From NCBI GenBank assembly GCA_965223505.1, contig CBDCWP010000039.1, positions 256,001 through 320,000 on the forward strand: 64,000 bases of DNA, written 5' to 3'. This document shows positions 1-64,000 of this stretch, one piece after another. This DNA is from Planctomycetota bacterium (GTDB lineage: Bacteria; Planctomycetota; PLA2; JAEUHO01). The stretch's first letter is position 1. Every line of letters begins with the position of its first letter. The translations under genes were made by a program, and so were the position numbers. The notes under the pieces are model-generated. The model saw nothing but the letters and a program-made list of their open reading frames with translations. It was not told the DNA's origin and made no database searches.

Positions 1-1
1 C

Positions 2-196
2 GAAGGCCGGCTCACCGAGGCGCGCACGATCTTCCTAAACCTCAGCCAGCCGATTCCCCTGATCGACGACGAGAACGAAGGGGACGAAGAGGACGACGAA
101 CCGCCGCCTTCGATGATTCCGGCGCCGCTGCGAATCGCCGGCATGATCTTCGTCGCATTGCTCGTGCTCGGCACCCTGTGGATCTTGCTGGGCTGA
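2..196 (+). CDS. 3' end of a membrane-anchored hypothetical protein (partial)
   Basis: Open frame from window edge to TGA 194-196; acidic stretch followed by C-terminal hydrophobic helix (MIFVALLVLGTLWILLG). Confidence 0.6.
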   Translation, partial: EGRLTEARTIFLNLSQPIPLIDDENEGDEEDDEPPPSMIPAPLRIAGMIFVALLVLGTLWILLG

Positions 197-215
197 CGAG
201 CGGGCGCGGGCGGCG

Positions 216-581
216 TCAGCCGTTCAAGGCTGCGACGAGCTTCTTCACCGAGAGCAGGCCGTACTCGAAGACGAACTCCTGATCGTTCGTGAGCCGGACG
301 ACGGCGCGCTTCATCAACCCCTTCCGCGCCGCTTCCGCCTGCTTGATCAACGAACGGGGAATCACGATCTCCGCGTCCGAGCCCTCCTCGCGCAACGCCA
401 CTAGATTCCCACCGGTGCCGACGAACGAGCCCGCCGCCAGCCCGATGTTCTTCGCGATCGTCTTGAAGCTCGAGTCGTACAACGCGCGGAAGACGACGTC
501 TTCCGCGCCGACGGTGAGCGTGCCCGTAAGGCGACCGCCCTCCGGGGGTAGGTAGTTGAGTGTCCACGACTTGCCTGCCAT
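216..581 (-). CDS. hypothetical protein
   Basis: ORF with GGAGG RBS before ATG 581 (MAGKSW...). Confidence 0.65.
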   Translation of the reverse strand: MAGKSWTLNYLPPEGGRLTGTLTVGAEDVVFRALYDSSFKTIAKNIGLAAGSFVGTGGNLVALREEGSDAEIVIPRSLIKQAEAARKGLMKRAVVRLTNDQEFVFEYGLLSVKKLVAALNG

Positions 582-675
582 AGCGCCTCCGTTGTCGATC
601 GTCGTCCCCACAGCGTAGCGGACCCCGAGCGATCGTGTCTCTCGAAGAAACGGCCGCGCGGTTCTGCGTCGCGCC

Positions 676-1629
676 CTACTCGACCCGGCTGAGCTTCCGC
701 TTGCTCCCCGATGTCAGGACGACCTTGCCGCCGTGCGCGACCGGAAAGGGGCAGTGGGGAAACGTGTCCGGCTCGAGATGCCAGAGGTAGCGCTCTTTCT
801 TCAGGTCGATTGCGATCACCCGCTTCTCGAACGAGACGATCAGGATGTCGCCGGTCTTCGCGAACACCGCCAGGTTCAGGGCGCCGCCGAACAGCCCCTC
901 GTCGAACGAAAGGCCCAGATCCTTCGAGAGATCACGGTGCCACACGAGCTTGCCCGTCGCGGGCTCGAAGCAGAAGAGATGCTCGTTCGCCTCGACATAG
1001 AGCTCGTCATCGATGACCTGGAAGATCATCCGCGCCAACGGCTTCTTGCGCCCGGTGACGATGTCGTTGAGATCGACCGCCCAAGCCTCTTCTTTCGCGC
1101 CGGCCTCGAGCGCGTGAATCACGCCCTCGTCGCTCATGTAGCTGAAGGCGTAGTACAAGAGGTTCTTCCAACAGGCCGCCCGATGCGGATACCCCTTCGT
1201 GTCGACCTTCCACACCACGTCGCCCGACTTGTCCTCGAACACGAAGGACTTGTCGTTGCCCGGGTTGAACACGCGCAGCCGCCAGCCGTTCGCGAGCTCG
1301 ATCTTCGGCAGCGGCCAGAACACCCCCGAGCGCGCCTTCGCCTTGGAGGCATCCGCTTGAAAAGCGTCCGTCTTCTTGCCGGTCGCGGGGTCGAGATGGA
1401 CGGGCTTCGTTCGATTCGCGCCGTCGTAATGGGGGAACATGACGACGCCGCGATCGTGCCACTCGAAATGCGCGTCGCTCAGCTTCGCCGGTGTGTGCGT
1501 CCACAGCAGCTTGCCGGTGCGCGCGTCCAGACAGATGACCTCGTTGTCGGTCTTCGCCTCCCAAGAGTCGGCCCAGGCGGGTAGGACCAGCAGCAAGATC
1601 AGCAGCGAAGCGTGTACGGCGCGACCCAT
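676..1629 (-). CDS. secreted PQQ-like/BamB-like beta-propeller protein
   Basis: Signal peptide (AWA|D); repeated LDxxTGKxxW propeller motifs. Confidence 0.8.
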   Translation of the reverse strand: MGRAVHASLLILLLVLPAWADSWEAKTDNEVICLDARTGKLLWTHTPAKLSDAHFEWHDRGVVMFPHYDGANRTKPVHLDPATGKKTDAFQADASKAKARSGVFWPLPKIELANGWRLRVFNPGNDKSFVFEDKSGDVVWKVDTKGYPHRAACWKNLLYYAFSYMSDEGVIHALEAGAKEEAWAVDLNDIVTGRKKPLARMIFQVIDDELYVEANEHLFCFEPATGKLVWHRDLSKDLGLSFDEGLFGGALNLAVFAKTGDILIVSFEKRVIAIDLKKERYLWHLEPDTFPHCPFPVAHGGKVVLTSGSKRKLSRVE

Positions 1630-1701
1630 GGCTCAAAGGCTAGACGGATTCCGGGCCGCCGTTCGTGCGCGGGCGACCGAACCGGTACTCACGCCCCGGG
1701 G

Positions 1702-2130
1702 CTAGACGTCGGCCCAGGTCGTGCGCGCGACCGCGGCGCAGGCGCCGATACTCAGGAATACCGGGATGAGCGCGACGTAGAAGGAGCGATCGAGTGGAAC
1801 GAGAAGCACCGAGATGACGGCACCCAGCGCGACCGCCAGCACGGACGCGGCGCCGGCCATGACGGAGGGAATCCACCCGGCGAAGTTCACCGCGTCGTTC
1901 AAGCCGCGTCCGAAGACCAAGCCGACCGTCACTCCCGAGGCCAGGCTGAAACATGCGATCATGATCATGAATGCGGAGAACTCGTCGGCGACGGCGCCCA
2001 GGTTGGCCCAAAGGCTGAGTATCAGCATGAGCGCTGCCGCCAGCAGGACGCCCCAGGGCGCCCGCCTGGTGAGGAACCGGCGCACGTCGTGAACGCCCTC
2101 GGTGAGCGTCCATGGCTCGTGTTCGTTCAC
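1702..2130 (-). CDS. integral membrane hypothetical protein
   Basis: About four hydrophobic segments; GTG start at 2130 inferred. Confidence 0.6.
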   Translation of the reverse strand: MNEHEPWTLTEGVHDVRRFLTRRAPWGVLLAAALMLILSLWANLGAVADEFSAFMIMIACFSLASGVTVGLVFGRGLNDAVNFAGWIPSVMAGAASVLAVALGAVISVLLVPLDRSFYVALIPVFLSIGACAAVARTTWADV

Positions 2131-2215
2131 GGCGCGATGATACAGGGCCAGGCGCCGGTTCACGGGCCGACCGAAGCGCATCCGTTCGAGGACGCCGGGG
2201 TATCTTCGGCCCCTC

Positions 2216-2644
2216 ATGGATGAGACGCTCACACGCGCGCGGGAGATTCTCGACCGGCGCACCGCCATTGCGATGCTGGCGACGACCGCGCCGAACGGTC
2301 AGCCGGACGTGTGCCTGCTCATCGCGCCGCGCCTCACCGACGACGACAAGCTCGCCGGCGGCGAAGAGGAGTCCGTCTGCGGGCAGGCCTTCAAGAACCT
2401 GCGGCGCAGCCCGCGCGCGACGGTGCTCGTGCTCGATCCGATCATGGACCCGCGCGCGCGTGACGGCGTGCGTCTGGAGGTCGAGTTCCTCGGCGCTGAA
2501 GAAGACGGCGAAGAGCTCGGTCACCTCAGCCAGTGGCTCGAGAGCTTCGCGCCAGGACGACGCGTCGTTCGCCGGCTGATCTTCAAGCTGCTCAACGTGA
2601 GCCCGTACCGGCCGCCCGAGAAGGGGCCCGTGCTCCTGCGGTAG
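2216..2644 (+). CDS. pyridoxamine 5'-phosphate oxidase-like FMN-binding protein
   Basis: LATTAPNGQPDV and FKNLRRSPRATVLV motifs of the split-barrel family. Confidence 0.7.
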   Translation: MDETLTRAREILDRRTAIAMLATTAPNGQPDVCLLIAPRLTDDDKLAGGEEESVCGQAFKNLRRSPRATVLVLDPIMDPRARDGVRLEVEFLGAEEDGEELGHLSQWLESFAPGRRVVRRLIFKLLNVSPYRPPEKGPVLLR

Positions 2645-3622
2645 CTACGGCGTCGGCTGCGAGACCGGCCGCTGCTCCATCTTCAGCCGCATTCGGACTT
2701 CCGTGCCCGACTCGTTCCAGCTCACGTCGTCCATGTAGTGCTGCATCAGCGTGATGCCGCGGCCGTGGAGCGCCGTGGTGTCCGCGAGCGGCTGCACGCG
2801 CGCCTTTTGGTGGTCGAAGCCCCGGCCTTCGTCGCGAACGCGAAACTCCACGCTCCCGTGACCGTATTCGACGGACACGTGAATCTCGCGCTTCGCGAGC
2901 TCCTCGTCCTGCATGCGCTGCTGGATCAACGCGCCGACGCCACCGGGCTCCGCCATCGCCTTCGTCTTCTCGTCGAAGCTGATTCCGAGATTGCCGTGCT
3001 CGAGCGCGTTCGCGAGCGCTTCGTACAACGCGAGCTTGATCTCGGTGACGGGGATCTCGTAGGTCGGGTAGTTGTTCTGAAGCTCGCGGCCGAGGTAGGC
3101 GACGATCTTCGAGAGCATGGCCTGGTCGTTCGGGATGCTCAGCTCCGTCACGCGTCGCTCGACCGAGGCGAGCATCTCGACGACGTCGGCGTCTTCCTCG
3201 ATCGCGCGATAGACGCGGTCGAGGACGAACTCGATCTCGTCGGGGATCAGCGGCTTCTGGAGGAAGTTGACGGCGCCCAGCTCGAGCGCCTCTTCGACCA
3301 TCTCCTTGTCGTTCGCCGCCGAGATGATCACGACCGACACGTGCGGGTCGAATTCGCGGATCTCCGAGAGGGCGGTGATCCCGTCCATCTTCGGCATCTG
3401 GATGTCGAGCAGGATCAGATCAGGGCGCCGCGCCCGCGTGATCTCCAGCGCGGCTTCGCCGTCCGCCGCCTCGAGCACGTCGAACTGATGGCGTTCCGCG
3501 AGGGCGACGAGGATCGCTCGAATGTCCGGCGCGTCGTCGACGATGAGAGCGAGCGGGGTGCGACGTGACTCGATGGCTCTACTCCTTCGCACCCATGATG
3601 TCGATCTCCGGTCGGCATTCAA
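2645..3622 (-). CDS. response regulator receiver fused to RsbW-like HATPase_c domain
   Basis: IVDD, LLDIQMPKMDG, KP receiver motifs; C-terminal EALANALEHGN, RDEGRGF, GRGITLM; start uncertain. Confidence 0.85.
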   Translation of the reverse strand: MNADRRSTSWVRRSRAIESRRTPLALIVDDAPDIRAILVALAERHQFDVLEAADGEAALEITRARRPDLILLDIQMPKMDGITALSEIREFDPHVSVVIISAANDKEMVEEALELGAVNFLQKPLIPDEIEFVLDRVYRAIEEDADVVEMLASVERRVTELSIPNDQAMLSKIVAYLGRELQNNYPTYEIPVTEIKLALYEALANALEHGNLGISFDEKTKAMAEPGGVGALIQQRMQDEELAKREIHVSVEYGHGSVEFRVRDEGRGFDHQKARVQPLADTTALHGRGITLMQHYMDDVSWNESGTEVRMRLKMEQRPVSQPTP

Positions 3623-3786
3623 CCCGGCCGTTCGCCACTCTCCAAGGCTCCCGTTTCGGGGAAGCCTGGCGCCGCCCCGGCCGGTTCCCTATTCTCCCTC
3701 AGCCTCTCAGAATCCAGGGTGCGGGTCGACCCCCCGCCGCGTTCTTGAGAGGGGCGGACCCGAACCAACTGCCGCGCGGAGGACGC

Positions 3787-6588
3787 TTGAGCACCGACGA
3801 CCGAGTCGCCTGCCCGAGCTGCGGGACGCGCTTTCGCGTCGCATCCGCCGACGTCCCCGAAGGCGGCAAGGGCCTCAAGGCCCGCTGTCGGCAGTGCAAG
3901 AACGAGTTTCGGGTGACGAACGTCGGCGGCGCGCTGTCCGTTCGGTCCGAGGCCGCAGCGGCGCCCGCCGAAGCGCCCCCGGAGCCGGCGAAGAAGAAGG
4001 CGGCGTCCCGCAAGCGGGCCGCGCGCAAGCGCAAGCGTGTCGCCACCGCGCCGCCGGCCGAGAACGACAAGCCGGCGATCGACCCGCGCGTCGGGATGTC
4101 GACGGAGGGATTCGACACCGGCGACCGAGCCGGCCGCTACGAGATCGAAGGCGTGCTCGGCCGCGGCGGCATGGGCACCGTCTATCAGGCCTACGATCCC
4201 GCCGCCAACCGGCACGTCGCGTTGAAGATCCTGTCGACCAACACCCATGAGCTCGACGCCCTTCGGTTCCAGCGCGAGGTCGAGGTCCAGGGCAACATCC
4301 AGCACGCCCACATCATGCCGATCTTCGACTCGGGCATGGTGGGCGACCGGCGCTTCTACACGATGGAGCTTCTGAAGGACCCGCTGGACCTGCGCGCGAT
4401 CACGTCGATGGCGCGCACAGGCGAGCTTCAGAAGGACCCGCGTTTGCGTTCGTTGGCGCGCATCGAGGGCATGATCGAGCGCATCATGCTCCCGATCTGC
4501 GAGGCCGTGTATCACGCGAACGTGAACGAGGGCGTCCTGCACCGCGACATCAAGCCCGCCAACGTGCTGCTGGACCGCAAGGGCCTGCGCCCCTGGCTCA
4601 TCGACTTCGGCGTCTCGACGATCCTCGACAAGAGCAATGCGCGGCTCGCTCACCTCGACCGCGAGAATCCGATTCCGCTGAGCGGCACGGGGATCCGCGT
4701 GACGGGCACGCTGGCGTTCATGCCGTCGGAGCAGGCGCGGGGCGAGGCGAGCCGGCGCGGCGACGTCTGGGCGCTTGGCGCCTTGCTGCACTACCTGGTC
4801 ACCGGTGAGCCGCCGCTCGAGCCCGCGGTGCGACCGCAGGTTCCTCGAGCGGAGCGCATTCGTGGTCTGAAGATGCTGATCGAGATGGCGCGGCGGGACG
4901 GCCGCGACGACGAGATCGCCGAATTCGAGCGCAAGCTGGACGAGATCGAGTCGGGGAGCGAGCGCACGGTCGAGGACCTTCAGCGCGACGTCTCGCTCGG
5001 CCGGTATCAGCAGCGCCCGCAGGGACTGAGCCGCGGGTTGGATGCCATCATCGAGAAGGCGATGTCGGTGGACACCGCCCGCCGCTATCGACATGCCTTG
5101 GAGCTCAAGGGCGATCTCATTGCGTGGCTCCAAGGCCGGCCGGTGCGCGCCCTGGTCAAGTCGTCCGGCGCGGCCGGGAGCGCTTGGTACCGGACGCGCC
5201 TCTACCTACGACGCCATCGCACCGGACTCCTCGCGCTCGGCGCCATCGCCTTGGCCGTGTTGGCGGTGGTCTTCTGGCCGTCGTCCGACGGCCGCGACAT
5301 CGAAGCGGAGGTCGCGAAGCAGCTCGACGCCGCCTACGCCCACGAAGCCGCGGGTCGAATCGTCGATGCGCGCAACGCGGGCAAGGAAGCGCTGGTCCTC
5401 GATCCACGCAACGAAGACGTGTTCGCGCTGCTCCAGCGCCTCGACCGCGCGACCCGGCTCTTGATCGACTTCGAGCGCGCACGCGCGTTGCGCAAGGAAG
5501 CCGCGACGGCGTTCGCCGCGAACGAGACGGACACCGCGCTTGGCAAGCTGGCGGCGCTCGACGAAGTCCTGCGGGAACGGATTCTTCCGGTGCTGCCGGG
5601 GACCGCGCCAAAGGAGCGCCACGCCGAAGCCGAAGCGCTGCTGGCCTTCGCGAGAGCCGAGCAGCCGCTCGTCGTCACGAACGCGCCGCCGAACGCCGCA
5701 TACTTCCTGATTCCGGTTCTCGGAAGCGTCGGACCGACGCGCTGGGACGAGGCGCGCGAGCTCACGACCACGGACGGACAGCTCGTCGACGCCCGTGTTC
5801 GGTTCGGCAAGTGGATCCTGCGCATCCAAGCCGGCGAGGGCGAGGTGCTCGTTCCGTTCGAAGCCGACCCCGGCGCGCAGGGCGTGACGCTCGCGTGCCC
5901 GTTCGATCCGTCCAAGCTCGACGGCGGCACTCGCTACGTCGGCGCGGGGCGCCCGCGCTGTCCGCTCGGCGTGGTTCCGGTGACGGCCCTGCTCTGGGAC
6001 CGCACCGAGGTGACCGTGGAGCGCTACGCGCGGTTCCTGGACACGCTCGCGCCGGAGGAACGTCGCCGCCGCGTACCGCGCGTCGCCGGTGTGCTCGGCG
6101 CGCCCGAGCGCGTGCTCTGGGAACGTGACGGGGATCGCTTCAAGCCGCCGGCGGGGGCGTTGCGACTGCCGGTGGACGGCATCTCGCTCTACGACGCGCG
6201 GGCCTTCGCGCGCTGGGAGAAGAAGCGTTTGCCGACCGCGGCGGAGTGGAGCTGGGCGGCGACCGGTCCCGATGGACGCCTGTGCGCCGTCGGTCCCATC
6301 GAAGACCTCTGGAACGATACGGCGCACGTGGGCCGGCCGAGCGACGGCGTCGGCAGCATCGGCGTCATGTCGGCCGACCAAAGCCCGTTCGGTCTGCTCG
6401 ACATGGCCGGCAACGTCGCCGAGCTCACGTCCACCCTGACGACGCTCGACGGCGTGAACGGTTGGATCGTGATGGGGGGCTCGTACCTCGAAGGCCCAGC
6501 GCGCGCGATCGTGACCAACGGCCGCACCGTGCCCGGATGGCTGCCGCTGCAGGGCGTCGGGTTTCGCTGCGTGCGCGACGCCGAATGA
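3787..6588 (+). CDS. Ser/Thr protein kinase with N-terminal zinc ribbon, TM helix and C-terminal FGE-sulfatase (SUMF1) domain
   Basis: CPSC...CRQC; GRGGMG, VALK, HRDIKPAN, DFG; TEVT, RLPTAAEW, SPFGLLDMAGNVAE, GFRC; TTG start inferred. Confidence 0.9.
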   Translation: MSTDDRVACPSCGTRFRVASADVPEGGKGLKARCRQCKNEFRVTNVGGALSVRSEAAAAPAEAPPEPAKKKAASRKRAARKRKRVATAPPAENDKPAIDPRVGMSTEGFDTGDRAGRYEIEGVLGRGGMGTVYQAYDPAANRHVALKILSTNTHELDALRFQREVEVQGNIQHAHIMPIFDSGMVGDRRFYTMELLKDPLDLRAITSMARTGELQKDPRLRSLARIEGMIERIMLPICEAVYHANVNEGVLHRDIKPANVLLDRKGLRPWLIDFGVSTILDKSNARLAHLDRENPIPLSGTGIRVTGTLAFMPSEQARGEASRRGDVWALGALLHYLVTGEPPLEPAVRPQVPRAERIRGLKMLIEMARRDGRDDEIAEFERKLDEIESGSERTVEDLQRDVSLGRYQQRPQGLSRGLDAIIEKAMSVDTARRYRHALELKGDLIAWLQGRPVRALVKSSGAAGSAWYRTRLYLRRHRTGLLALGAIALAVLAVVFWPSSDGRDIEAEVAKQLDAAYAHEAAGRIVDARNAGKEALVLDPRNEDVFALLQRLDRATRLLIDFERARALRKEAATAFAANETDTALGKLAALDEVLRERILPVLPGTAPKERHAEAEALLAFARAEQPLVVTNAPPNAAYFLIPVLGSVGPTRWDEARELTTTDGQLVDARVRFGKWILRIQAGEGEVLVPFEADPGAQGVTLACPFDPSKLDGGTRYVGAGRPRCPLGVVPVTALLWDRTEVTVERYARFLDTLAPEERRRRVPRVAGVLGAPERVLWERDGDRFKPPAGALRLPVDGISLYDARAFARWEKKRLPTAAEWSWAATGPDGRLCAVGPIEDLWNDTAHVGRPSDGVGSIGVMSADQSPFGLLDMAGNVAELTSTLTTLDGVNGWIVMGGSYLEGPARAIVTNGRTVPGWLPLQGVGFRCVRDAE

Positions 6589-6591
6589 GGT

Positions 6592-6621
6592 GGAAGGGCG
6601 GCGCTCGCGCACCGCCCTTCC
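6592..6621. terminator. hairpin between convergent genes
   Basis: GGAAGGGCGG...CCGCCCTTCC stem. Confidence 0.6.
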
Positions 6622-6651
6622 GTGTTCGAGGTTCGTCAGCCTGTCTACGCC

Positions 6652-8718
6652 TCAGATGATCGTCAACACCTCGGCCATCAGGTCGCAGTGTGCGCGGTAG
6701 TTGACGTTCTTGCTGATGCGGGCGAGCGACGGGATCGACTCGAGGTCCCCGATGACGCCCAGACCCGCGCAAGCCAGCGCGCGTGTCAGTCCCTGCTCCT
6801 TGGGGTTGCGCAGGAGCATCTCCATCGGCTCGACGGCGCGCTCGTCGCCGATCTTCGCGAGCGCCAGAACGACCTGGCCCTTCACGCTCTGGCTACGCGC
6901 GTTCTGCAGCTCCTCGAGCAGGAGATTGACGGCTTCGCTGTCGCGCAGAAGCCCCAGCGCCGTCGCGCACTGCACGCGCATCTCCTCGGAGCGGCGTTCC
7001 TTCATGGCCTTGCGGATCGCGACGAGCGAGTCCTTGCGCGCGTAGCCGATCAGGCCGAGGCCGAGCGCCGCGTAGCCGCGCAGCTGGTGGTCGCCGTTCC
7101 GGTCGGCCACGATCTCGGTCAGCGCCTTGACGCTGCGCTTGTCGCGGCCGATGCCGAGCGCGGTCGCGAACGCCGCGCGCCGGCGGGTGTCGAGCTTTTT
7201 GCTCGTCAGCCCGGAGCGCAACGCGTCCAGGTACTGCTGGCGCAGCTCGCCGTACGCGATGATGTCGGCCTCTTCGCCGATCTCCCGAACGATGAGGGCG
7301 GTCGCCATCGCACCGTAGGGGCGTTCGGCGTACTTGCCGTCCTCGCACATCTCGAGCAGATACGTCTCCGCCTGCGTGCCGTCGATGACGTCGGTCTTGT
7401 TGGCCTTCACGTCTTCGTTGATGCAGTACGCCAGGCTGATCATGGCGAAGTTGCGCGCACCGATGTCCTTCACCCGCTTCTTCGAAGCCAGCAGGCTCTC
7501 GGCGACCGCAACGCGGTCCGCGCCCGTCACCAGACGGCTCATGACGCCCAGGCCGATCGCGGCCGAGCGCTGGATGACCGGGCTCTTGCCGCGACCGCTC
7601 AGCAGCGCGCCGCGTAGCACCGGGATGTCGCTCGTGTTGCCGATGCGGCCGAGGGTCAGCGCGGCGTAGGAGCGCACGAGCTCGCTCGCGTCGAGCGTGT
7701 ACAGGCGCCCGCGCATCACGCAGTCGTGCAGGACCTTGCGTTGGTTCTCGTCGACGCTGTCGCCGCTCTGCATGCCGATCGCCATCAGCAACCCGATGGG
7801 GAGATCCTCCTGGCTGTAGCGCGACTTGAGCGCCTCGAACAGCTGGGCCGTGGTGGCCTTGGCGGCGCCGCGCGCGTCGCTCGCGTACGTTCCGGAGCCC
7901 GTGGGCTGATCGCCGAGGAGACCGATCGACAACGCGGCCATGCCGCGCGTGCGAGTCGGGTACTCGTCGTCGGCGAACACCTCGAACAGGAACGCGCGCA
8001 CGCGGTCGAGCTCGGACGCGCTCAGCTGCTCTGTCGGATCGGCGCGTCGCAAGAGACCGAGGCCCAGCGCCGCGCTCTCCATCACGATGTTGTGGTGGTT
8101 CATCCGCAGATCCAGGCCCTTCTTGACGTGCTCGATGTGAACCGGGCCCCGCGCGACCTTGGCGAGCGCGATGTAGGCCGCCGACTCGACGTCGGCGTTC
8201 CCCGCGTTCTTCGGATCCATGGCCCACAGAAGCGCCGGGATGATGGTGGACTTCACCTTCGCGCGAATCTCGTGGGTGTTGTCCGGCCGGTTGCCCGCGC
8301 CGCGGTCACCCGCGTCTTGGAGGATGCTGCCCGTGTTGACGCCGAAGTAGATCGCGTCCTTCAGGAACTCGATGTCCGAGTTGTTGTGCGCGTACCAGAA
8401 GCTGAAGTCGTCGTACGTGAGCGCGCGGCTGGAGCGCGGGCGCCCGCCGACCGGTGCCCCGGTGATCGGCGGCGTACCGGCGGGGGTCGGCGTACTCGTG
8501 GGGTTCGGATTGCTGCCCCCCGTCGACGGCGTTCCGGGCGTGACGGGCGGCCCCGGCGAGACCGGAGGCGGCGGGGGCGGCGTGGGGTCGTGCGGCTCGC
8601 GCATTCGCGGCGGCACGCTGCCGCCGGGGCCGCGGAACTGGCCGCCATGGGCCCACGCGTCGGTTGCGATCAGGCTCAGCGCCAATAGGCCGAGCAACGT
8701 CACGGATAGCAGTCTCAT
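6652..8718 (-). CDS. secreted HEAT-repeat protein, paralog 1
   Basis: Signal peptide AWA|HGGQFRGPGG, Pro-rich linker, repeated RxxAAxALG helices; clearly similar to 9032-10834 and 18194-20311. Confidence 0.85.
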   Translation of the reverse strand: MRLLSVTLLGLLALSLIATDAWAHGGQFRGPGGSVPPRMREPHDPTPPPPPPVSPGPPVTPGTPSTGGSNPNPTSTPTPAGTPPITGAPVGGRPRSSRALTYDDFSFWYAHNNSDIEFLKDAIYFGVNTGSILQDAGDRGAGNRPDNTHEIRAKVKSTIIPALLWAMDPKNAGNADVESAAYIALAKVARGPVHIEHVKKGLDLRMNHHNIVMESAALGLGLLRRADPTEQLSASELDRVRAFLFEVFADDEYPTRTRGMAALSIGLLGDQPTGSGTYASDARGAAKATTAQLFEALKSRYSQEDLPIGLLMAIGMQSGDSVDENQRKVLHDCVMRGRLYTLDASELVRSYAALTLGRIGNTSDIPVLRGALLSGRGKSPVIQRSAAIGLGVMSRLVTGADRVAVAESLLASKKRVKDIGARNFAMISLAYCINEDVKANKTDVIDGTQAETYLLEMCEDGKYAERPYGAMATALIVREIGEEADIIAYGELRQQYLDALRSGLTSKKLDTRRRAAFATALGIGRDKRSVKALTEIVADRNGDHQLRGYAALGLGLIGYARKDSLVAIRKAMKERRSEEMRVQCATALGLLRDSEAVNLLLEELQNARSQSVKGQVVLALAKIGDERAVEPMEMLLRNPKEQGLTRALACAGLGVIGDLESIPSLARISKNVNYRAHCDLMAEVLTII

Positions 8719-8787
8719 CGTCTTCTTCTCCTCGTTTCGTAGCGCAAAGGCCGGACGTCGCCCACCGCGTCCGGCGACCTGCAAGTC

Positions 8788-8802
8788 GCACAGCCGGTGC
8801 CG
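8788..8802 (-). promoter_or_regulatory. sigma54-type -24/-12 promoter candidate
   Basis: cGGCACCGGCTGTGC (GG-N10-GC) upstream of HEAT paralog 1. Confidence 0.6.
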
Positions 8803-9031
8803 ATCGCCGGGCGGCCCTGACGAATGAGGACGTGCGCGACACGGTCGTGCGGTCTTCGTTTCCCGTAGGTTCCGCCGTTCCGACACACGTGTGTCGTGGT
8901 CGATGCGCTCGCCGTCGATCGACGGCGAGCTGCCTCGCCGAGAGCGCTACCCGTACGTAGCAATCGGGCGATCAGGGAACGTTCTCGCGGCCGGTGGGGG
9001 TGCTACGTCGCGGTAGCGTGTCCGCCTGGCG

Positions 9032-10834
9032 CTACAGCAATGAGAAGAGCTCGTTGACGACGTCGGTCGAAGCGCGGTAGTTGCCGCCCGCGGTGACGAT
9101 CGCGTACGGAGACGGCTCCTCCCGGGCGCACGCGAGGCCCAGCGCAGAGATCGCGACGGCGCGCGTGAGATCCTGTTGACCGTCGTCGACGGCGAGCTCG
9201 ATCAGCTGAGACACGGCTTGATCGTCGCGCATGCGCGCGAGCGCGCGTCCGGCCTCGCCCTTCACCACGTGCGATCGGGCTTCCTCCAGCTCCTTCAGGA
9301 GGAGCGCTCTCGACGTCGCGCTCGGAAACGAGGACAACGCGCTCGCCGCCAGGACGCGCAACCACTCGTTGCGTCGCTCCTTCACGGTCGCCTCCAACGC
9401 CGACCCGATGTCGGCCGGCGGCTTCGACGCGTACGAGAGCGCGAGCGCCGCGTACCCGCGCAGCGAGTGCTCCCGCTTGGGATCACGGAGGATCGCCGCG
9501 AGCGCCGGGAGCGATGCCTCGTCGTCGGCGATCCCCAATGCGACCGCGAAGGCGTTCTGGCGGCGCGGGTCCAGCTTCTTGGTCGTCAATCCCATCCGCA
9601 GCGTCGCGATCGACGCCTTGTGTCGTTGCGCGAAGCGCGCCTGGTTGCCCGCCTCCCGGAGGAAGAGCGAAAGCGCCAGGGCGGCGTGGGGCCGGTTGAG
9701 GTAGTGCCCGTTCCGGGCGATCTCGACCAGATGATCGACCGCCTCCGCGTCGAAGGTGGCCGCCTTGGTGCGCGCAGCATGCGCTGACAGCACACCCAGG
9801 CTCATCAGCGCGAAGTTGTTCGTCGTCAGGTCCCGTGTCTTGAGGTGGCTGTCGATGAGCCCCTTCGCGATCCGGCTTCGTCCCTTGGCGGAGACGTGCC
9901 GGCTGAGCGTCCCCAGCGCCACGGCGGCGCTGCGGCGAATGGTCCGATCCCCGCGACGGCTCCCGATCCGGCGTAGCAGGGGGGTGATGTCGTCCTCCGT
10001 ACCCAGCGAACCGAGCGCCAGGGCGATGTAGCTCGCCGAGACGCTCGTGAAGGTCGAAGGGGTCGAGCGACGGCGGTGTTCCCGCATCCACGCGCGTAGT
10101 TGCTCGCGCTGCGGCTCCGTGATCGAGCTGCGGGGTTGCGACCGCAAAGCCAACAGCAGTCCGATGTAGAGGTCCGGGTAGGGATAGCCGTCGCGATCGA
10201 GTCGATCGAACAGCCGCGCCGTCGTCTTGGCCGCGTCGCCCGTGGGCTGGTCGCCCAACATGCCGATGGCGATCGCCGCGAATGCCCGTGCGCGACCCTG
10301 GAAGTCGCCGTCGTCGAAGATCCCGAACAGGAATTGGCGAACGCCGTCGAGCGTGGCCGCGTCGAGCTGGTGCGCGGGATCGTCGCGGCGCAGCAGACCC
10401 AGCGACAGGGCCGCCGCCTCGAGCACAATCACGTCGTACATCTTGTGCTTGGCTCTCTTCTCGAGGCCTTCTTTCAAGAGCTCGATGTCGGACGCATCGC
10501 GTCGAGGCATCCGAGCGAACGCGAGAAATGCCGCCGACTGCGTGTCCTGATGACCGGCCGCCTTCGCGTCCGACATCAACCGGAGGGTCGCCGCGCGCGC
10601 TCTCTCGAGCGTTTCGGCCTTCAGCGCGGGACGCGGCTCCTCGCGAACGCGCCGCTCGATGGGCTCGACGTTGTAGTGCAACCAGAACGGCCAGTCGTCG
10701 AACGTCATGCTGCGCGGGCTGTGCCCGGCGCCCGGCGGCACCATGCCGCCGGGACCGCGGAAGCGACCCCCGTGCGCGTGTGCGTCCGCCGCAAAGAGTG
10801 AGAGCGCCCATGCGACGAGCACGACGCGTCGCAT
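9032..10834 (-). CDS. secreted HEAT-repeat protein, paralog 2
   Basis: MRRVVLVAW...AHA|HGGRFRGPGG; same C-terminus NYRASTD; alternative start at 10861. Confidence 0.85.
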   Translation of the reverse strand: MRRVVLVAWALSLFAADAHAHGGRFRGPGGMVPPGAGHSPRSMTFDDWPFWLHYNVEPIERRVREEPRPALKAETLERARAATLRLMSDAKAAGHQDTQSAAFLAFARMPRRDASDIELLKEGLEKRAKHKMYDVIVLEAAALSLGLLRRDDPAHQLDAATLDGVRQFLFGIFDDGDFQGRARAFAAIAIGMLGDQPTGDAAKTTARLFDRLDRDGYPYPDLYIGLLLALRSQPRSSITEPQREQLRAWMREHRRRSTPSTFTSVSASYIALALGSLGTEDDITPLLRRIGSRRGDRTIRRSAAVALGTLSRHVSAKGRSRIAKGLIDSHLKTRDLTTNNFALMSLGVLSAHAARTKAATFDAEAVDHLVEIARNGHYLNRPHAALALSLFLREAGNQARFAQRHKASIATLRMGLTTKKLDPRRQNAFAVALGIADDEASLPALAAILRDPKREHSLRGYAALALSYASKPPADIGSALEATVKERRNEWLRVLAASALSSFPSATSRALLLKELEEARSHVVKGEAGRALARMRDDQAVSQLIELAVDDGQQDLTRAVAISALGLACAREEPSPYAIVTAGGNYRASTDVVNELFSLL

Positions 10835-10873
10835 CACCACCGCGGTCTTCGATCCCTGCATGCCCCGCACGCC

Positions 10874-10888
10874 GCACCTCGCGTGCCA
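10874..10888 (-). promoter_or_regulatory. sigma54-type -24/-12 promoter candidate
   Basis: TGGCACGCGAGGTGC (GG-N10-GC) upstream of HEAT paralog 2. Confidence 0.65.
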
Positions 10889-10914
10889 CTCTGGCCACGT
10901 GTGTCGAACGCAGG

Positions 10915-11388
10915 CGTTCTTCGTTGCGGTCTTTCGAGGGGCGAGGAAGCGTCCTCGTGATGTAGGTGCGATGCGAGCGAGGACGCGGACGCTCACCCTT
11001 CGGAGGGGGGCCTGGGGGCACGTGCGGAGTGGGCCTTGAACCTCGATGGAGACGTTCTTCGTTGCGGTCCTTCGAGTGCCGCGAGGAAGCGTCCTCGTGA
11101 TGTAGGCGCGATGCGGAGCAAGGACGCGGGCGCTCACCCTTTAGAGGGGGTCCTGGGGGCAGCGCCCCCAGAGTGGAGACGTTCTCCGCCGGGGTCTTTC
11201 GAGCGCCGCGAGGAAGCGTCCTCGTGATGTAGGCGCGATGCGGAGCAAGGACGCGGGCGCTCACCCTTGAGAGGGGGTCCTGGGGGCAGCGCCCCGAGTG
11301 GAGACGTTCTCCGCCGGGGTCTTTCGAGCGCCGCGAGGAAGCGTCCTCGTGATGTAGGCGCGATGCGGAGCAAGGACGCGGGCGCTCA
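10915..11388. repeat. tandem array of ~125-138 bp palindrome-rich units (left array)
   Basis: Units begin at about 10915, 11053, 11180 and 11305 with core GCGAGGAAGCGTCCTCGTGATGTAGG...GGACGCGG(G/A)CGCTCA and a GGGGGCAGCGCCCC hairpin. Confidence 0.95.
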
Positions 11389-11471
11389 GGCTTTGGACGC
11401 TAGTTGGAGTACTTAGGGAAGAAAAGGGCAGGTAGTTCAGCTTCAGAACCACCTCCTCCTTCCCGATGCGG

Positions 11472-11723
11472 ATGTCGACACTCGATGACAGAATCGAGAC
11501 CCTTACTCTGCGCCAAACAGAAGCTGAAGAGCGAGCGACGCATGAGATCTGGAAGTCGCGGGAGCTGAACAAGTCCGGTGACACTGATGCCGGGAAGTCC
11601 GCTGAGGAGCGCGCCCAAGAACTCCTTGCCGATGTGAAGCGCATTGGGGCTGAGATTGACGAAGCGCTTGATGAACGCAGCAAAGTCAAGCGACTTCTCG
11701 CCTCGTTGGGCGAGTCCCCATAG
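11472..11723 (+). CDS. small coiled-coil hypothetical protein
   Basis: Charged helical ORF (MSTLDDRIETL...). Confidence 0.45.
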   Translation: MSTLDDRIETLTLRQTEAEERATHEIWKSRELNKSGDTDAGKSAEERAQELLADVKRIGAEIDEALDERSKVKRLLASLGESP

Positions 11724-11888
11724 CGCTTCGGCTGAAGGGACCCCATGCGTGGCCCGCGTCGTTTACGGCACTGGATCATCCAACAGCTCTAGGCGCCTAG
11801 CTGCTAGCTGTGAGATTGGGACGCTTCGGACGCTTCGCATACGACGCAGTCTTGAGACGTCTGACCACCTGGCTACAGTCCGAACGTG

Positions 11889-12132
11889 GTCGCGTCAGTA
11901 GTTTCTCGAACTCGTTCGAGCTCTACCCAGTGTCTGTCTTGCAACTGCTCTTGGTGGAATGGCTGCTGGCGCGCCACACCCACTTCCCGGACTTTGGTTT
12001 CTCAGATTTGGTCTTGACGGCCCCAAGCGCCTGAATACCGTGGAGCTTGCAAGACAGACACGGCTAGCTGGGAGCTAGAGCGTTCGAGGGGGACTGGGGT
12101 TCTCTTCGCGGCGACTTGTGCGCCGGCGGCCA
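11889..12132 (+). ncRNA. candidate structured RNA/leader, copy 1
   Basis: Homologous to 51236-51472; 15-bp stem 11930-11944/12047-12061; loop-to-3' pairing 11960-11971/12121-12132. Confidence 0.6.
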
Positions 12133-12246
12133 CTTCGGCCATTCGTGAAGTCGATGCTGCAACCGCTGCACATCGACGCGGGATGGTCATTGGAAAGACA
12201 TGTTGGCGAGAGCGGCCTCGAGAGCGTTGCCGAAAGCGCAGCGACG

Positions 12247-12708
12247 ATGGAGACACTGAGCGTGTCGCCGATCGCATACCCCAGCCAGCAAGACCAGCTT
12301 CGGCATGGGCACTCCAACTCCTTCGGCCGTCCGCCTCTGACGTTGCTCAAGAACTTTCCCTATGCCGCGGACCTCGTTCAGCCTTTTCGCACGAAGTGGG
12401 TCCCTGTTGACTCCGAGTTTCAGTTCGCGACAGTGCACGTCCATTGCCAGACGCTCTTTCCCGCAACGTTGCCTTCGCCGGGCGTAACGATCGGCGTGTT
12501 CACTTCATTCGATACCGTCGAGTTCACTTCATTCGATACCGTCGAGTTCTATCTGATCGGAACGTCAGTCAACGTGACGGGGACGGGCTCTCAAAGTGTC
12601 CCCGTAACGACAGATCTTGGCCCAATGGTGCGCGTGGAGATCGCGAATGGTGCAACTGTGCCCGTCTTCGCCACGCTCAGTGTTTGGCTGCAACCCAAGA
12701 GTACCTAG
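12247..12708 (+). CDS. small beta-rich protein, family A paralog 1 (with in-frame 8-aa duplication)
   Basis: LKNF..SEFQFATVHVHCQT..SFDTVE..VRVEI..SVWLQPK shared with the next three ORFs; start uncertain. Confidence 0.7.
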   Translation: METLSVSPIAYPSQQDQLRHGHSNSFGRPPLTLLKNFPYAADLVQPFRTKWVPVDSEFQFATVHVHCQTLFPATLPSPGVTIGVFTSFDTVEFTSFDTVEFYLIGTSVNVTGTGSQSVPVTTDLGPMVRVEIANGATVPVFATLSVWLQPKST

Positions 12709-12730
12709 TCGAAGAGCAAGGGAGATGAGT

Positions 12731-13087
12731 ATGGGACCGCTAGTATTGGCAAAGAACTTTCCCGCCGTCGTGGATGAGAATCAGACATTCGTCAGTGATT
12801 GGCTCCCCATGGACAGCGAGTTCCAGAACGGAACCATCCACGTCCATTGCCAGACGATCTCGCCGAACTCGGGCGTTACGACGGGATTCGAAGTCCAGGT
12901 CGAGACGTCCTACGACACAGTCGAGTCGAACCAGATCGGGACGACGATCAATGTGATCGCAACAGGCAGCTCCAACTCTGCGATCAGCGCCAACATCGCC
13001 GCGATGGTGCGCCTGAAGATCGAGAACTCCGAGACCTTCCCGATGTTCGGCATCCTGAGCGTGTGGCTCCAGCCCAAGAGCGAATAG
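12731..13087 (+). CDS. small beta-rich protein, family A paralog 2
   Basis: GGAG RBS; MGPLVLAKNF...SVWLQPKSE. Confidence 0.85.
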   Translation: MGPLVLAKNFPAVVDENQTFVSDWLPMDSEFQNGTIHVHCQTISPNSGVTTGFEVQVETSYDTVESNQIGTTINVIATGSSNSAISANIAAMVRLKIENSETFPMFGILSVWLQPKSE

Positions 13088-13107
13088 TTCGCCGGAGGGC
13101 TCGGTAG

Positions 13108-13467
13108 ATGGCGCCGATCGTTTTAGCCAAGAACTTCTCATTCGTTGCAGCCTCCGGGCAGACGCTGCTTGGCGACTGGATCTTCATTGGGGATCTGAGT
13201 GAGTTTCAGAACGCGAACGTTCACGTGCACAGCCAGACGCTATCGCCGTCAGGCGGAGTCTCGGGTCTTGCGGTGGATGTGCGCAGCTCATTCGATCGAG
13301 TCGAGAGCTATCAAGTTGGAGGGAGCGTCTCTGTGACTCTCCCTGGCAGTTACGACCAGACCATCTCCGCCAATCTCGCTGATTACGTGCGACTGGCCCT
13401 TACGAACAACACGGGTGGATTGCTCATCGGGATCGTCAGCGTGTGGCTGCAGATGAAGGCAGAGTAA
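13108..13467 (+). CDS. small beta-rich protein, family A paralog 3
   Basis: MAPIVLAKNF...SVWLQMKAE. Confidence 0.85.
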   Translation: MAPIVLAKNFSFVAASGQTLLGDWIFIGDLSEFQNANVHVHSQTLSPSGGVSGLAVDVRSSFDRVESYQVGGSVSVTLPGSYDQTISANLADYVRLALTNNTGGLLIGIVSVWLQMKAE

Positions 13468-13492
13468 GGTTTGAGAGAGAAGGGCTTGGAAG

Positions 13493-13846
13493 ATGGGACC
13501 GCTGGTTCTGGCGAGCAACTTCCTGATGGCAGCTGGTTCAGGCCAGGTGTTTATCGGAGATTGGCTGCCGATCAACAGCCAGTATCAGCTCGCCACGATC
13601 CACGTTCACTGTCAGACGATCACGCCGTTCCCGCCCGTCACGGGCTACGAGGTGATGGTGGATAGTTCATTCGACACCGTCGAGAGCAATCAGATCGGAA
13701 CCACGATCGTCGTGTCGACGACGGGGAGCCTGAGTTCCCCGGTGACAACCAACCTTGGACCGTTTGTGCGCTTGCGAATCGAGAACCCTGAGTCGGTGGC
13801 GATGCTGGCGATCATGAGTGTCTGGTTGCAGTTGAAGAAGACGTAA
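13493..13846 (+). CDS. small beta-rich protein, family A paralog 4
   Basis: MGPLVLASNF...SVWLQLKKT. Confidence 0.85.
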   Translation: MGPLVLASNFLMAAGSGQVFIGDWLPINSQYQLATIHVHCQTITPFPPVTGYEVMVDSSFDTVESNQIGTTIVVSTTGSLSSPVTTNLGPFVRLRIENPESVAMLAIMSVWLQLKKT

Positions 13847-14142
13847 GTAGCCGTCGAGTCGATGCCATGGTTCGCGGGTAGCGAGGAGCTAAACAAGAAT
13901 GCCGGATTTCACACAGACTTACTCGCGTAACAACGACGACCTTAACGGCGTGGACGCCACGAACAACAGTGAGTACGAAACAGCCAAGCTGACTGTGACG
14001 TTGTCGGCCAACACGGACGACTGTAAGTCGATAGCGAGGACGACGACTCCGACGAGAACTGATACGCCGTCGTCAACTGATACGCCGGCGGATCTGTCGC
14101 GCCCGCTGGGGTTCACCGAGGAGGATAGACTTCCGGGAGGTG

Positions 14143-15540
14143 GAGGGTGTACCGTTCTTTCTGTAAATGGCTCCCCGGAGGAGAGGCGCTCGCTTCGCTT
14201 GAATCAGCTAGCTGATTCAAGCGAAGCGGGCGCGCCGCCATCTCCCGGGGCGAACTGAGTGGCGGATCAACGCCGTACCTTTGCAGGTAACGACACCACG
14301 CAAAGGAGGAACGACGTGACCCACCACGAACAGCGTACGCCTTGGGGCGACGCACTGGAAGCGCTCAGCGAGAACGGGTTCGACGGCATGGCTGAGGCGA
14401 TGCGGGTGCTGGTGAACGAGGCCATGAAGGTCGAACGCAGTGCCTTCCTCGGCGCCGAGCCCCACGAACGCACGGATCAGCGCCGCGGCTACGCCAACGG
14501 CTTCAAGCGCAAGCGCGTCAGAACCCGCTTGGGCGAGATCGACGTCCAGGTGCCCCAGGTTCGCGACGTCGAGGGCGGCGACACGTTCTACCCCTCCAGC
14601 CTCGAACGCGGCCAGCGAAGCGAGAGAGCGCTCACGCTGGCCCTGGCGGAGATGTACGTCCAGGGCGTCTCGACGCGGCGTGTCGAGGCGATCACGAAGG
14701 TGCTTTGCAACGGCCTGGAGATCAGCTCCACGAGCGTGTCTCGAGCAGCTGCGCTGCTCGACGAGGAGCTCGAGCGCTGGCGCACACGTCCGCTCGGCGC
14801 GTTCAAGTACCTCGTACTCGACGCTCGCTACGAGAAGGTGCGCCACGGCGGATCGGTGCGCGACTGCGCTGTGCTGATCGCCATCGGCGTCGATTCTCAC
14901 GGCAAGCGCAGCGTGCTGGGAACGAGCGTGAGCCTCTCGGAGGCCGAGGTCCATTGGCGCGAGTTCCTCGCTTCTCTCCAGGATCGCGGCCTTCACGGCG
15001 TCGAGCTCATCACCAGCGACGGCCACAAGGGCATTGCGGCCGCGCTGGCGGCGCGGTTCGCCGGCGTGGCCTGGCAGCGCTGCCAGTTCCACCTGCAGCA
15101 GAACGCGCAGAGCTACGTTCCGCGCCAGAAGCTTCGACGCGACGTTGCCGCTGACCTTCGCGCCGCGTTCAATGCGACGTCGCGTCGCGAGGCCGAAGAG
15201 AAGCTCAAGGCCTTCGTGAAGAAGTGGGACAAGCCCGCGCCCGACCTGGCGCGCTGGGCCGAAGAGAACATTCCGCAGGGCTTCACCGTGTTCGATCTCG
15301 GCCTGAACGAAGCGCAGCGCAAGCGCCTTCGCACCACCAACAGCCTCGAGAACCTGAATCAGCAGATCCGCCGCCGCACTCGCGTCGCCGGATTGTTTCC
15401 GAACGAAGCGTCCTTGCTGCGGCTCGCAAGCGCGGTGCTCATCGAGATCAGCGAGGAATGGGAAACCGGACGGAGGTACTTGCCGAGGGACGACGCTTGA
15501 TCAACCGCTCAGCGATTTACAGAAAGAACGTTGCTCTGCC
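14143..15540 (+). mobile_element. IS256-family insertion sequence
   Basis: IR cores CGTTCTTTCTGTAAAT (14153-14168) / ATTTACAGAAAGAACG (15515-15530); 9-bp TSD CGGGAGGTG at 14134-14142 and 15541-15549. Confidence 0.92.
14316..15500 (+). CDS. IS256-family transposase
   Basis: YVQGVSTRRV, LDARYEKVR, SDGHKG, WQRCQFH, RTTNSLENLN motifs; GGAGG RBS. Confidence 0.95.
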   Translation: MTHHEQRTPWGDALEALSENGFDGMAEAMRVLVNEAMKVERSAFLGAEPHERTDQRRGYANGFKRKRVRTRLGEIDVQVPQVRDVEGGDTFYPSSLERGQRSERALTLALAEMYVQGVSTRRVEAITKVLCNGLEISSTSVSRAAALLDEELERWRTRPLGAFKYLVLDARYEKVRHGGSVRDCAVLIAIGVDSHGKRSVLGTSVSLSEAEVHWREFLASLQDRGLHGVELITSDGHKGIAAALAARFAGVAWQRCQFHLQQNAQSYVPRQKLRRDVAADLRAAFNATSRREAEEKLKAFVKKWDKPAPDLARWAEENIPQGFTVFDLGLNEAQRKRLRTTNSLENLNQQIRRRTRVAGLFPNEASLLRLASAVLIEISEEWETGRRYLPRDDA

Positions 15541-16251
15541 CGGGAGGTGGGTGGCCGGCGAAGATCCCCGGCGGTGTCCCTTGGGGTTCGCCGGACGCGG
15601 AAACCATCGAAGAGCCGCCTCCAGTCGAGACAGAGGACGACGAACCTGCTGGAACAGAGGGTGGTGGAGACACTTCTGTCGTTTGGAGATGCACCGGCGA
15701 AGTCAAGATCACGCTTACCGTGAAGGCAGAGCAGAAGACCAGTGATCCTCTATTCATGGAGGGGGGGCAGGGCTACCGACTGAGAGGTGCAGTCATTGGG
15801 AGGAGAGAACCGATCATCACCGGTCCCTTCGTGCAGCCTCCTCCTCCGGGCCTCGGAGAGCCAGCCCCCTTGGAGTTGACCGCGACGATTGATCTAGGTA
15901 CGTTGCCGTGTACGGGTGGTCGCCTGCGAGGGACAGTGTACGCCAACATGATAAACAGCAGGCACCGAGTTCGACTGCCCGCGAGTAACGGGCGCCCAGA
16001 GAGAACTAGGGTCCTGCCTCGAACGCAGTTGCAGATCAGTTTCACATTGAACGTCAAGGAATGCGGAGATGTGGAGTGCCAAAGGTTGGAGACCGAAGTA
16101 CCTGCGTGGTTGCACCAGACCTATGACCGTCGATTCCGGATGCGGCGCTCCAACATGCTCAGACACACGGGAAGCAACTTCGAACGTGCCCCCGCGACCG
16201 GTTGGCCTCAACCGTTCCGTAGGAAGGTGGAGCGTTAGGCGAGGGGGGGGT

Positions 16252-16719
16252 GTGCACGAACGTAGACTCTTGGCTTCATCGCTGTGCTTGCTGGCACTCG
16301 TCCTGAGTGCTTGCGCAAGTGCCTCCAGTCAGCGACTGCCCGCATACGAGCCCTACGTGTTTCCTGTGCTCGAGTGCCGTCTTGTCCGCGCGGAGGAGTA
16401 CGTCATGGTCGTGCGATCGAACCGGACGTGGTGGATTGTGGACCAAACGCTCTCGGATCATGACAAGAACAAGGTACAAGTGGGCACTTGGCGGGCGCTT
16501 GATCAATCTGTGTTGCAGTTTCGGCGATACGGTAGCCGGCGGCCAACCGGCTATCTAAGGTGCGATCTATCGGACCGCTCCGGAACAACGTGGGCCTTCT
16601 CTCGCGATCAGGGATTCCAGCGTTCGACTCGCTTGGTCGTGTCCGACCCGAGTGAAGTCCATATCCTATGGAATGCGCTCTCTCCGGTGAAAGACCGACT
16701 AGCTCTGGCCGCCCGATGA
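16252..16719 (+). CDS. lipoprotein, candidate immunity protein
   Basis: Lipobox LSA-C after basic/hydrophobic leader; directly follows the disrupted gene. Confidence 0.65.
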   Translation: MHERRLLASSLCLLALVLSACASASSQRLPAYEPYVFPVLECRLVRAEEYVMVVRSNRTWWIVDQTLSDHDKNKVQVGTWRALDQSVLQFRRYGSRRPTGYLRCDLSDRSGTTWAFSRDQGFQRSTRLVVSDPSEVHILWNALSPVKDRLALAAR

Positions 16720-16864
16720 CCCAGTTTTCGCGCTGCGGCTTGAAGCATCCCCTTGCCGAGAACGACAGCCAGACGTCCGTATCCACAGGAGCTTGAAGGA
16801 GACACGGACACGCGGCGACGGCTGCAGTCGCTCGTGGCGGGCAGCGATAGCACTCTCCGAGTTC

Positions 16865-17377
16865 CTACTTGACGTTTGCTTGCTCCTTCGTCAGCGCAGT
16901 CGCAGCAACCGCGATAGCGTCAAACATGTTGGAGTGATAGCGCGTCTTCCATTTGCGGTTGAGGCCGAGAAAGGCCCGAAGCCGCGGGTATCCCTGACAG
17001 ATAGCGGAAGCGACTCGAGCCTTGCTGGCGTTTCCGTCTCCGGTGACTCGTTTTTTCGCTGTGCTCGGGGAGACCAGCACGACGCGCACTCCCAGCGCCT
17101 CCGCTAGTGACTGGATCTCGTCGGCAACCAGGCGCAGCAAGCCAGAGTGAGAGCTTGCTGAGAAGAAGATGCGCTCGATGACCACAGCCTCGGGTTGATA
17201 GGCCTCGATGAGGCGGCCAACGACCTTGCGTGCTGCCGCCAGAGTCTGTTGCGGTCGGCACTCCCAGATCTCAAAGACCTGATGATGAATGAGCTCACGG
17301 CCTTCAAGCACAGCCGTACCCAGATACCTCGTTCCCGGATCTATCCCCAGCACCCTTTCTGGTCTTGGACCCTTCAT
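16865..17377 (-). CDS. RuvC-like Holliday junction resolvase
   Basis: VLGIDPG, VVIERIFF, SPSTAKKRVTGDGNASK, DAIAVA; no ruvA/ruvB adjacent. Confidence 0.8.
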   Translation of the reverse strand: MKGPRPERVLGIDPGTRYLGTAVLEGRELIHHQVFEIWECRPQQTLAAARKVVGRLIEAYQPEAVVIERIFFSASSHSGLLRLVADEIQSLAEALGVRVVLVSPSTAKKRVTGDGNASKARVASAICQGYPRLRAFLGLNRKWKTRYHSNMFDAIAVAATALTKEQANVK

Positions 17378-17697
17378 GAAAGCAGGGTGCGGTACTTCTC
17401 CAGGCAAGCCAGCCAGGAAGAGTTCCCAAGGAAGATCGAATCCGCTCCTAGGGCCCAGGTGGATCGCCCAGAAGCGCTCTGAGCTTCCACCAATAGCGCC
17501 GAGCCACTCGGTACTCGCTCAGTTCCCAGGCCTTCCAGGTGCGGTGAGCGACACCCACCCGGACTGCAGCCTCACGCTGCAATAGACCGAGCCGTCGTCG
17601 GGACCGGCGAATCCAGTTGCTCTCAGCTCGTCCGTCGAGCCGAGGAAATGGCGGCACCGGGACTGACAAAGTGGCATTCCAACAAGGCTCCAAACCC

Positions 17698-18130
17698 CTC
17701 ACCCTTCGGAGGGGGGCCTGGGGGCACGTGCGGAGTGGGCCTTGAACCTCGATGGAGACGTTCTTCGTTGCGGTCCTTCGAGTGCCGCGAGGAAGCGTCC
17801 TCGTGATGTAGGCGCGATGCGGAGCAAGGACGCGGGCGCTCACCCTTTAGAGGGGGTCCTGGGGGCAGCGCCCCCAGAGTGGAGACGTTCTCCGCCGGGG
17901 TCTTTCGAGCGCCGCGAGGAAGCGTCCTCGTGATGTAGGCGCGATGCGGAGCAAGGACGCGGGCGCTCACCCTTTAGAGGGGGTCCTGGGGGCAGCGCCC
18001 CGAGTGGAGACGTTCTCCGCCGGGGTCTTTCGAGCGCCGCGAGGAAGCGTCCTCGTGATGTAGGCGCGATGCGGAGCAAGGACGCGGGCGCTCACCCTTT
18101 AGAGGGGGTCCTGGGGGCAGCGCCCCCAGA
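17698..18130. repeat. tandem array of ~125-bp units (right array)
   Basis: 17698-18094 repeats 10992-11388 (397 bp, one substitution seen). Confidence 0.95.
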
Positions 18131-18167
18131 AAAGAAAAAGGGTGCCGACGCTTGCGCGCCGGCACCC
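18130..18167 (-). terminator. intrinsic terminator of HEAT paralog 3
   Basis: GGGTGCCG...CGGCACCC stem followed by a U-rich tract on the minus strand. Confidence 0.75.
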
Positions 18168-18193
18168 CACAAGAGACTCAACGGTCGGCACCT

Positions 18194-20311
18194 CTAGATG
18201 ATGGAGAGCACCTCGTTGATCAGGTCGGTCGAAGCCCGGTAGTTGACGTCCTTGCTGATGCGAGCCAGCGAGGGAATCGACTCGAGGTCACCGATGACGC
18301 CCAGGCCGGCCGTGGCCAGCGCGCGGGTGAGGTCCTGCTCCTTCTTCTTGCCTTCGTTGAGGGCAATCTCGACGAGCGGACCGACGGCTTCTTCGTTACC
18401 GATCTTGGCGAGAGCCAGCACGACCTGGCCCTTGACGCTCTGGCTGGAGGCGTTGCGCAGCTCCTCGAGCAGCAGCTCGACGGCCTTGTCGTCCTTCAGC
18501 AGACCGAGCGCCGTGGCGCACTGCTGACGCATCTCCTCGGAGCGCTTCTCCTTCAGCGCTTCGCGGATCGCGACCAGCACCGGCTTCGGGCCGTGGCCGA
18601 CCAGACCGAGCGCCAACGCCGAGTAGCCGCGCAGCTCCTGGTCTTCCTTGCGGTCGGCGACGATCTCACGCAGGACACGCTGGCTGTGCTCGTCCTTGAT
18701 GATGCCCAGCGCGCAAGCGAAGGCAGCGCGGCCGCGCTTGTCCATCTTCTTGCTCTGAACACCGTTGCGCAGGATCTCGAGGGCCTTCTGGCGAACCTCG
18801 CCGTAGGCGTTGATGTTCGGCTCCGCCGTGATCTCGCGGCCCATCAGCGACAGGGCGAGCGCGGCGAACGGACGGTGCATGTACTTCCCGTCCTCGGCTT
18901 CCTTCAGCAGGAACTCCTCGACGCGGGAGCCGTCGATGACGTCCGTCTTGTCCTGCTTGACGTCGTTGATGACGACGTAGGCAAGGCTGATGTAGCTGAA
19001 GTTGCGAGCACTGGAGTCCTTGACCTTGTTCTTCTGGATGGCTTCCAGGAGACCGTTGGCCAGGTTGACACGCTCCGCGGCCGGAATCAGGCGGCTGAGC
19101 ACGCCGAGGCCGATGGCGGCCGAGCGCTGGATGTTGGGGTCGTTGTTGCGGCGAGCGGTGAGCGCACGCTGCAGGACCGGAATGTCAGCCGTGTTGCCGA
19201 TGCGACCGATGGTCAGAGCGGCGTACGAACGCACGAGGTTCGACGCGTCGCCCTTGTACATCTTGCCCTTGAGGACGACCTCGCGCAGCACCGCGCGCTG
19301 GTCTTCCGTGAGGCTGTCCTTCGGCTGAAGGCCGATGGCCATCATGAGACCCACGTACAGGTCCTGGTTCGAGTAGTCGGCCTTGAGGAGCTCGAACAGG
19401 CGAGCCGTCGTGGCGGCGGCGGCGCCCTTGGCGGCGCTGCCCTCGTCCGTCGCGCTACCCGGGTAGTCCGCGGAACCCGTCGGCTGGTCGCCGAGCAGGC
19501 CGAGGCTCAGCGCGGCGAAGCCGCGTGTGCGAGCCTGGTAGTCCTTGTCGTTCTCGAACACGTCGAAGAGGAACGTGCGGACCTTGTCGAGGTCGGCGGC
19601 GGCGAACTGGTACTGCTCTTCCTGGCGGCGAAGCAGACCCAGCGCGAGCGCGGCGGACTCCTGCGTGATGAGGTCCTTCTTCTCCTTCGGATCCAGACCC
19701 TTCATGAGCATCTCGATGTGCTTCGGGTCCTTGTTGGTCATCTTGGCCAACGCGATGTAGGCCGCGGACTCGGTGTCCTGGTGACCGGCCAACTTCGGGT
19801 CGTTGATGAGCTTCTCCATCGCCGGGATGATCGTGCTCTCGACCGCGGCGCGAATGTTGTGCATCGCATCCGAACGGTTCGAGCGCTCGCGACCACCCAG
19901 GTCGAAGATGAGGCTCTCGGACGAGACCACGCTGTAGAGGATGTCCTTCAGCGTCTCGATGGTCTCCTTGTTGTTGTGGTACCAGAACGACCAGTTCTCG
20001 AACGTGATCGCCGACGGGCCCTTGCGGGGCTGGTTGCCCGAGGTGGGCTGGGTCGGCGTGGTCGTCGGTCCGACGGACGTCGGCGTCGGGTTGCTGTTGG
20101 GCGAGCCCGGCGTCGTCGGCGTGCTGGGGGTCGTGGGCGGGCCCGAGGGGGGCGGCGGCGGAGGCGGCGTCGGGTCGGTCGGCTCGCGCATGTTGGGCGG
20201 AACCGCGCCACCGGGGCCGCGGAACTGGCCGCCGTGTGCCCAGAGGTCACCGGCGAAGAGGAGCACGGCGACGGTGACGGCCAGCGCTCCGAAGATCGTT
20301 CGCTTCATCAT
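18194..20311 (-). CDS. secreted HEAT-repeat protein, paralog 3
   Basis: LWA|HGGQFRGPGG, Pro/Thr linker, HEAT-like repeats; strongly biased codon usage. Confidence 0.9.
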   Translation of the reverse strand: MMKRTIFGALAVTVAVLLFAGDLWAHGGQFRGPGGAVPPNMREPTDPTPPPPPPPSGPPTTPSTPTTPGSPNSNPTPTSVGPTTTPTQPTSGNQPRKGPSAITFENWSFWYHNNKETIETLKDILYSVVSSESLIFDLGGRERSNRSDAMHNIRAAVESTIIPAMEKLINDPKLAGHQDTESAAYIALAKMTNKDPKHIEMLMKGLDPKEKKDLITQESAALALGLLRRQEEQYQFAAADLDKVRTFLFDVFENDKDYQARTRGFAALSLGLLGDQPTGSADYPGSATDEGSAAKGAAAATTARLFELLKADYSNQDLYVGLMMAIGLQPKDSLTEDQRAVLREVVLKGKMYKGDASNLVRSYAALTIGRIGNTADIPVLQRALTARRNNDPNIQRSAAIGLGVLSRLIPAAERVNLANGLLEAIQKNKVKDSSARNFSYISLAYVVINDVKQDKTDVIDGSRVEEFLLKEAEDGKYMHRPFAALALSLMGREITAEPNINAYGEVRQKALEILRNGVQSKKMDKRGRAAFACALGIIKDEHSQRVLREIVADRKEDQELRGYSALALGLVGHGPKPVLVAIREALKEKRSEEMRQQCATALGLLKDDKAVELLLEELRNASSQSVKGQVVLALAKIGNEEAVGPLVEIALNEGKKKEQDLTRALATAGLGVIGDLESIPSLARISKDVNYRASTDLINEVLSII

Positions 20312-20382
20312 GAATTCTTACTCCCGTGGGAGCCGCTTCAGGCAGCCAGTTCCCGAACGCGGAACTCCCTGGCTCATCGTAA

Positions 20383-20397
20383 GCACAAGGGGTGCCG
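20383..20397 (-). promoter_or_regulatory. sigma54-type -24/-12 promoter candidate
   Basis: cGGCACCCCTTGTGC (GG-N10-GC) upstream of HEAT paralog 3. Confidence 0.6.
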
Positions 20398-20661
20398 AGT
20401 GATACCCACGCATGACCCTGCCGACATCCTTCTTCACACGGCGCGTAACCCAGGCACTGAAGCGAAGATACGTGAGGGCGCCCGGATCGCCCTCGGCCGC
20501 GTCGGGGGCGGCGCGCGACGGCTCGAGTGCTACCGTTCGGTAGCACCTTGCAAGCCACGAAACGGCCGTTCAAACGCGTCCACGAACCGCCGCTCCCAGG
20601 CTCCGTGGGCCGTGGGTAGGGTGAGCGGCCCGAAAACGTCGCCGGTGGAGCGAGGAGAACG

Positions 20662-22641
20662 ATGTACGTCACGCCCCAAACGGACGACGGCTGGGTTCGA
20701 AGCGTTCAGGCCGCGGCGAACGCCCACTTCGAGGTCGAGGTCGTGTTTCCGGTGACGGACGCCTTCCGGGACCGCGTGCAGGGCCGCGAGAAGGAGATCG
20801 TCTTCGCCGCCCGCAGCCGGCTCGCCCGGCTCGGCATCAACGTCGTCCCCTCGACGCCGCCGACCTGGGACGGGGATCGCATCGAGATGCGGGCCACCGT
20901 CAGCGCCACCGTCTCGGCGTACGGCGTGGAGCCGTTCCTGAAGGACCTCGTGCGGCCGGGGCTTCACGTCGGGCGCCTCGTGTTCTGCCCCGCCGAGCAG
21001 CGGCTCACCTCGACGGAGATCCTCGAGGCGGTCCGCGACAACACGCTGCAGCTGCCCGTCGACTACTCGATCGACGGCGACGGCCGCTTCACGATCCGAC
21101 CGAGCGGGCACATCTACGGACTGCACCCCGCGCTCACGTTCGAGGACCTGATGACGATCGCCGTGCGTGCCGACGGCAAGGACCTGCTCAACCGCATGCA
21201 GGTGCGCGAGCGCGTCGATCAGATCGTCCTGCCGCCGGGCGACGGGGTCATCACGTCGTGCGCGATGTTCCTGCACAAGCACTACGTCGTTCTGGATCCC
21301 GAGGCGGGTCCGCTCGGGCAGCATCTCGAGGCGGTGGTGCTCGATCCGATCTCGACGCGCGGTACGAGCGTGTTCCTCGAGTTCGCCAATCACGGCGACA
21401 ACACGATCGTCAATCCGACCGTTCGTGCGGAGGTCTATCACGCGGATCCGCTGCTCAGTCGCACGCGGCGCTGGTACGGGACGGGCGTCGAACTGCAAGT
21501 CGAGGCGAAGGGACGCAGCCGAGCGCAGCTCGAGTACGAAGAGCTCGTCGGTGTGTTCGAGCGGCTCGAAGAAGGCGCGACGCCCGGGCGCTACTCGCAC
21601 CGTGTCGTCGCGGCCGTCGATGATCCTCTCGAGCTCGTCGCCGGCAAGCCGCCGATCGCGTTGTGGGTGAAGCCGCATCCGGAGGAGGACCGCACGCCGA
21701 TCCTCGACGTGTCGTCGCGCCTACGCGATGGCGTGGAGGTCGCGGCGCGCCGCGAGCACGGCACGCGCATGCTGGCCGACCTGCCGAGCGGCGCGGGCGC
21801 GACCCTGCTGCTCGGCTACTTTCCGAACCTCGTCGAGCACTTGGAGATCTGTGCGGCCGCGTTGGACCGGCGCATCAAGCGCATCATCTTCCGGCGGGCT
21901 TCCTACGAGCATGGTTCGTTCCTCTCGGCGCGCGACCACGGACGGCTCGCCGACTACGAGGGGTTGGGCGTCGAGGTCTTCTGGTGCCACGAGGAGCGGC
22001 AGCACGTGGTGCGGCACGTCTTCCGGGGGCTGCGGGGGTTCTTCGTCAAGCCCGAGGACGTCGAGCGGTTCCGGACGAGCCTGATCATCGCGTCGTACGG
22101 CTCCGCGTTGCGTTTGCCCGACCAGACGTTCGCGTCGATGCGGACGCTCTTCGCCGACGTGAACGCGTTCTTCGGCAACAACGTGTCGATCATGACGGGC
22201 GGCGGTCCGGGGTCCATGCAGCAGGCGACCGACGTCGCGGACGAGCTCGACATGCTGGTCGGGGCGAGCTTCATCGAGGCGGAGGGCCAGAAGACCAACG
22301 AGAGCGCGAGCTACTACCAGACGTTCCAGGGCCGCAGCCGGCAGGCGCGCCAGCGTTGGTTCGAGGTCGCGAGCTTTCACCTGTTCTTCATGGGCGGCGT
22401 CGGCACGCTCGAGGAGGTGGGGCTGACGCTGACGGACATGAAGCTGGGCGTGATCGAGCGTTCGCCGATCGTGTTCTTCGGGCCCCACGGCGACGAGCCG
22501 TACTGGACGCATCTGCGCGAGCAGCTGGACGTGATGATGGCGGAAGGGCGTGCGCCGGACTGGCTCAGCACCCATACTCTCGTGACGAGTGATCCCTACG
22601 AGGTCACCAAATTCTACAAACAGGTGCTCGAGCTCGGTTGA
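20662..22641 (+). CDS. long LOG/SLOG-family protein with large N-terminal extension
   Basis: C-terminal TGGGPGSM and GGVGTLEE LOG motifs; GAGGAG RBS. Confidence 0.8.
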   Translation: MYVTPQTDDGWVRSVQAAANAHFEVEVVFPVTDAFRDRVQGREKEIVFAARSRLARLGINVVPSTPPTWDGDRIEMRATVSATVSAYGVEPFLKDLVRPGLHVGRLVFCPAEQRLTSTEILEAVRDNTLQLPVDYSIDGDGRFTIRPSGHIYGLHPALTFEDLMTIAVRADGKDLLNRMQVRERVDQIVLPPGDGVITSCAMFLHKHYVVLDPEAGPLGQHLEAVVLDPISTRGTSVFLEFANHGDNTIVNPTVRAEVYHADPLLSRTRRWYGTGVELQVEAKGRSRAQLEYEELVGVFERLEEGATPGRYSHRVVAAVDDPLELVAGKPPIALWVKPHPEEDRTPILDVSSRLRDGVEVAARREHGTRMLADLPSGAGATLLLGYFPNLVEHLEICAAALDRRIKRIIFRRASYEHGSFLSARDHGRLADYEGLGVEVFWCHEERQHVVRHVFRGLRGFFVKPEDVERFRTSLIIASYGSALRLPDQTFASMRTLFADVNAFFGNNVSIMTGGGPGSMQQATDVADELDMLVGASFIEAEGQKTNESASYYQTFQGRSRQARQRWFEVASFHLFFMGGVGTLEEVGLTLTDMKLGVIERSPIVFFGPHGDEPYWTHLREQLDVMMAEGRAPDWLSTHTLVTSDPYEVTKFYKQVLELG

Positions 22642-22894
22642 TGAAGTACCGGACGTGGCTGTTGTCCGCACTCCTGCTCGGTGGGACCGCGCGTGCGGAC
22701 GACCGTCCGTTTCCGAGGACGCCGGCGGACTGCGCCCGGGGATGCTCTTGCTGCGCCTGGCCCGAACTCGGAACCTCGTCCTGGGCGGGCACAGAGCCCC
22801 CTGCGGCGAGAACCGCTCGTTCGGGCTCGGGCTCGCATCGGTCTCCCAGGGCTCGCGACGCGGCATTTCGAAACAGAGCCTAGGGAGGTGATCG

Positions 22895-23077
22895 ATGGCA
22901 GAGCGTGAACCGAATCCGTATCAGTGGCGCTTCTTCCTGCTGGGGTTCTTGTGCCTCATCGGAACGCTGGTGTTCGGCTTACGGGACGATGCTACATATC
23001 GCGGAATGACCTTGCCGTTGTCGATCTTCGGCAGCACGGCCTTTGCGCTCGGGACCTGGATCCACATCAAGTCGTAG
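22895..23077 (+). CDS. small two-TM membrane protein
   Basis: GGAGGT RBS; two hydrophobic helices. Confidence 0.6.
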   Translation: MAEREPNPYQWRFFLLGFLCLIGTLVFGLRDDATYRGMTLPLSIFGSTAFALGTWIHIKS

Positions 23078-23105
23078 CGCCACCCGATTCACATTCCAGA
23101 CCGGA

Positions 23106-23274
23106 CCTGATCGACGACCGGTTGGGCGACCACGAGGGTCGCCCCTACGAATCGTGCATGTGTCCGCGCCTGATCGACGACCGGTTGGGCGACCACGAGG
23201 GTCGTCCCTACGAATCGTGCATTTGTCCGCGCCTGGTATACGACCGGTTGGGCGACCACGAGGGTCGCCCCTAC
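23106..23274. repeat. three tandem 63-bp units each containing a GTAG-type REP
   Basis: GGGCGACCACGAGGGTCG(C/T)CCCTAC in units starting at 23106, 23169 and 23232. Confidence 0.9.
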
Positions 23275-23325
23275 ATCCGCGTTCACCGCATCGCGGTCCA
23301 AGATGTCGCACGCCGACGTTGCCCA

Positions 23326-24438
23326 TTACCACGGCGCCGGGAACGTCTGCTCGATCGCTTCGCGCTCCACCACCAGGCGCTCGGTCCACTCCCGGCCGTC
23401 CGCGCGCCTCAGCACCACGTTGTAGACACCCGGTGCGAGATACCCCTCGAAGTGGGCGCCCCCGTGCATCTCCCCCGTCTGCCAGCCGGCCGGCAACACG
23501 CGCGCGGCCGCGGCGCCCTCACCGGCCAAACGCACGCGCAACGTAAGACTGCGGTCGACCTTGCCGCCGCGCGTGGCCCCGATCAAGCGCACGTACGCGC
23601 GGTATCGAACCCGCACGTCCACCGCCTGCGTTCGTCCGGTTCGGACGTAGATCTCTCGATCGTCCACCCGCTCGATGGGTTGATAGCGCACGGCGTCCTT
23701 CATGACGGCATCGACGATCGAAAGCGTGTATCGGCCACCCGGCAACGTAGAAAACGTGAGCGCCTTCGGCCGTCCGCGCCCTCCGATGTGCTCGTCATGC
23801 CGGCTCCCGAAGTCGCGGTTCGTATCCAGATGCATGAGCTTCATCCGCAGTGCCGCGGAGATCTCGACCGGCTCCGACGTGTCGTCCAGAAGCTGCAACG
23901 TGAGCACGCCGGCGGCCTCGATCGCCATCGTCACGCGATGGGTTTCGTTGCCTTCGACGGCGATCATGTTCGATGCTCGTCGGTAATACGGAGCCCGGGC
24001 AAGAACCATGAGCCCGACGCGCGGGACGTCGCGAAAGATCGCGATGCCGGCCTCGTCAGTCGCGCGCTTGACCCGAAACACCACGCGGCGGCGAGCGGGC
24101 TGCTCGACGGTCACCTCGGCGCCCGACACCGGCCGGCCGGAGTCTTTGTCGATGACCTCCACCTCCAGATCCACCCCGCTCGCCGTCGGCTCCGCCTCGA
24201 CTCGTTCTTCGGATCCGTCGATGTCCGTGGTCTCGGCTTCGGGCGCCGGTTGAGGATCCGCTTCGCCGCCTCCGTGCACGCGGCCTTCGAGCATCGCGCG
24301 CGCGGCCTCGTCGTTCTCCGGCGACACGGTGCTGGGGCCGGCATCGGGCCCGCCTGTCTCCCCGCCGAACAACCACGCCGCGAGCCCAACCACCGCGATC
24401 AACGGCAAGAGCAGCAGCGATGAGCGCCCGACGTTCAT
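23326..24438 (-). CDS. membrane-anchored carboxypeptidase-regulatory-like (beta-sandwich) domain protein
   Basis: N-terminal TM; VIDKDSGRPVSGAEV...TDEAG motif. Confidence 0.7.
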   Translation of the reverse strand: MNVGRSSLLLLPLIAVVGLAAWLFGGETGGPDAGPSTVSPENDEAARAMLEGRVHGGGEADPQPAPEAETTDIDGSEERVEAEPTASGVDLEVEVIDKDSGRPVSGAEVTVEQPARRRVVFRVKRATDEAGIAIFRDVPRVGLMVLARAPYYRRASNMIAVEGNETHRVTMAIEAAGVLTLQLLDDTSEPVEISAALRMKLMHLDTNRDFGSRHDEHIGGRGRPKALTFSTLPGGRYTLSIVDAVMKDAVRYQPIERVDDREIYVRTGRTQAVDVRVRYRAYVRLIGATRGGKVDRSLTLRVRLAGEGAAAARVLPAGWQTGEMHGGAHFEGYLAPGVYNVVLRRADGREWTERLVVEREAIEQTFPAPW

Positions 24439-24478
24439 CCGGTCGCAGTATCGCACCGGGACTGCGGTGAGGCCGCTG

Positions 24479-26305
24479 CTAGTTCGCTTCCGCCTTGCGC
24501 GCCCTGCGAAGGGCCTTGCGGCGGTCCACCTCGTTCAACATCCGCTTGCGGAGACGCAGGCTCTCCGGCGTCACCTCCAACAGCTCGTCGTCCGCCAGGA
24601 ACTCGAGGCTCTCCTCGACCCCCTTGCGGATCGGCGGCGGGTAGTCGGCCTTCTCGTCGGCGCCCGACGAGCGCATGTTCGTCAGGTTCTTGGCACGGCA
24701 CGGGTTCACCAGCACGTCTTCCTCGCGCCGGTGCTCGCCCGTGATCTGCCCCATGTAGACCTCTTCGCCGGCATCGACGAAGAAGTTGCCGCGGTCCGAG
24801 AGCGCGTTCAACGCGTACGCGCGCACCTTGCCCGTGTCGCTCGAGACCTGGCTGCCCGTCTTGCGCCGCGGCAGCTCGCCGCGGTACGGCGCATAGCGCT
24901 TGAACACGCTGCTCAGCACCGCTTCACCGCGTGTCGCGCTCAACAAGCGCGTGCGCAAACCGATCAGCCCGCGCGCCGGCGCCTCGAACTCGAGGAACAC
25001 CAGGTCGCCCTGCGTCTTCATGTCCTGCAACTCGCCCTTGCGCCGGCCGAGCATCTCGATGACCTTGCCGGCGTCGTCCGGCGGCACCTCGACGTGCACC
25101 GTCTCGATCGGCTCCTCGCGGCCGTTCTCGGTGTCGTGATAGAGCACGCGCGGACGACCGACGGCGAACTCGTACCCCTCGCGCCGCAGCGTCTCGATCA
25201 AGATGCCCAGGTGCAGAATGCCCCGGCCGTGCACCTCGAACGCGTCCGTCTCCCCGGTCCGTCCCACCTCGAGCGCCACGTCTTCCTGCGCCGCGCGTTC
25301 GAGACGCGCCTTCAGGTGACGCGACGTCACGTACTTGCCTTCGGTGCCCGCCTTCGGCGAGTCGTTGACGCGGAACTCCATCCGCAGCGTCGGCGCTTCG
25401 ATCGTCATCTGCCACGGCTCGACAGGATTCTCGGGATCGGTGAGCGTGTCGCCGATCTCGACCTGGTCGATGCCGCCGATGGCGACGAGGTCACCCGCGA
25501 GGACCTCGTCGACGGCCCTGCGGCCCATGCCGTCGAACACGAACGTGCGCGCCTGCGCCTTCTGCTTCTGCGTGCCGTCCGGCTGGTAGATGGCGATCGT
25601 CTGGCCTTCCTTGATCGTGCCCGACTCGAGGCGGCCGATGGCGACCCGCCCGTGATAGCGGTCCACCTCGACGTCGCACACGGGCAGGCCGACGGTGCCC
25701 GCGGGATCGCCCTTCGGCGGTCGCGCGTGCTCGAGGATGCCGTCGAGGATCGGGATCAGGTTCGACTGCATCTCGTCGGGCTTGGTGCCCGAGAGACCGT
25801 CGCGGCCCGACGCGTAGAGCACCGGGAAGTCCAGCACGTCGTCGTCCGCGCCGAGCTCGATGAAGAGGTCGTAGACGAGGTCGAGCACCTGGCCCGGACG
25901 CGCGTCGCGGCGGTCCATCTTGTTGATGATCAGGATCGGCTGCAGCTCGTACTCGAGCGCCTTGCGCATCACGAAGCGCGTCTGCGGAAGCGGACCTTCG
26001 TAGGCGTCCACCAACAACAGCACCGAGTCGGCCATGCGCAGCACACGCTCTACCTGACCGCCGAAGTCGGCGTGGCCGGGCGTGTCGATGATGTTGATCT
26101 TCACGTCCTTGTAGTGAATCGTGCAGTTCTTCGAGAAGATCGTGATCCCGCGCTCGCGCTCGAGATCGTTGCTGTCCATGATCAGCGCCTGGTCCTCCGG
26201 CAACGAGGCCACGGCGCCCGCCGTCACGAGGAGGCGGTCGACCAGGGTGGTCTTGCCGTGGTCGACGTGGGCGACGACGGCGATGTTGCGGATCGGCTGG
26301 GTCAT
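24479..26305 (-). CDS. typA: translational GTPase TypA/BipA
   Basis: AHVDHGKTT, ERERGITI, DTPGHADFGG, GRGILHL, LEVTPESLRLRK. Confidence 0.97.
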   Translation of the reverse strand: MTQPIRNIAVVAHVDHGKTTLVDRLLVTAGAVASLPEDQALIMDSNDLERERGITIFSKNCTIHYKDVKINIIDTPGHADFGGQVERVLRMADSVLLLVDAYEGPLPQTRFVMRKALEYELQPILIINKMDRRDARPGQVLDLVYDLFIELGADDDVLDFPVLYASGRDGLSGTKPDEMQSNLIPILDGILEHARPPKGDPAGTVGLPVCDVEVDRYHGRVAIGRLESGTIKEGQTIAIYQPDGTQKQKAQARTFVFDGMGRRAVDEVLAGDLVAIGGIDQVEIGDTLTDPENPVEPWQMTIEAPTLRMEFRVNDSPKAGTEGKYVTSRHLKARLERAAQEDVALEVGRTGETDAFEVHGRGILHLGILIETLRREGYEFAVGRPRVLYHDTENGREEPIETVHVEVPPDDAGKVIEMLGRRKGELQDMKTQGDLVFLEFEAPARGLIGLRTRLLSATRGEAVLSSVFKRYAPYRGELPRRKTGSQVSSDTGKVRAYALNALSDRGNFFVDAGEEVYMGQITGEHRREEDVLVNPCRAKNLTNMRSSGADEKADYPPPIRKGVEESLEFLADDELLEVTPESLRLRKRMLNEVDRRKALRRARKAEAN

Positions 26306-26408
26306 GGATGGGGCTTCACGGGTCTCTTCTTGATGTCGGCGAATTCACGACACGAATCGCGCAGGGTACCCCGCGAATCGCCGATCGTTGCCGATAGACT
26401 CCGCGTCC

Positions 26409-27839
26409 ATGCACGAGGCCCGCACGAAGATCCTGTGCACCGTCGGACCCGCCTGCGCAGGCGTCGACGCGCTCCTGGACCTGATCGACGCCGGCGCCGA
26501 CGGCTTCCGGGTCAACGGCGCGCACGTCGCTCCCGCGGATCTCGCGGGCTGGATCGGCCGCATTCGTCAGGCCTCGCGCAGGGCCGGTCTCGACGTCGCC
26601 GTCATGGTGGACCTGCCGGGCACCAAGCTGCGCGTCGGGCCGCTGCGAGGCGGCGTCGCGACCCTCGCAACCGGCGCGGCGGTGCGCCTCTTCACCGGCC
26701 GCGGGACCGGCGATGCCGAGAACGTGCGTGTTCGCGGCATCCGTGACCTCTCCGCGGTCCGCGCCGGTGCGGTCGTGCTGCTCGTCGACGGACGAATTCG
26801 GCTGCGTGTGAAGCGACGGCGCGGGACGTCGCTTCACTGCGTCGTGCTCGACGGCGGTGAGCTCGAGGAGGGCAAGGGCGTCGACTTCCCCGGCGCGCGG
26901 CTGAAGACGACGGTGCCGACGGCAAAGGACCGCAAGATCGCACGCGCCGCCGTCGCGGCCGGCGCGGACATGCTCGCCCTCTCGTTCGTGCGCAGCCCCG
27001 ACGCGGTCACGCGACTGCGCCGGTTGCTGGCGCGCGAGGGCGCGCCGGACCTGCCTGTCGTCGTCAAGATCGAGCGCGGCGACGCGGTCGACGCCGTGGA
27101 CGCGATCCTCGGGCGCGCCGACGCGGCGATCGTCGCGCGCGGCGACCTCGGCGTCGATGTGGGCCCCGAGCGCGTTCCGACCATGCAGAAACGGATCATC
27201 GAAGCAGGGCGGCGTGCCGGGCGGCCGGTCCTCGTCGCGACAGAGATGCTCGAGTCGATGATCGAGAACGCGCGGCCGACGCGCGCCGAGGCAAGCGACG
27301 TCGCGAACGCCGTGTTCGAAGGCGCAGACGGCGTGATGCTCTCGGGCGAGACGGCGGTCGGAAAGCACCCGGCCGCGGCCGTTCGCACGATGGCCCGCAT
27401 CGTCGTCGCCGCGGAGGCCGATCCGCACGCGCCGTATGCCGGCAGCGCTTCGCTTGCGCACATGCGCATGCCGCGCGGCCGGCCCGACCAGCACGTCGTG
27501 CACGCGGCGGTCACGCTGGCGGAGCACGCCGAGGCGGAGGCGATCGTGGTGTTCACGCGCACCGGGATGTCGGCGCTGCGGCTGTCGAAGGAACGGCCGC
27601 ACGCCCGCATTCACGCGTTCGCGCCGACGGACGCCGTTTGTCGGCGGCTTGCGTTGTGTTGGGGCGTGCGTCCGAAGCGGTTGCCTGCCGGTCGTTCCAC
27701 CGACGCGCTGATCCACCGCGTGACGAGCGTACTGCGCGACGCCGAGGGCCTCGATGTCGGCGCGCGCGCCGTCCTGGTGATGGGCGGCGCGCAAGATCCC
27801 GCCGGCGCTACGACGCTCATCAAGCTGCTTACGTTGTGA
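26409..27839 (+). CDS. pyk: pyruvate kinase
   Basis: RTKILCTVGP, VARGDLGV, PTRAEASDVANAV, MLSGETAVG. Confidence 0.95.
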   Translation: MHEARTKILCTVGPACAGVDALLDLIDAGADGFRVNGAHVAPADLAGWIGRIRQASRRAGLDVAVMVDLPGTKLRVGPLRGGVATLATGAAVRLFTGRGTGDAENVRVRGIRDLSAVRAGAVVLLVDGRIRLRVKRRRGTSLHCVVLDGGELEEGKGVDFPGARLKTTVPTAKDRKIARAAVAAGADMLALSFVRSPDAVTRLRRLLAREGAPDLPVVVKIERGDAVDAVDAILGRADAAIVARGDLGVDVGPERVPTMQKRIIEAGRRAGRPVLVATEMLESMIENARPTRAEASDVANAVFEGADGVMLSGETAVGKHPAAAVRTMARIVVAAEADPHAPYAGSASLAHMRMPRGRPDQHVVHAAVTLAEHAEAEAIVVFTRTGMSALRLSKERPHARIHAFAPTDAVCRRLALCWGVRPKRLPAGRSTDALIHRVTSVLRDAEGLDVGARAVLVMGGAQDPAGATTLIKLLTL

Positions 27840-28290
27840 ACCGCTGCGTCTCGCGCGCCCCACACAAGTTCTTGACCGCCGGATTGCTCCATCAGTCCCG
27901 CAGAAACGGAGGTCGACAGGACTCCGGATGTGGTGGAGGCCACTGTGGCAAGACGTTGCGGCGAATGGAACAAGGGGGGCTTGCTCGCCGAGCAGGCCGT
28001 GTCAGATGGACTCCTTCGGGAGCGTCCTCCTTGGGAACCTCGGCGGGAGGCTGCCTAGCGCAGTGTGTTCCTCGCGGCCTACCGGCCGCGACCGGTCGTC
28101 TTCCTCGCGGCCTACGGCCGCGGTCCCTCGCTTCGCTCGGCCCTCGGGCTCCGCCCTCGGGAGACCCGCGCTTCGCGCGCGTCCGACCTGGAAGAACGTT
28201 CTCAAGGGGGATGGCCCCCCTTACGGGCTCCGCTTCGCTTTGCCCTATCCCCCCGTGTGGCGCCTTCGGCGCATCCGGGATTCGATCGGT

Positions 28291-28352
28291 CCGATCCCGA
28301 ACCCGAATCCAAACCCGATCCCGAACCCGAACCCGAACCCGAACCCGAACCC
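28291..28352. repeat. (CCCGAA/T)n hexamer tract
   Basis: Direct reading. Confidence 0.9.
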
Positions 28353-28377
28353 AAAAGACCCCGCCCGCGATCCCGCC

Positions 28378-28584
28378 CTACCCGAACAGCCCGATCAACC
28401 ACAGACCCAGGGCCAGCACGAGCACCGAGATGCCCGCCGTCACCGCGCCCTGCTTGACCGCCCTCTCCGTCATCGCGATCAACCCCATCAACAAGAGCGC
28501 CAAGCCCGCCAACGCGAGCACGACGCCCACGACGATGCTGAACACCTCGCCGAACGACAGGGCCAGGACCAGAGCGGCGATCAT
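28378..28584 (-). CDS. small membrane protein
   Basis: 68-aa hydrophobic ORF with ATGA overlap to the upstream gene. Confidence 0.65.
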   Translation of the reverse strand: MIAALVLALSFGEVFSIVVGVVLALAGLALLLMGLIAMTERAVKQGAVTAGISVLVLALGLWLIGLFG

Positions 28585-30183
28585 GCCTCGGCCTTCTCCT
28601 TCTTGAAGAGCCCGACGAACGCCTTGATCTTCTGCCGGAACCACTCGCCGTGCGGTGCGTGTTCCTCTCGCGGCAGCCCTTCGATCTCGTGCAGATAGAA
28701 ACGGAAGCAGCTCTGGATGATGCTCATCGTCGGCACCGCCAGCAGCGCGCCCCAGACGCCGAACGCGTGCTCGCCCGCCAACAGCGCGAACACGATGATC
28801 ACCGGATGCATCTGCGCGTGGGAGCCCATGATCAGCGGGTTCAGCAAGTTCGCCTCCAGCATGTGGATGAAGACGATCCACACCAACGCGAGAATGGCGA
28901 TGTCGATGCCCTTGGTCAGTCCGATGAGCACGATCGGAATCGAAGACACGATCGTCCCGAAGATGGGAATGAGACTCAATACCGCCGCCACCAACGCGAG
29001 CAGCCACGCGCCCGGAATCGAAAGGAGCAGGAGGCCGATGTAGGTCAGCACGCCGTTGACGCCGCAGATGACGAGCTGCCCGCGAATCACGCCCGCGAGC
29101 CCGTCGTCGATGTAGGTCATCAGCTTGTTGTAGGCCGGCTTGTACGTGTCCGGCGGCAGGCTCGAGAAGAACCGCGCGATCCCGCGGCGATCCGTGACGA
29201 TGAACGCGGTCAACATGAGGATCAGGAAGAACTCGTAGATCGAGAGCGCCACCTGCCCCGCGAAGTTCACCGCGCCCTTCGTGAGCTGTGCCGGCAGGTC
29301 CTCGCTCAACGCCTCGGCCTTGAGCGAGACGAATTGACGCACGACCCTGGGCTCGACGTCGAAGTCCGCGTTCTTCAGGTTGCCGACGATGGGGGAGATC
29401 AGCCTGCGTTCGAGGAAGAGCTCGAGACCCTTGGCCGGCTCGCCGAGCTTGACTTCGATCGGATGCGGCGGCTTCGTCTTGCCGTCCGCCATGGTGATGG
29501 CCGCGAGGCCCGCCGGGGCGAGCACGACATTCGGCGGCTTCTCGTCGAGGCTGTCGGTCGTGAACTCGTAGTCCGCGAAGTAGTCGTCCGGCGTGTCGAC
29601 GCGCTCGACGATGGAGTTCGCGTCGTCCTGTCCGGGTTCGATCTTGACCTCGTACAGCGTGCGGTAGCGCCAGGCGCGCGGCACGACGTGCGCGCCGCGA
29701 AGCCGAGCGATCTCCGTGCCCTTCGGGAATCACGATCGGTTGGTCGTGCGCCTCCTTGGGCGCGCCGTCCTCGCCGGTCTCCCCGGGCGGCGTGACCAGG
29801 CGGAACTCCACCCGCGGCGCCTCCTCCTTGGCGGCCGCGGCGATGTTGCCCGACGTCTCCTTGATCATCGTCGCGGCCTTCGTGACGCCGCGCCACGCCA
29901 GCAGCAAGACCCCGCCCAAGACGACGACGTAGACCGCGACGATGGCGGGACCGCGCGTCCACTTCATGCCGAAGATCTTGCTGCGCGTGATGTAGGCGAC
30001 CAGCGGCTCGACCAGATAGGCGATGAAGATCGCCATCAGGAACGGGAACAGCACCGTGCGGAACACGATGATCAAAAGCACGAACGCGCCCAGGAACGAC
30101 AGCAGCGCGACGAGATTGGGGCGCCGCACCTTCCGCGGCGGTTGGTCCCGCTTGCTGCCCTGGTCCGCTTCCGTGCCCGCCAT
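28581..30183 (-). CDS. AI-2E family transporter (frameshift near 29726)
   Basis: PFLMAIFIAYLVEP, IRGQLVI, LIPIFG, MHPVIIVFALLAG, GVWGALLAVP; halves join if one C is removed from ATTCCCGAAG. Confidence 0.85.
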
Positions 30184-30296
30184 GCGAGTACGATACGGAC
30201 CCGCGGGGCCTCGGCACAGAGCGGAAATCTGCGGGGGACGGGCCTCCGCCGGCGTTGAGAGGGATGGGACCGAGCCGTAACGAGGGACTGCGATCG

Positions 30297-31650
30297 ATGC
30301 GCTGCGCGCTTGCCGGTTTGCTGCTCTGCCTGTCGGCGACGCCGGCGGCGCTCGCGGACGACGCCGTCGACGACGTGCCGGCCGACCTGCAGGACGTCCT
30401 CGCCGGGTTCCACGCGCGTGACGTCGCCGCACGCATGGACGCGTACGCGCGGCTCGAGATCGTGCTGGTCGACGATCCCGAGCTCGGGTCGCGGTGTCTT
30501 CCGCGGCTGCGGGACGTGTTGCGCCGTCGCGGGCCGAAGGAGCGCGCGCGCGTCATGCCGCTGCTCGCGTTGGTCGACGATCCGGCCGCCGTCGAGACCT
30601 GGTTGGACCGGCTCGATCCGGAGACCGAGCCGGACGCGCGCGTTCGGCACGCGGCGGTCGATGCCGCGCGACTGCGCGCGGGCGATCAGGCCGTCGCGCG
30701 TGCGTTGATCCGGCTCATTCGAACGCCGACGACCCCCGTCCCGGCGCGGTCGCTCGCCGTCGAGGCGCTGGGGCATCTGCGCGACGCGGCGCCGCTGGTG
30801 CTGCTGGCGAAGGGCGCGCCGAACGATCCGTGGGTCGTGACCGCGTGCCGCGCGCTGGCGCTGGGCCATCGCAAGGACGACGCGTCGATCGAGCCGTTGG
30901 TTGCGCTCATGGTGCACGACGATCTCGGTGTTCGCGTCTGTGCGTGGGAGAGCCTGACACGTCGCACGAGCCAGAACCTCCCGCCGGAGGCGAAACCGTG
31001 GCAAGCGTGGTTCGAGCGGTGGTGCGCGCGCAAGCAGGAGAAGGCGCCGCCCTCGAACCCCGACGAAGAGACACGCTACGCGCCGACGAAGCACGTGCAC
31101 GTTCCGACGTATTACGGCATTCCCATTCCGCGCCCGCGGAGTCATGTCGTGTTCTGCCTGGACGTGAGCCAGAGCATGTACGGCGACGGCATCGGTCACG
31201 CGCGCAAGCACCTGCGGAAAACGCTTCGCGACCTGCCGGGCACGCATCACTTCGAGATCGTGGCGTTCAACGAGAACATCATGCCGTGGTCGAGCCGGCT
31301 CGTGCGCGCGCACCCCCGTCGAGAAGTACCTGGCGATCGAATGGCTCGACGAGCTCGAGACGCTCACCTACACGAACATCTACGACGCGGTCGAGACGGC
31401 GTTCCAGTACATGGGACGCGGGCGCAAGCCGGCCGACGATCCCGTCGTGCTCGACGCCGTCTTCCTGCTTTCGGACGGCGCGCCGAATCGCGGCCGCCAT
31501 CGCACGGACGACCGGGTGGTCAAGCACATCGGGCTGCTCTCGAAGCGCGACGTCCCGGTGCACACGATCGGCGCGGGCGAGAAGGTGTTCGACCTGCTCA
31601 AGCGCATCGCGCGGGAGACCGGCGGCACCTTCGTCGACGCCTTCGAGTGA
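30297..31650 (+). CDS. secreted HEAT + vWA domain protein (frameshift near 31315)
   Basis: DVSQSM MIDAS, then TNIYDA and LLSDGAPN in the shifted frame; extra C in CACCCCCGTC. Confidence 0.8.
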
Positions 31651-31688
31651 TCGCTTTGGATCGCCCGAATTCGCGGTAGCTTGCTCGC

Positions 31689-32796
31689 ATGACTGCCAGC
31701 GCTACCGAGATCCGCTCCCGCCTCAAGGACCTGCGCGCCCGCTTCGAGCGGGTTCGGGGGCGTCTTTGACCTCGCCGGCAAGAAGGAAGAGCTGACCGAG
31801 CTCGAAGCGCAGATGGCGAGGCCCGACTTCTGGAACAACCAGGAGAAGGCGCAGCCGGTCATCGCGCAGGTCAAGATCCTGCGCGCCGTCGTCGAGCCGT
31901 GGGGGGAGTTCCAGCAGAGCCTGGACGACGGCGACGTCATGCTCGAGATGGCGGAAGAAGAGTCCGACGCGGACATGCTGCAGGAGGCGGACACCCAGAC
32001 CCTTTCGCTCGGCGAAGACCTGGAGAAGCTCGAGTTCCAGGCGCTGCTCTCCGGCCCGCTCGACGCGAACGGCGCGTATCTGCAGGTCAACGCCGGCGCC
32101 GGCGGGACCGAGTCCTGCGACTGGGCCGACATGCTGCGGCGCATGTACATCCGCTGGGCCGAGCGCATGGACTTCGAGATCGGCGAGATCGAGCGGCAGA
32201 CGAACGACGAGGCGGGCATCCGCTCCGCGACGCTCGAGATCAAGGGGCCGTACGCCTTCGGGTACCTCAAGTCGGAGACCGGGGTGCACCGGCTCGTGCG
32301 CATCAGCCCGTTCGACGCGCAGAACCGCCGGCAGACGACCTTCGCTTCGGTCGACATCACGCCGCTGGTCGAGGACGAAGGCGAGCTCGAGATCAACGAC
32401 GCCGACATCGAGATCGAGACGTTCAAGGCCGGCGGCGCGGGTGGGCAGCACGTGAACAAGACCGAGTCGGCCGTTCGCATCCGGCACCTGCCGACCGGCG
32501 TCGTCGTCTCGTGTCAGAACGAGCGGAGCCAACATCGCAACCGCAAGGTCGCCCTGAAGATGCTCAAGGCCAAGCTGCTGCGGCTCGAGGACGAGAAGCG
32601 CCAGGCGGACCAGGCCGGTCGCTACGACGAGAAGGGCGACATCGCCTGGGGCAATCAGATCCGCAGCTACGTGATGCATCCGTACCAGCTCGTCAAGGAC
32701 CATCGGACGAGCCACGAGACCGGCAACGTCTCGGCGGTCATGGACGGGGATCTGCTGCCGTTCATGGAGGCCATGCTGCGAGAGGCGATGGCGTAG
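31689..32796 (+). CDS. prfB: peptide chain release factor 2, programmed +1 frameshift
   Basis: CTT TGA C at 31764-31770 after GGGGG; SPF and GGQ motifs. Confidence 0.97.
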
Positions 32797-32831
32797 CAGG
32801 GAAGCGACACCGATGGACGCACGTAGGCGTT

Positions 32832-33105
32832 GGGCAGCCACGAGGGCTGCCCCTACGGGTTGTTCGACCGGCGCGGCGGGGACATCGGGTTCGGGAATCG
32901 GGATCGGGTTCGGGGTCGGGATCGGGTTCGGGAATCGGGATCGGGTTCGGGGTCGGGATCGGGATTGGGATCGGGATGGATGTAGGGGCGACCCTTGTGG
33001 TCGCCCAACCGGGCAGCCACGAGGGCTGTCCCTACGGGTTGTTCGACCGGCGCGGCGGGGACATCGGGTGCATGTTCGGGAACGGACTCGGAATCGGGTT
33101 CGGGT
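32832..33105. repeat. composite of GTAG REPs and (GGGNTC)n tracts
   Basis: REPs at 32832-32856, 32982-33006 and 33011-33035; hexamer tract at about 32885-32976. Confidence 0.9.
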
Positions 33106-33134
33106 ACGACGGCGAACACGCTAAGAACGGGGGC

Positions 33135-34731
33135 ATGCCCGACCTCGTCTCCGTCAAACGCGCTCTTCTCTCCGTCTACGACAAGACCGGGCTCGTCGAG
33201 CTCGGCCAGGCGCTCGCCGGCCGTGGCGTCGAGCTGCTGTCCACCGGCGGCACCGCGCGCGCGTTGCGCGATGCCGGTCTCGACGTCAAAGACGTCTCCG
33301 AAGAGACCGGCTTCCCCGAGATGATGGACGGCCGCGTCAAGACGCTGCATCCGCGCATTCACGGCGCGCTGCTGGGCCTGCGCGACAACGCCGAACACAG
33401 CAGCGCCATGGACGAACACGGCATCCGTCCGATCGATCTCGTCGTCTGCAACCTCTACCCGTTCGAGGCCACCGTTCAGCAAGAAGGCGTTTCCTTCGAA
33501 GACGTCATCGAGCAGATCGACATCGGCGGTCCGTCGATGGTGCGCAGCGCGTCGAAGAACCACCGCAGCGTCGCCATCGTCACCGACCCGGTGCAGTACG
33601 GAGCGCTCTTGAGCGAGCTGGAGGAGCACGACGGCCGAACGAGCGCCGCGCTGCGCACCCGGCTCGCGCGCGCGGCCTTCGCGCGCACCGCCGCGTACGA
33701 CAGCGCGATCGCTCGCTGGCTCGCGCAACAGGCGGGCGAGTCGTTCCCCGCGACGTTCAGCGTCGCGCAGCGTGTCGCCGAGCTTCGCTACGGCGAGAAC
33801 CCGCATCAACAGGCGGCGCTCTACGTCGATCCGATGGCCCCGAGGGGCAGCCTCGCCGCGGCGAAGCTGCTCGGCGGCAAGGCGATCTCGTTCAACAACT
33901 ACGGCGACGTCGAATCGGCCTGGGCGCTCGTGCGCGAGTTCGACGACCCCACCTGCGTGGTCATCAAGCACGCGAATCCGTGCGGCGCGGCGACGGCCGC
34001 GACGCCGCTGGACGCGTACGAGCGCGCGGTCGCCTGCGATCCGCGCAGCGCGTTCGGCGGCATCGTCGCGCTCAACCGTCCGCTGACCGTCGACGTCGCG
34101 AAGGCGATGGCGGTCAAGGAGCGCTTTCTCGAGGTCGTCATCGCACCGGGTGTCGACGACGACGCGCTCGCGGCGTTCACCGCCGAAGGCGCCCCGAAGT
34201 GGGGGAAGAGCCTCCGCGTGCTCGATGCGGGTACGGCGACGACCGCGCCCTACGGCATGGACGTTCGCAGCATCGACGGCGGCTTCCTCGTGCAGACCCG
34301 GGACGCGATCCCCTTCGGCGACGGCTGTCCCAAGGTAGTGACCGAGCGTCCGAACCCACCGAACAGGAGATGGCCGCATGCGCTTCGCCTATCTCGTCTG
34401 CAAGCACACGCGCTCCAACGCCATCGTCTTCGCCAAGAACGGGCAAGCGGTCGGCGTCGGCGCGGGACAGATGAGCCGTGTCGAAGCAACGGAGATCGCG
34501 GCGACGCGCGCGCGGCGCTTCGCCGAGGAGACGGGAACGGATCTCGCCGGCATGGTTGCGGCAAGCGACGCGTTTTATCCGTTCAACGACGGGATCGAAG
34601 CGGCGTTGGAGGCGGGCGCGACGGCGCTCGTTCAGCCCGGCGGATCGCGCAACGACGACAACGCGATCGCGCTCTGCAACGAGCGCGGCGTCGCCATGTG
34701 GTTCGCCGGAAACAGGCACTTCCGGCACTAG
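33135..34731 (+). CDS. purH: bifunctional AICAR formyltransferase/IMP cyclohydrolase (apparent indels at about 34350-34378)
   Basis: ALLSVYDKTG, GRVKTLHP, LRYGENPHQ, KHANPCG, GAGQMSRV, ASDAFYPF, RHFRH. Confidence 0.93.
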
Positions 34732-34925
34732 CGCACATTGGAACTTGGGGCCGCGTAGGCCTGTGCTACCGTTGAGCCCGACGGCCCGCGCTGATCGGGC
34801 CCGGACCACCCTTGGGCAGGCACGAGCAGGTTCTCCGGGCCTCACCACCGCTCGCCGTTCACCGTCCTTGCGCTCCCTCGTTTGGAGCCGGACGGCTGTC
34901 GAACACTCGACGCGAGACGGACATC

Positions 34926-36263
34926 TTGGAACCGACCGACAAACGCCTGGCAGAGTGCCAGCGGATCATCGGCTACCACTTCGCATCCACCGATCTGCTG
35001 CGCGTGGCGCTCACGCACTCGTCGTTGCGCTCGCCGGATCGGGAGTGCAACGAACGCCTCGAGTTCCTCGGCGACTCGGTGCTCGGCTTGGTGATCACCG
35101 AAGAGCTCTATCGATACCTGCCGGACAGCTCCGAAGGCGAGCTGACGCGCATCAAGTCGGCCGTCGTCTCGCGCGGCGCGCTCTTCCGTACGTCCAAGCG
35201 TCTCGGACTCCCGCAATTCGCCGAGTACGCGCGTGGCGTCGGTCGCCGCGACGAGCTGCCGACGTCGGTCGTCGCGAACCTCGTCGAGAGCGTGATCGGC
35301 GCGATCTACCTCGACGCCGGCTACTACCCCGCGCGCGAGTTCGTGCTGCGCCACATCGGCGCCGAGATCGAAGACGTGCTGCACGACCGCGGCGCGAAGA
35401 ACTACAAGAGCCTGCTGCAGCACGAGGTGCAGCAGGGCATCGGCGTCACGCCGCACTACCGCACCATCGAGGAAGAGGGGCCCGACCACTGCAAGGAGTT
35501 CACGGTCGCGGCCGTGATCCAGGGCCGCGAGTGGGGGCGCGCCGCGGGCGCGAACAAGAAGGCCGCCGAGCAAGACGCCGCCAAGAGCGCGCTGGAGAAG
35601 TGGGAACGCCGCGGGCGCGGGCGCCGCCGACGGCGCCGCAAGAAAGCCGCCGCGAACGCGTCGGAGGCCGACGCGCAGGAAACGGCGGTCCAGTCCGAAG
35701 GCCCCCTCGATCGGGCAACCGAGACGCCCGCGGGCGAACCCGCCGCGTCGGACGACGCGTCCGTCGGGCGGAAGCCGAAACGTCGCAAGCGCTCGCGCGC
35801 GCGCACGAAGTCGAACGCGAAGCCGAACGGAAAGCCGAGCGCGAAGCGGAACGCGAAGTCGAGTGCGAAGTCGATCGCGCCCGAGCCCGAGGCGGCCGCC
35901 GACGTCCCGGCGCCCGAGCTCGACTCGGCCGCGCCGGCGCCGGACGAGAAGCCGCGTTCGCCGAAGAAGCGGGCCGCGCGCAAGAAGCAACCGACGAGGG
36001 TCGAGAAGCCCGCCGCCGAGGCCGCGTCCGACACGCCGGCGGCCGCGGCCGAAGTCGAGGCGCGCGCGAAGGCGCCGCCGCCGCCGCCCGCTTCGGACGG
36101 GTTCGCGGCCGGGATCGACGTTCCGAAGCGCAAGCCCGCGCCGAAGGCCAAGCCGCGCAAGGTGAAGCCGTCTCGGAAAGTCCCGGCAAAGGCCAAAGCC
36201 CCCTCTAGCCGGCCCCCGCGTTCCGACGATGATGGGGACGACTTCGGCGCCGGTCTCGAGTAA
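34926..36263 (+). CDS. rnc: ribonuclease III with long low-complexity C-terminal tail
   Basis: NERLEFLGDSVL signature, dsRBD (KKAAEQDAA), then about 220 aa rich in K/R/A/P. Confidence 0.92.
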   Translation: MEPTDKRLAECQRIIGYHFASTDLLRVALTHSSLRSPDRECNERLEFLGDSVLGLVITEELYRYLPDSSEGELTRIKSAVVSRGALFRTSKRLGLPQFAEYARGVGRRDELPTSVVANLVESVIGAIYLDAGYYPAREFVLRHIGAEIEDVLHDRGAKNYKSLLQHEVQQGIGVTPHYRTIEEEGPDHCKEFTVAAVIQGREWGRAAGANKKAAEQDAAKSALEKWERRGRGRRRRRRKKAAANASEADAQETAVQSEGPLDRATETPAGEPAASDDASVGRKPKRRKRSRARTKSNAKPNGKPSAKRNAKSSAKSIAPEPEAAADVPAPELDSAAPAPDEKPRSPKKRAARKKQPTRVEKPAAEAASDTPAAAAEVEARAKAPPPPPASDGFAAGIDVPKRKPAPKAKPRKVKPSRKVPAKAKAPSSRPPRSDDDGDDFGAGLE

Positions 36264-36314
36264 CGAACGGCAAGGAAGCCGCTGTTCGCCGGCGTCCTGG
36301 GGCGCGACTCCCAC

Positions 36315-39596
<3,282 letters not shown>

Positions 39597-39697
39597 GCGG
39601 GAACGGGCCGGAACGCACCGAGTGTCGTTGGTCACATCCGGGTCACCCCTTCGTACGGTCTTTCGTGGTTCCGCACCCCGCCCCGTATCCTGCCTGG

Positions 39698-40891
39698 ATG
39701 CGCGTCTCCCTGACCGTGCTGCTCGTCTCGGCCGTGCTCTGCACCGCCTGCTCCTCGGATCCCGAGACGGGACCCTCGCCCATTCCGCCGCAGGTCGCCT
39801 TGCGCGGTGGCGGCGAACCCAGCGAGCTCGACGACGACCCGCGCGCCGCTGGCGCCGACGGCGAGAGCCTCGACGAGCTGCTCGCCTGGGTCGAGGGCCG
39901 GCCGCTCACCAAGACGACCCTGCTGCGACGCCTGCAGCTGCCGGAAGAGGACGACGGCGACCCGGAACGCCAGCGCGACATCCAGCGCGGCACCCTCATC
40001 TGGGCCAAGGAGCAGATCTTCTTCAAGGCCGCGGAGCGCGCGGGCCTGACGCTGCGGGAAGGCATGCTCGAAGACCACGTGCGTAGCCGCATGGAGGAAC
40101 GACTCGCCGCCGCGTCCGAGGAAGCCGAGCGCGAGGTGACGCAAGAGGAGTACCTGGAGAAGCAGGGCATCACGTGGGCCGAGTTCTCCGAGAAGGAGCG
40201 CGGCCTGCTCATGCAGGGCATCTACCTGGAGAAGCTCCTGCGCGGCATCGGGCCGTTCCGACCCCAGATCGATCTCTACGTCTCACCCGCGGAGGTGCGG
40301 CGCGTCTACGCCGACCACCCCGACGCGTTCGACGAGACCGCGGGGGTGAAGTTCGCGCTGTTCCAGGTGCCGTTCGAGTTCTTCGAGCAGAAGGGCTTCG
40401 AGGGTCTCGACGTGGACGACAAGGCCATCGAGCGCGCCGAGGAGGTGAAGCGCAACATCGAGATGGGCATGACCCCTGAGGCCGTGGCGAAACGGCACGG
40501 CATGGGCAAGCCGGGACGGCTCTGGCAGGTCACGCCCGACTTCGCCGACGACTATCCGGATCCGCAGATGAAGGCGTGGCTGCTCGATCCGGAGCGCAAG
40601 CCGGGCGACGCCAAGGTCGTACCGACGCCGACCGGCCCGTGGATCTTCGGCGTCGTCGAGACGCGGCCCGCGCGCCACCTGCCGTTCGAGGAGGTGCAGG
40701 ACGACATCCGCAAGCACATCCGCCTCGGCAAGTCCGTGCGTCTGGAAGCGCTGACCATGGTCGAGCTGCTCACCAAGGGCGGCAGCACCGTCTGGCCCGA
40801 GGAGCTGGCCGACGCGCTGCTGGCCGACGCGCGCAACACGCTCAAGGAGATCTCGAAGGACGACGTCTGGCGGACGGCGCGGCTGCGGTGA
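39698..40891 (+). CDS. SurA/PrsA-like foldase lipoprotein
   Basis: Lipobox-like CTAC; position after mfd; PFEEVQDDIR parvulin-associated tail. Confidence 0.65.
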   Translation: MRVSLTVLLVSAVLCTACSSDPETGPSPIPPQVALRGGGEPSELDDDPRAAGADGESLDELLAWVEGRPLTKTTLLRRLQLPEEDDGDPERQRDIQRGTLIWAKEQIFFKAAERAGLTLREGMLEDHVRSRMEERLAAASEEAEREVTQEEYLEKQGITWAEFSEKERGLLMQGIYLEKLLRGIGPFRPQIDLYVSPAEVRRVYADHPDAFDETAGVKFALFQVPFEFFEQKGFEGLDVDDKAIERAEEVKRNIEMGMTPEAVAKRHGMGKPGRLWQVTPDFADDYPDPQMKAWLLDPERKPGDAKVVPTPTGPWIFGVVETRPARHLPFEEVQDDIRKHIRLGKSVRLEALTMVELLTKGGSTVWPEELADALLADARNTLKEISKDDVWRTARLR

Positions 40892-41925
40892 AGCGAACGT
40901 CGCCGGCCGCGCTCGGGATCGCCGTCGTGCTCGCGTTGCTCACGGCCGGGGCCGCCGTGCGGGCGCTCGTCGTCGAGATGCCTCCGCGTCTTCCCACCGG
41001 GGTGTACGGCCCGGAGCACGGGCCCGAAGCCCGCACGCTGGTGTTGCGTCTCACCGAGGGGCTGATCGAACGCCAGGTCGACGACGGCGGATTCGAGCTG
41101 CCCGAACGCGACGGGCATCTGACCGACATGGAGCGGCTGAGCACGTCCGCCGTCGTGATCGCCGCGCTCGCTCAGGTGCATGCGCTCGGGGACTGGGCGC
41201 GCTCGCCGCGGCTGGAGGCCGCGCTTCACCGCGGCCTGGCGTATCTCGTGAGCGAGCAGATCGAGACCGGACCCATCGGGCAGCTGCCGCTCGGCGGCGG
41301 AGGCCAGTGGCATCAGGTGGACGCGACCTCGGCCGCCACGCTGGCGTTCGTCCTCGCCGACCGGCCCGAGGACCAGCCGGCGCTCGCCAAGTGCGGCGAG
41401 GCGATGGCGCGCTTCGCCCGGGGCGGCCTGCGCAACGGGTGGACCCGCTCGCTCGCGGCCATGACCGTCGACCGCGTGTTCGCGCTCGGACAGGATTCGA
41501 TCTACCGTCCCAAGGACGGCCGGCTCGTCCGCGGCCGCGATCCGGGCGAACGGCGCGACACGTCGGACTGGCGCGTGGCCGAAGCCATCGTGCGCCTGGT
41601 GCTGCTGGCCGGCCGCGACGTGTCCGCGGTGGATCCCTATCCGGGTGAGATCATCGCGGCCTGCCTGGCGTCCCCGTGCCGGTGGAACGGCCAGAGCTCG
41701 GACCTGCAGTCCTGGTGGATGCGGGCCTGGCTGGTCGCACGGGCGCGCGACAGCGGCGAGTGGTTTCCCGACCTCCTGAAGGCGATCCGAGACGAGGCGC
41801 TCCTGCAGGGGGACCGGGTGCTCAACCGGGTCCCCGGCGGCGACTACGCCGACTCGCTCCTGCAGACGTCCTGCGCCGTGATGGCCCTGGTGGAGGGGCT
41901 CGGGGCTCAACCCGCTGTCAAATAG
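40888..41925 (+). CDS. membrane-anchored alpha/alpha-toroid-like hypothetical protein
   Basis: GTGA overlap; QxDDGGF and GLAYLVSEQ prenyltransferase-repeat-like motifs. Confidence 0.6.
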   Translation: MKRTSPAALGIAVVLALLTAGAAVRALVVEMPPRLPTGVYGPEHGPEARTLVLRLTEGLIERQVDDGGFELPERDGHLTDMERLSTSAVVIAALAQVHALGDWARSPRLEAALHRGLAYLVSEQIETGPIGQLPLGGGGQWHQVDATSAATLAFVLADRPEDQPALAKCGEAMARFARGGLRNGWTRSLAAMTVDRVFALGQDSIYRPKDGRLVRGRDPGERRDTSDWRVAEAIVRLVLLAGRDVSAVDPYPGEIIAACLASPCRWNGQSSDLQSWWMRAWLVARARDSGEWFPDLLKAIRDEALLQGDRVLNRVPGGDYADSLLQTSCAVMALVEGLGAQPAVK

Positions 41926-41994
41926 GCACTTAGATTCCCAATTCGGGTCCGAAACGCCGTTCGGATTGACGTGAACCCGAACTCCGCCGCCCCG

Positions 41995-42023
41995 TTGGAT
42001 CTGTTGTAGGCACGGCCTACAAT
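41995..42023 (+). promoter_or_regulatory. sigma70-type promoter candidate
   Basis: TTGGAT-N17-TACAAT about 90 nt before ATG 42113. Confidence 0.5.
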
Positions 42024-42112
42024 GCGGCCCTGCCGCTTGGAATTCAGCCGCCACGCGCCTGTGGGAAGCCACTTCCCGGGGCGCACTGAGAAGAGACGGG
42101 AGCCAGACCGCA

Positions 42113-43705
42113 ATGGCACGCTATCAGCGACACGAGCACGAGTACGCCTTCACCCAGCAGGGCGACTTCAACGATCAGCTCTACATGGCTCTGCGCAAGA
42201 GCCCCTGGTGGATGATCTCGATCGCCGTCCACGTCTTCATCTTCGTCATCGCCAGCCTCATCAGCACGGCGAAGCCGCTCGAGAAGAAGCCCCCGGCCTT
42301 CAAGGCCGTGGTCTCCGACGAGGAGATCCCGGAAGACCTCGAGGAGACGCCGGAAGACACCGAAGAAGTGCACGAGAAGGAAGTGGTCACCGAAGAGCCG
42401 GTGATCAAGGACGAAGAGATCGACGATCACGTCGAGACGGACAACGACCTTCCGTTCCAGGAGAGCCTGGGCGAGCAGGGTCTGTCGGATGCGCCGTTCG
42501 AAGGACCTGCGAACAACGGCACGATCGGTATCGGCGGCGGTGCCGGTGGTGCGTTCGGCGGTCGCGGCGGTAGCGCGGACAAGACGCCCGGCGGCGGCGG
42601 CAAGAAGCGTCAGGACGCGGTGATGGACGCGCTCAAGTGGCTCAAGGCGCACCAGTCCAGCAACGGCGGTTGGGAAGCGGCCGGTTTCAACAACTGGTGT
42701 GACGGCAAGCCCACGACGCAGACGAAGCCCGACGGTCTCGGCAAGGCCATGTACGACCCGGGTGTCACCGGCCTCGCGCTGTGTGCGTTCCTGGGCGCCG
42801 GGTACACGAACCGCGGCAAGCACCCCTTCAAGAACACCGTTTCGAAGGGCCTGCGCTACCTGAAGAACATCCAGGACCCGGAGGGCTGCTTCGGCGCCCG
42901 CAGCGGTCCGAACTACATCTACAACCACGCGACGGCGTCGCTGGCGATGGTGGAAGCGTACGGCATGACAGAGAGCCCGATCTTCAAGGGCTCGGCGCAG
43001 CGTTGTCTGCAGTTCATCGGCTTGTCGCGCAACCCGTACTTCGCGTGGCGCTACGGCGTGAAGCCCGGCGACAACGACAGCTCGGTGACGGGCTGGATGA
43101 TGATGGCGATCAAGAGCGCGAAGATCATCAACGCGGACGCGCTGCGCCGCGGCAAGCAGGCGCCGCTGGCGGTCGACGACAACGCGTTCGACGGCATCCG
43201 CGCCTGGCTCGACAAGATGACGGACCCGGACTACGGCCGTGTCGGCTACATCCAGCGTGGTAGCGGCCCGGCCCGACCGAAGGAGCTGGTGGACCGTTTC
43301 CCGGCCGAGAAGTCCGAGTCGATGACGGCCGTGGGTGTGCTGGCGCGCATCTTCATGGGCGACGACCCGCGCAAGGACAAGGTCATCCAGCAGGGTGCCG
43401 ACCTCCTGGCGAAGCTGCCTCCGACCTGGAACCCGAGCGACGGTTCGATCGACATGTACTACTGGTACTACGGCGCGCTCGGCATCCACCAGGTGGGCGG
43501 CAAGCACTGGAAGATCTGGAAGGAAGCGATGGACAAGGCCATCGTCGAGACGCAGCGCAAGGACACGACCTACTGCGTCTACAAGGGCTCGTGGGACCCG
43601 ATCGGTCCGTGGGGTCCGGACGGCGGCCGTGTGTACTCGACGGCCGTGCTCGCCATGTGCCTCGAGGTCTACTACCGCTACGACCGCGTGTTCGGCGCCA
43701 AGTAG
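42113..43705 (+). CDS. prenyltransferase/squalene-oxidase repeat protein
   Basis: N-terminal TM (SIAVH), acidic linker, LKWLKAHQSSNGGW, YYWYYG, KGSWDP, GGRVYSTA. Confidence 0.85.
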   Translation: MARYQRHEHEYAFTQQGDFNDQLYMALRKSPWWMISIAVHVFIFVIASLISTAKPLEKKPPAFKAVVSDEEIPEDLEETPEDTEEVHEKEVVTEEPVIKDEEIDDHVETDNDLPFQESLGEQGLSDAPFEGPANNGTIGIGGGAGGAFGGRGGSADKTPGGGGKKRQDAVMDALKWLKAHQSSNGGWEAAGFNNWCDGKPTTQTKPDGLGKAMYDPGVTGLALCAFLGAGYTNRGKHPFKNTVSKGLRYLKNIQDPEGCFGARSGPNYIYNHATASLAMVEAYGMTESPIFKGSAQRCLQFIGLSRNPYFAWRYGVKPGDNDSSVTGWMMMAIKSAKIINADALRRGKQAPLAVDDNAFDGIRAWLDKMTDPDYGRVGYIQRGSGPARPKELVDRFPAEKSESMTAVGVLARIFMGDDPRKDKVIQQGADLLAKLPPTWNPSDGSIDMYYWYYGALGIHQVGGKHWKIWKEAMDKAIVETQRKDTTYCVYKGSWDPIGPWGPDGGRVYSTAVLAMCLEVYYRYDRVFGAK

Positions 43706-43740
43706 ACGGGCATAGCCCGGCAACTTGCCAAACGACTTTC

Positions 43741-43768
43741 GAAGCGGGCGCCGATCGGCGCCCGCTTC
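43741..43768. terminator. perfect palindrome between convergent genes
   Basis: GAAGCGGGCGCCGATCGGCGCCCGCTTC. Confidence 0.55.
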
Positions 43769-43877
43769 TGCAATTGGGATCCGCCGCGGCTGGCACACGA
43801 ACATCCAGAGCATCCCGAGACAGATGATCGGGATCACGAGCGCGGGCAAGACCGCGTCGGTGGCGGGAGTTCGTGTT

Positions 43878-44243
43878 TCAGCGGAAGCGCTGGATGAGTC
43901 GTTCGAGCATTTGGCAGACGCGGGCGGCGAGGTGGAGTGCCGACAGTACGGCGTCGGGGGACGCGAGGCGTCGGATCTCGATGAGTTCGAGGGCGGCGGC
44001 GCATTCGGTGCACTCGGCTTGGGCGATGCCGTAGCGATGGGCTTTTTCGCGGGGACTGTGTTTTGCGGCGCCTTCGCCGATGTTGAGCAGGGTGGACTCG
44101 GAGGCGCGGCGCAGCTGGTCGGCGAGCTTGGCGCGCCCCCGTGGCATGTGGTCGGCGATATCGCCTGCTTCGATGGCGAAGCGTTGGGCGATGCGGTGAA
44201 CATCGAGTCGATGGAAGGCGAAGGTGGGGCGGTTATCGGTCAT
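43878..44243 (-). CDS. four-helix-bundle protein (23S rRNA IVP/Avd-like family)
   Basis: FHRLDV, LADQLRRASESTLLNIGEG motif. Confidence 0.85.
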   Translation of the reverse strand: MTDNRPTFAFHRLDVHRIAQRFAIEAGDIADHMPRGRAKLADQLRRASESTLLNIGEGAAKHSPREKAHRYGIAQAECTECAAALELIEIRRLASPDAVLSALHLAARVCQMLERLIQRFR

Positions 44244-44370
44244 GTGGCTGTCTCCGGTTGATCGTTCCTGCGCGACGGAGGTGCCGCGCGTAGCCTGTTG
44301 GCGGTGCCTCCGTCGCGCGGGGCGACGGATGGAAGTCGCTTTCGGGCCGTGGCCCCGGCCGCGCCCTTGC

Positions 44371-44530
44371 CCCCGATACCGACGCCGATACAGGCTTTGA
44401 GCCCGACCCGGACCCCGTCCCGAATCCGAACCCGATACCGACCCCGAACCCGTTCCCGCCCCTGATTCCGACCCCGAACCCGACCCCGATACCGCCTCCG
44501 ACCCCGATACCGACCCCGAACCCGATTCCG
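44371..44530. repeat. long degenerate (CCCGAN)n hexamer tract
   Basis: Direct reading; upstream of the four-helix-bundle gene. Confidence 0.9.
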
Positions 44531-44624
44531 CTGATCGACCAGCGGCCCCCGGTCAGGGCCCCTGAATCCGCTCCTCCCCCCGCACCACGTTGATGGCTCC
44601 CTACGGTTCGGGTACCAAGGCAGC

Positions 44625-45812
44625 ATGACGATCAGCCGTGCAGTCATGGAGGCCATGCAAGGCGCCTCGTGGATCCGCCGCATGTTCGAAGAGGGCATTC
44701 GGTTGAAGAAGGAGCTCGGGGCCGAGAACGTCGCCGATCTCTCCCTCGGCAATCCCGTCATGGAACCTCCGGCGGCCGTCACCGCGCGCCTGCGCGACCT
44801 CGCCACGGACGACACCGCCGGCACGCACCGCTACATGCCGAACGCCGGGTTCCCGTCCACCCGCGGCGCGATCGCCGCGTATCTCGCGGGCAAGGCGGGC
44901 GTTCCTTACACCGGGGAACACGTGGTCATGTCCGTCGGCGCCGGCGGCGGGCTCAACGTCATCTTCAAGGCTTTGCTCGACCCCGGCGACGAGGTCATCT
45001 GCCTCGCGCCCTATTTCGTCGAGTATCGCTTCTACATCACCAATCACGGCGGCCACATGGTCCTGCTCCAGACCAACGAGCAGTTCCGTTTCGACCTCGA
45101 CGCCATCGAGAACGCCATCACGCCAAAGACTCGCGCCCTCGTCGTCAACGCGCCCAACAACCCGACGGGCGTCGTCTATCCCGCCGAGGACTACGACGCG
45201 CTCGCCGACGTCCTCACACGCGCATCCGAGCGCTTCGGCCGTCCCATCTACCTCGTCTCGGACGAGCCGTACCGCGCGATCGTCTACGACGGCGTCGACG
45301 TGCCGTGGCCCGTCAACCACTATCGCGACACGATCCACGTCACGTCGTTTTCGAAGGACCTCGCGATGCCGGGCGAGCGCATCGGTTACATCGCGGTCAA
45401 TCCCGCGAGCGAGGGCGACGGCGAGCTGGTCGGTGCGCTCACGTTCACGACGCGCACGCTCGGTTTCGTGAATGCCCCGGCGCTACAGCAGCGCTTGATC
45501 GAGGGTCTGCTCGACGTCACGGTCGACATGGAGGGCTACACGAACAAGCGCGCGCTCCTGTTGGGCGCGCTGGAGGCCGCCGGATACGAGGTGGTTCGGC
45601 CGGACGGCGCGTTTTACATGTTTCCCAAGGTGCCGCACGGTCTGGACGACGTGGAGTTCGTACGCGCCTGCCTCGCGGAGCGGTTGCTGGTGGTGCCGGG
45701 TTCGGGCTTCGGGACGCCGGGCCATTTCCGGATCTCGTATGCGGTCACCGATCGCGACGTCGAGCTCGCCGTTGATGCGCTGAAGCGCGTTGCCGAGAAG
45801 GTGGCGGTGTAG
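44625..45812 (+). CDS. PLP-dependent class I aminotransferase (aspartate aminotransferase-like)
   Basis: PNNPTG, SDEPY, SFSKDLAMPGERIGY. Confidence 0.92.
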   Translation: MTISRAVMEAMQGASWIRRMFEEGIRLKKELGAENVADLSLGNPVMEPPAAVTARLRDLATDDTAGTHRYMPNAGFPSTRGAIAAYLAGKAGVPYTGEHVVMSVGAGGGLNVIFKALLDPGDEVICLAPYFVEYRFYITNHGGHMVLLQTNEQFRFDLDAIENAITPKTRALVVNAPNNPTGVVYPAEDYDALADVLTRASERFGRPIYLVSDEPYRAIVYDGVDVPWPVNHYRDTIHVTSFSKDLAMPGERIGYIAVNPASEGDGELVGALTFTTRTLGFVNAPALQQRLIEGLLDVTVDMEGYTNKRALLLGALEAAGYEVVRPDGAFYMFPKVPHGLDDVEFVRACLAERLLVVPGSGFGTPGHFRISYAVTDRDVELAVDALKRVAEKVAV

Positions 45813-46181
45813 GGGCAGCCCTTGTGGCTGCCCAAGGTGAACCGCCGATTGGGCGACCATGAAGGGTCGCCCCTACGTCTCAGTGCTGAGCACGTTCGTT
45901 CGCCGGCCCCGACGGGCATCTGATCCTGGTGTCGTGCACGATCACGTGCGCGTGGTTCGGATCCGACCCCGACCCCGACCCCGATCCCGACCCCGATGCC
46001 GATCCTGATCCCGGACCCCGACCCCGATCCCGACCCCGATGCCGATCCTGATCCCGGACCCCGACCCCGATCCCGACGATCCCGAACCCGAACCCCGGAT
46101 CCGGCGCGTACGTACGGACAGCCCTCGTGGCTTCCCAATGTGGCACGCGCCTGATGCGCGACCACGAGGGGTCGCCCCTAC
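45809..46181. repeat. GTAG REP pair plus (CCCGAC/T)n tract and further REPs
   Basis: REPs at 45809-45833, 45851-45876 and about 46157-46181; hexamers at about 45961-46100. Confidence 0.9.
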
Positions 46182-46194
46182 ATCAATCCCGTCG

Positions 46195-46452
46195 CTAGCC
46201 GTTGACCAGCTTGGTCAGATTGCTCTTCTGGTTGGCCGCGTTGTTGTCGTGAATGATGTTGGCCTTCGCACACTTGTCGATGGCCTGGTAGGCGTCGGTC
46301 AGCAGCGCTTGGGCCTGCGCCTTGTCACCGGCCTCGACCGCCTCGCGGACCTTGCGAACGGCGGTGCGCATGTTGGAGCGCTTGGTCTTGTTGGCAAGCG
46401 TGCGCACCTCGGTCTGGCGGACACGCTTCTTGGCGGACTCGGTGTTCGGCAT
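46195..46452 (-). CDS. rpsT: 30S ribosomal protein S20
   Basis: MPNTESAKKRVRQ...IDK..KANIIHDNNAA. Confidence 0.95.
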   Translation of the reverse strand: MPNTESAKKRVRQTEVRTLANKTKRSNMRTAVRKVREAVEAGDKAQAQALLTDAYQAIDKCAKANIIHDNNAANQKSNLTKLVNG

Positions 46453-46584
46453 CGTCTCTCTCTCGCTCTTGGCGCCCCGGGCGGGCGCAAGCCGCAGATT
46501 TTGCCCCGATCAGCCGGGACGGACGCGGTTTTCCCGAAAGCGAGGGGGCCAGCCTGATTCGCCGGCGGCCCCATGGGCGCGGCG

Positions 46585-47931
46585 CTACGCGGAAGCGGAG
46601 AGCTTCTCCAGGCGGTTCAAGGCGTCCTTGAAGCCCGCGTCGGCCTCCACGATGCGCTCGAAGATGTCACGGGCCCGATCCAGCTCGCCCTTGCGCTCCA
46701 GCAGGTCGGCCAGCTCGTAGTTGACCTCCTTGGACCGGGGGCTGGCCAGCGTCGGGAAGTCCTTCGCGGCCTCCTCGACCTTCTTGACGGCCAGGCTGAT
46801 GATGCCCTTCTTCTCGAAGCACTTGGCCTGGAACCGCAAGCTCTCGGTCTTCCGGTTCGGGTCGTTCACCGTCTGCTGGAATTCCTGCAGCGCCTCGTCG
46901 GTCTTGCCTGCTTCGAAGAGCCAGCGGCCTAGGGTGAACCGTGCCGCGAGGTCCAGAGGGTGCGCCTTCACCCGCCTCCGGTGCTCGGCCAGGTTCGCCT
47001 CGACGAGCGCCTCGCGCGCGGCGTGCAGCGCCGACTTCAGCCCCTCGTCGTCGGGGGCCTCGTCGGCGGCCTGCTTGGCCGCCTTGTATGCCCCGGTGAC
47101 GTCGCGCAGCTCGAGATCGCCGACGCGCACGGACAGGTCGTAGTTTTCGGGATCGATCTTCAGCGCGGCCTTGAGCGCTTCCAGCGCTTCGGCTTCGTTG
47201 CCGCGATTGAGCTCGAGGTCCGCGAGCCGCACCTGCTTGCGCGCGTCGTTCGGGTTCTCCGCCAGCTCCGCGCGCAGCTTGTCGATCTCCGTCGCGGCGT
47301 GCTCGGGCGTGAGCTGCAGACGCACCTCCGTCTCGAGATCCTGCGCGACCTTCTCGTCCTTGATGAGGTCGCGGCTCGACTTGGCCGTCTCGTAGCCGGA
47401 CAGCTTGAGCGCGCCCTCGGCCGCGAGGTTCTTGCGCAGCTTCGACGCCTCCTGGTCCTTGGGATTGATCGACACGGCGCGCGAGAGTGCGTCGAGCGCC
47501 TCCGGAATGTCGCCGCGCCGGCCGAGTGCTTCGCCCAACCGCTTCCACGGCGTGCTGTCCGCCGGGTCGGCCTCGGCCGCGTGCTTGTAGGCTTCGGACG
47601 CGGCGTTCATGCAGCCGGCTTCGAGCGCCGCGTCGCCCAGCGCCATCAGGACGCCCTTGGCTTCGGGGTTCTTCGCCAATGCGCGAAACGCCGACGCCAT
47701 GCGCTTCTTGGGATTCTTGGACGAACCGACCGAGACCTTGGAGAGCATCCCACCGAACAGGCTCTTGCCCTTCGTCTCGCGCGCCTTCTTCGCCGCCTGG
47801 AAGAAGCCCTCGACGCCCGCCTTGTCGTCGGGCTCGAACTGAAGCAACTCGAGGTAGACCTCGACGGCGTAGTCGTAGCGCTTGCGCTTGAAGGCGTCCT
47901 TGGCCTTGTTCCTGAGGTCTGCAACACCCAT
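46585..47931 (-). CDS. tetratricopeptide repeat protein
   Basis: Multiple TPR-like helical repeats. Confidence 0.85.
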   Translation of the reverse strand: MGVADLRNKAKDAFKRKRYDYAVEVYLELLQFEPDDKAGVEGFFQAAKKARETKGKSLFGGMLSKVSVGSSKNPKKRMASAFRALAKNPEAKGVLMALGDAALEAGCMNAASEAYKHAAEADPADSTPWKRLGEALGRRGDIPEALDALSRAVSINPKDQEASKLRKNLAAEGALKLSGYETAKSSRDLIKDEKVAQDLETEVRLQLTPEHAATEIDKLRAELAENPNDARKQVRLADLELNRGNEAEALEALKAALKIDPENYDLSVRVGDLELRDVTGAYKAAKQAADEAPDDEGLKSALHAAREALVEANLAEHRRRVKAHPLDLAARFTLGRWLFEAGKTDEALQEFQQTVNDPNRKTESLRFQAKCFEKKGIISLAVKKVEEAAKDFPTLASPRSKEVNYELADLLERKGELDRARDIFERIVEADAGFKDALNRLEKLSASA

Positions 47932-48045
47932 GTGGATGGCTCCATCGGCTGCGAGGGGAGGAAGATGGTAGTTGAGCGCCGCCCTGCGGTCCATGCGGAC
48001 GCGCCCCGAGGGGGGCCGTCCTGAGGGCGCTGGTATCATCCTGGC

Positions 48046-48552
48046 ATGAAGTTGGACATCGTGCTTTGGCCCGATCCCGTGCTCCTGGAAGGCACGTTAC
48101 CGGTCACCGAGGTGGACGACGAGCTCCGCCAGGTCGTGGGGGAGATGCGTCGTGTGATGTTCGATCTCAAGGGCGTCGGCCTCGCCGCGCCGCAGGTCGG
48201 CGTGAGAAAACGTCTCATGCTCGTCTGTGAGACCGGCAAGCCCGGCGACGAGGTCGTCGTGATCAACCCGCGCATCGTCGAGAAGGTCGGCAGCGAGCTC
48301 GGCGACGAAGGCTGCCTCTCGTTCCCCGAGATCTACGGCACGGTGCGACGTGCCGTTCGGATCCTCGTGCACTATCAGGACCTCGATCTGCGCAACCGCG
48401 AGATGCATCTCGAAGGATTCGTCGCGCGCATCTTCCAACACGAGATGGATCACCTCGACGGCAAGGTCTTCATCGACAAGATGGAGCCCGCATCGCGCGC
48501 GAAGATCGAGGATCGCCTGGAGGAACTGCGAAACCAGTTCGCAGCGACGTAG
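48046..48552 (+). CDS. def: peptide deformylase
   Basis: GVGLAAPQ, EGCLS, QHEMDH. Confidence 0.97.
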   Translation: MKLDIVLWPDPVLLEGTLPVTEVDDELRQVVGEMRRVMFDLKGVGLAAPQVGVRKRLMLVCETGKPGDEVVVINPRIVEKVGSELGDEGCLSFPEIYGTVRRAVRILVHYQDLDLRNREMHLEGFVARIFQHEMDHLDGKVFIDKMEPASRAKIEDRLEELRNQFAAT

Positions 48553-48555
48553 GCC

Positions 48556-49491
48556 TTGGCCATCCGCCTCCATCAGGGCCGGGACGGACTCACGCCGTCG
48601 GCGTTTCGCAAGCCCGTCGTGACGATCGGCATGTTCGACGGCATCCACCGCGGACACCGGCACGTGCTCGAGCATCTGCGCTCGTTCGCCGACGGGCTCG
48701 ACGGCGAAGCGGTCGTGGTCACGTTCGACACGCACCCGATGGCCGTGATCGCCGACGCGCCGCCCCGGCGCATCCTCTCCGACCGGCACCGCATGCTGCT
48801 GATGGAGCGCCTCGGCGTCGACGCGATGGTGCTACTGCCGTTCGACGAGCCGACGCGCAATACGACCTACGACGACTTCGTGCGCGAGATCCTCGTCGAC
48901 GGCATCGGGATCGAGGGGCTGCTGTTCGGCTACAACAGCAACTTCGGCTTCGAGGGCAAGGGCACGCCCAACTCGGTCGCGCCGTTGGCGGCGGCGCACG
49001 GCTTCCAGGTCGTCGAAGCGCCGGCGATCTCACTCCATGGCCGGCCGATCTCGAGCAGTCGCATCCGGAATGCGATCGAGGACGGTGAGCTGGCGGTGGC
49101 CGCGGAGATGCTCGGTCGCCCACCGGCGTTGTACGGCGTCGTCGTCAAGGGCGACGGACGCGGCCGGACGTTGGGCTTTCCGACGGCCAACGTCGATCTC
49201 GAGGGCGAGCTCATGCCGCCGTCGGGTGTGTACCAGGTGATTGCCGACGTTCGCGGTCAGCGCTACGCCGCGGTTGCCAACATCGGTGTTCGGCCGACGT
49301 TCGATCCGGACGGCAACGCGGGGCCGTCGACGCCGGTGCTCGAGGTGCACATACCCAATCTGGACTTCGAGTTCTACGACGAGCGGATCGAGGTGGAGCT
49401 GGTGCGGAAGATCCGCGACGAGCGCAAATTCCCGTCGAAGGAGGCGTTGGTGGCGCAGATCGAGGAGGACGTGGCGTCGTTGGGCCTGTGA
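48556..49491 (+). CDS. ribF: bifunctional riboflavin kinase/FAD synthetase
   Basis: GMFDGIHRGH, ISSSRIR, GRTLGFPTAN, IRDERKF. Confidence 0.96.
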   Translation: MAIRLHQGRDGLTPSAFRKPVVTIGMFDGIHRGHRHVLEHLRSFADGLDGEAVVVTFDTHPMAVIADAPPRRILSDRHRMLLMERLGVDAMVLLPFDEPTRNTTYDDFVREILVDGIGIEGLLFGYNSNFGFEGKGTPNSVAPLAAAHGFQVVEAPAISLHGRPISSSRIRNAIEDGELAVAAEMLGRPPALYGVVVKGDGRGRTLGFPTANVDLEGELMPPSGVYQVIADVRGQRYAAVANIGVRPTFDPDGNAGPSTPVLEVHIPNLDFEFYDERIEVELVRKIRDERKFPSKEALVAQIEEDVASLGL

Positions 49492-49576
49492 GGTCCGATC
49501 GCCCCGAACGACGGCGCGAAAATCCCTTGCCGGGCCCCAGTCTCCGGGTTCCCATCCTTCCCGACAGTCGCAGCGT

Positions 49577-49652
49577 GGCCAGATAGCTCAGCTGGTAGAG
49601 CACCTGACTGAAAATCAGGGGGTCGGCGATTCGAGTTCGCCTCTGGCCACCA
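49577..49652 (+). tRNA. tRNA-Phe (GAA)
   Basis: 76-nt cloverleaf GGCCAGA...TCTGGCC-ACCA; anticodon loop CTGAAAA. Confidence 0.97.
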
Positions 49653-49751
49653 TTTACTAGCCGTTTGCGGATGATTCGGCCTTCTAGCCGAACCCACTGC
49701 CCTCACATTTGCCCTCACAATCGGCGTTTCCTGTGTACGATCCGGGCCGTC

Positions 49752-50780
49752 GTGGCAACCGTGAAGATCCGTCGCCGAGGCAAGCGCGGGGTGTTTCACC
49801 TCGAATGGAGGTACGGCGGACGCGGAAGTCGATGGGGATCAAAGTCCCTAAAGACGACCGATCCGACGATTGCGGAGCAGCTCAAGCAGGACTTCATCGA
49901 GAGCCTGCCTCCGAGCATGACGGGGATGAAGCCGGCCGAGGCCCTTGACGGGTTCCTGGACCATCTGACGTTCCTCAAGCGCCGGCCCAGGACCATCGAG
50001 TTCTACGAGGGCCTCCTCCGCCCTCTGTTCGACCGCTGGGGCACGACGCCGCTTCAGAAGTGGACCAGGGCACGCCTGGGGGCCTACGTGCGCCGGCGCA
50101 CGAACTGGTCGGCTCGGACGACGCAGATGTTCCTGAACGCCTGCAGGTACTTCTATCGGTGGTGTGAGGACGAGGGGATCCGCTGCGCGGACTTCGTCGG
50201 GCGCCTCAAGGGGCCGCCTGTTCGTCGGGCAGAGCGACAGACGCTCACCGCCGAGCAGATCCAAGACCTCCTGGAGCACTGCCACGGGCACTACCTCGAG
50301 TTGCCGATCGCGCTGGCGGCCTACGCGGGCCTGTCCAGAGCAGACATTCGTTCGCTCAAATGGTCGCACGTCGATCTCAAGGCCGGCCGAATCGCGAAGC
50401 CGCGCTCGAAGACGCGGACCAAGATCCGCACGCCGATCATTCCTCAGTTGCTGAAGATCCTGAGCCGGCGACGGGCGCTGTCCGGTCCGGTCTGCAGGGA
50501 CCTCCCTGCATCCGACTCGTCGCTGCTCAAGGCGCTGCATCGGCAGCTCGCGGCCTCCGGCATTCCGCCGGCACCACGCGGGCACAATGGCTGGCACCGG
50601 TTCCGGCACTCCGTGGCGACAATTCTCGGGCAGCTCCGCGTTCCTATTCCTGTGATAGGGCTGATTCTGAGCCACACACCGGGGAGCACAGTCACGCTCG
50701 AGTATGTCCATGCCGACGAGGGCCAGGTCCGCGACGCGATGGAGGCGTACTCGAACGAACTTCGGCGCGTCGCAACCTGA
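49752..50780 (+). CDS. tyrosine recombinase/integrase
   Basis: HRFRH, LSH, TLEYVH box II; box I reads GLSRAD; GTG start inferred. Confidence 0.9.
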   Translation: MATVKIRRRGKRGVFHLEWRYGGRGSRWGSKSLKTTDPTIAEQLKQDFIESLPPSMTGMKPAEALDGFLDHLTFLKRRPRTIEFYEGLLRPLFDRWGTTPLQKWTRARLGAYVRRRTNWSARTTQMFLNACRYFYRWCEDEGIRCADFVGRLKGPPVRRAERQTLTAEQIQDLLEHCHGHYLELPIALAAYAGLSRADIRSLKWSHVDLKAGRIAKPRSKTRTKIRTPIIPQLLKILSRRRALSGPVCRDLPASDSSLLKALHRQLAASGIPPAPRGHNGWHRFRHSVATILGQLRVPIPVIGLILSHTPGSTVTLEYVHADEGQVRDAMEAYSNELRRVAT

Positions 50781-51235
50781 CGATTGAGCGGCAGCTTTCG
50801 ACGACCGTCTTTCCCGCCGCCGTTCGTGGGCAGCCACGCCCCTGCTGAGTCCGGCGTGTGCTTTCGCAAGGCCACCGAATTTCCGGGTCCGTACCTATTC
50901 GTCCTCTCCTGATCGGTCAGATGGGATGTCACTTACTAGGGACCGCTCTGTTGTCGTTGCTCGAACGGCCGACTTGCGCTTGGTGCGTCAGCCGAAGAAC
51001 GCCCGGGGAACAGTTGTGCCCCCCGGGCGAGTGCGGGAAACCACCTGTCGAACGTTCGTTCTGGGGGATGTCCGAGGTAGTACCAGCGGCCACCTCTCAT
51101 CATAGGAGCGCGCGCGAGTACCACTACCGAGTCGAAGGCCACACATTGCGGATCGCATTCGTCCGGAAGTTCGACACCGCTCATGCGCTGATCGGTATTG
51201 CTTCGGTCGTCGTCGCTCATCGATACACTCGACTC

Positions 51236-51472
51236 GTCGCGCCAGTGGTCTCTCGAACTCGTTCGAGCTTCCCAGGTGTTTGTGTTGCAACTTCTCTTGG
51301 AGAAACGGCCGCTGGCGCGGCACTTGCTTAGGACTTCCATTCCGAATTCGCTGTTGACGAACCTACTGGACTGGCTAGGTTCGTAGTTGCAACACAAACA
51401 CCGCTTGTGGGGAGCAGAGACGTTCGAGGGGGACCAGGCTTCTCTTCGCGGCGCTTCTTCCGCCAGCGGCCA
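51236..51472 (+). ncRNA. candidate structured RNA/leader, copy 2
   Basis: Homologous to 11889-12132; 18-bp stem 51275-51292/51385-51402; 11-bp pairing 51307-51317/51461-51471. Confidence 0.6.
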
Positions 51473-51550
51473 AAAAGGGCACTCCTTGTGTCCATTAGAT
51501 GAACGACGCCGCGAATTCGCGCATCGGGTGCGTTGGAGGAGAACGACGCC

Positions 51551-51883
51551 ATGCTTGTTGGAACCACGATGTACAAGATGGACGGGACGCCGTACTACAG
51601 TCCCGAGTTCCCCCGGGGAGGTCTTGCGGCGACGTTTGCCGTTGACGTGACCCAGATCGCCGGCACTCCGTCGGTTGTAATCACTGTCGCGCATCGAAAC
51701 GCCGAAGACACGTCGTTCACAGACGCGGGTGCGTTCTCAGCGATCACTGCCGCGGGCGACTACCAAAAGGACCTAACTGGTCTCAAGGAGATCGTTCGCT
51801 TCCGATACGACTTTGATGCCAGCGACAACGCGTCGGACGGGATGCACTTCCTTATGCAGGCGCCCAGCTGGCGTCCGTACTAG
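51551..51883 (+). CDS. small beta-rich protein, family B paralog 1
   Basis: GGAGGAG RBS; YYSPEFPRGGLAATF...GLKEIVR...QAPSWRPY. Confidence 0.85.
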   Translation: MLVGTTMYKMDGTPYYSPEFPRGGLAATFAVDVTQIAGTPSVVITVAHRNAEDTSFTDAGAFSAITAAGDYQKDLTGLKEIVRFRYDFDASDNASDGMHFLMQAPSWRPY

Positions 51884-51908
51884 CAGCTTCCAAGAAGGGA
51901 GATGACCC

Positions 51909-52244
51909 ATGATTGTGGGCACCACGATTCAGCGCCTTGACGGCAATACGTACTACAGCCCTGAGTTTCCGAGGGGAGGACTGGCGGCGACGTTTGTCGT
52001 TGACGTGACGCAGTTGGTCCTGTCGAGCGGGTCGCTCAGCGTGATCGTTGAGCATCGCAATGAGGAGGATACGACTTGGTCGACGGCGGGCACCTTCACT
52101 GCCATCACGGCGGTGGGCGCAGCAAGTCTCGACGTGACGGGCCTGAAGGAGGTTGTTCGCCTAGCTTTCGGCTTCGTCACGACAACGACCACGACCGATG
52201 CTGCGCACTTGTTGGTCCAGGCTCCGAGTTGGAGGCCGTACTAG
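51909..52244 (+). CDS. small beta-rich protein, family B paralog 2
   Basis: Same motifs as 51551-51883. Confidence 0.85.
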   Translation: MIVGTTIQRLDGNTYYSPEFPRGGLAATFVVDVTQLVLSSGSLSVIVEHRNEEDTTWSTAGTFTAITAVGAASLDVTGLKEVVRLAFGFVTTTTTTDAAHLLVQAPSWRPY

Positions 52245-52269
52245 CCCAGGCGCGCTAGAGGAGGACCTA

Positions 52270-53546
52270 ATGGCGTGTTGCGCCCAATGCGATGGCGGGC
52301 TCCAGGCTCACGAACACCAGGCGGCTGCTCTTCGATGGGGCGTGTCGTTCGCCGACGCAGGGCCCTCTGCTGACCCGTTCTTCAGGGCGGCGTCAGTCGG
52401 GGACCTTGTAGCGAAGGCAGTGCCGCGAGGGGGCAACTCCTGGCCCCGCCGGGATGTTCATAGCGGGCTGATGACCTACTACTTGGACTACTCCGACGGC
52501 GGGTCGGGAACCACCTCTCCGAATTCGGCCCGTCTTGACGAGTTGGGTGAGTTCGCCTGTATGCACGAGAAGAAGATGACGATGAGCTTCCTTGGTTGGA
52601 CCAAGGGGACGACGAAGAAGAGCCTTGGGACTTGAAGGACGAGGACAAGCCCGAGGAAGTTGCACAGTGCTGTTGCAAGGTGCAGTACGCCCACATACGG
52701 GTCATGAAGAACGAGGAAGAGAGGGGCTAGTTCCGCCTGTATGCACGAGAAGAAGATGACGATGAGCTTCCTTGGTTGGACCAAGGGGACGACGAAGAAG
52801 AGCCTTGGGACTTGAAGGACGAGGACAAGCCCGAGGAAGTTGCACAGTGCTGTTGCAAGGTGCAGTACGCCCACATACGGGTCATGAAGAACGAGGAAGA
52901 GAGGGGCTACGCTCGATCGAGATTCAGGGTAAAAGTGAGGATGTCGTACAAGCCAGGCGACGAGAACCCGGACAAGTGCTCTCTCGTCTGGGAGGAGCGT
53001 ACTTCGAGGACGTACCACGTCCCGCCTCGTACCACTGATGGTGCCATCACGGCGACTCCTCCGGAGGACGAGATTGAGGTGCCCCAGGGGCCGACGCAGC
53101 CGGGCGCAATCGAGCCCGACCTTACTCCTGAGTGGGTCGATGTGAGCAAGCAGGCGCGCAAGACACCCGGATGGAAGAACCCTGGCGCTGGCGTTGCAGA
53201 CGAGCCCAGCTGGAATGATCGACTGCCGACGAGCGGCTGCCCCGAGCGCGTCATTTGGCGGAAACTTGACGAGCCGGGCGCGCCAAAGAAGGGGTGGCCG
53301 CGAACGCTTCAGGTGAAGATCACGATCAAGAATGGGGCAAGCTGCGCCGCGTCGACGGTCCTGAAGTTCCGGCAGCACATTAACGGTCAGGGCCGGGTCA
53401 CGACTGACCCATCGCATACGAGTGGAAATTGGCGAAACCCAGGCGTCATTTCTGTCGAGCCGGGCACCGAACAGCCCGACCCCGAGGGCTGGCTGGAGCC
53501 AAAGGCGGGGGACAAGGATGCGAAACCGAAGGATGACGGGAAGTAG
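52270..53546 (+). pseudogene. ~365-aa Cys-rich protein disrupted by a 179-bp tandem duplication
   Basis: GAGGAGG RBS, MACCAQC start; deleting 52550-52728 restores a 1098-nt ORF. Confidence 0.75.
52550..52908. repeat. tandem duplication, 179 + 180 bp
   Basis: 52550-52728 vs 52729-52908 identical except one missing C in the first copy. Confidence 0.95.
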
Positions 53547-53605
53547 CGAGGATTCCCTTGTTGGGTCAGTGCTACCGGGCGACGATTCGGCAGGGAGGCG
53601 TGCGT

Positions 53606-54199
53606 ATGCACCGATGCGGGATACTAGTGAGCCTCAGTTTCCTCCTGTCCAGCACCGTAGCTGGTTGCGGAGACTCGGGGGACGGGGGGGGGGCGCGCGC
53701 ATCGGTGCATCCCGCGGGCATGGGCCTCATCTTCGACGGGATTGTCGACCTCGAGAAGACGGCTGAGCCCTACCGTTGCGAGCTTTCTCTTGGCGTCTAC
53801 GAGGATGCCAATGACCGGCCTTTACGCATCGCATTCTACAGCGACTCCGGAACACAGGTGGCCGCTTGGGACGTGACCTGGTACGACGCTTTCGTAATTC
53901 GCGACAGCGTCTTGTATCGGGCGACCCTGCAGTTCCCGTGGGGTCCTGCGCGGAGTGGCAATGTCCTGGCGGCCCTCGATCTACGTCGGAATGGCGCAGA
54001 GTTGTGGAGTACGCGAATTCCGGTCCCAGCAGGGGCGTTAGCGGAGGGTCGGGTCCGTGGGGCAACGGTCCGGTTCGAGTTTGACTCCGCCGGCGGCCTG
54101 TTGCTTGTTGTCCAGGGAGATGATGGACCGGCGGTTCCGTACGCTGTCGAGCGCACGACTGGGGCGCTGAGCGAGCCGTCCCTCCTAAGTGACTCCTAG
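53606..54199 (+). CDS. lipoprotein, candidate immunity protein
   Basis: GGAGG RBS; lipobox VAG-C. Confidence 0.7.
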   Translation: MHRCGILVSLSFLLSSTVAGCGDSGDGGGARASVHPAGMGLIFDGIVDLEKTAEPYRCELSLGVYEDANDRPLRIAFYSDSGTQVAAWDVTWYDAFVIRDSVLYRATLQFPWGPARSGNVLAALDLRRNGAELWSTRIPVPAGALAEGRVRGATVRFEFDSAGGLLLVVQGDDGPAVPYAVERTTGALSEPSLLSDS

Positions 54200-54233
54200 G
54201 TAGGCAGCACGTGCTCCGGAGGAGCCTGACCTC

Positions 54234-54503
54234 CTAGGCGACGTCGCTATGAGCATTCGCCCTCTCGGGAGGAACGCTGCTGTCTCGAACTCTGACGGTC
54301 ACCTGTGTGCCCGGAGCCGTTCCGATCGGAACCGTCGCGTTTGCGGCGCTGCCTGACTGGTGTGGGGTTACGGAGGCGCCAGGAGGGTTGACCGGGGGCG
54401 GAGGAACCTCGAAGTCATATGGGGGATTCCCACCCGATACGGTGACCTCGAAACCCTGCAAAGGGTCGAAGGGATCCGGGTCAACTGTGACGACCAACGG
54501 CAT
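54234..54503 (-). CDS. small Ig-like beta protein
   Basis: GAGGAGG RBS; VSGGNPPYDF...VTVRVRDS motif typical of Ig-like repeats. Confidence 0.6.
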   Translation of the reverse strand: MPLVVTVDPDPFDPLQGFEVTVSGGNPPYDFEVPPPPVNPPGASVTPHQSGSAANATVPIGTAPGTQVTVRVRDSSVPPERANAHSDVA

Positions 54504-54555
54504 TCGCACCTCCTCTTCAAGGTGCTATATCACGCCGTTCTTGCCTCCCAAGTTT

Positions 54556-55034
54556 CTACTGTCGCTCAATGGTCGAGATGAGCGCTTCGGCTCGCTTTCG
54601 TGCGTCCCCTGATGAGCCGTCGCGGATCGCCTTGATGGAACGTAGGTGCATCGGGTCGGCGAGGTCCTCCAAGATCGTGAGTATCTCGTCCACGCGACTC
54701 CCGCTCTTCGACTCCATGTCCCAATGCACTAGATTGGCGACCAGGGCGGCGCGGCGAGCTCCATTGGTCTGACGAACCGCCTTGATCAACGTTGGCCGAC
54801 ACGAGACCCAATCACCCTCGCGAACCACTCGAGCGGCAAGTCCTGCTGCGTTGTCATTCGCGCCTGTGAGAGCGGCTTCCCACCTTTCGCGTGCTTGCGA
54901 GTCATCACCGCTTCGCATCATCAGCCGGGCGTAGATCATCTGCTGCCAGGCATCCCCTGCGTCTTCCTCCAGTCGGCTCGACGCGAAGACAATCGCATCC
55001 TTGCCAGGTTGGATCATCCCCGAGAGATAGCGCT
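54556..55034 (-). pseudogene. 5'-truncated helical protein cut by the transposon end
   Basis: ORF remnant abuts the TGT end at 55035. Confidence 0.5.
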
Positions 55035-55042
55035 TGTGTCCC

Positions 55043-56149
55043 CTACGCGTTAGGCCGCGTCCGCCAAGCGGAAACTAGTGTTGATAAGCGCCCTCTCCGG
55101 AACTGTAGATAGCCGTGCTTGCAGAGCGTTCTCTGCGTCGCGCTGCGGTCGATTGACGCGCGCTCGATGCACGTCGGCATTCTAGCGTTTCTTTCCTTGA
55201 ATGTCTTGAGCGCGGCATCGGTCTCGAACTTCAGATCGTGCTCAAATGCCGTTCTCTCTTGCCTCGTGATCGGCCGGCGGTCTTCAAGAGCCTCCGCCGG
55301 CGTCGGCCCAGTCGCACCCCATGGCCTCGCCGTCGTATTCGCAACGAGCAAGGCGTCGTCGAGGTTTTGAGGTAGCCAGATGCGGGGATGTCCTTCCATC
55401 TGCGCGATGTGCTGTACACGTCGCTTGAAGTTCCCGCCGCTGCGCTCGCACGCGCCGTTGTAGGCGGGCGTGTACGGCGGCGACGTGAGTGGCGTGATGC
55501 CGTGCTCCTCGAGCAACGCGGCCGTCTGTTCCGAGCGAAACGCGCCCGCGTTGTCCTTCTTCAGAATCAGCGGCGCTCCGAACAGCGTGATCAAAGCGAG
55601 CAGCGCCGCGCACACAGTCTTCGTCTTCTCGCCCCGGCAGGCTACGGCCGCCAGCTGCGCTCCGCTTCCGAGATCGCGAACCAGGAACAGTCGATCCTTG
55701 CCCTGCCAGAGGCCAGCCTTGGGCCTGGTGAAGTCCGCCGCCCACACCGCCCCGGAACGAACCCACTCTAGCCGCTTGCGATACCAGCGCCATCGACGCA
55801 GCGCCACCCGTAGCAGGCGCCTCTTCATCTCTGAAAGCACGCGATACGGTACGTCGCTGAACATGCCCCGAAGTACGGCCACACCCGAGAACGGCCCCAG
55901 CTTGAACATCGCATGCAGCACCTTCTGCCGCTTCGCTCGTGGTACGTCATCGGCCTTGCGGCCACGCTTCTCGTACACCGGCTTGCCCTGGCGAACGCGA
56001 AGCTCCCAACGCCTGATCGTTCGCTCGGCCACGCCAAGGACTCGCGCCAGGTAGGCGCGTGTTTCCTTGTCCCAGCCACTTCGCCGCATCACCTCCACGG
56101 CCTGAAGCCGGAACTTCACCTGCTCCTCGTACGACATCTTCTCGCTCAT
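55043..56149 (-). CDS. HTH + rve-type DDE transposase 2
   Basis: WAADFT, KDNAGAF, SPPYTPAYNGACER. Confidence 0.85.
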   Translation of the reverse strand: MSEKMSYEEQVKFRLQAVEVMRRSGWDKETRAYLARVLGVAERTIRRWELRVRQGKPVYEKRGRKADDVPRAKRQKVLHAMFKLGPFSGVAVLRGMFSDVPYRVLSEMKRRLLRVALRRWRWYRKRLEWVRSGAVWAADFTRPKAGLWQGKDRLFLVRDLGSGAQLAAVACRGEKTKTVCAALLALITLFGAPLILKKDNAGAFRSEQTAALLEEHGITPLTSPPYTPAYNGACERSGGNFKRRVQHIAQMEGHPRIWLPQNLDDALLVANTTARPWGATGPTPAEALEDRRPITRQERTAFEHDLKFETDAALKTFKERNARMPTCIERASIDRSATQRTLCKHGYLQFRRGRLSTLVSAWRTRPNA

Positions 56150-56541
56150 CGCTGCCTCCAACCTTCCTGGTGCGCCACATGCAGCGCGTGCCGAACCCGC
56201 GGCGCCTCGCCAAGCCCGCAATCGAAGATGTCCACCTGCGTGCGCACCACGCGCACTCGGTGCCGTAGCTTCGACACCTCGCGCTCAAGCTCATGATCGT
56301 CGTCAGGCAGCACGGCGCGCGGCCGGCCACAAGCGCCGCCTTCAAGCGCCTCAACGCCGGCCTGCAAGAACCTACGTCGAAGATCCTGGAAGCGCGTTCG
56401 GCCGATGCCCAAACGCTCGCACGCATCGCCAACGCTCCACTGCCGGCCAAGCGTGAGCAGAATCACCTTCACGCGCTCACGCGCCGTCTCGCTCGCCGAC
56501 GTGCGCGCCACCAGCGTCGGCATCTCGCTTCGCCGTCCCAT
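56146..56541 (-). CDS. small HTH protein
   Basis: SVGDACERLGIGRTRF HTH plus coiled coil; translationally coupled to the downstream gene. Confidence 0.8.
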   Translation of the reverse strand: MGRRSEMPTLVARTSASETARERVKVILLTLGRQWSVGDACERLGIGRTRFQDLRRRFLQAGVEALEGGACGRPRAVLPDDDHELEREVSKLRHRVRVVRTQVDIFDCGLGEAPRVRHALHVAHQEGWRQR

Positions 56542-56983
56542 CGCCGTTTCCTTTCTCTTCAAGGCCCGTGCGCAGCGTCTTCAGCACCGTCTTGCCGCGG
56601 TGGCCGCGCTTGGCGCTGCGGCCCTTCTTCGAGGATGCCTGCTTGCGCCCGCCGCGCGCCAGCCCCAGGCTTCGATTGGCCGCACGAAGCAGGGACTGGT
56701 GCCGCCGAAGCTCCTTCTCCAGGTGCTGTTTCTCGGCCTTCAGCGCCAATATCTCGCGCTGCGGCGTCTTCTGGATGCCGCGCTTCTTCGGCTCCATCGC
56801 CCGCAGCATGCCCTTCAAAGCACGGCCTTCGAGCTGGTAGTAGCGCGAGAGCGACACGCCCATCTGCTCAGCCGCCTCGCTCGTGCCGATCTCGCCTGAG
56901 AGCGCTTCCAATATCACTGCCACGTGCTTGCGCGACGTCTTGCTCGCCGTGATCGTCGTCACGTTCTTCTTCTTCGTAGGCAT
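56477..56983 (-). CDS. small HTH/coiled-coil protein
   Basis: TSEAAEQMGVSLSRYYQLE HTH. Confidence 0.8.
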   Translation of the reverse strand: MPTKKKNVTTITASKTSRKHVAVILEALSGEIGTSEAAEQMGVSLSRYYQLEGRALKGMLRAMEPKKRGIQKTPQREILALKAEKQHLEKELRRHQSLLRAANRSLGLARGGRKQASSKKGRSAKRGHRGKTVLKTLRTGLEEKGNGDGTAKRDADAGGAHVGERDGA

Positions 56984-58344
56984 TACTCCTGCTCCTTCGT
57001 GGGCGCCTCGTCAAGGGCCTTGAGCTCCTCGAGCACGTCGTCGAGCACGCTCTCGCCCGGCCCCTCCTTGGCCGCATCCTTGCGCTTGCCCGATGCCCGC
57101 AAGTCGACCTCTTCGCGAACGCCGTCCTTGTCCGTCAACAGCACCTTGTCGCCCTCGGCGTGAAGCGACACCGGCTCGTCGCCGATTCGACCCGCCAGGT
57201 ACAAGGGCTTGCGCGGCTCACCGTGAAGCGCCAACTCCTTGGCGTTCGTTGCAACCGCCTCCTGCAGGGCGCTGCGCACGCTCTGCGAGGCTTCGAAGAA
57301 TCGGTCCGCTGGAACCAGGCCGCCAATGCCCTGGTGGGTGCGCTGGAAGTTGTAGAAGCCGATGAAGTGGGCAATGCGCGTCTTGGCGTCCTCCATGCCG
57401 CGGAAGATCGCTCCGTCGATCAGCTCGCGAAACAGCGTGCCCCAGAAACGCTCGATCTTGCCAAGCGTCTGCGGCCGCCTCGGCCTGGCCACGATCTGCT
57501 TGATGCCGCGCTTCTCGCAAAGCTTGCGAAACGAGCTCTTCCCGCGCCAGGTCTGATACTGCGCGCCGTTGTCGGTCAAAATCTCCTCGGGCGCGCCGAA
57601 GTTCGCGATCGCCTGCTCGAACGTCTCCCGAACCATCGCACCCGACGCCGATGCGTGAAGCCCGAAGCCCACGATGAAACGCGAGAAGTCGTCCAGGTAG
57701 CAAACCAGGTGCACGCGCCGACGCTCGCGCTTCAGGAGAAACGTGAATAGATCCGTTTGCCAAAGCTCGTTCGGTCGCTTGCGCTCGAATCGCTTCACCT
57801 TGGGCGGGTTGCGCGCCGGCGCAACCGCCTCCACCTCGTAGCCCGCTTCCTTCAGCACGCGCTGAACCGCGCCGCCTGAAACCGAGATACCCTCCGTTCG
57901 GATCAGCATGTCGTGGATCCGATCCTGGCCCCAGTCCGGATGCGCGTCCTTCATCATCAGGATCGCACGGCGCGCCGGCTCGGGCAGCCCGCTGCCCTTC
58001 ATGCCGCGCTTGTGCCCGAGCAAACCGGCGGGGCCCTCCTCCTCGAACTTGCGACGCCACGCGTACAGCGACGCCGTGCTCACGCCGATCAGCGGCGCGA
58101 ACTCCGTGGCCGCAAGCTCGCTGCGAAACCAACAGTCAAGCGCCAACAGGCGCTGCTCGCCCGTGAACTCCGCGCTACGCGATGCGTCGCTTCGCACCGT
58201 TCGAGCACGACGGCTGCGTGTGCCGCGGGGCACGTAGCCGCTCACGGCCCGCTTCCTCCGCTCGGCTCCGGCGACTTCGTCGCCTCCGCCTCCCTTCGGA
58301 AGCGGGCCGTCCAACCTCTCGGGCGCCTTCGTATCGTCGTTCAT
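56983..58344 (-). CDS. IS481-like rve DDE transposase 1
   Basis: PNELWQTD, LTDNGAQY, PQTLGKIERF, YNFQRTHQG. Confidence 0.92.
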   Translation of the reverse strand: MNDDTKAPERLDGPLPKGGGGDEVAGAERRKRAVSGYVPRGTRSRRARTVRSDASRSAEFTGEQRLLALDCWFRSELAATEFAPLIGVSTASLYAWRRKFEEEGPAGLLGHKRGMKGSGLPEPARRAILMMKDAHPDWGQDRIHDMLIRTEGISVSGGAVQRVLKEAGYEVEAVAPARNPPKVKRFERKRPNELWQTDLFTFLLKRERRRVHLVCYLDDFSRFIVGFGLHASASGAMVRETFEQAIANFGAPEEILTDNGAQYQTWRGKSSFRKLCEKRGIKQIVARPRRPQTLGKIERFWGTLFRELIDGAIFRGMEDAKTRIAHFIGFYNFQRTHQGIGGLVPADRFFEASQSVRSALQEAVATNAKELALHGEPRKPLYLAGRIGDEPVSLHAEGDKVLLTDKDGVREEVDLRASGKRKDAAKEGPGESVLDDVLEELKALDEAPTKEQE

Positions 58345-58443
58345 CTCTCTTCCTTTCCCTGGCACATAGGCCAGCCAAAGGAGAGAGCCTTATCAACACC
58401 GGTTTCCTGCCCTTCGCAGGTCACCTATTCGTCGAGGGAGACA

Positions 58444-58713
58444 GCTGCGAATGTTGCCGTCGGTAGCACGGACGTATCCCAAACGGCCTTTGTTCAAGAA
58501 GGCGACTGGGATGCGCTTGATCAGCTCCTGGCCGCCCACGACATCCCGCGGGACGACGTAGCTGACCTCAAGAAGGCGGTTGAAGCGGAGCCCGATTCGA
58601 ATGCCCTTGGTCCGCGGGTGGGTGGATGGCTCGCAAAGATGGCGAACAAGGCCTCCGAAACAGCTGTCGCGGCGGTCACGAAGGGCGTGCTCGGGTACTA
58701 CGGCATCGGCTAG
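58444..58713 (+). pseudogene. C-terminal remnant resembling the tail of AbiTii-domain proteins
   Basis: GDWDAL...LKKAVEAE...GPRVGGWL...LGYYG pattern recalled from that family; truncated at the transposon end. Confidence 0.45.
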
Positions 58714-58809
58714 GTCGGGAGTGGGTAGAACGCGCAAATCAGCGGCCCGCCTTTGGGTGTGGTAGGGTCGAAGCCCTAGCGCCGTGGCGACTTGGAGTGA
58801 GCCCCGGGC

Positions 58810-58962
58810 ATGGCCGAGGACAAAGACAAGAAGAAACGCCCCCCTGGACGCCCTGAGGAGCCTCTGAAGGCCCCGGCGGACGATTGGGAGGACAACCTCG
58901 ACCGCATCCTCAAGGCGGGAGCGCCTAGAGAGCGGAAGCCCAAGAAGGGCCAGGGGAAGTAG
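58810..58962 (+). CDS. small basic hypothetical peptide
   Basis: 50-aa ORF MAEDKDKKKRPPGRPEEPLK. Confidence 0.35.
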   Translation: MAEDKDKKKRPPGRPEEPLKAPADDWEDNLDRILKAGAPRERKPKKGQGK

Positions 58963-58978
58963 CCCCGGAGGCTCATAC

Positions 58979-59206
58979 GTGCCCCAAAGGCGGGATGTTC
59001 CATACAGGCCCCCGGTGAATCCCGGCGGCAAGTTCTGCAAGGCTGGGGTCTGTATCGCAGTCGTGGGGCTCGTCGCGATGGTGCTGGTGCGGATCTATGG
59101 CCCCAGGGACATCCGGGACCTAGCCTGGACGTTTGCAGCAGCGGCGACGGTCTTTCTTCTCGGGGGCTTCATGTACGCCTTTGGAATTTTGATCCGGGGG
59201 CGATAG
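58979..59206 (+). CDS. small two-TM protein
   Basis: Two hydrophobic helices. Confidence 0.4.
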   Translation: MPQRRDVPYRPPVNPGGKFCKAGVCIAVVGLVAMVLVRIYGPRDIRDLAWTFAAAATVFLLGGFMYAFGILIRGR

Positions 59207-59584
59207 CAGCAAGATTTGCGCGTTCTACCTACCCCCGGGCTAGGTAGCGCGGCCTCGGAACTTCGATTTGCCCTCACCGAATGTGAGGGCACGCGCCGCA
59301 GAGCCCCATTCGTTCAAATGCGTTTCGGCGCGAAGATCGCCATCAGATGGGCGACCGAGCCCTATTCCTTGCGGGATGTAGCCCGAACCGCAAGTGCGTC
59401 TGAAAATCAGGGGGTCGGCGATTCGAGTTCGCCTCTGGCCACCACTCTTTTCTTCGTCCTCGAGCGAGATCCAAAGGGCGAGGAACCCCGAGCTCTTCAT
59501 TCCCGGCCCGTGCCTCGTTCGGTCTTCCGTCTCCCGGGCTCCCCGCGTTCGTCTCGTCCCGTGCGCTCCCGCGGCGCGCGACCT

Positions 59585-61879
59585 CTACTTCCCCAGCGGG
59601 ACCCAGCCTTCGACCAGCGGACTCCGCCGCCAGGTCCCGGCGTCGATCCACTCACGGGTGCGTCGCCTACCGGCGCCGCCGAACCCGTCATCGAACGGGA
59701 GCGTCGGGTAGACGCCCTGCAACATCAGCATCCACTCATGGCCCAAGCAGCAGTTACTGTCCAAGCGATCCAGCCAGCGATCGATGAACGTTCGCTCGAA
59801 CTCCGCGAGCACGTCGTCCTCGAGGTCCATCAGCAACCACGTTCGATCCTCGTCGAGAAAGGCCGTGAGCTCCGATCGCGCATCGGCGTCACCGGCGAGT
59901 GCCAGACCGATCGTTGCCTCCCAGTACAGCGCATTGTGTCGAGCAGCCCGTAGCTCGCGCAGTCGTGTTCGTACGCGGACGTCGTCAACCAGCCCGAGGA
60001 GATACACGAACTCGGAGTCGTTTCGAGAGGCCTGTATGAGTGCGTCGATCGGTCTCCCATCGAGCAAGAGCTCCCTCGCGCGCGCGAGCCGCTCCGGGGG
60101 CTCGATTTCGTGGACGTATCCGCCCCAAAACACGGGCCGCGTCGCCGCGGGCAAGCCCGACTGGATCGCCAACGCCGCCAGTGCTTGCGCCGCCTGGGCG
60201 TCGTGCTCACTCGAGGCCCGGGCCTCAAGGAAGGCGCGCACGCGCTCGTCCTTGACGAACCCCAGCATCCAACCGTCGTCGGCCCATTCGCACCAGCGCG
60301 GCCAGTCCGCAATCATCGCGTCGACGTGCTGCGTGTCGCCGAGACGCGCCAGAAGCCGGAGGACGCCACTACGGGCTCCCGGTTGTGTGGTCAACCACGT
60401 GCGCAGCAGGTCCCGGAAGGCTCTCGGGCGCCGTAGCTCGAGCGTGGCGAAGAAGGGGATCAGGCCCTCGAGATCGACGTCCTTGTCCCAATCCAAGGCG
60501 CCGATCGATCGCAGTCGCTCGATCAAGCGTTCGACACGGGCGTCGGAGATGCGTCCCTGTCGGACGTGCGCGTGCCACCAGAAGAGCGTCAGCGTGCGCG
60601 CACCGCGTGTCCAGAGCTCGTCCTCGATCCAATCGAGATCGTCTTCGAGGATCCGGATGTCCCACTGGCGTTCCAGGATCAGCCGTGCCTGGGGAGAGAG
60701 TTCCTGATCCGAACGCGCGGGGACCGCCCCCAGGATCCGCGTTACGGATTCGTTGCGCGCCAACGCTCGATCGACGATCCACGTGAGCGGCTCGACGTCT
60801 ACGCCGGCATCGTGCATGGCGCGAAACCGCGTTGGGTTGCCGAGCATGGCGAGCGCCGTCGCCGCGTAGGTCGCGATCTCGTTCTTGCCCGCGGCCCACG
60901 ACGCGACCTGCTCGCGGCCGTTCGGTCCCGGAAGCCGCGCCATCTGCCGTAGCGCCCAGAGAACCAGGGCCGGCGCGACGACGAAGCCGTACTCGCCAGT
61001 GTTGGCCTCGACGAGCGCGTTCAGATAGGACAGGTCCTTCTCAGCCGCCACGAGCGTCAACGCCCAGCGAATCAGCCACCGATGGGGGAGTTGGAAGTAG
61101 AGCGGCGGCAGTTCATGAGCCGGTGGATAGCCCCGGATCTCGTCCTCCAGAAACGACGGCGCGATCCTCACGAATGCGTCGGGCAGTCCGCCGCCTTCGG
61201 GCGTTCGCAGTTCCACGCGCAGCGCCTCGAGCTTGGGGCGCGGTTTGCCCTCGCGTTCGGCGCGCAGCCGCTCCAAGGCGTAGAGCATGCCCTTGACGGC
61301 CACGTCGCGATGGCGATCCTCTCGGTCGTAGAGCGCGCACTGGCCGAAGTTCCATGCCAGTCGGGAGAAGATGAGCGGGTTGCCCTCCTCCAGCAACGGC
61401 AGCAGGGCATTCATGTGTCGCGTGCGAAGGAGCTTGTGGACCCGATTCACGTTTCCGGGCTGGGGTTCCTCGAAGTCGGACGTGGAGACCAGTCCTCTCC
61501 AGAAGGGGAGCATGTCGATGCTCCCAGCCGGCTCATTCGGTCCGTTTCCCCACCAGGCGCGGAAGTTGTCGTTCACGAGCGACAACGGGCGCTTCGCGAG
61601 CAGCGTGCACATCCGGCGGATCTCGCCCAGGTCCAGACAGCGGGGGTCCACGGCTCGGGCTGCGATCGTCGCGAGCTCCGTGTCGTCCGATCCGAGAGCG
61701 GCTCGTAGATGGAGGACGCGGCTCTCCTGGGAGAGTGCGTTCCACCACTCCTTCGCTTCCGAGTGTGCCGCGTGCTTCGGGGCCGCGAGGGCTCTCAGCC
61801 GGCTCTCGACGGACTCTTCCGCCCGAGCGTGGCCGGCGCTGAGAAGGGTGATCAGGACGATGACGACGCCGTGCCGCAC
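59585..61879 (-). CDS. large secreted alpha-helical hypothetical protein
   Basis: Signal peptide ARA|EE; GGAGG RBS; HEAT-like helices. Confidence 0.75.
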   Translation of the reverse strand: MRHGVVIVLITLLSAGHARAEESVESRLRALAAPKHAAHSEAKEWWNALSQESRVLHLRAALGSDDTELATIAARAVDPRCLDLGEIRRMCTLLAKRPLSLVNDNFRAWWGNGPNEPAGSIDMLPFWRGLVSTSDFEEPQPGNVNRVHKLLRTRHMNALLPLLEEGNPLIFSRLAWNFGQCALYDREDRHRDVAVKGMLYALERLRAEREGKPRPKLEALRVELRTPEGGGLPDAFVRIAPSFLEDEIRGYPPAHELPPLYFQLPHRWLIRWALTLVAAEKDLSYLNALVEANTGEYGFVVAPALVLWALRQMARLPGPNGREQVASWAAGKNEIATYAATALAMLGNPTRFRAMHDAGVDVEPLTWIVDRALARNESVTRILGAVPARSDQELSPQARLILERQWDIRILEDDLDWIEDELWTRGARTLTLFWWHAHVRQGRISDARVERLIERLRSIGALDWDKDVDLEGLIPFFATLELRRPRAFRDLLRTWLTTQPGARSGVLRLLARLGDTQHVDAMIADWPRWCEWADDGWMLGFVKDERVRAFLEARASSEHDAQAAQALAALAIQSGLPAATRPVFWGGYVHEIEPPERLARARELLLDGRPIDALIQASRNDSEFVYLLGLVDDVRVRTRLRELRAARHNALYWEATIGLALAGDADARSELTAFLDEDRTWLLMDLEDDVLAEFERTFIDRWLDRLDSNCCLGHEWMLMLQGVYPTLPFDDGFGGAGRRRTREWIDAGTWRRSPLVEGWVPLGK

Positions 61880-61954
61880 GATGCCTCCGGGCGCTGTTCC
61901 CTTCTAGCTAACGTCCATCCCCGGTCTCTTTCGCGTCTTTCGACTCCCCGCGCT

Positions 61955-62374
61955 TCACCGCGCCTGCTTCTTCAGCACGAGGCCCAGCACGTCGAGGCGA
62001 AGCGCCCCGTCTTCGACGCGCCACCTCTGCGCGCGCGGTTCCGCAACGGGCTTGTCGTCTTCGTGCCTGACGGTCGTCACGACGACATTGTCCGCTCGCC
62101 TCCACGTTCCGCGCAGGCGCTGCGTCGTGTTCCCGCCGTCGGCGCTCCAGTCCAGCGTGAAGCGGCCTTCGTCCTCGACGTCGCCCTCGAAGAGATCCAG
62201 CCGCGCATGAAATGTCGCATCGCTTGAAACCCGCTCCATCGATTCGGGGTCGAGCACATAGGACCCATGGACCGGGATCGAAGGTCCTGCCTCGTCAACA
62301 TCGCGTCCGCAAGCGGCCAAAAGGGTTGTGAAGATGAGCACAGTGACAGACGCCACGGAGAGCCGGTATCGCAT
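61955..62374 (-). CDS. lipoprotein (lipocalin-like beta barrel possible)
   Basis: Lipobox LAA-C; GSY and GTW motifs. Confidence 0.65.
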   Translation of the reverse strand: MRYRLSVASVTVLIFTTLLAACGRDVDEAGPSIPVHGSYVLDPESMERVSSDATFHARLDLFEGDVEDEGRFTLDWSADGGNTTQRLRGTWRRADNVVVTTVRHEDDKPVAEPRAQRWRVEDGALRLDVLGLVLKKQAR

Positions 62375-62437
62375 CCGGGGCATTGTAGGGTCCCGTGGTG
62401 TGTTCTTCGGACCTGCCATCGAGAGACGGGAGAACGG

Positions 62438-63004
62438 ATGAGCCACGCGCTCGTGGTCGGCGGAACCGGGATGCTGCGCGACGCGACGCTGCAGCTCGCC
62501 GAACGCTTCGCGACGGTCACCGTCATCGCGCGCCGCCGCAACGGGCTTCGCAAGCTGGCGGCGGACGCGGCGCACCTGCCCGCGAGCGTCCACGCGCTCG
62601 CGCTGGACTACCGCGACAGCGGCGCCTTGCGCGACGCCCTGATGGATGCCCAAGCGCGCTTCGGCCCGCTCGCGCTGGCCGTGTGTTGGATCCATTCGAC
62701 CGCGCCGGATGGACCGCAGGTCGTTGCTTCCTGCGCAGGGCTTGCGCAGGCGGACGGCGGTCGGTGCGACTTCCTGCACGTGGTCGGCAGCGCGTCGGCC
62801 GATCCCTCGCGGGACGCCGACGACCAGCGGATCGAGATGGCCGGCGTACGGTACCGGCAGGTCATCCTCGGCTTCGTTCTCGAGGGCGGCGGCTCGCGTT
62901 GGCTCACGAACGGCGAAATCAGCAAGGGTGTGATCGCCGCCGTCGACTCGGGTGACGCGCGTTCGATCGTCGGCGTGGTTCGGCCCTGGGAACGAAAGCC
63001 GTAG
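62438..63004 (+). CDS. short-chain dehydrogenase-like protein
   Basis: ALVVGGTGML Rossmann motif, WIHS, ILGF, RWLTNGEIS. Confidence 0.75.
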   Translation: MSHALVVGGTGMLRDATLQLAERFATVTVIARRRNGLRKLAADAAHLPASVHALALDYRDSGALRDALMDAQARFGPLALAVCWIHSTAPDGPQVVASCAGLAQADGGRCDFLHVVGSASADPSRDADDQRIEMAGVRYRQVILGFVLEGGGSRWLTNGEISKGVIAAVDSGDARSIVGVVRPWERKP

Positions 63005-63286
63005 CTACAGGACGTCGAGCTCGTGCTCGATGACGCGCGCGGCCGGATGGGTGCGAAGCGACTCGAGGACCTTCTCGACCATCTCCTTCGCGTGGCGCGC
63101 GGAGCCGCTGACCGACGCGAAGCCCAGAACCGCTTTGCGATGCAGCTCCTGGTCCTCGACCTCCGCCGCGGCGACGCCGAACCGGTTGCGGGTGCGGTCG
63201 AGGATGCTCTTCACGACCTGGCGCTTCTCCTTCAGCGAGTTCGCGTCCGGAACGTGGATCGAGACGTGGAGGAGGCCGACGTGCAT
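63005..63286 (-). CDS. DUF503 family protein
   Basis: SLKEKRQVVKS...RF.V..AEV..Q. Confidence 0.88.
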   Translation of the reverse strand: MHVGLLHVSIHVPDANSLKEKRQVVKSILDRTRNRFGVAAAEVEDQELHRKAVLGFASVSGSARHAKEMVEKVLESLRTHPAARVIEHELDVL

Positions 63287-63344
63287 GAGGTACGGGACTA
63301 TACGTGCCGGAAGGTGTGGTGGGGGCGGGCGGGGTTGGGGGCGG

Positions 63345-63439
63345 GATCGGGTTCGGGATCGGGTTTGGGATCGGGTTCGGGGTCGGGGGGGACGGCCGAT
63401 TCGCGATGACGTCGTAGGGGGCGGGGTTCGACCCCGCCC
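63345..63439. repeat. (GGGNTC)n tract plus GTAG REP-like hairpin
   Basis: Hexamers at about 63345-63388; GTAGGGGGCGGGGTTCGACCCCGCCC at 63414. Confidence 0.8.
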
Positions 63440-63540
63440 GCCGCGCCGGATCGCTCGACGGTTCCACGCGGACCGCCCGCGAACGCCAACCCGTTGCGTC
63501 CCCTGCGCCGACGGAGTGGCCGAGTAGATTCATCCGTCCG

Positions 63541-64000
63541 ATGGCATACGATCTCGACGACAAGCTGGTCGTGGGCATCTCCACCCGCGCTCTCTTCGAC
63601 CTCGACGAAGCGCACCGCGTCTTCGAAGAGCAAGGCCTCGATGCCTACACCGACTTCCAGGTGCAGCGCACCGACACCGAGATCCCCACCGGCGCCGGCT
63701 TCCCCCTCGTGCGCGGGCTCCTGCGCATCAACGAGCTCGCGGGCGAACCGCTCGTCGAGGTCGTCGTCATCTCCCGCAACAGCGCCGAGACCGGACTGCG
63801 CACCCGACACTCGATCAAGTCACTCGGCCTGCCCATCACCCGCGCCGCGTTCACCCGCGGCCGTCCCGTCTATCGCTATCTGGACGCCTTCTCTTGCGAC
63901 CTCTTTCTCTCCGCCCACGACGAAGACGTGCTCGGCGCGCTTCAAGCCGGCTTCGCCGCCGGCAAGGTCCTCAGCGTTCCGCCCGCCGTCGCGGAGCTCT
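63541..64000 (+). CDS. 5'-nucleotidase (partial, runs off window)
   Basis: MAYDLDDKLVVGISTRALFDL...VEVVVISRNS...RAAFT...DLFLSA. Confidence 0.88.
   Translation, partial: MAYDLDDKLVVGISTRALFDLDEAHRVFEEQGLDAYTDFQVQRTDTEIPTGAGFPLVRGLLRINELAGEPLVEVVVISRNSAETGLRTRHSIKSLGLPITRAAFTRGRPVYRYLDAFSCDLFLSAHDEDVLGALQAGFAAGKVLSVPPAVAEL

Follow-up and report, generated by a model that had tools for sequence, protein, structure and literature searches.

The described RNAs closest in logic to the locus reported here come from phages and a prophage. C4 of phages P1 and P7, entered as RF01695 in a table of PMC2864571, is presented in the relevant passages of PMC8198154 as a small folded RNA that lies upstream of its target, and on the same strand, in the c4-icd-ant operon; through base pairing it prevents the genes that follow from being expressed (PMC8198154). 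Those passages of PMC4825925 that treat CI of P4 have it made from an untranslated leader and pairing with seqA, upstream, and seqC, downstream. For IsrK, of the Gifsy-1 prophage, the corresponding passages (PMC4825925) describe a locus that gives a short RNA and a longer read-through mRNA, the short form pairing with the long form and so changing translation of the downstream genes.

Here we describe an element that is present twice in a 64,000-nucleotide stretch of DNA from a Planctomycetota bacterium (hereafter the window). Judged from its sequence, the element is a real, strand-specific and covarying RNA module of a new family that has so far turned up in two related genomes, and a privately addressed pair of regulator and target is the reading that suits it best. 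A control module that works by same-strand antisense pairing, following P1 C4, P4 CI and IsrK in logic and unrelated to them in sequence, is our favoured interpretation, to which we give about an even chance. To our knowledge, regulatory RNAs of Planctomycetota are almost unknown; the module combines strand-specific covariation in four separate helices with at least eight mutually non-pairing versions, and provides a handle on two small jelly-roll protein families, of unknown role, that travel on tRNA-integrated islands. Were the model true, the versions would form a natural set of orthogonal RNA regulators with their targets, and would add a new example of same-strand antisense control to those known from mobile elements.

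Copy 1 occupies positions 11889-12132 of the window and copy 2 positions 51236-51472, as first annotated. BLAST aligns them at 73% identity over 244 nt (query 10-253), and with their flanks the two window copies have a mean column identity of 81% (303 columns). The shared blocks TCTCGAACTCGTTCGAGCT, CGTTCGAGGGGGAC and TCTCTTCGCGGCG are found in each. The arms of the main stem, GTGTCTGTCTTGCAA/TTGCAAGACAGACAC at 11930-11944 and 12047-12061 in copy 1 and GGTGTTTGTGTTGCAACT/AGTTGCAACACAAACACC at 51275-51292 and 51385-51402 in copy 2, are perfectly complementary and Watson-Crick paired throughout, and the compensatory change that had been read from their differences is real. Both of the pairings initially proposed for CTCGAAC, locally or with the distal GTTCGAG, are likewise found. 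The initial annotation assembled these features into one hairpin RNA of about 240 nt. The element is probably something other than this: the supposed loop between the arms holds an invariant TTGACG-N16/17-TAnnnT in 10/10 copies, and the structure omitted the best-conserved helix, formed by the 5′ end (GCGYCAGYRGYY) with GGCYGCTGGCGC, in which 97% of cells are paired across 12 copies. The folding energy of the whole element, as z against shuffles, is -2.6 and -3.9 on the plus strand and -3.3 and -4.6 on the minus strand; since both strands fold better than shuffles, energy alone does not give the strand. Read by eye, the 5′ domain holds no ORF shared by the two window copies, which use different frames through the conserved block.

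Rfam 15 scans gave no match to the element, in line with its having been annotated as no known family. Over the whole window at the gathering score the sole match was tRNA; the region 11700-12300, at E up to 10, gave a nematode snoRNA (E 6.9) that falls outside the element, and nothing else; and five copy-bearing loci, at E up to 1, gave RT-5 (E 0.82), inside an integrase gene. None of 4227 Rfam families matched the module, and no riboswitch model matched in the scans of the window and the copy loci. The module was found neither in Rfam nor by a literature search on planctomycete structured RNAs; one alignment row of the Rhodopirellula-1 motif (Weinberg 2010), which stands outside Rfam, is A+U-rich and lacks the element's blocks. 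The element thus appears to be a previously undescribed RNA family.

The element consists of a 5′ domain and a leader. The parts of the 5′ domain in the two window copies are:

11890-11975, plus strand: 5′ domain of copy 1, a candidate small RNA of about 85-95 nt, which folds alone into a Y shape (z -2.97)
11891-11903 with 11961-11973, plus strand: closing helix of copy 1 (from structure counts)
11905-11910 with 11915-11920, plus strand: hairpin CTCGAA/TTCGAG of copy 1 (from structure counts)
11930-11944, plus strand: third hairpin of copy 1, which bears the 5′ arm (from structure counts)
51236-51321, plus strand: 5′ domain of copy 2, with the same Y shape when folded alone (z -3.58, 0/200 shuffles as good)
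51236-51250 with 51307-51321, plus strand: closing helix of copy 2 (from structure counts)
51252-51257 with 51262-51267, plus strand: hairpin CTCGAA/TTCGAG of copy 2 (from structure counts)
51275-51292, plus strand: 5′ arm of copy 2 (from arm complementarity)

The 5′ domain takes one Y shape in 7/7 copies folded in isolation (z -3.0 to -5.8), made up of a closing helix of 13-16 bp, in which the very 5′ end pairs with GGCYGCUGGCGC, a 4-6 bp hairpin with CUCGAAC in it, and a third one that bears the 5′ arm across its stem and loop. In a MAFFT alignment of nine copies, 87.5% of cells pair, a value that none of 500 shuffles reaches. With 12 copies, 89.8% of cells pair (0/500 shuffles; slid controls 31-53%) and nine pairs change on both sides (2/500 shuffles), these counts being taken on a model-fitted alignment, which leans towards structure. 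Within the closing helix (97% paired), five pairs are C-G (or G-C) in some copies and G-U wobble in others. As a G-U pair becomes a C-A mismatch on the minus strand, these G-U-rich, covarying helices argue for selection on a plus-strand transcript, and bear out the conserved plus-strand RNA that had been annotated; the pattern points to RNA, and would strictly also be compatible with single-stranded plus-strand DNA. Conserved unpaired blocks, for example CUCUUGG.GAA, are also present.

The leader, and the Shine-Dalgarno region towards which it leads, are laid out as follows:

12047-12131, plus strand: leader of copy 1 (from arm complementarity and the covarying hairpin)
12047-12061, plus strand: 3′ arm of copy 1, complementary to the 5′ arm
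12082-12094, plus strand: C-box of copy 1, GTTCGAGGGGGAC, which pairs with the pyrimidine block and with the 5′ CTCGAAC region
12100-12108, plus strand: pyrimidine block of copy 1, TTCTCTTCG, in the leader hairpin
12121-12131, plus strand: GC hairpin of copy 1 and CGCCGGCGGCC
51385-51471, plus strand: leader of copy 2 (from arm complementarity and the covarying hairpin)
51385-51402, 51422-51434, 51440-51448 and 51461-51471, plus strand: 3′ arm, C-box, pyrimidine block and CGCCAGCGGCC of copy 2, respectively
51535-51543, plus strand: Shine-Dalgarno sequence GGAGGAGAA, before the family-B genes

All full copies keep the order 3′ arm, purine C-box (GTTCGAGGGGGAC or GGTTGAGAGGGAA), pyrimidine block (TTCTCTTCG or CTTCTTCTT) and short GC hairpin. 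The leader hairpin, formed by the C-box with the pyrimidine block, has 88-94% of its cells paired over 11 rows; one of its pairs is G-U in 11/11 rows, and another is AU in four, GC in four and GU in two. A GGAGGA Shine-Dalgarno sequence with a start codon follows 84-194 nt past the pyrimidine block. The block and its 3′ extension are complementary to the Shine-Dalgarno region, with at most 26 of 300 shuffles as good in 7/9 copies (12/300 in copy 2), and at chance level in the other two, which stand before secreted-protein genes. The extensions that pair with this region covary (UAGCGGCG/CGCCGCUA and UUGGCGC/GCGCCGAA). Predicted accessibility of the Shine-Dalgarno region with versus without the 5′ domain is inconsistent, being lower in two copies, higher in one and approximately unchanged in five.

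Promoter-like sites precede each of the two parts:

11852-11879, plus strand: upstream promoter-like site P1 of copy 1, TTGAGA, 16 nt, TACAGT (from a consensus scan)
51224-51229, plus strand: upstream -10-like box of copy 2, TACACT, with no good -35 at 16-18 nt
12014-12019 and 12036-12041, plus strand: internal promoter-like site P2 of copy 1, TTGACG, 16 nt, TACCGT (from conservation)
51354-51359 and 51376-51381, plus strand: internal promoter-like site P2 of copy 2, TTGACG, 16 nt, TAGGTT (from conservation)

P1 of copy 1 has 9/12 consensus matches, against 0.2 such sites expected from shuffles, and ends 11 nt before the closing helix. The consensus scan found a full P1 match in copy 1 only and no full upstream promoter at copy 2, and the P1 -35 is poor in most copies; a single TAnnnT (TACAGT, TACACT, TAGAGT, TAAACT, TAGACT or TATTCT) nevertheless lies 12-18 nt upstream of the conserved GCGYCAG core in 12/12 copies. 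P2 comprises an invariant TTGACG, a spacer of 16-17 nt of variable sequence and TAnnnT in 10/10 copies, faces the genes in all ten, and is followed 3-8 nt past its TAnnnT by the start of the 3′ arm; it is missing from the consensus scan because its -10 hexamer matches at 3/6 positions only. The distance between the arms ranges from 80 to 145 nt, and this stretch is otherwise unconserved. No conserved complement of UUGACG occurs inside the element, so that a promoter accounts for the invariance of TTGACG better than pairing within an RNA does. By this comparison of copies, what separates the arms is a predicted promoter site rather than a hairpin loop, which would place the 3′ arm at the predicted start of the mRNA. 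A T5-T9 run lies within 25 nt past the closing helix in 7/10 copies, directly adjacent to it in the window-genome copy on contig C26; in window copies 1 and 2 there is no clear U-run after the closing helix, and a terminator scan there was empty. Where the T-run abuts P2, as it does in several copies, an UP element is an alternative reading of it.

The two parts are joined by long, copy-specific complementarity. In 10/10 full copies the arms pair over 13-18 bp with no mismatch and at most one G-U, and eight different arm sequences occur. The arm run exceeds the longest of 300 shuffles in 9/10 full copies; in the remaining one, on contig C30 of the window genome, the observed run is 15 and at least one of 300 shuffles reached 16. 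Cognate arms pair over 13-18 bp, against 6-12 for non-cognate combinations, and co-folding gives a net energy gain only for cognate or identical-arm copies, apart from five weaker off-diagonal cells of 72. A second site is formed in 9/9 copies by the C-box with the CUCGAAC region, to which the 3′ end of the closing helix belongs, and carries compensatory changes (CGAAC/GUUCG, CGAAU/GUUCGG, CGACCC/GGGUUG, CGGA/UCUG and CGACUAGCG/GCGCCUAGUUCG); in 8/9 copies no more than 12 of 200 shuffles do as well, and in the ninth 67/200 do. The competitors of this pairing are the local CUCGAAC hairpin, part of the closing helix and the leader hairpin; the pyrimidine block resembles the CUCGAAC segment, and the C-box can accept either. 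The conservation of the module, its helices, their covariation and the specificity of cognate pairing are established by these counts.

A third contact, GGCYGCTGGCG with CGCCRGCGGCC, corresponds to the pseudoknot between loop and 3′ end that the initial annotation had drawn. It holds in the three full copies of the window genome, where its energy is reached by 0/300 shuffles in each window copy and by 1/300 in the third, and fails in the six full copies of the second genome, where 46-285 of 300 shuffles reach it. The proposed pseudoknot and the closing helix share the segment GGCYGCTGGCG, which has its upstream partner in 12/12 copies and a significant downstream partner in 3/9, all from the window genome.

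The copies come from two genomes: that of the window, with four to five, and G061, probably from another genus of the same family, with eight to nine. A covariance model of the 5′ domain finds four copies in the former and eight strong and one weak in the latter; a model of the leader finds five in the former, and six plus one weak (contig C77, E 0.0026) in the latter. BLAST of the window genome with the element found further pieces on three contigs. The full copy on C26 has entirely different arms (CCGAGCAGGTTTAGCGA/TCGCTAAACCTGCTCGG). That on C30 has arms GTACCAGTTGTTGCA/TGCAGCAACTGGTAC, with one U-G pair; an IS256-type insertion (8-bp target duplication, AGAACGTT) splits it after the 3′ arm and before the C-box. 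On C31 the leader half stands alone, joined to what reads as a tRNA 3′-end fragment, at which ARAGORN finds no tRNA. A degenerate 5′ domain without a leader lies at 527-626 of G061 contig C60; matches to possible targets of its arm are at chance level. This orphan 5′ domain and the orphan leader on C31 indicate that the two parts are separable. With two carrier genomes only, the copies share ancestry and are less independent than the shuffle statistics imply.

No convincing copy was found in approximately 210 other Planctomycetota genomes; in 150 of these, searched with a 12-sequence model, there was none among the 25 candidates scored per genome. The initial annotation tied the element to two downstream protein families, A and B, a tie that family-B loci of other genomes mostly do not keep. 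Family B has 133 relatives, and among 19 loci taken from Planctomycetota MAGs (all compared by BLAST, 17 upstream regions read) the element stands upstream of family B in one only, L041 of G061; 16/17 family-B loci of other genomes whose upstream DNA was read are without it. BLASTN of 60 relatives found no homologue apart from one 44-nt match (E 1.5e-4), and the covariance model gave, in 58 other relatives, three weak matches (E 0.002-0.005) whose sequence reads as coding-like. An exact-pattern scan of metagenomes and viral contigs returned 108 stretches, of which 81 were read (80 loci and one viral). We regard these as chance matches, since none of the 81 has an arm pair of at least 12 nt, and in none does TTGAC fall together with the longest arm candidates.

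Copy 2 lies on an integrative island, and both window copies precede tandem genes for small proteins:

49577-59444, plus strand: integrative island of 9.8 kb with copy 2
49577-49652, plus strand: tRNA-Phe, the integration site of the island
49665-50780, plus strand: tyrosine integrase gene
49608-49652 and 59400-59444: 45-bp direct repeats of the 3′ part of the tRNA
12249-13846, plus strand: four tandem family-A genes of about 117-120 aa downstream of copy 1, the first ending at 12708 (start uncertain), then 12725-13087, 13108-13467 and 13493-13846
51551-51883 and 51909-52244, plus strand: two tandem family-B genes of 110-111 aa downstream of copy 2

The G+C content is 59-63% in 51001-56000 versus 64-74% in the flanking host DNA, and falls to 57-63% around both window copies versus 64-74% elsewhere. 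In G061, an integrase homologue lies 5.2 kb from the copy on contig C116. Four kinds of gene stand downstream of the copies: families A and B (about 117 and 111 aa, respectively), a third family (119 aa), and a pair consisting of a secreted 111-aa protein followed by a protein of 550-700 aa. Four G061 copies have a common 5′ domain with different genes behind it, from which it follows that the module moves as a cassette.

Neither family A nor family B has a match in Pfam, PHROG or NCBIfam. Family A is predicted to form a β-sandwich (pLDDT 81) and family B a β-sandwich or jelly-roll (pLDDT 93), and their best BFVD matches have several uncharacterised phage proteins in common. The best solved matches of family B are generic jelly-rolls (PirA, Z 10.4; the BPP-1 cement protein, Z 9.9; Ena2A, Z 9.8), and Foldseek against the PDB gave nothing below E 0.001 for this family. 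In a language-model atlas, family B sits beside mostly viral clusters, in one of which 11% of members carry PF21190 (Bbp16). The structure and atlas matches of both families are leads only. Homology between families A and B was considered and rejected (profile comparison probability 2%, E 0.021).

Our favoured reading is of a two-part plus-strand RNA module that stands before small-protein operons on mobile islands. Its first part would have its own -10 box and give a compact, Y-shaped RNA of about 85-95 nt, followed by a U-run in most copies, with one hairpin holding CUCGAAC and another displaying the copy-specific 5′ arm of 13-18 nt. The second part would have its own promoter, TTGACG-N16/17-TAnnnT, with the mRNA predicted to begin at the 3′ arm, which matches the 5′ arm as its exact complement. 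As long as the leader is by itself, local pairing would tie the pyrimidine block (UUCUCUUCG) to the purine C-box (GUUCGAGGGGGA). The arms may let the first part dock on the leader, whether as a separate small RNA acting in trans or within a read-through transcript, in cis; the docked CUCGAAC segment could then take the C-box from the pyrimidine block, and the freed block would pair with the Shine-Dalgarno region and shut translation. The uneven predictions of Shine-Dalgarno accessibility, and the chance-level complementarity in two copies, weigh against this last step. RNase III may also cut the long, perfect arm duplex. As the arms are private to each copy, each module would, in this model, control only its own operon; and as 5′ domains and leaders are always adjacent, and 1:1 in full copies, action in trans is not required. 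What we infer from the sequence is that these transcripts exist, where they end and in which direction regulation runs.

A bolder extension of this model, which we consider improbable, is that small integrative islands use the module as an RNA-only, orthogonal 'lock-and-key' system of immunity or incompatibility, the P1/P7 and P4 principle having been invented independently. The key would be the 5′ arm of the small RNA and the lock the 5′ end of the island's own mRNA, such that a resident island would silence an incoming one of its own type and spare other types. The islands may then be phage satellites carrying capsid-cement-like jelly-roll proteins, and the system would have diversified into at least eight specificities in Planctomycetota.

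The same pairings could instead belong to one long cis-acting leader, running from the upstream promoter to the start codon and acting like a riboswitch or thermosensor. The nested arms and CUCGAAC/GUUCGAG would then make one of two alternative folds, the closed 5′ domain being the other, with a ligand, a protein or temperature setting the balance, and TTGACG-N16-TAnnnT would be an RNA motif or protein-binding motif rather than a promoter. We regard this as rather unlikely, though it has the full-length minimum-energy folds on its side, which pair the arms in 9/9 copies and nest the outer CUCGAAC/C-box helix around them in 8/9; the two conformations also partly exclude each other, and both the constant 1:1 adjacency of the parts and the conserved unpaired blocks such as CUCUUGG.GAA would suit it. 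Against it, the invariant TTGACG, the fixed spacer of 16-17 nt with variable sequence and the TAnnnT have no conserved pairing partner, and an inter-arm stretch of 80 to 145 nt, with nothing else conserved in it, fits a promoter and not a ligand pocket. The T-run past the closing helix in 7/10 copies also counts against it, and perfect helices of 13-18 bp in copy-private sequence are unusual for sensors.

Selection could also act on the DNA, the element being an invertible promoter (inverton) or a site of recombination or replication whose single-stranded DNA folds. As in invertons, a promoter-like site of about 100 bp is bracketed by inverted repeats (13-18 bp); the copies are carried by mobile islands (copy 2 with its integrase and att repeats, the G061 C116 copy with an integrase homologue), arms nearly without G-U would also result from a DNA constraint, and both strands fold equally well. 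This explanation is nonetheless very unlikely: the promoter has one orientation, towards the genes, in 10/10 copies, and no strand-change joint appears at the arms in contigs of four DNA runs over 49400-56500 (contigs from which rare variants are dropped). A recombinase adjoins 1/10 full copies, copy 2, and most copies have no adjacent invertase. Ten copies carry eight arm sequences, not one shared repeat, within conserved flanks, which is the opposite of what recombinase sites do, and three other helices are strand-asymmetric, being rich in G-U (C-A on the other strand) and varying from C-G to U-G. Still less credible, in our judgement, is that the 5′ domain is the terminator or 3′ UTR of an upstream gene, the rest an ordinary promoter and leader, and the complementarity a relic of duplication. 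The closing helix with a U-run does resemble a terminator, and plus-strand genes do end upstream, at 22-32 nt in two G061 copies (an ORF whose C-terminus is HNH-like by eye) and at about 450 nt in copy 2 (the integrase gene). Among the copies, however, the upstream genes differ or are absent, yet the -10 box is kept in 12/12, and a relic cannot explain eight perfectly complementary arm pairs or the compensatory changes at the second site.

Integron attC core sites are RYYYAAC and GTTRRRY, with a neighbouring IntI. An attC site was considered for the element and rejected, the first base of CTCGAAC and the fourth base of GTTCGAG being a misfit to this consensus and the element preceding operons rather than standing behind each cassette.

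With IsrK, the module would have in common a short folded RNA that acts on a longer mRNA of the same locus, an arrangement that is here proposed from motifs and complementarity. IsrK, however, activates translation and has one promoter for both its forms, whereas the module has two conserved promoter-like sites and its predicted effect is repression; in sequence and fold the two are unlike. P4 CI is matched in part by the pairing of GGCYGCUGGCG both upstream and downstream in the three full window-genome copies, the downstream partner not being conserved in the second genome, and by a location on small integrative islands. The module has no sequence similarity to CI, and whereas P4 works by premature transcription termination, the leader hairpin and the complementarity to the Shine-Dalgarno region point to translation.

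The C4 model (RF01695) gave no match in the window at the gathering score, in 11700-12300 at E up to 10, or in five copy loci at E up to 1. Unlike C4, the module has a Y shape with a closing helix of 13-15 bp and a promoter-like site between regulator and target, and its host belongs to the Planctomycetota rather than the Proteobacteria. The likeness is one of logic, not homology: in both, the regulator lies upstream, on the same strand, and is complementary to the downstream mRNA, in the module through the arms in 10/10 copies and the C-box in 9/9. Between C4 of P1 and C4 of P7, matched changes in RNA loops and targets result in heteroimmunity, and the same logic of matched loop and target changes is seen in the module's copy-private arms.

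Copy 1 of the module lies on a low-G+C island flanked by three genes for HEAT-repeat proteins, which are 36-52% identical to one another; these genes are listed below with the other features considered here.

Protein-coding features of the window
6652-8886, 9032-11137 and 18194-20311, each on the minus strand: three HEAT-repeat paralogues of ~700 aa
12725-13846 (family A) and 51551-52244 (family B): tandem paralogous genes for small proteins with a predicted jelly-roll fold
14259-15500: IS256/Mutator-type transposase, directly behind four family-A genes (Pfam, E 5e-101)
16865-17407, minus strand: RuvC-like Holliday junction resolvase, inside the copy 1 island (PHROG 159, E 1e-21; scores under NCBIfam's RuvC cut-off)
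55043-56221 and 56983-58365, both on the minus strand: transposase/integrase genes of the rve type, inside the tRNA-Phe island

A transposase copy identical to that of the window interrupts the module on another contig of the same genome (C30, about 203327-201950), where the insertion is marked by an 8-bp target duplication; more copies and fragments of the IS256/Mutator-type element are found on a further contig (C31). The tRNA-Phe island, which carries copy 2, was probably nearer 6 kb in its original size, because the two rve-type genes sit inside it.

Comparison of the window with contigs from the DNA runs revealed two junctions in the copy 2 region. Within the ORF region downstream of the family-B genes there is a tandem duplication of ~180 nt (52549-52729); in contigs from each of the four DNA runs, position 52549 is followed immediately by 52729, and these contigs thus hold a single copy of the repeat. 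The other junction (51269-51421), seen in one contig of run X2, connects the first GTTCGAG with the C-box and skips 151 nt. This contig could derive from another copy of the module, or it could represent a deletion variant.

In G061, the second genome carrying the module, a divergent 5′ domain (contig C60, 527-626, plus strand; L174/L176) and a full module copy stand back to back. The closing helix of the divergent domain is changed on both sides (GGGCCCGCGGC / GCCGCGGCGCCC). This orphan domain lacks an internal promoter, a 3′ arm and a leader, and a search elsewhere in the G061 genome found no target for it.

The first family-A gene (12334-12708) may be a decaying copy; its product has an unusual N-terminus, without the MGP start seen in the paralogues, and contains an 8-residue tandem repeat, FTSFDTVE FTSFDTVE. 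Family A is part of a wider, unnamed family, represented by 53 cluster representatives at E up to 0.001 (P0127-P0179), with the pattern LLKNFTF...WDT...GP.VRL...S.YL.PKSE. Small jelly-roll proteins encoded by such tandem sets of paralogues recall the subunits of Ena pili, and these subunits are among the fold matches.
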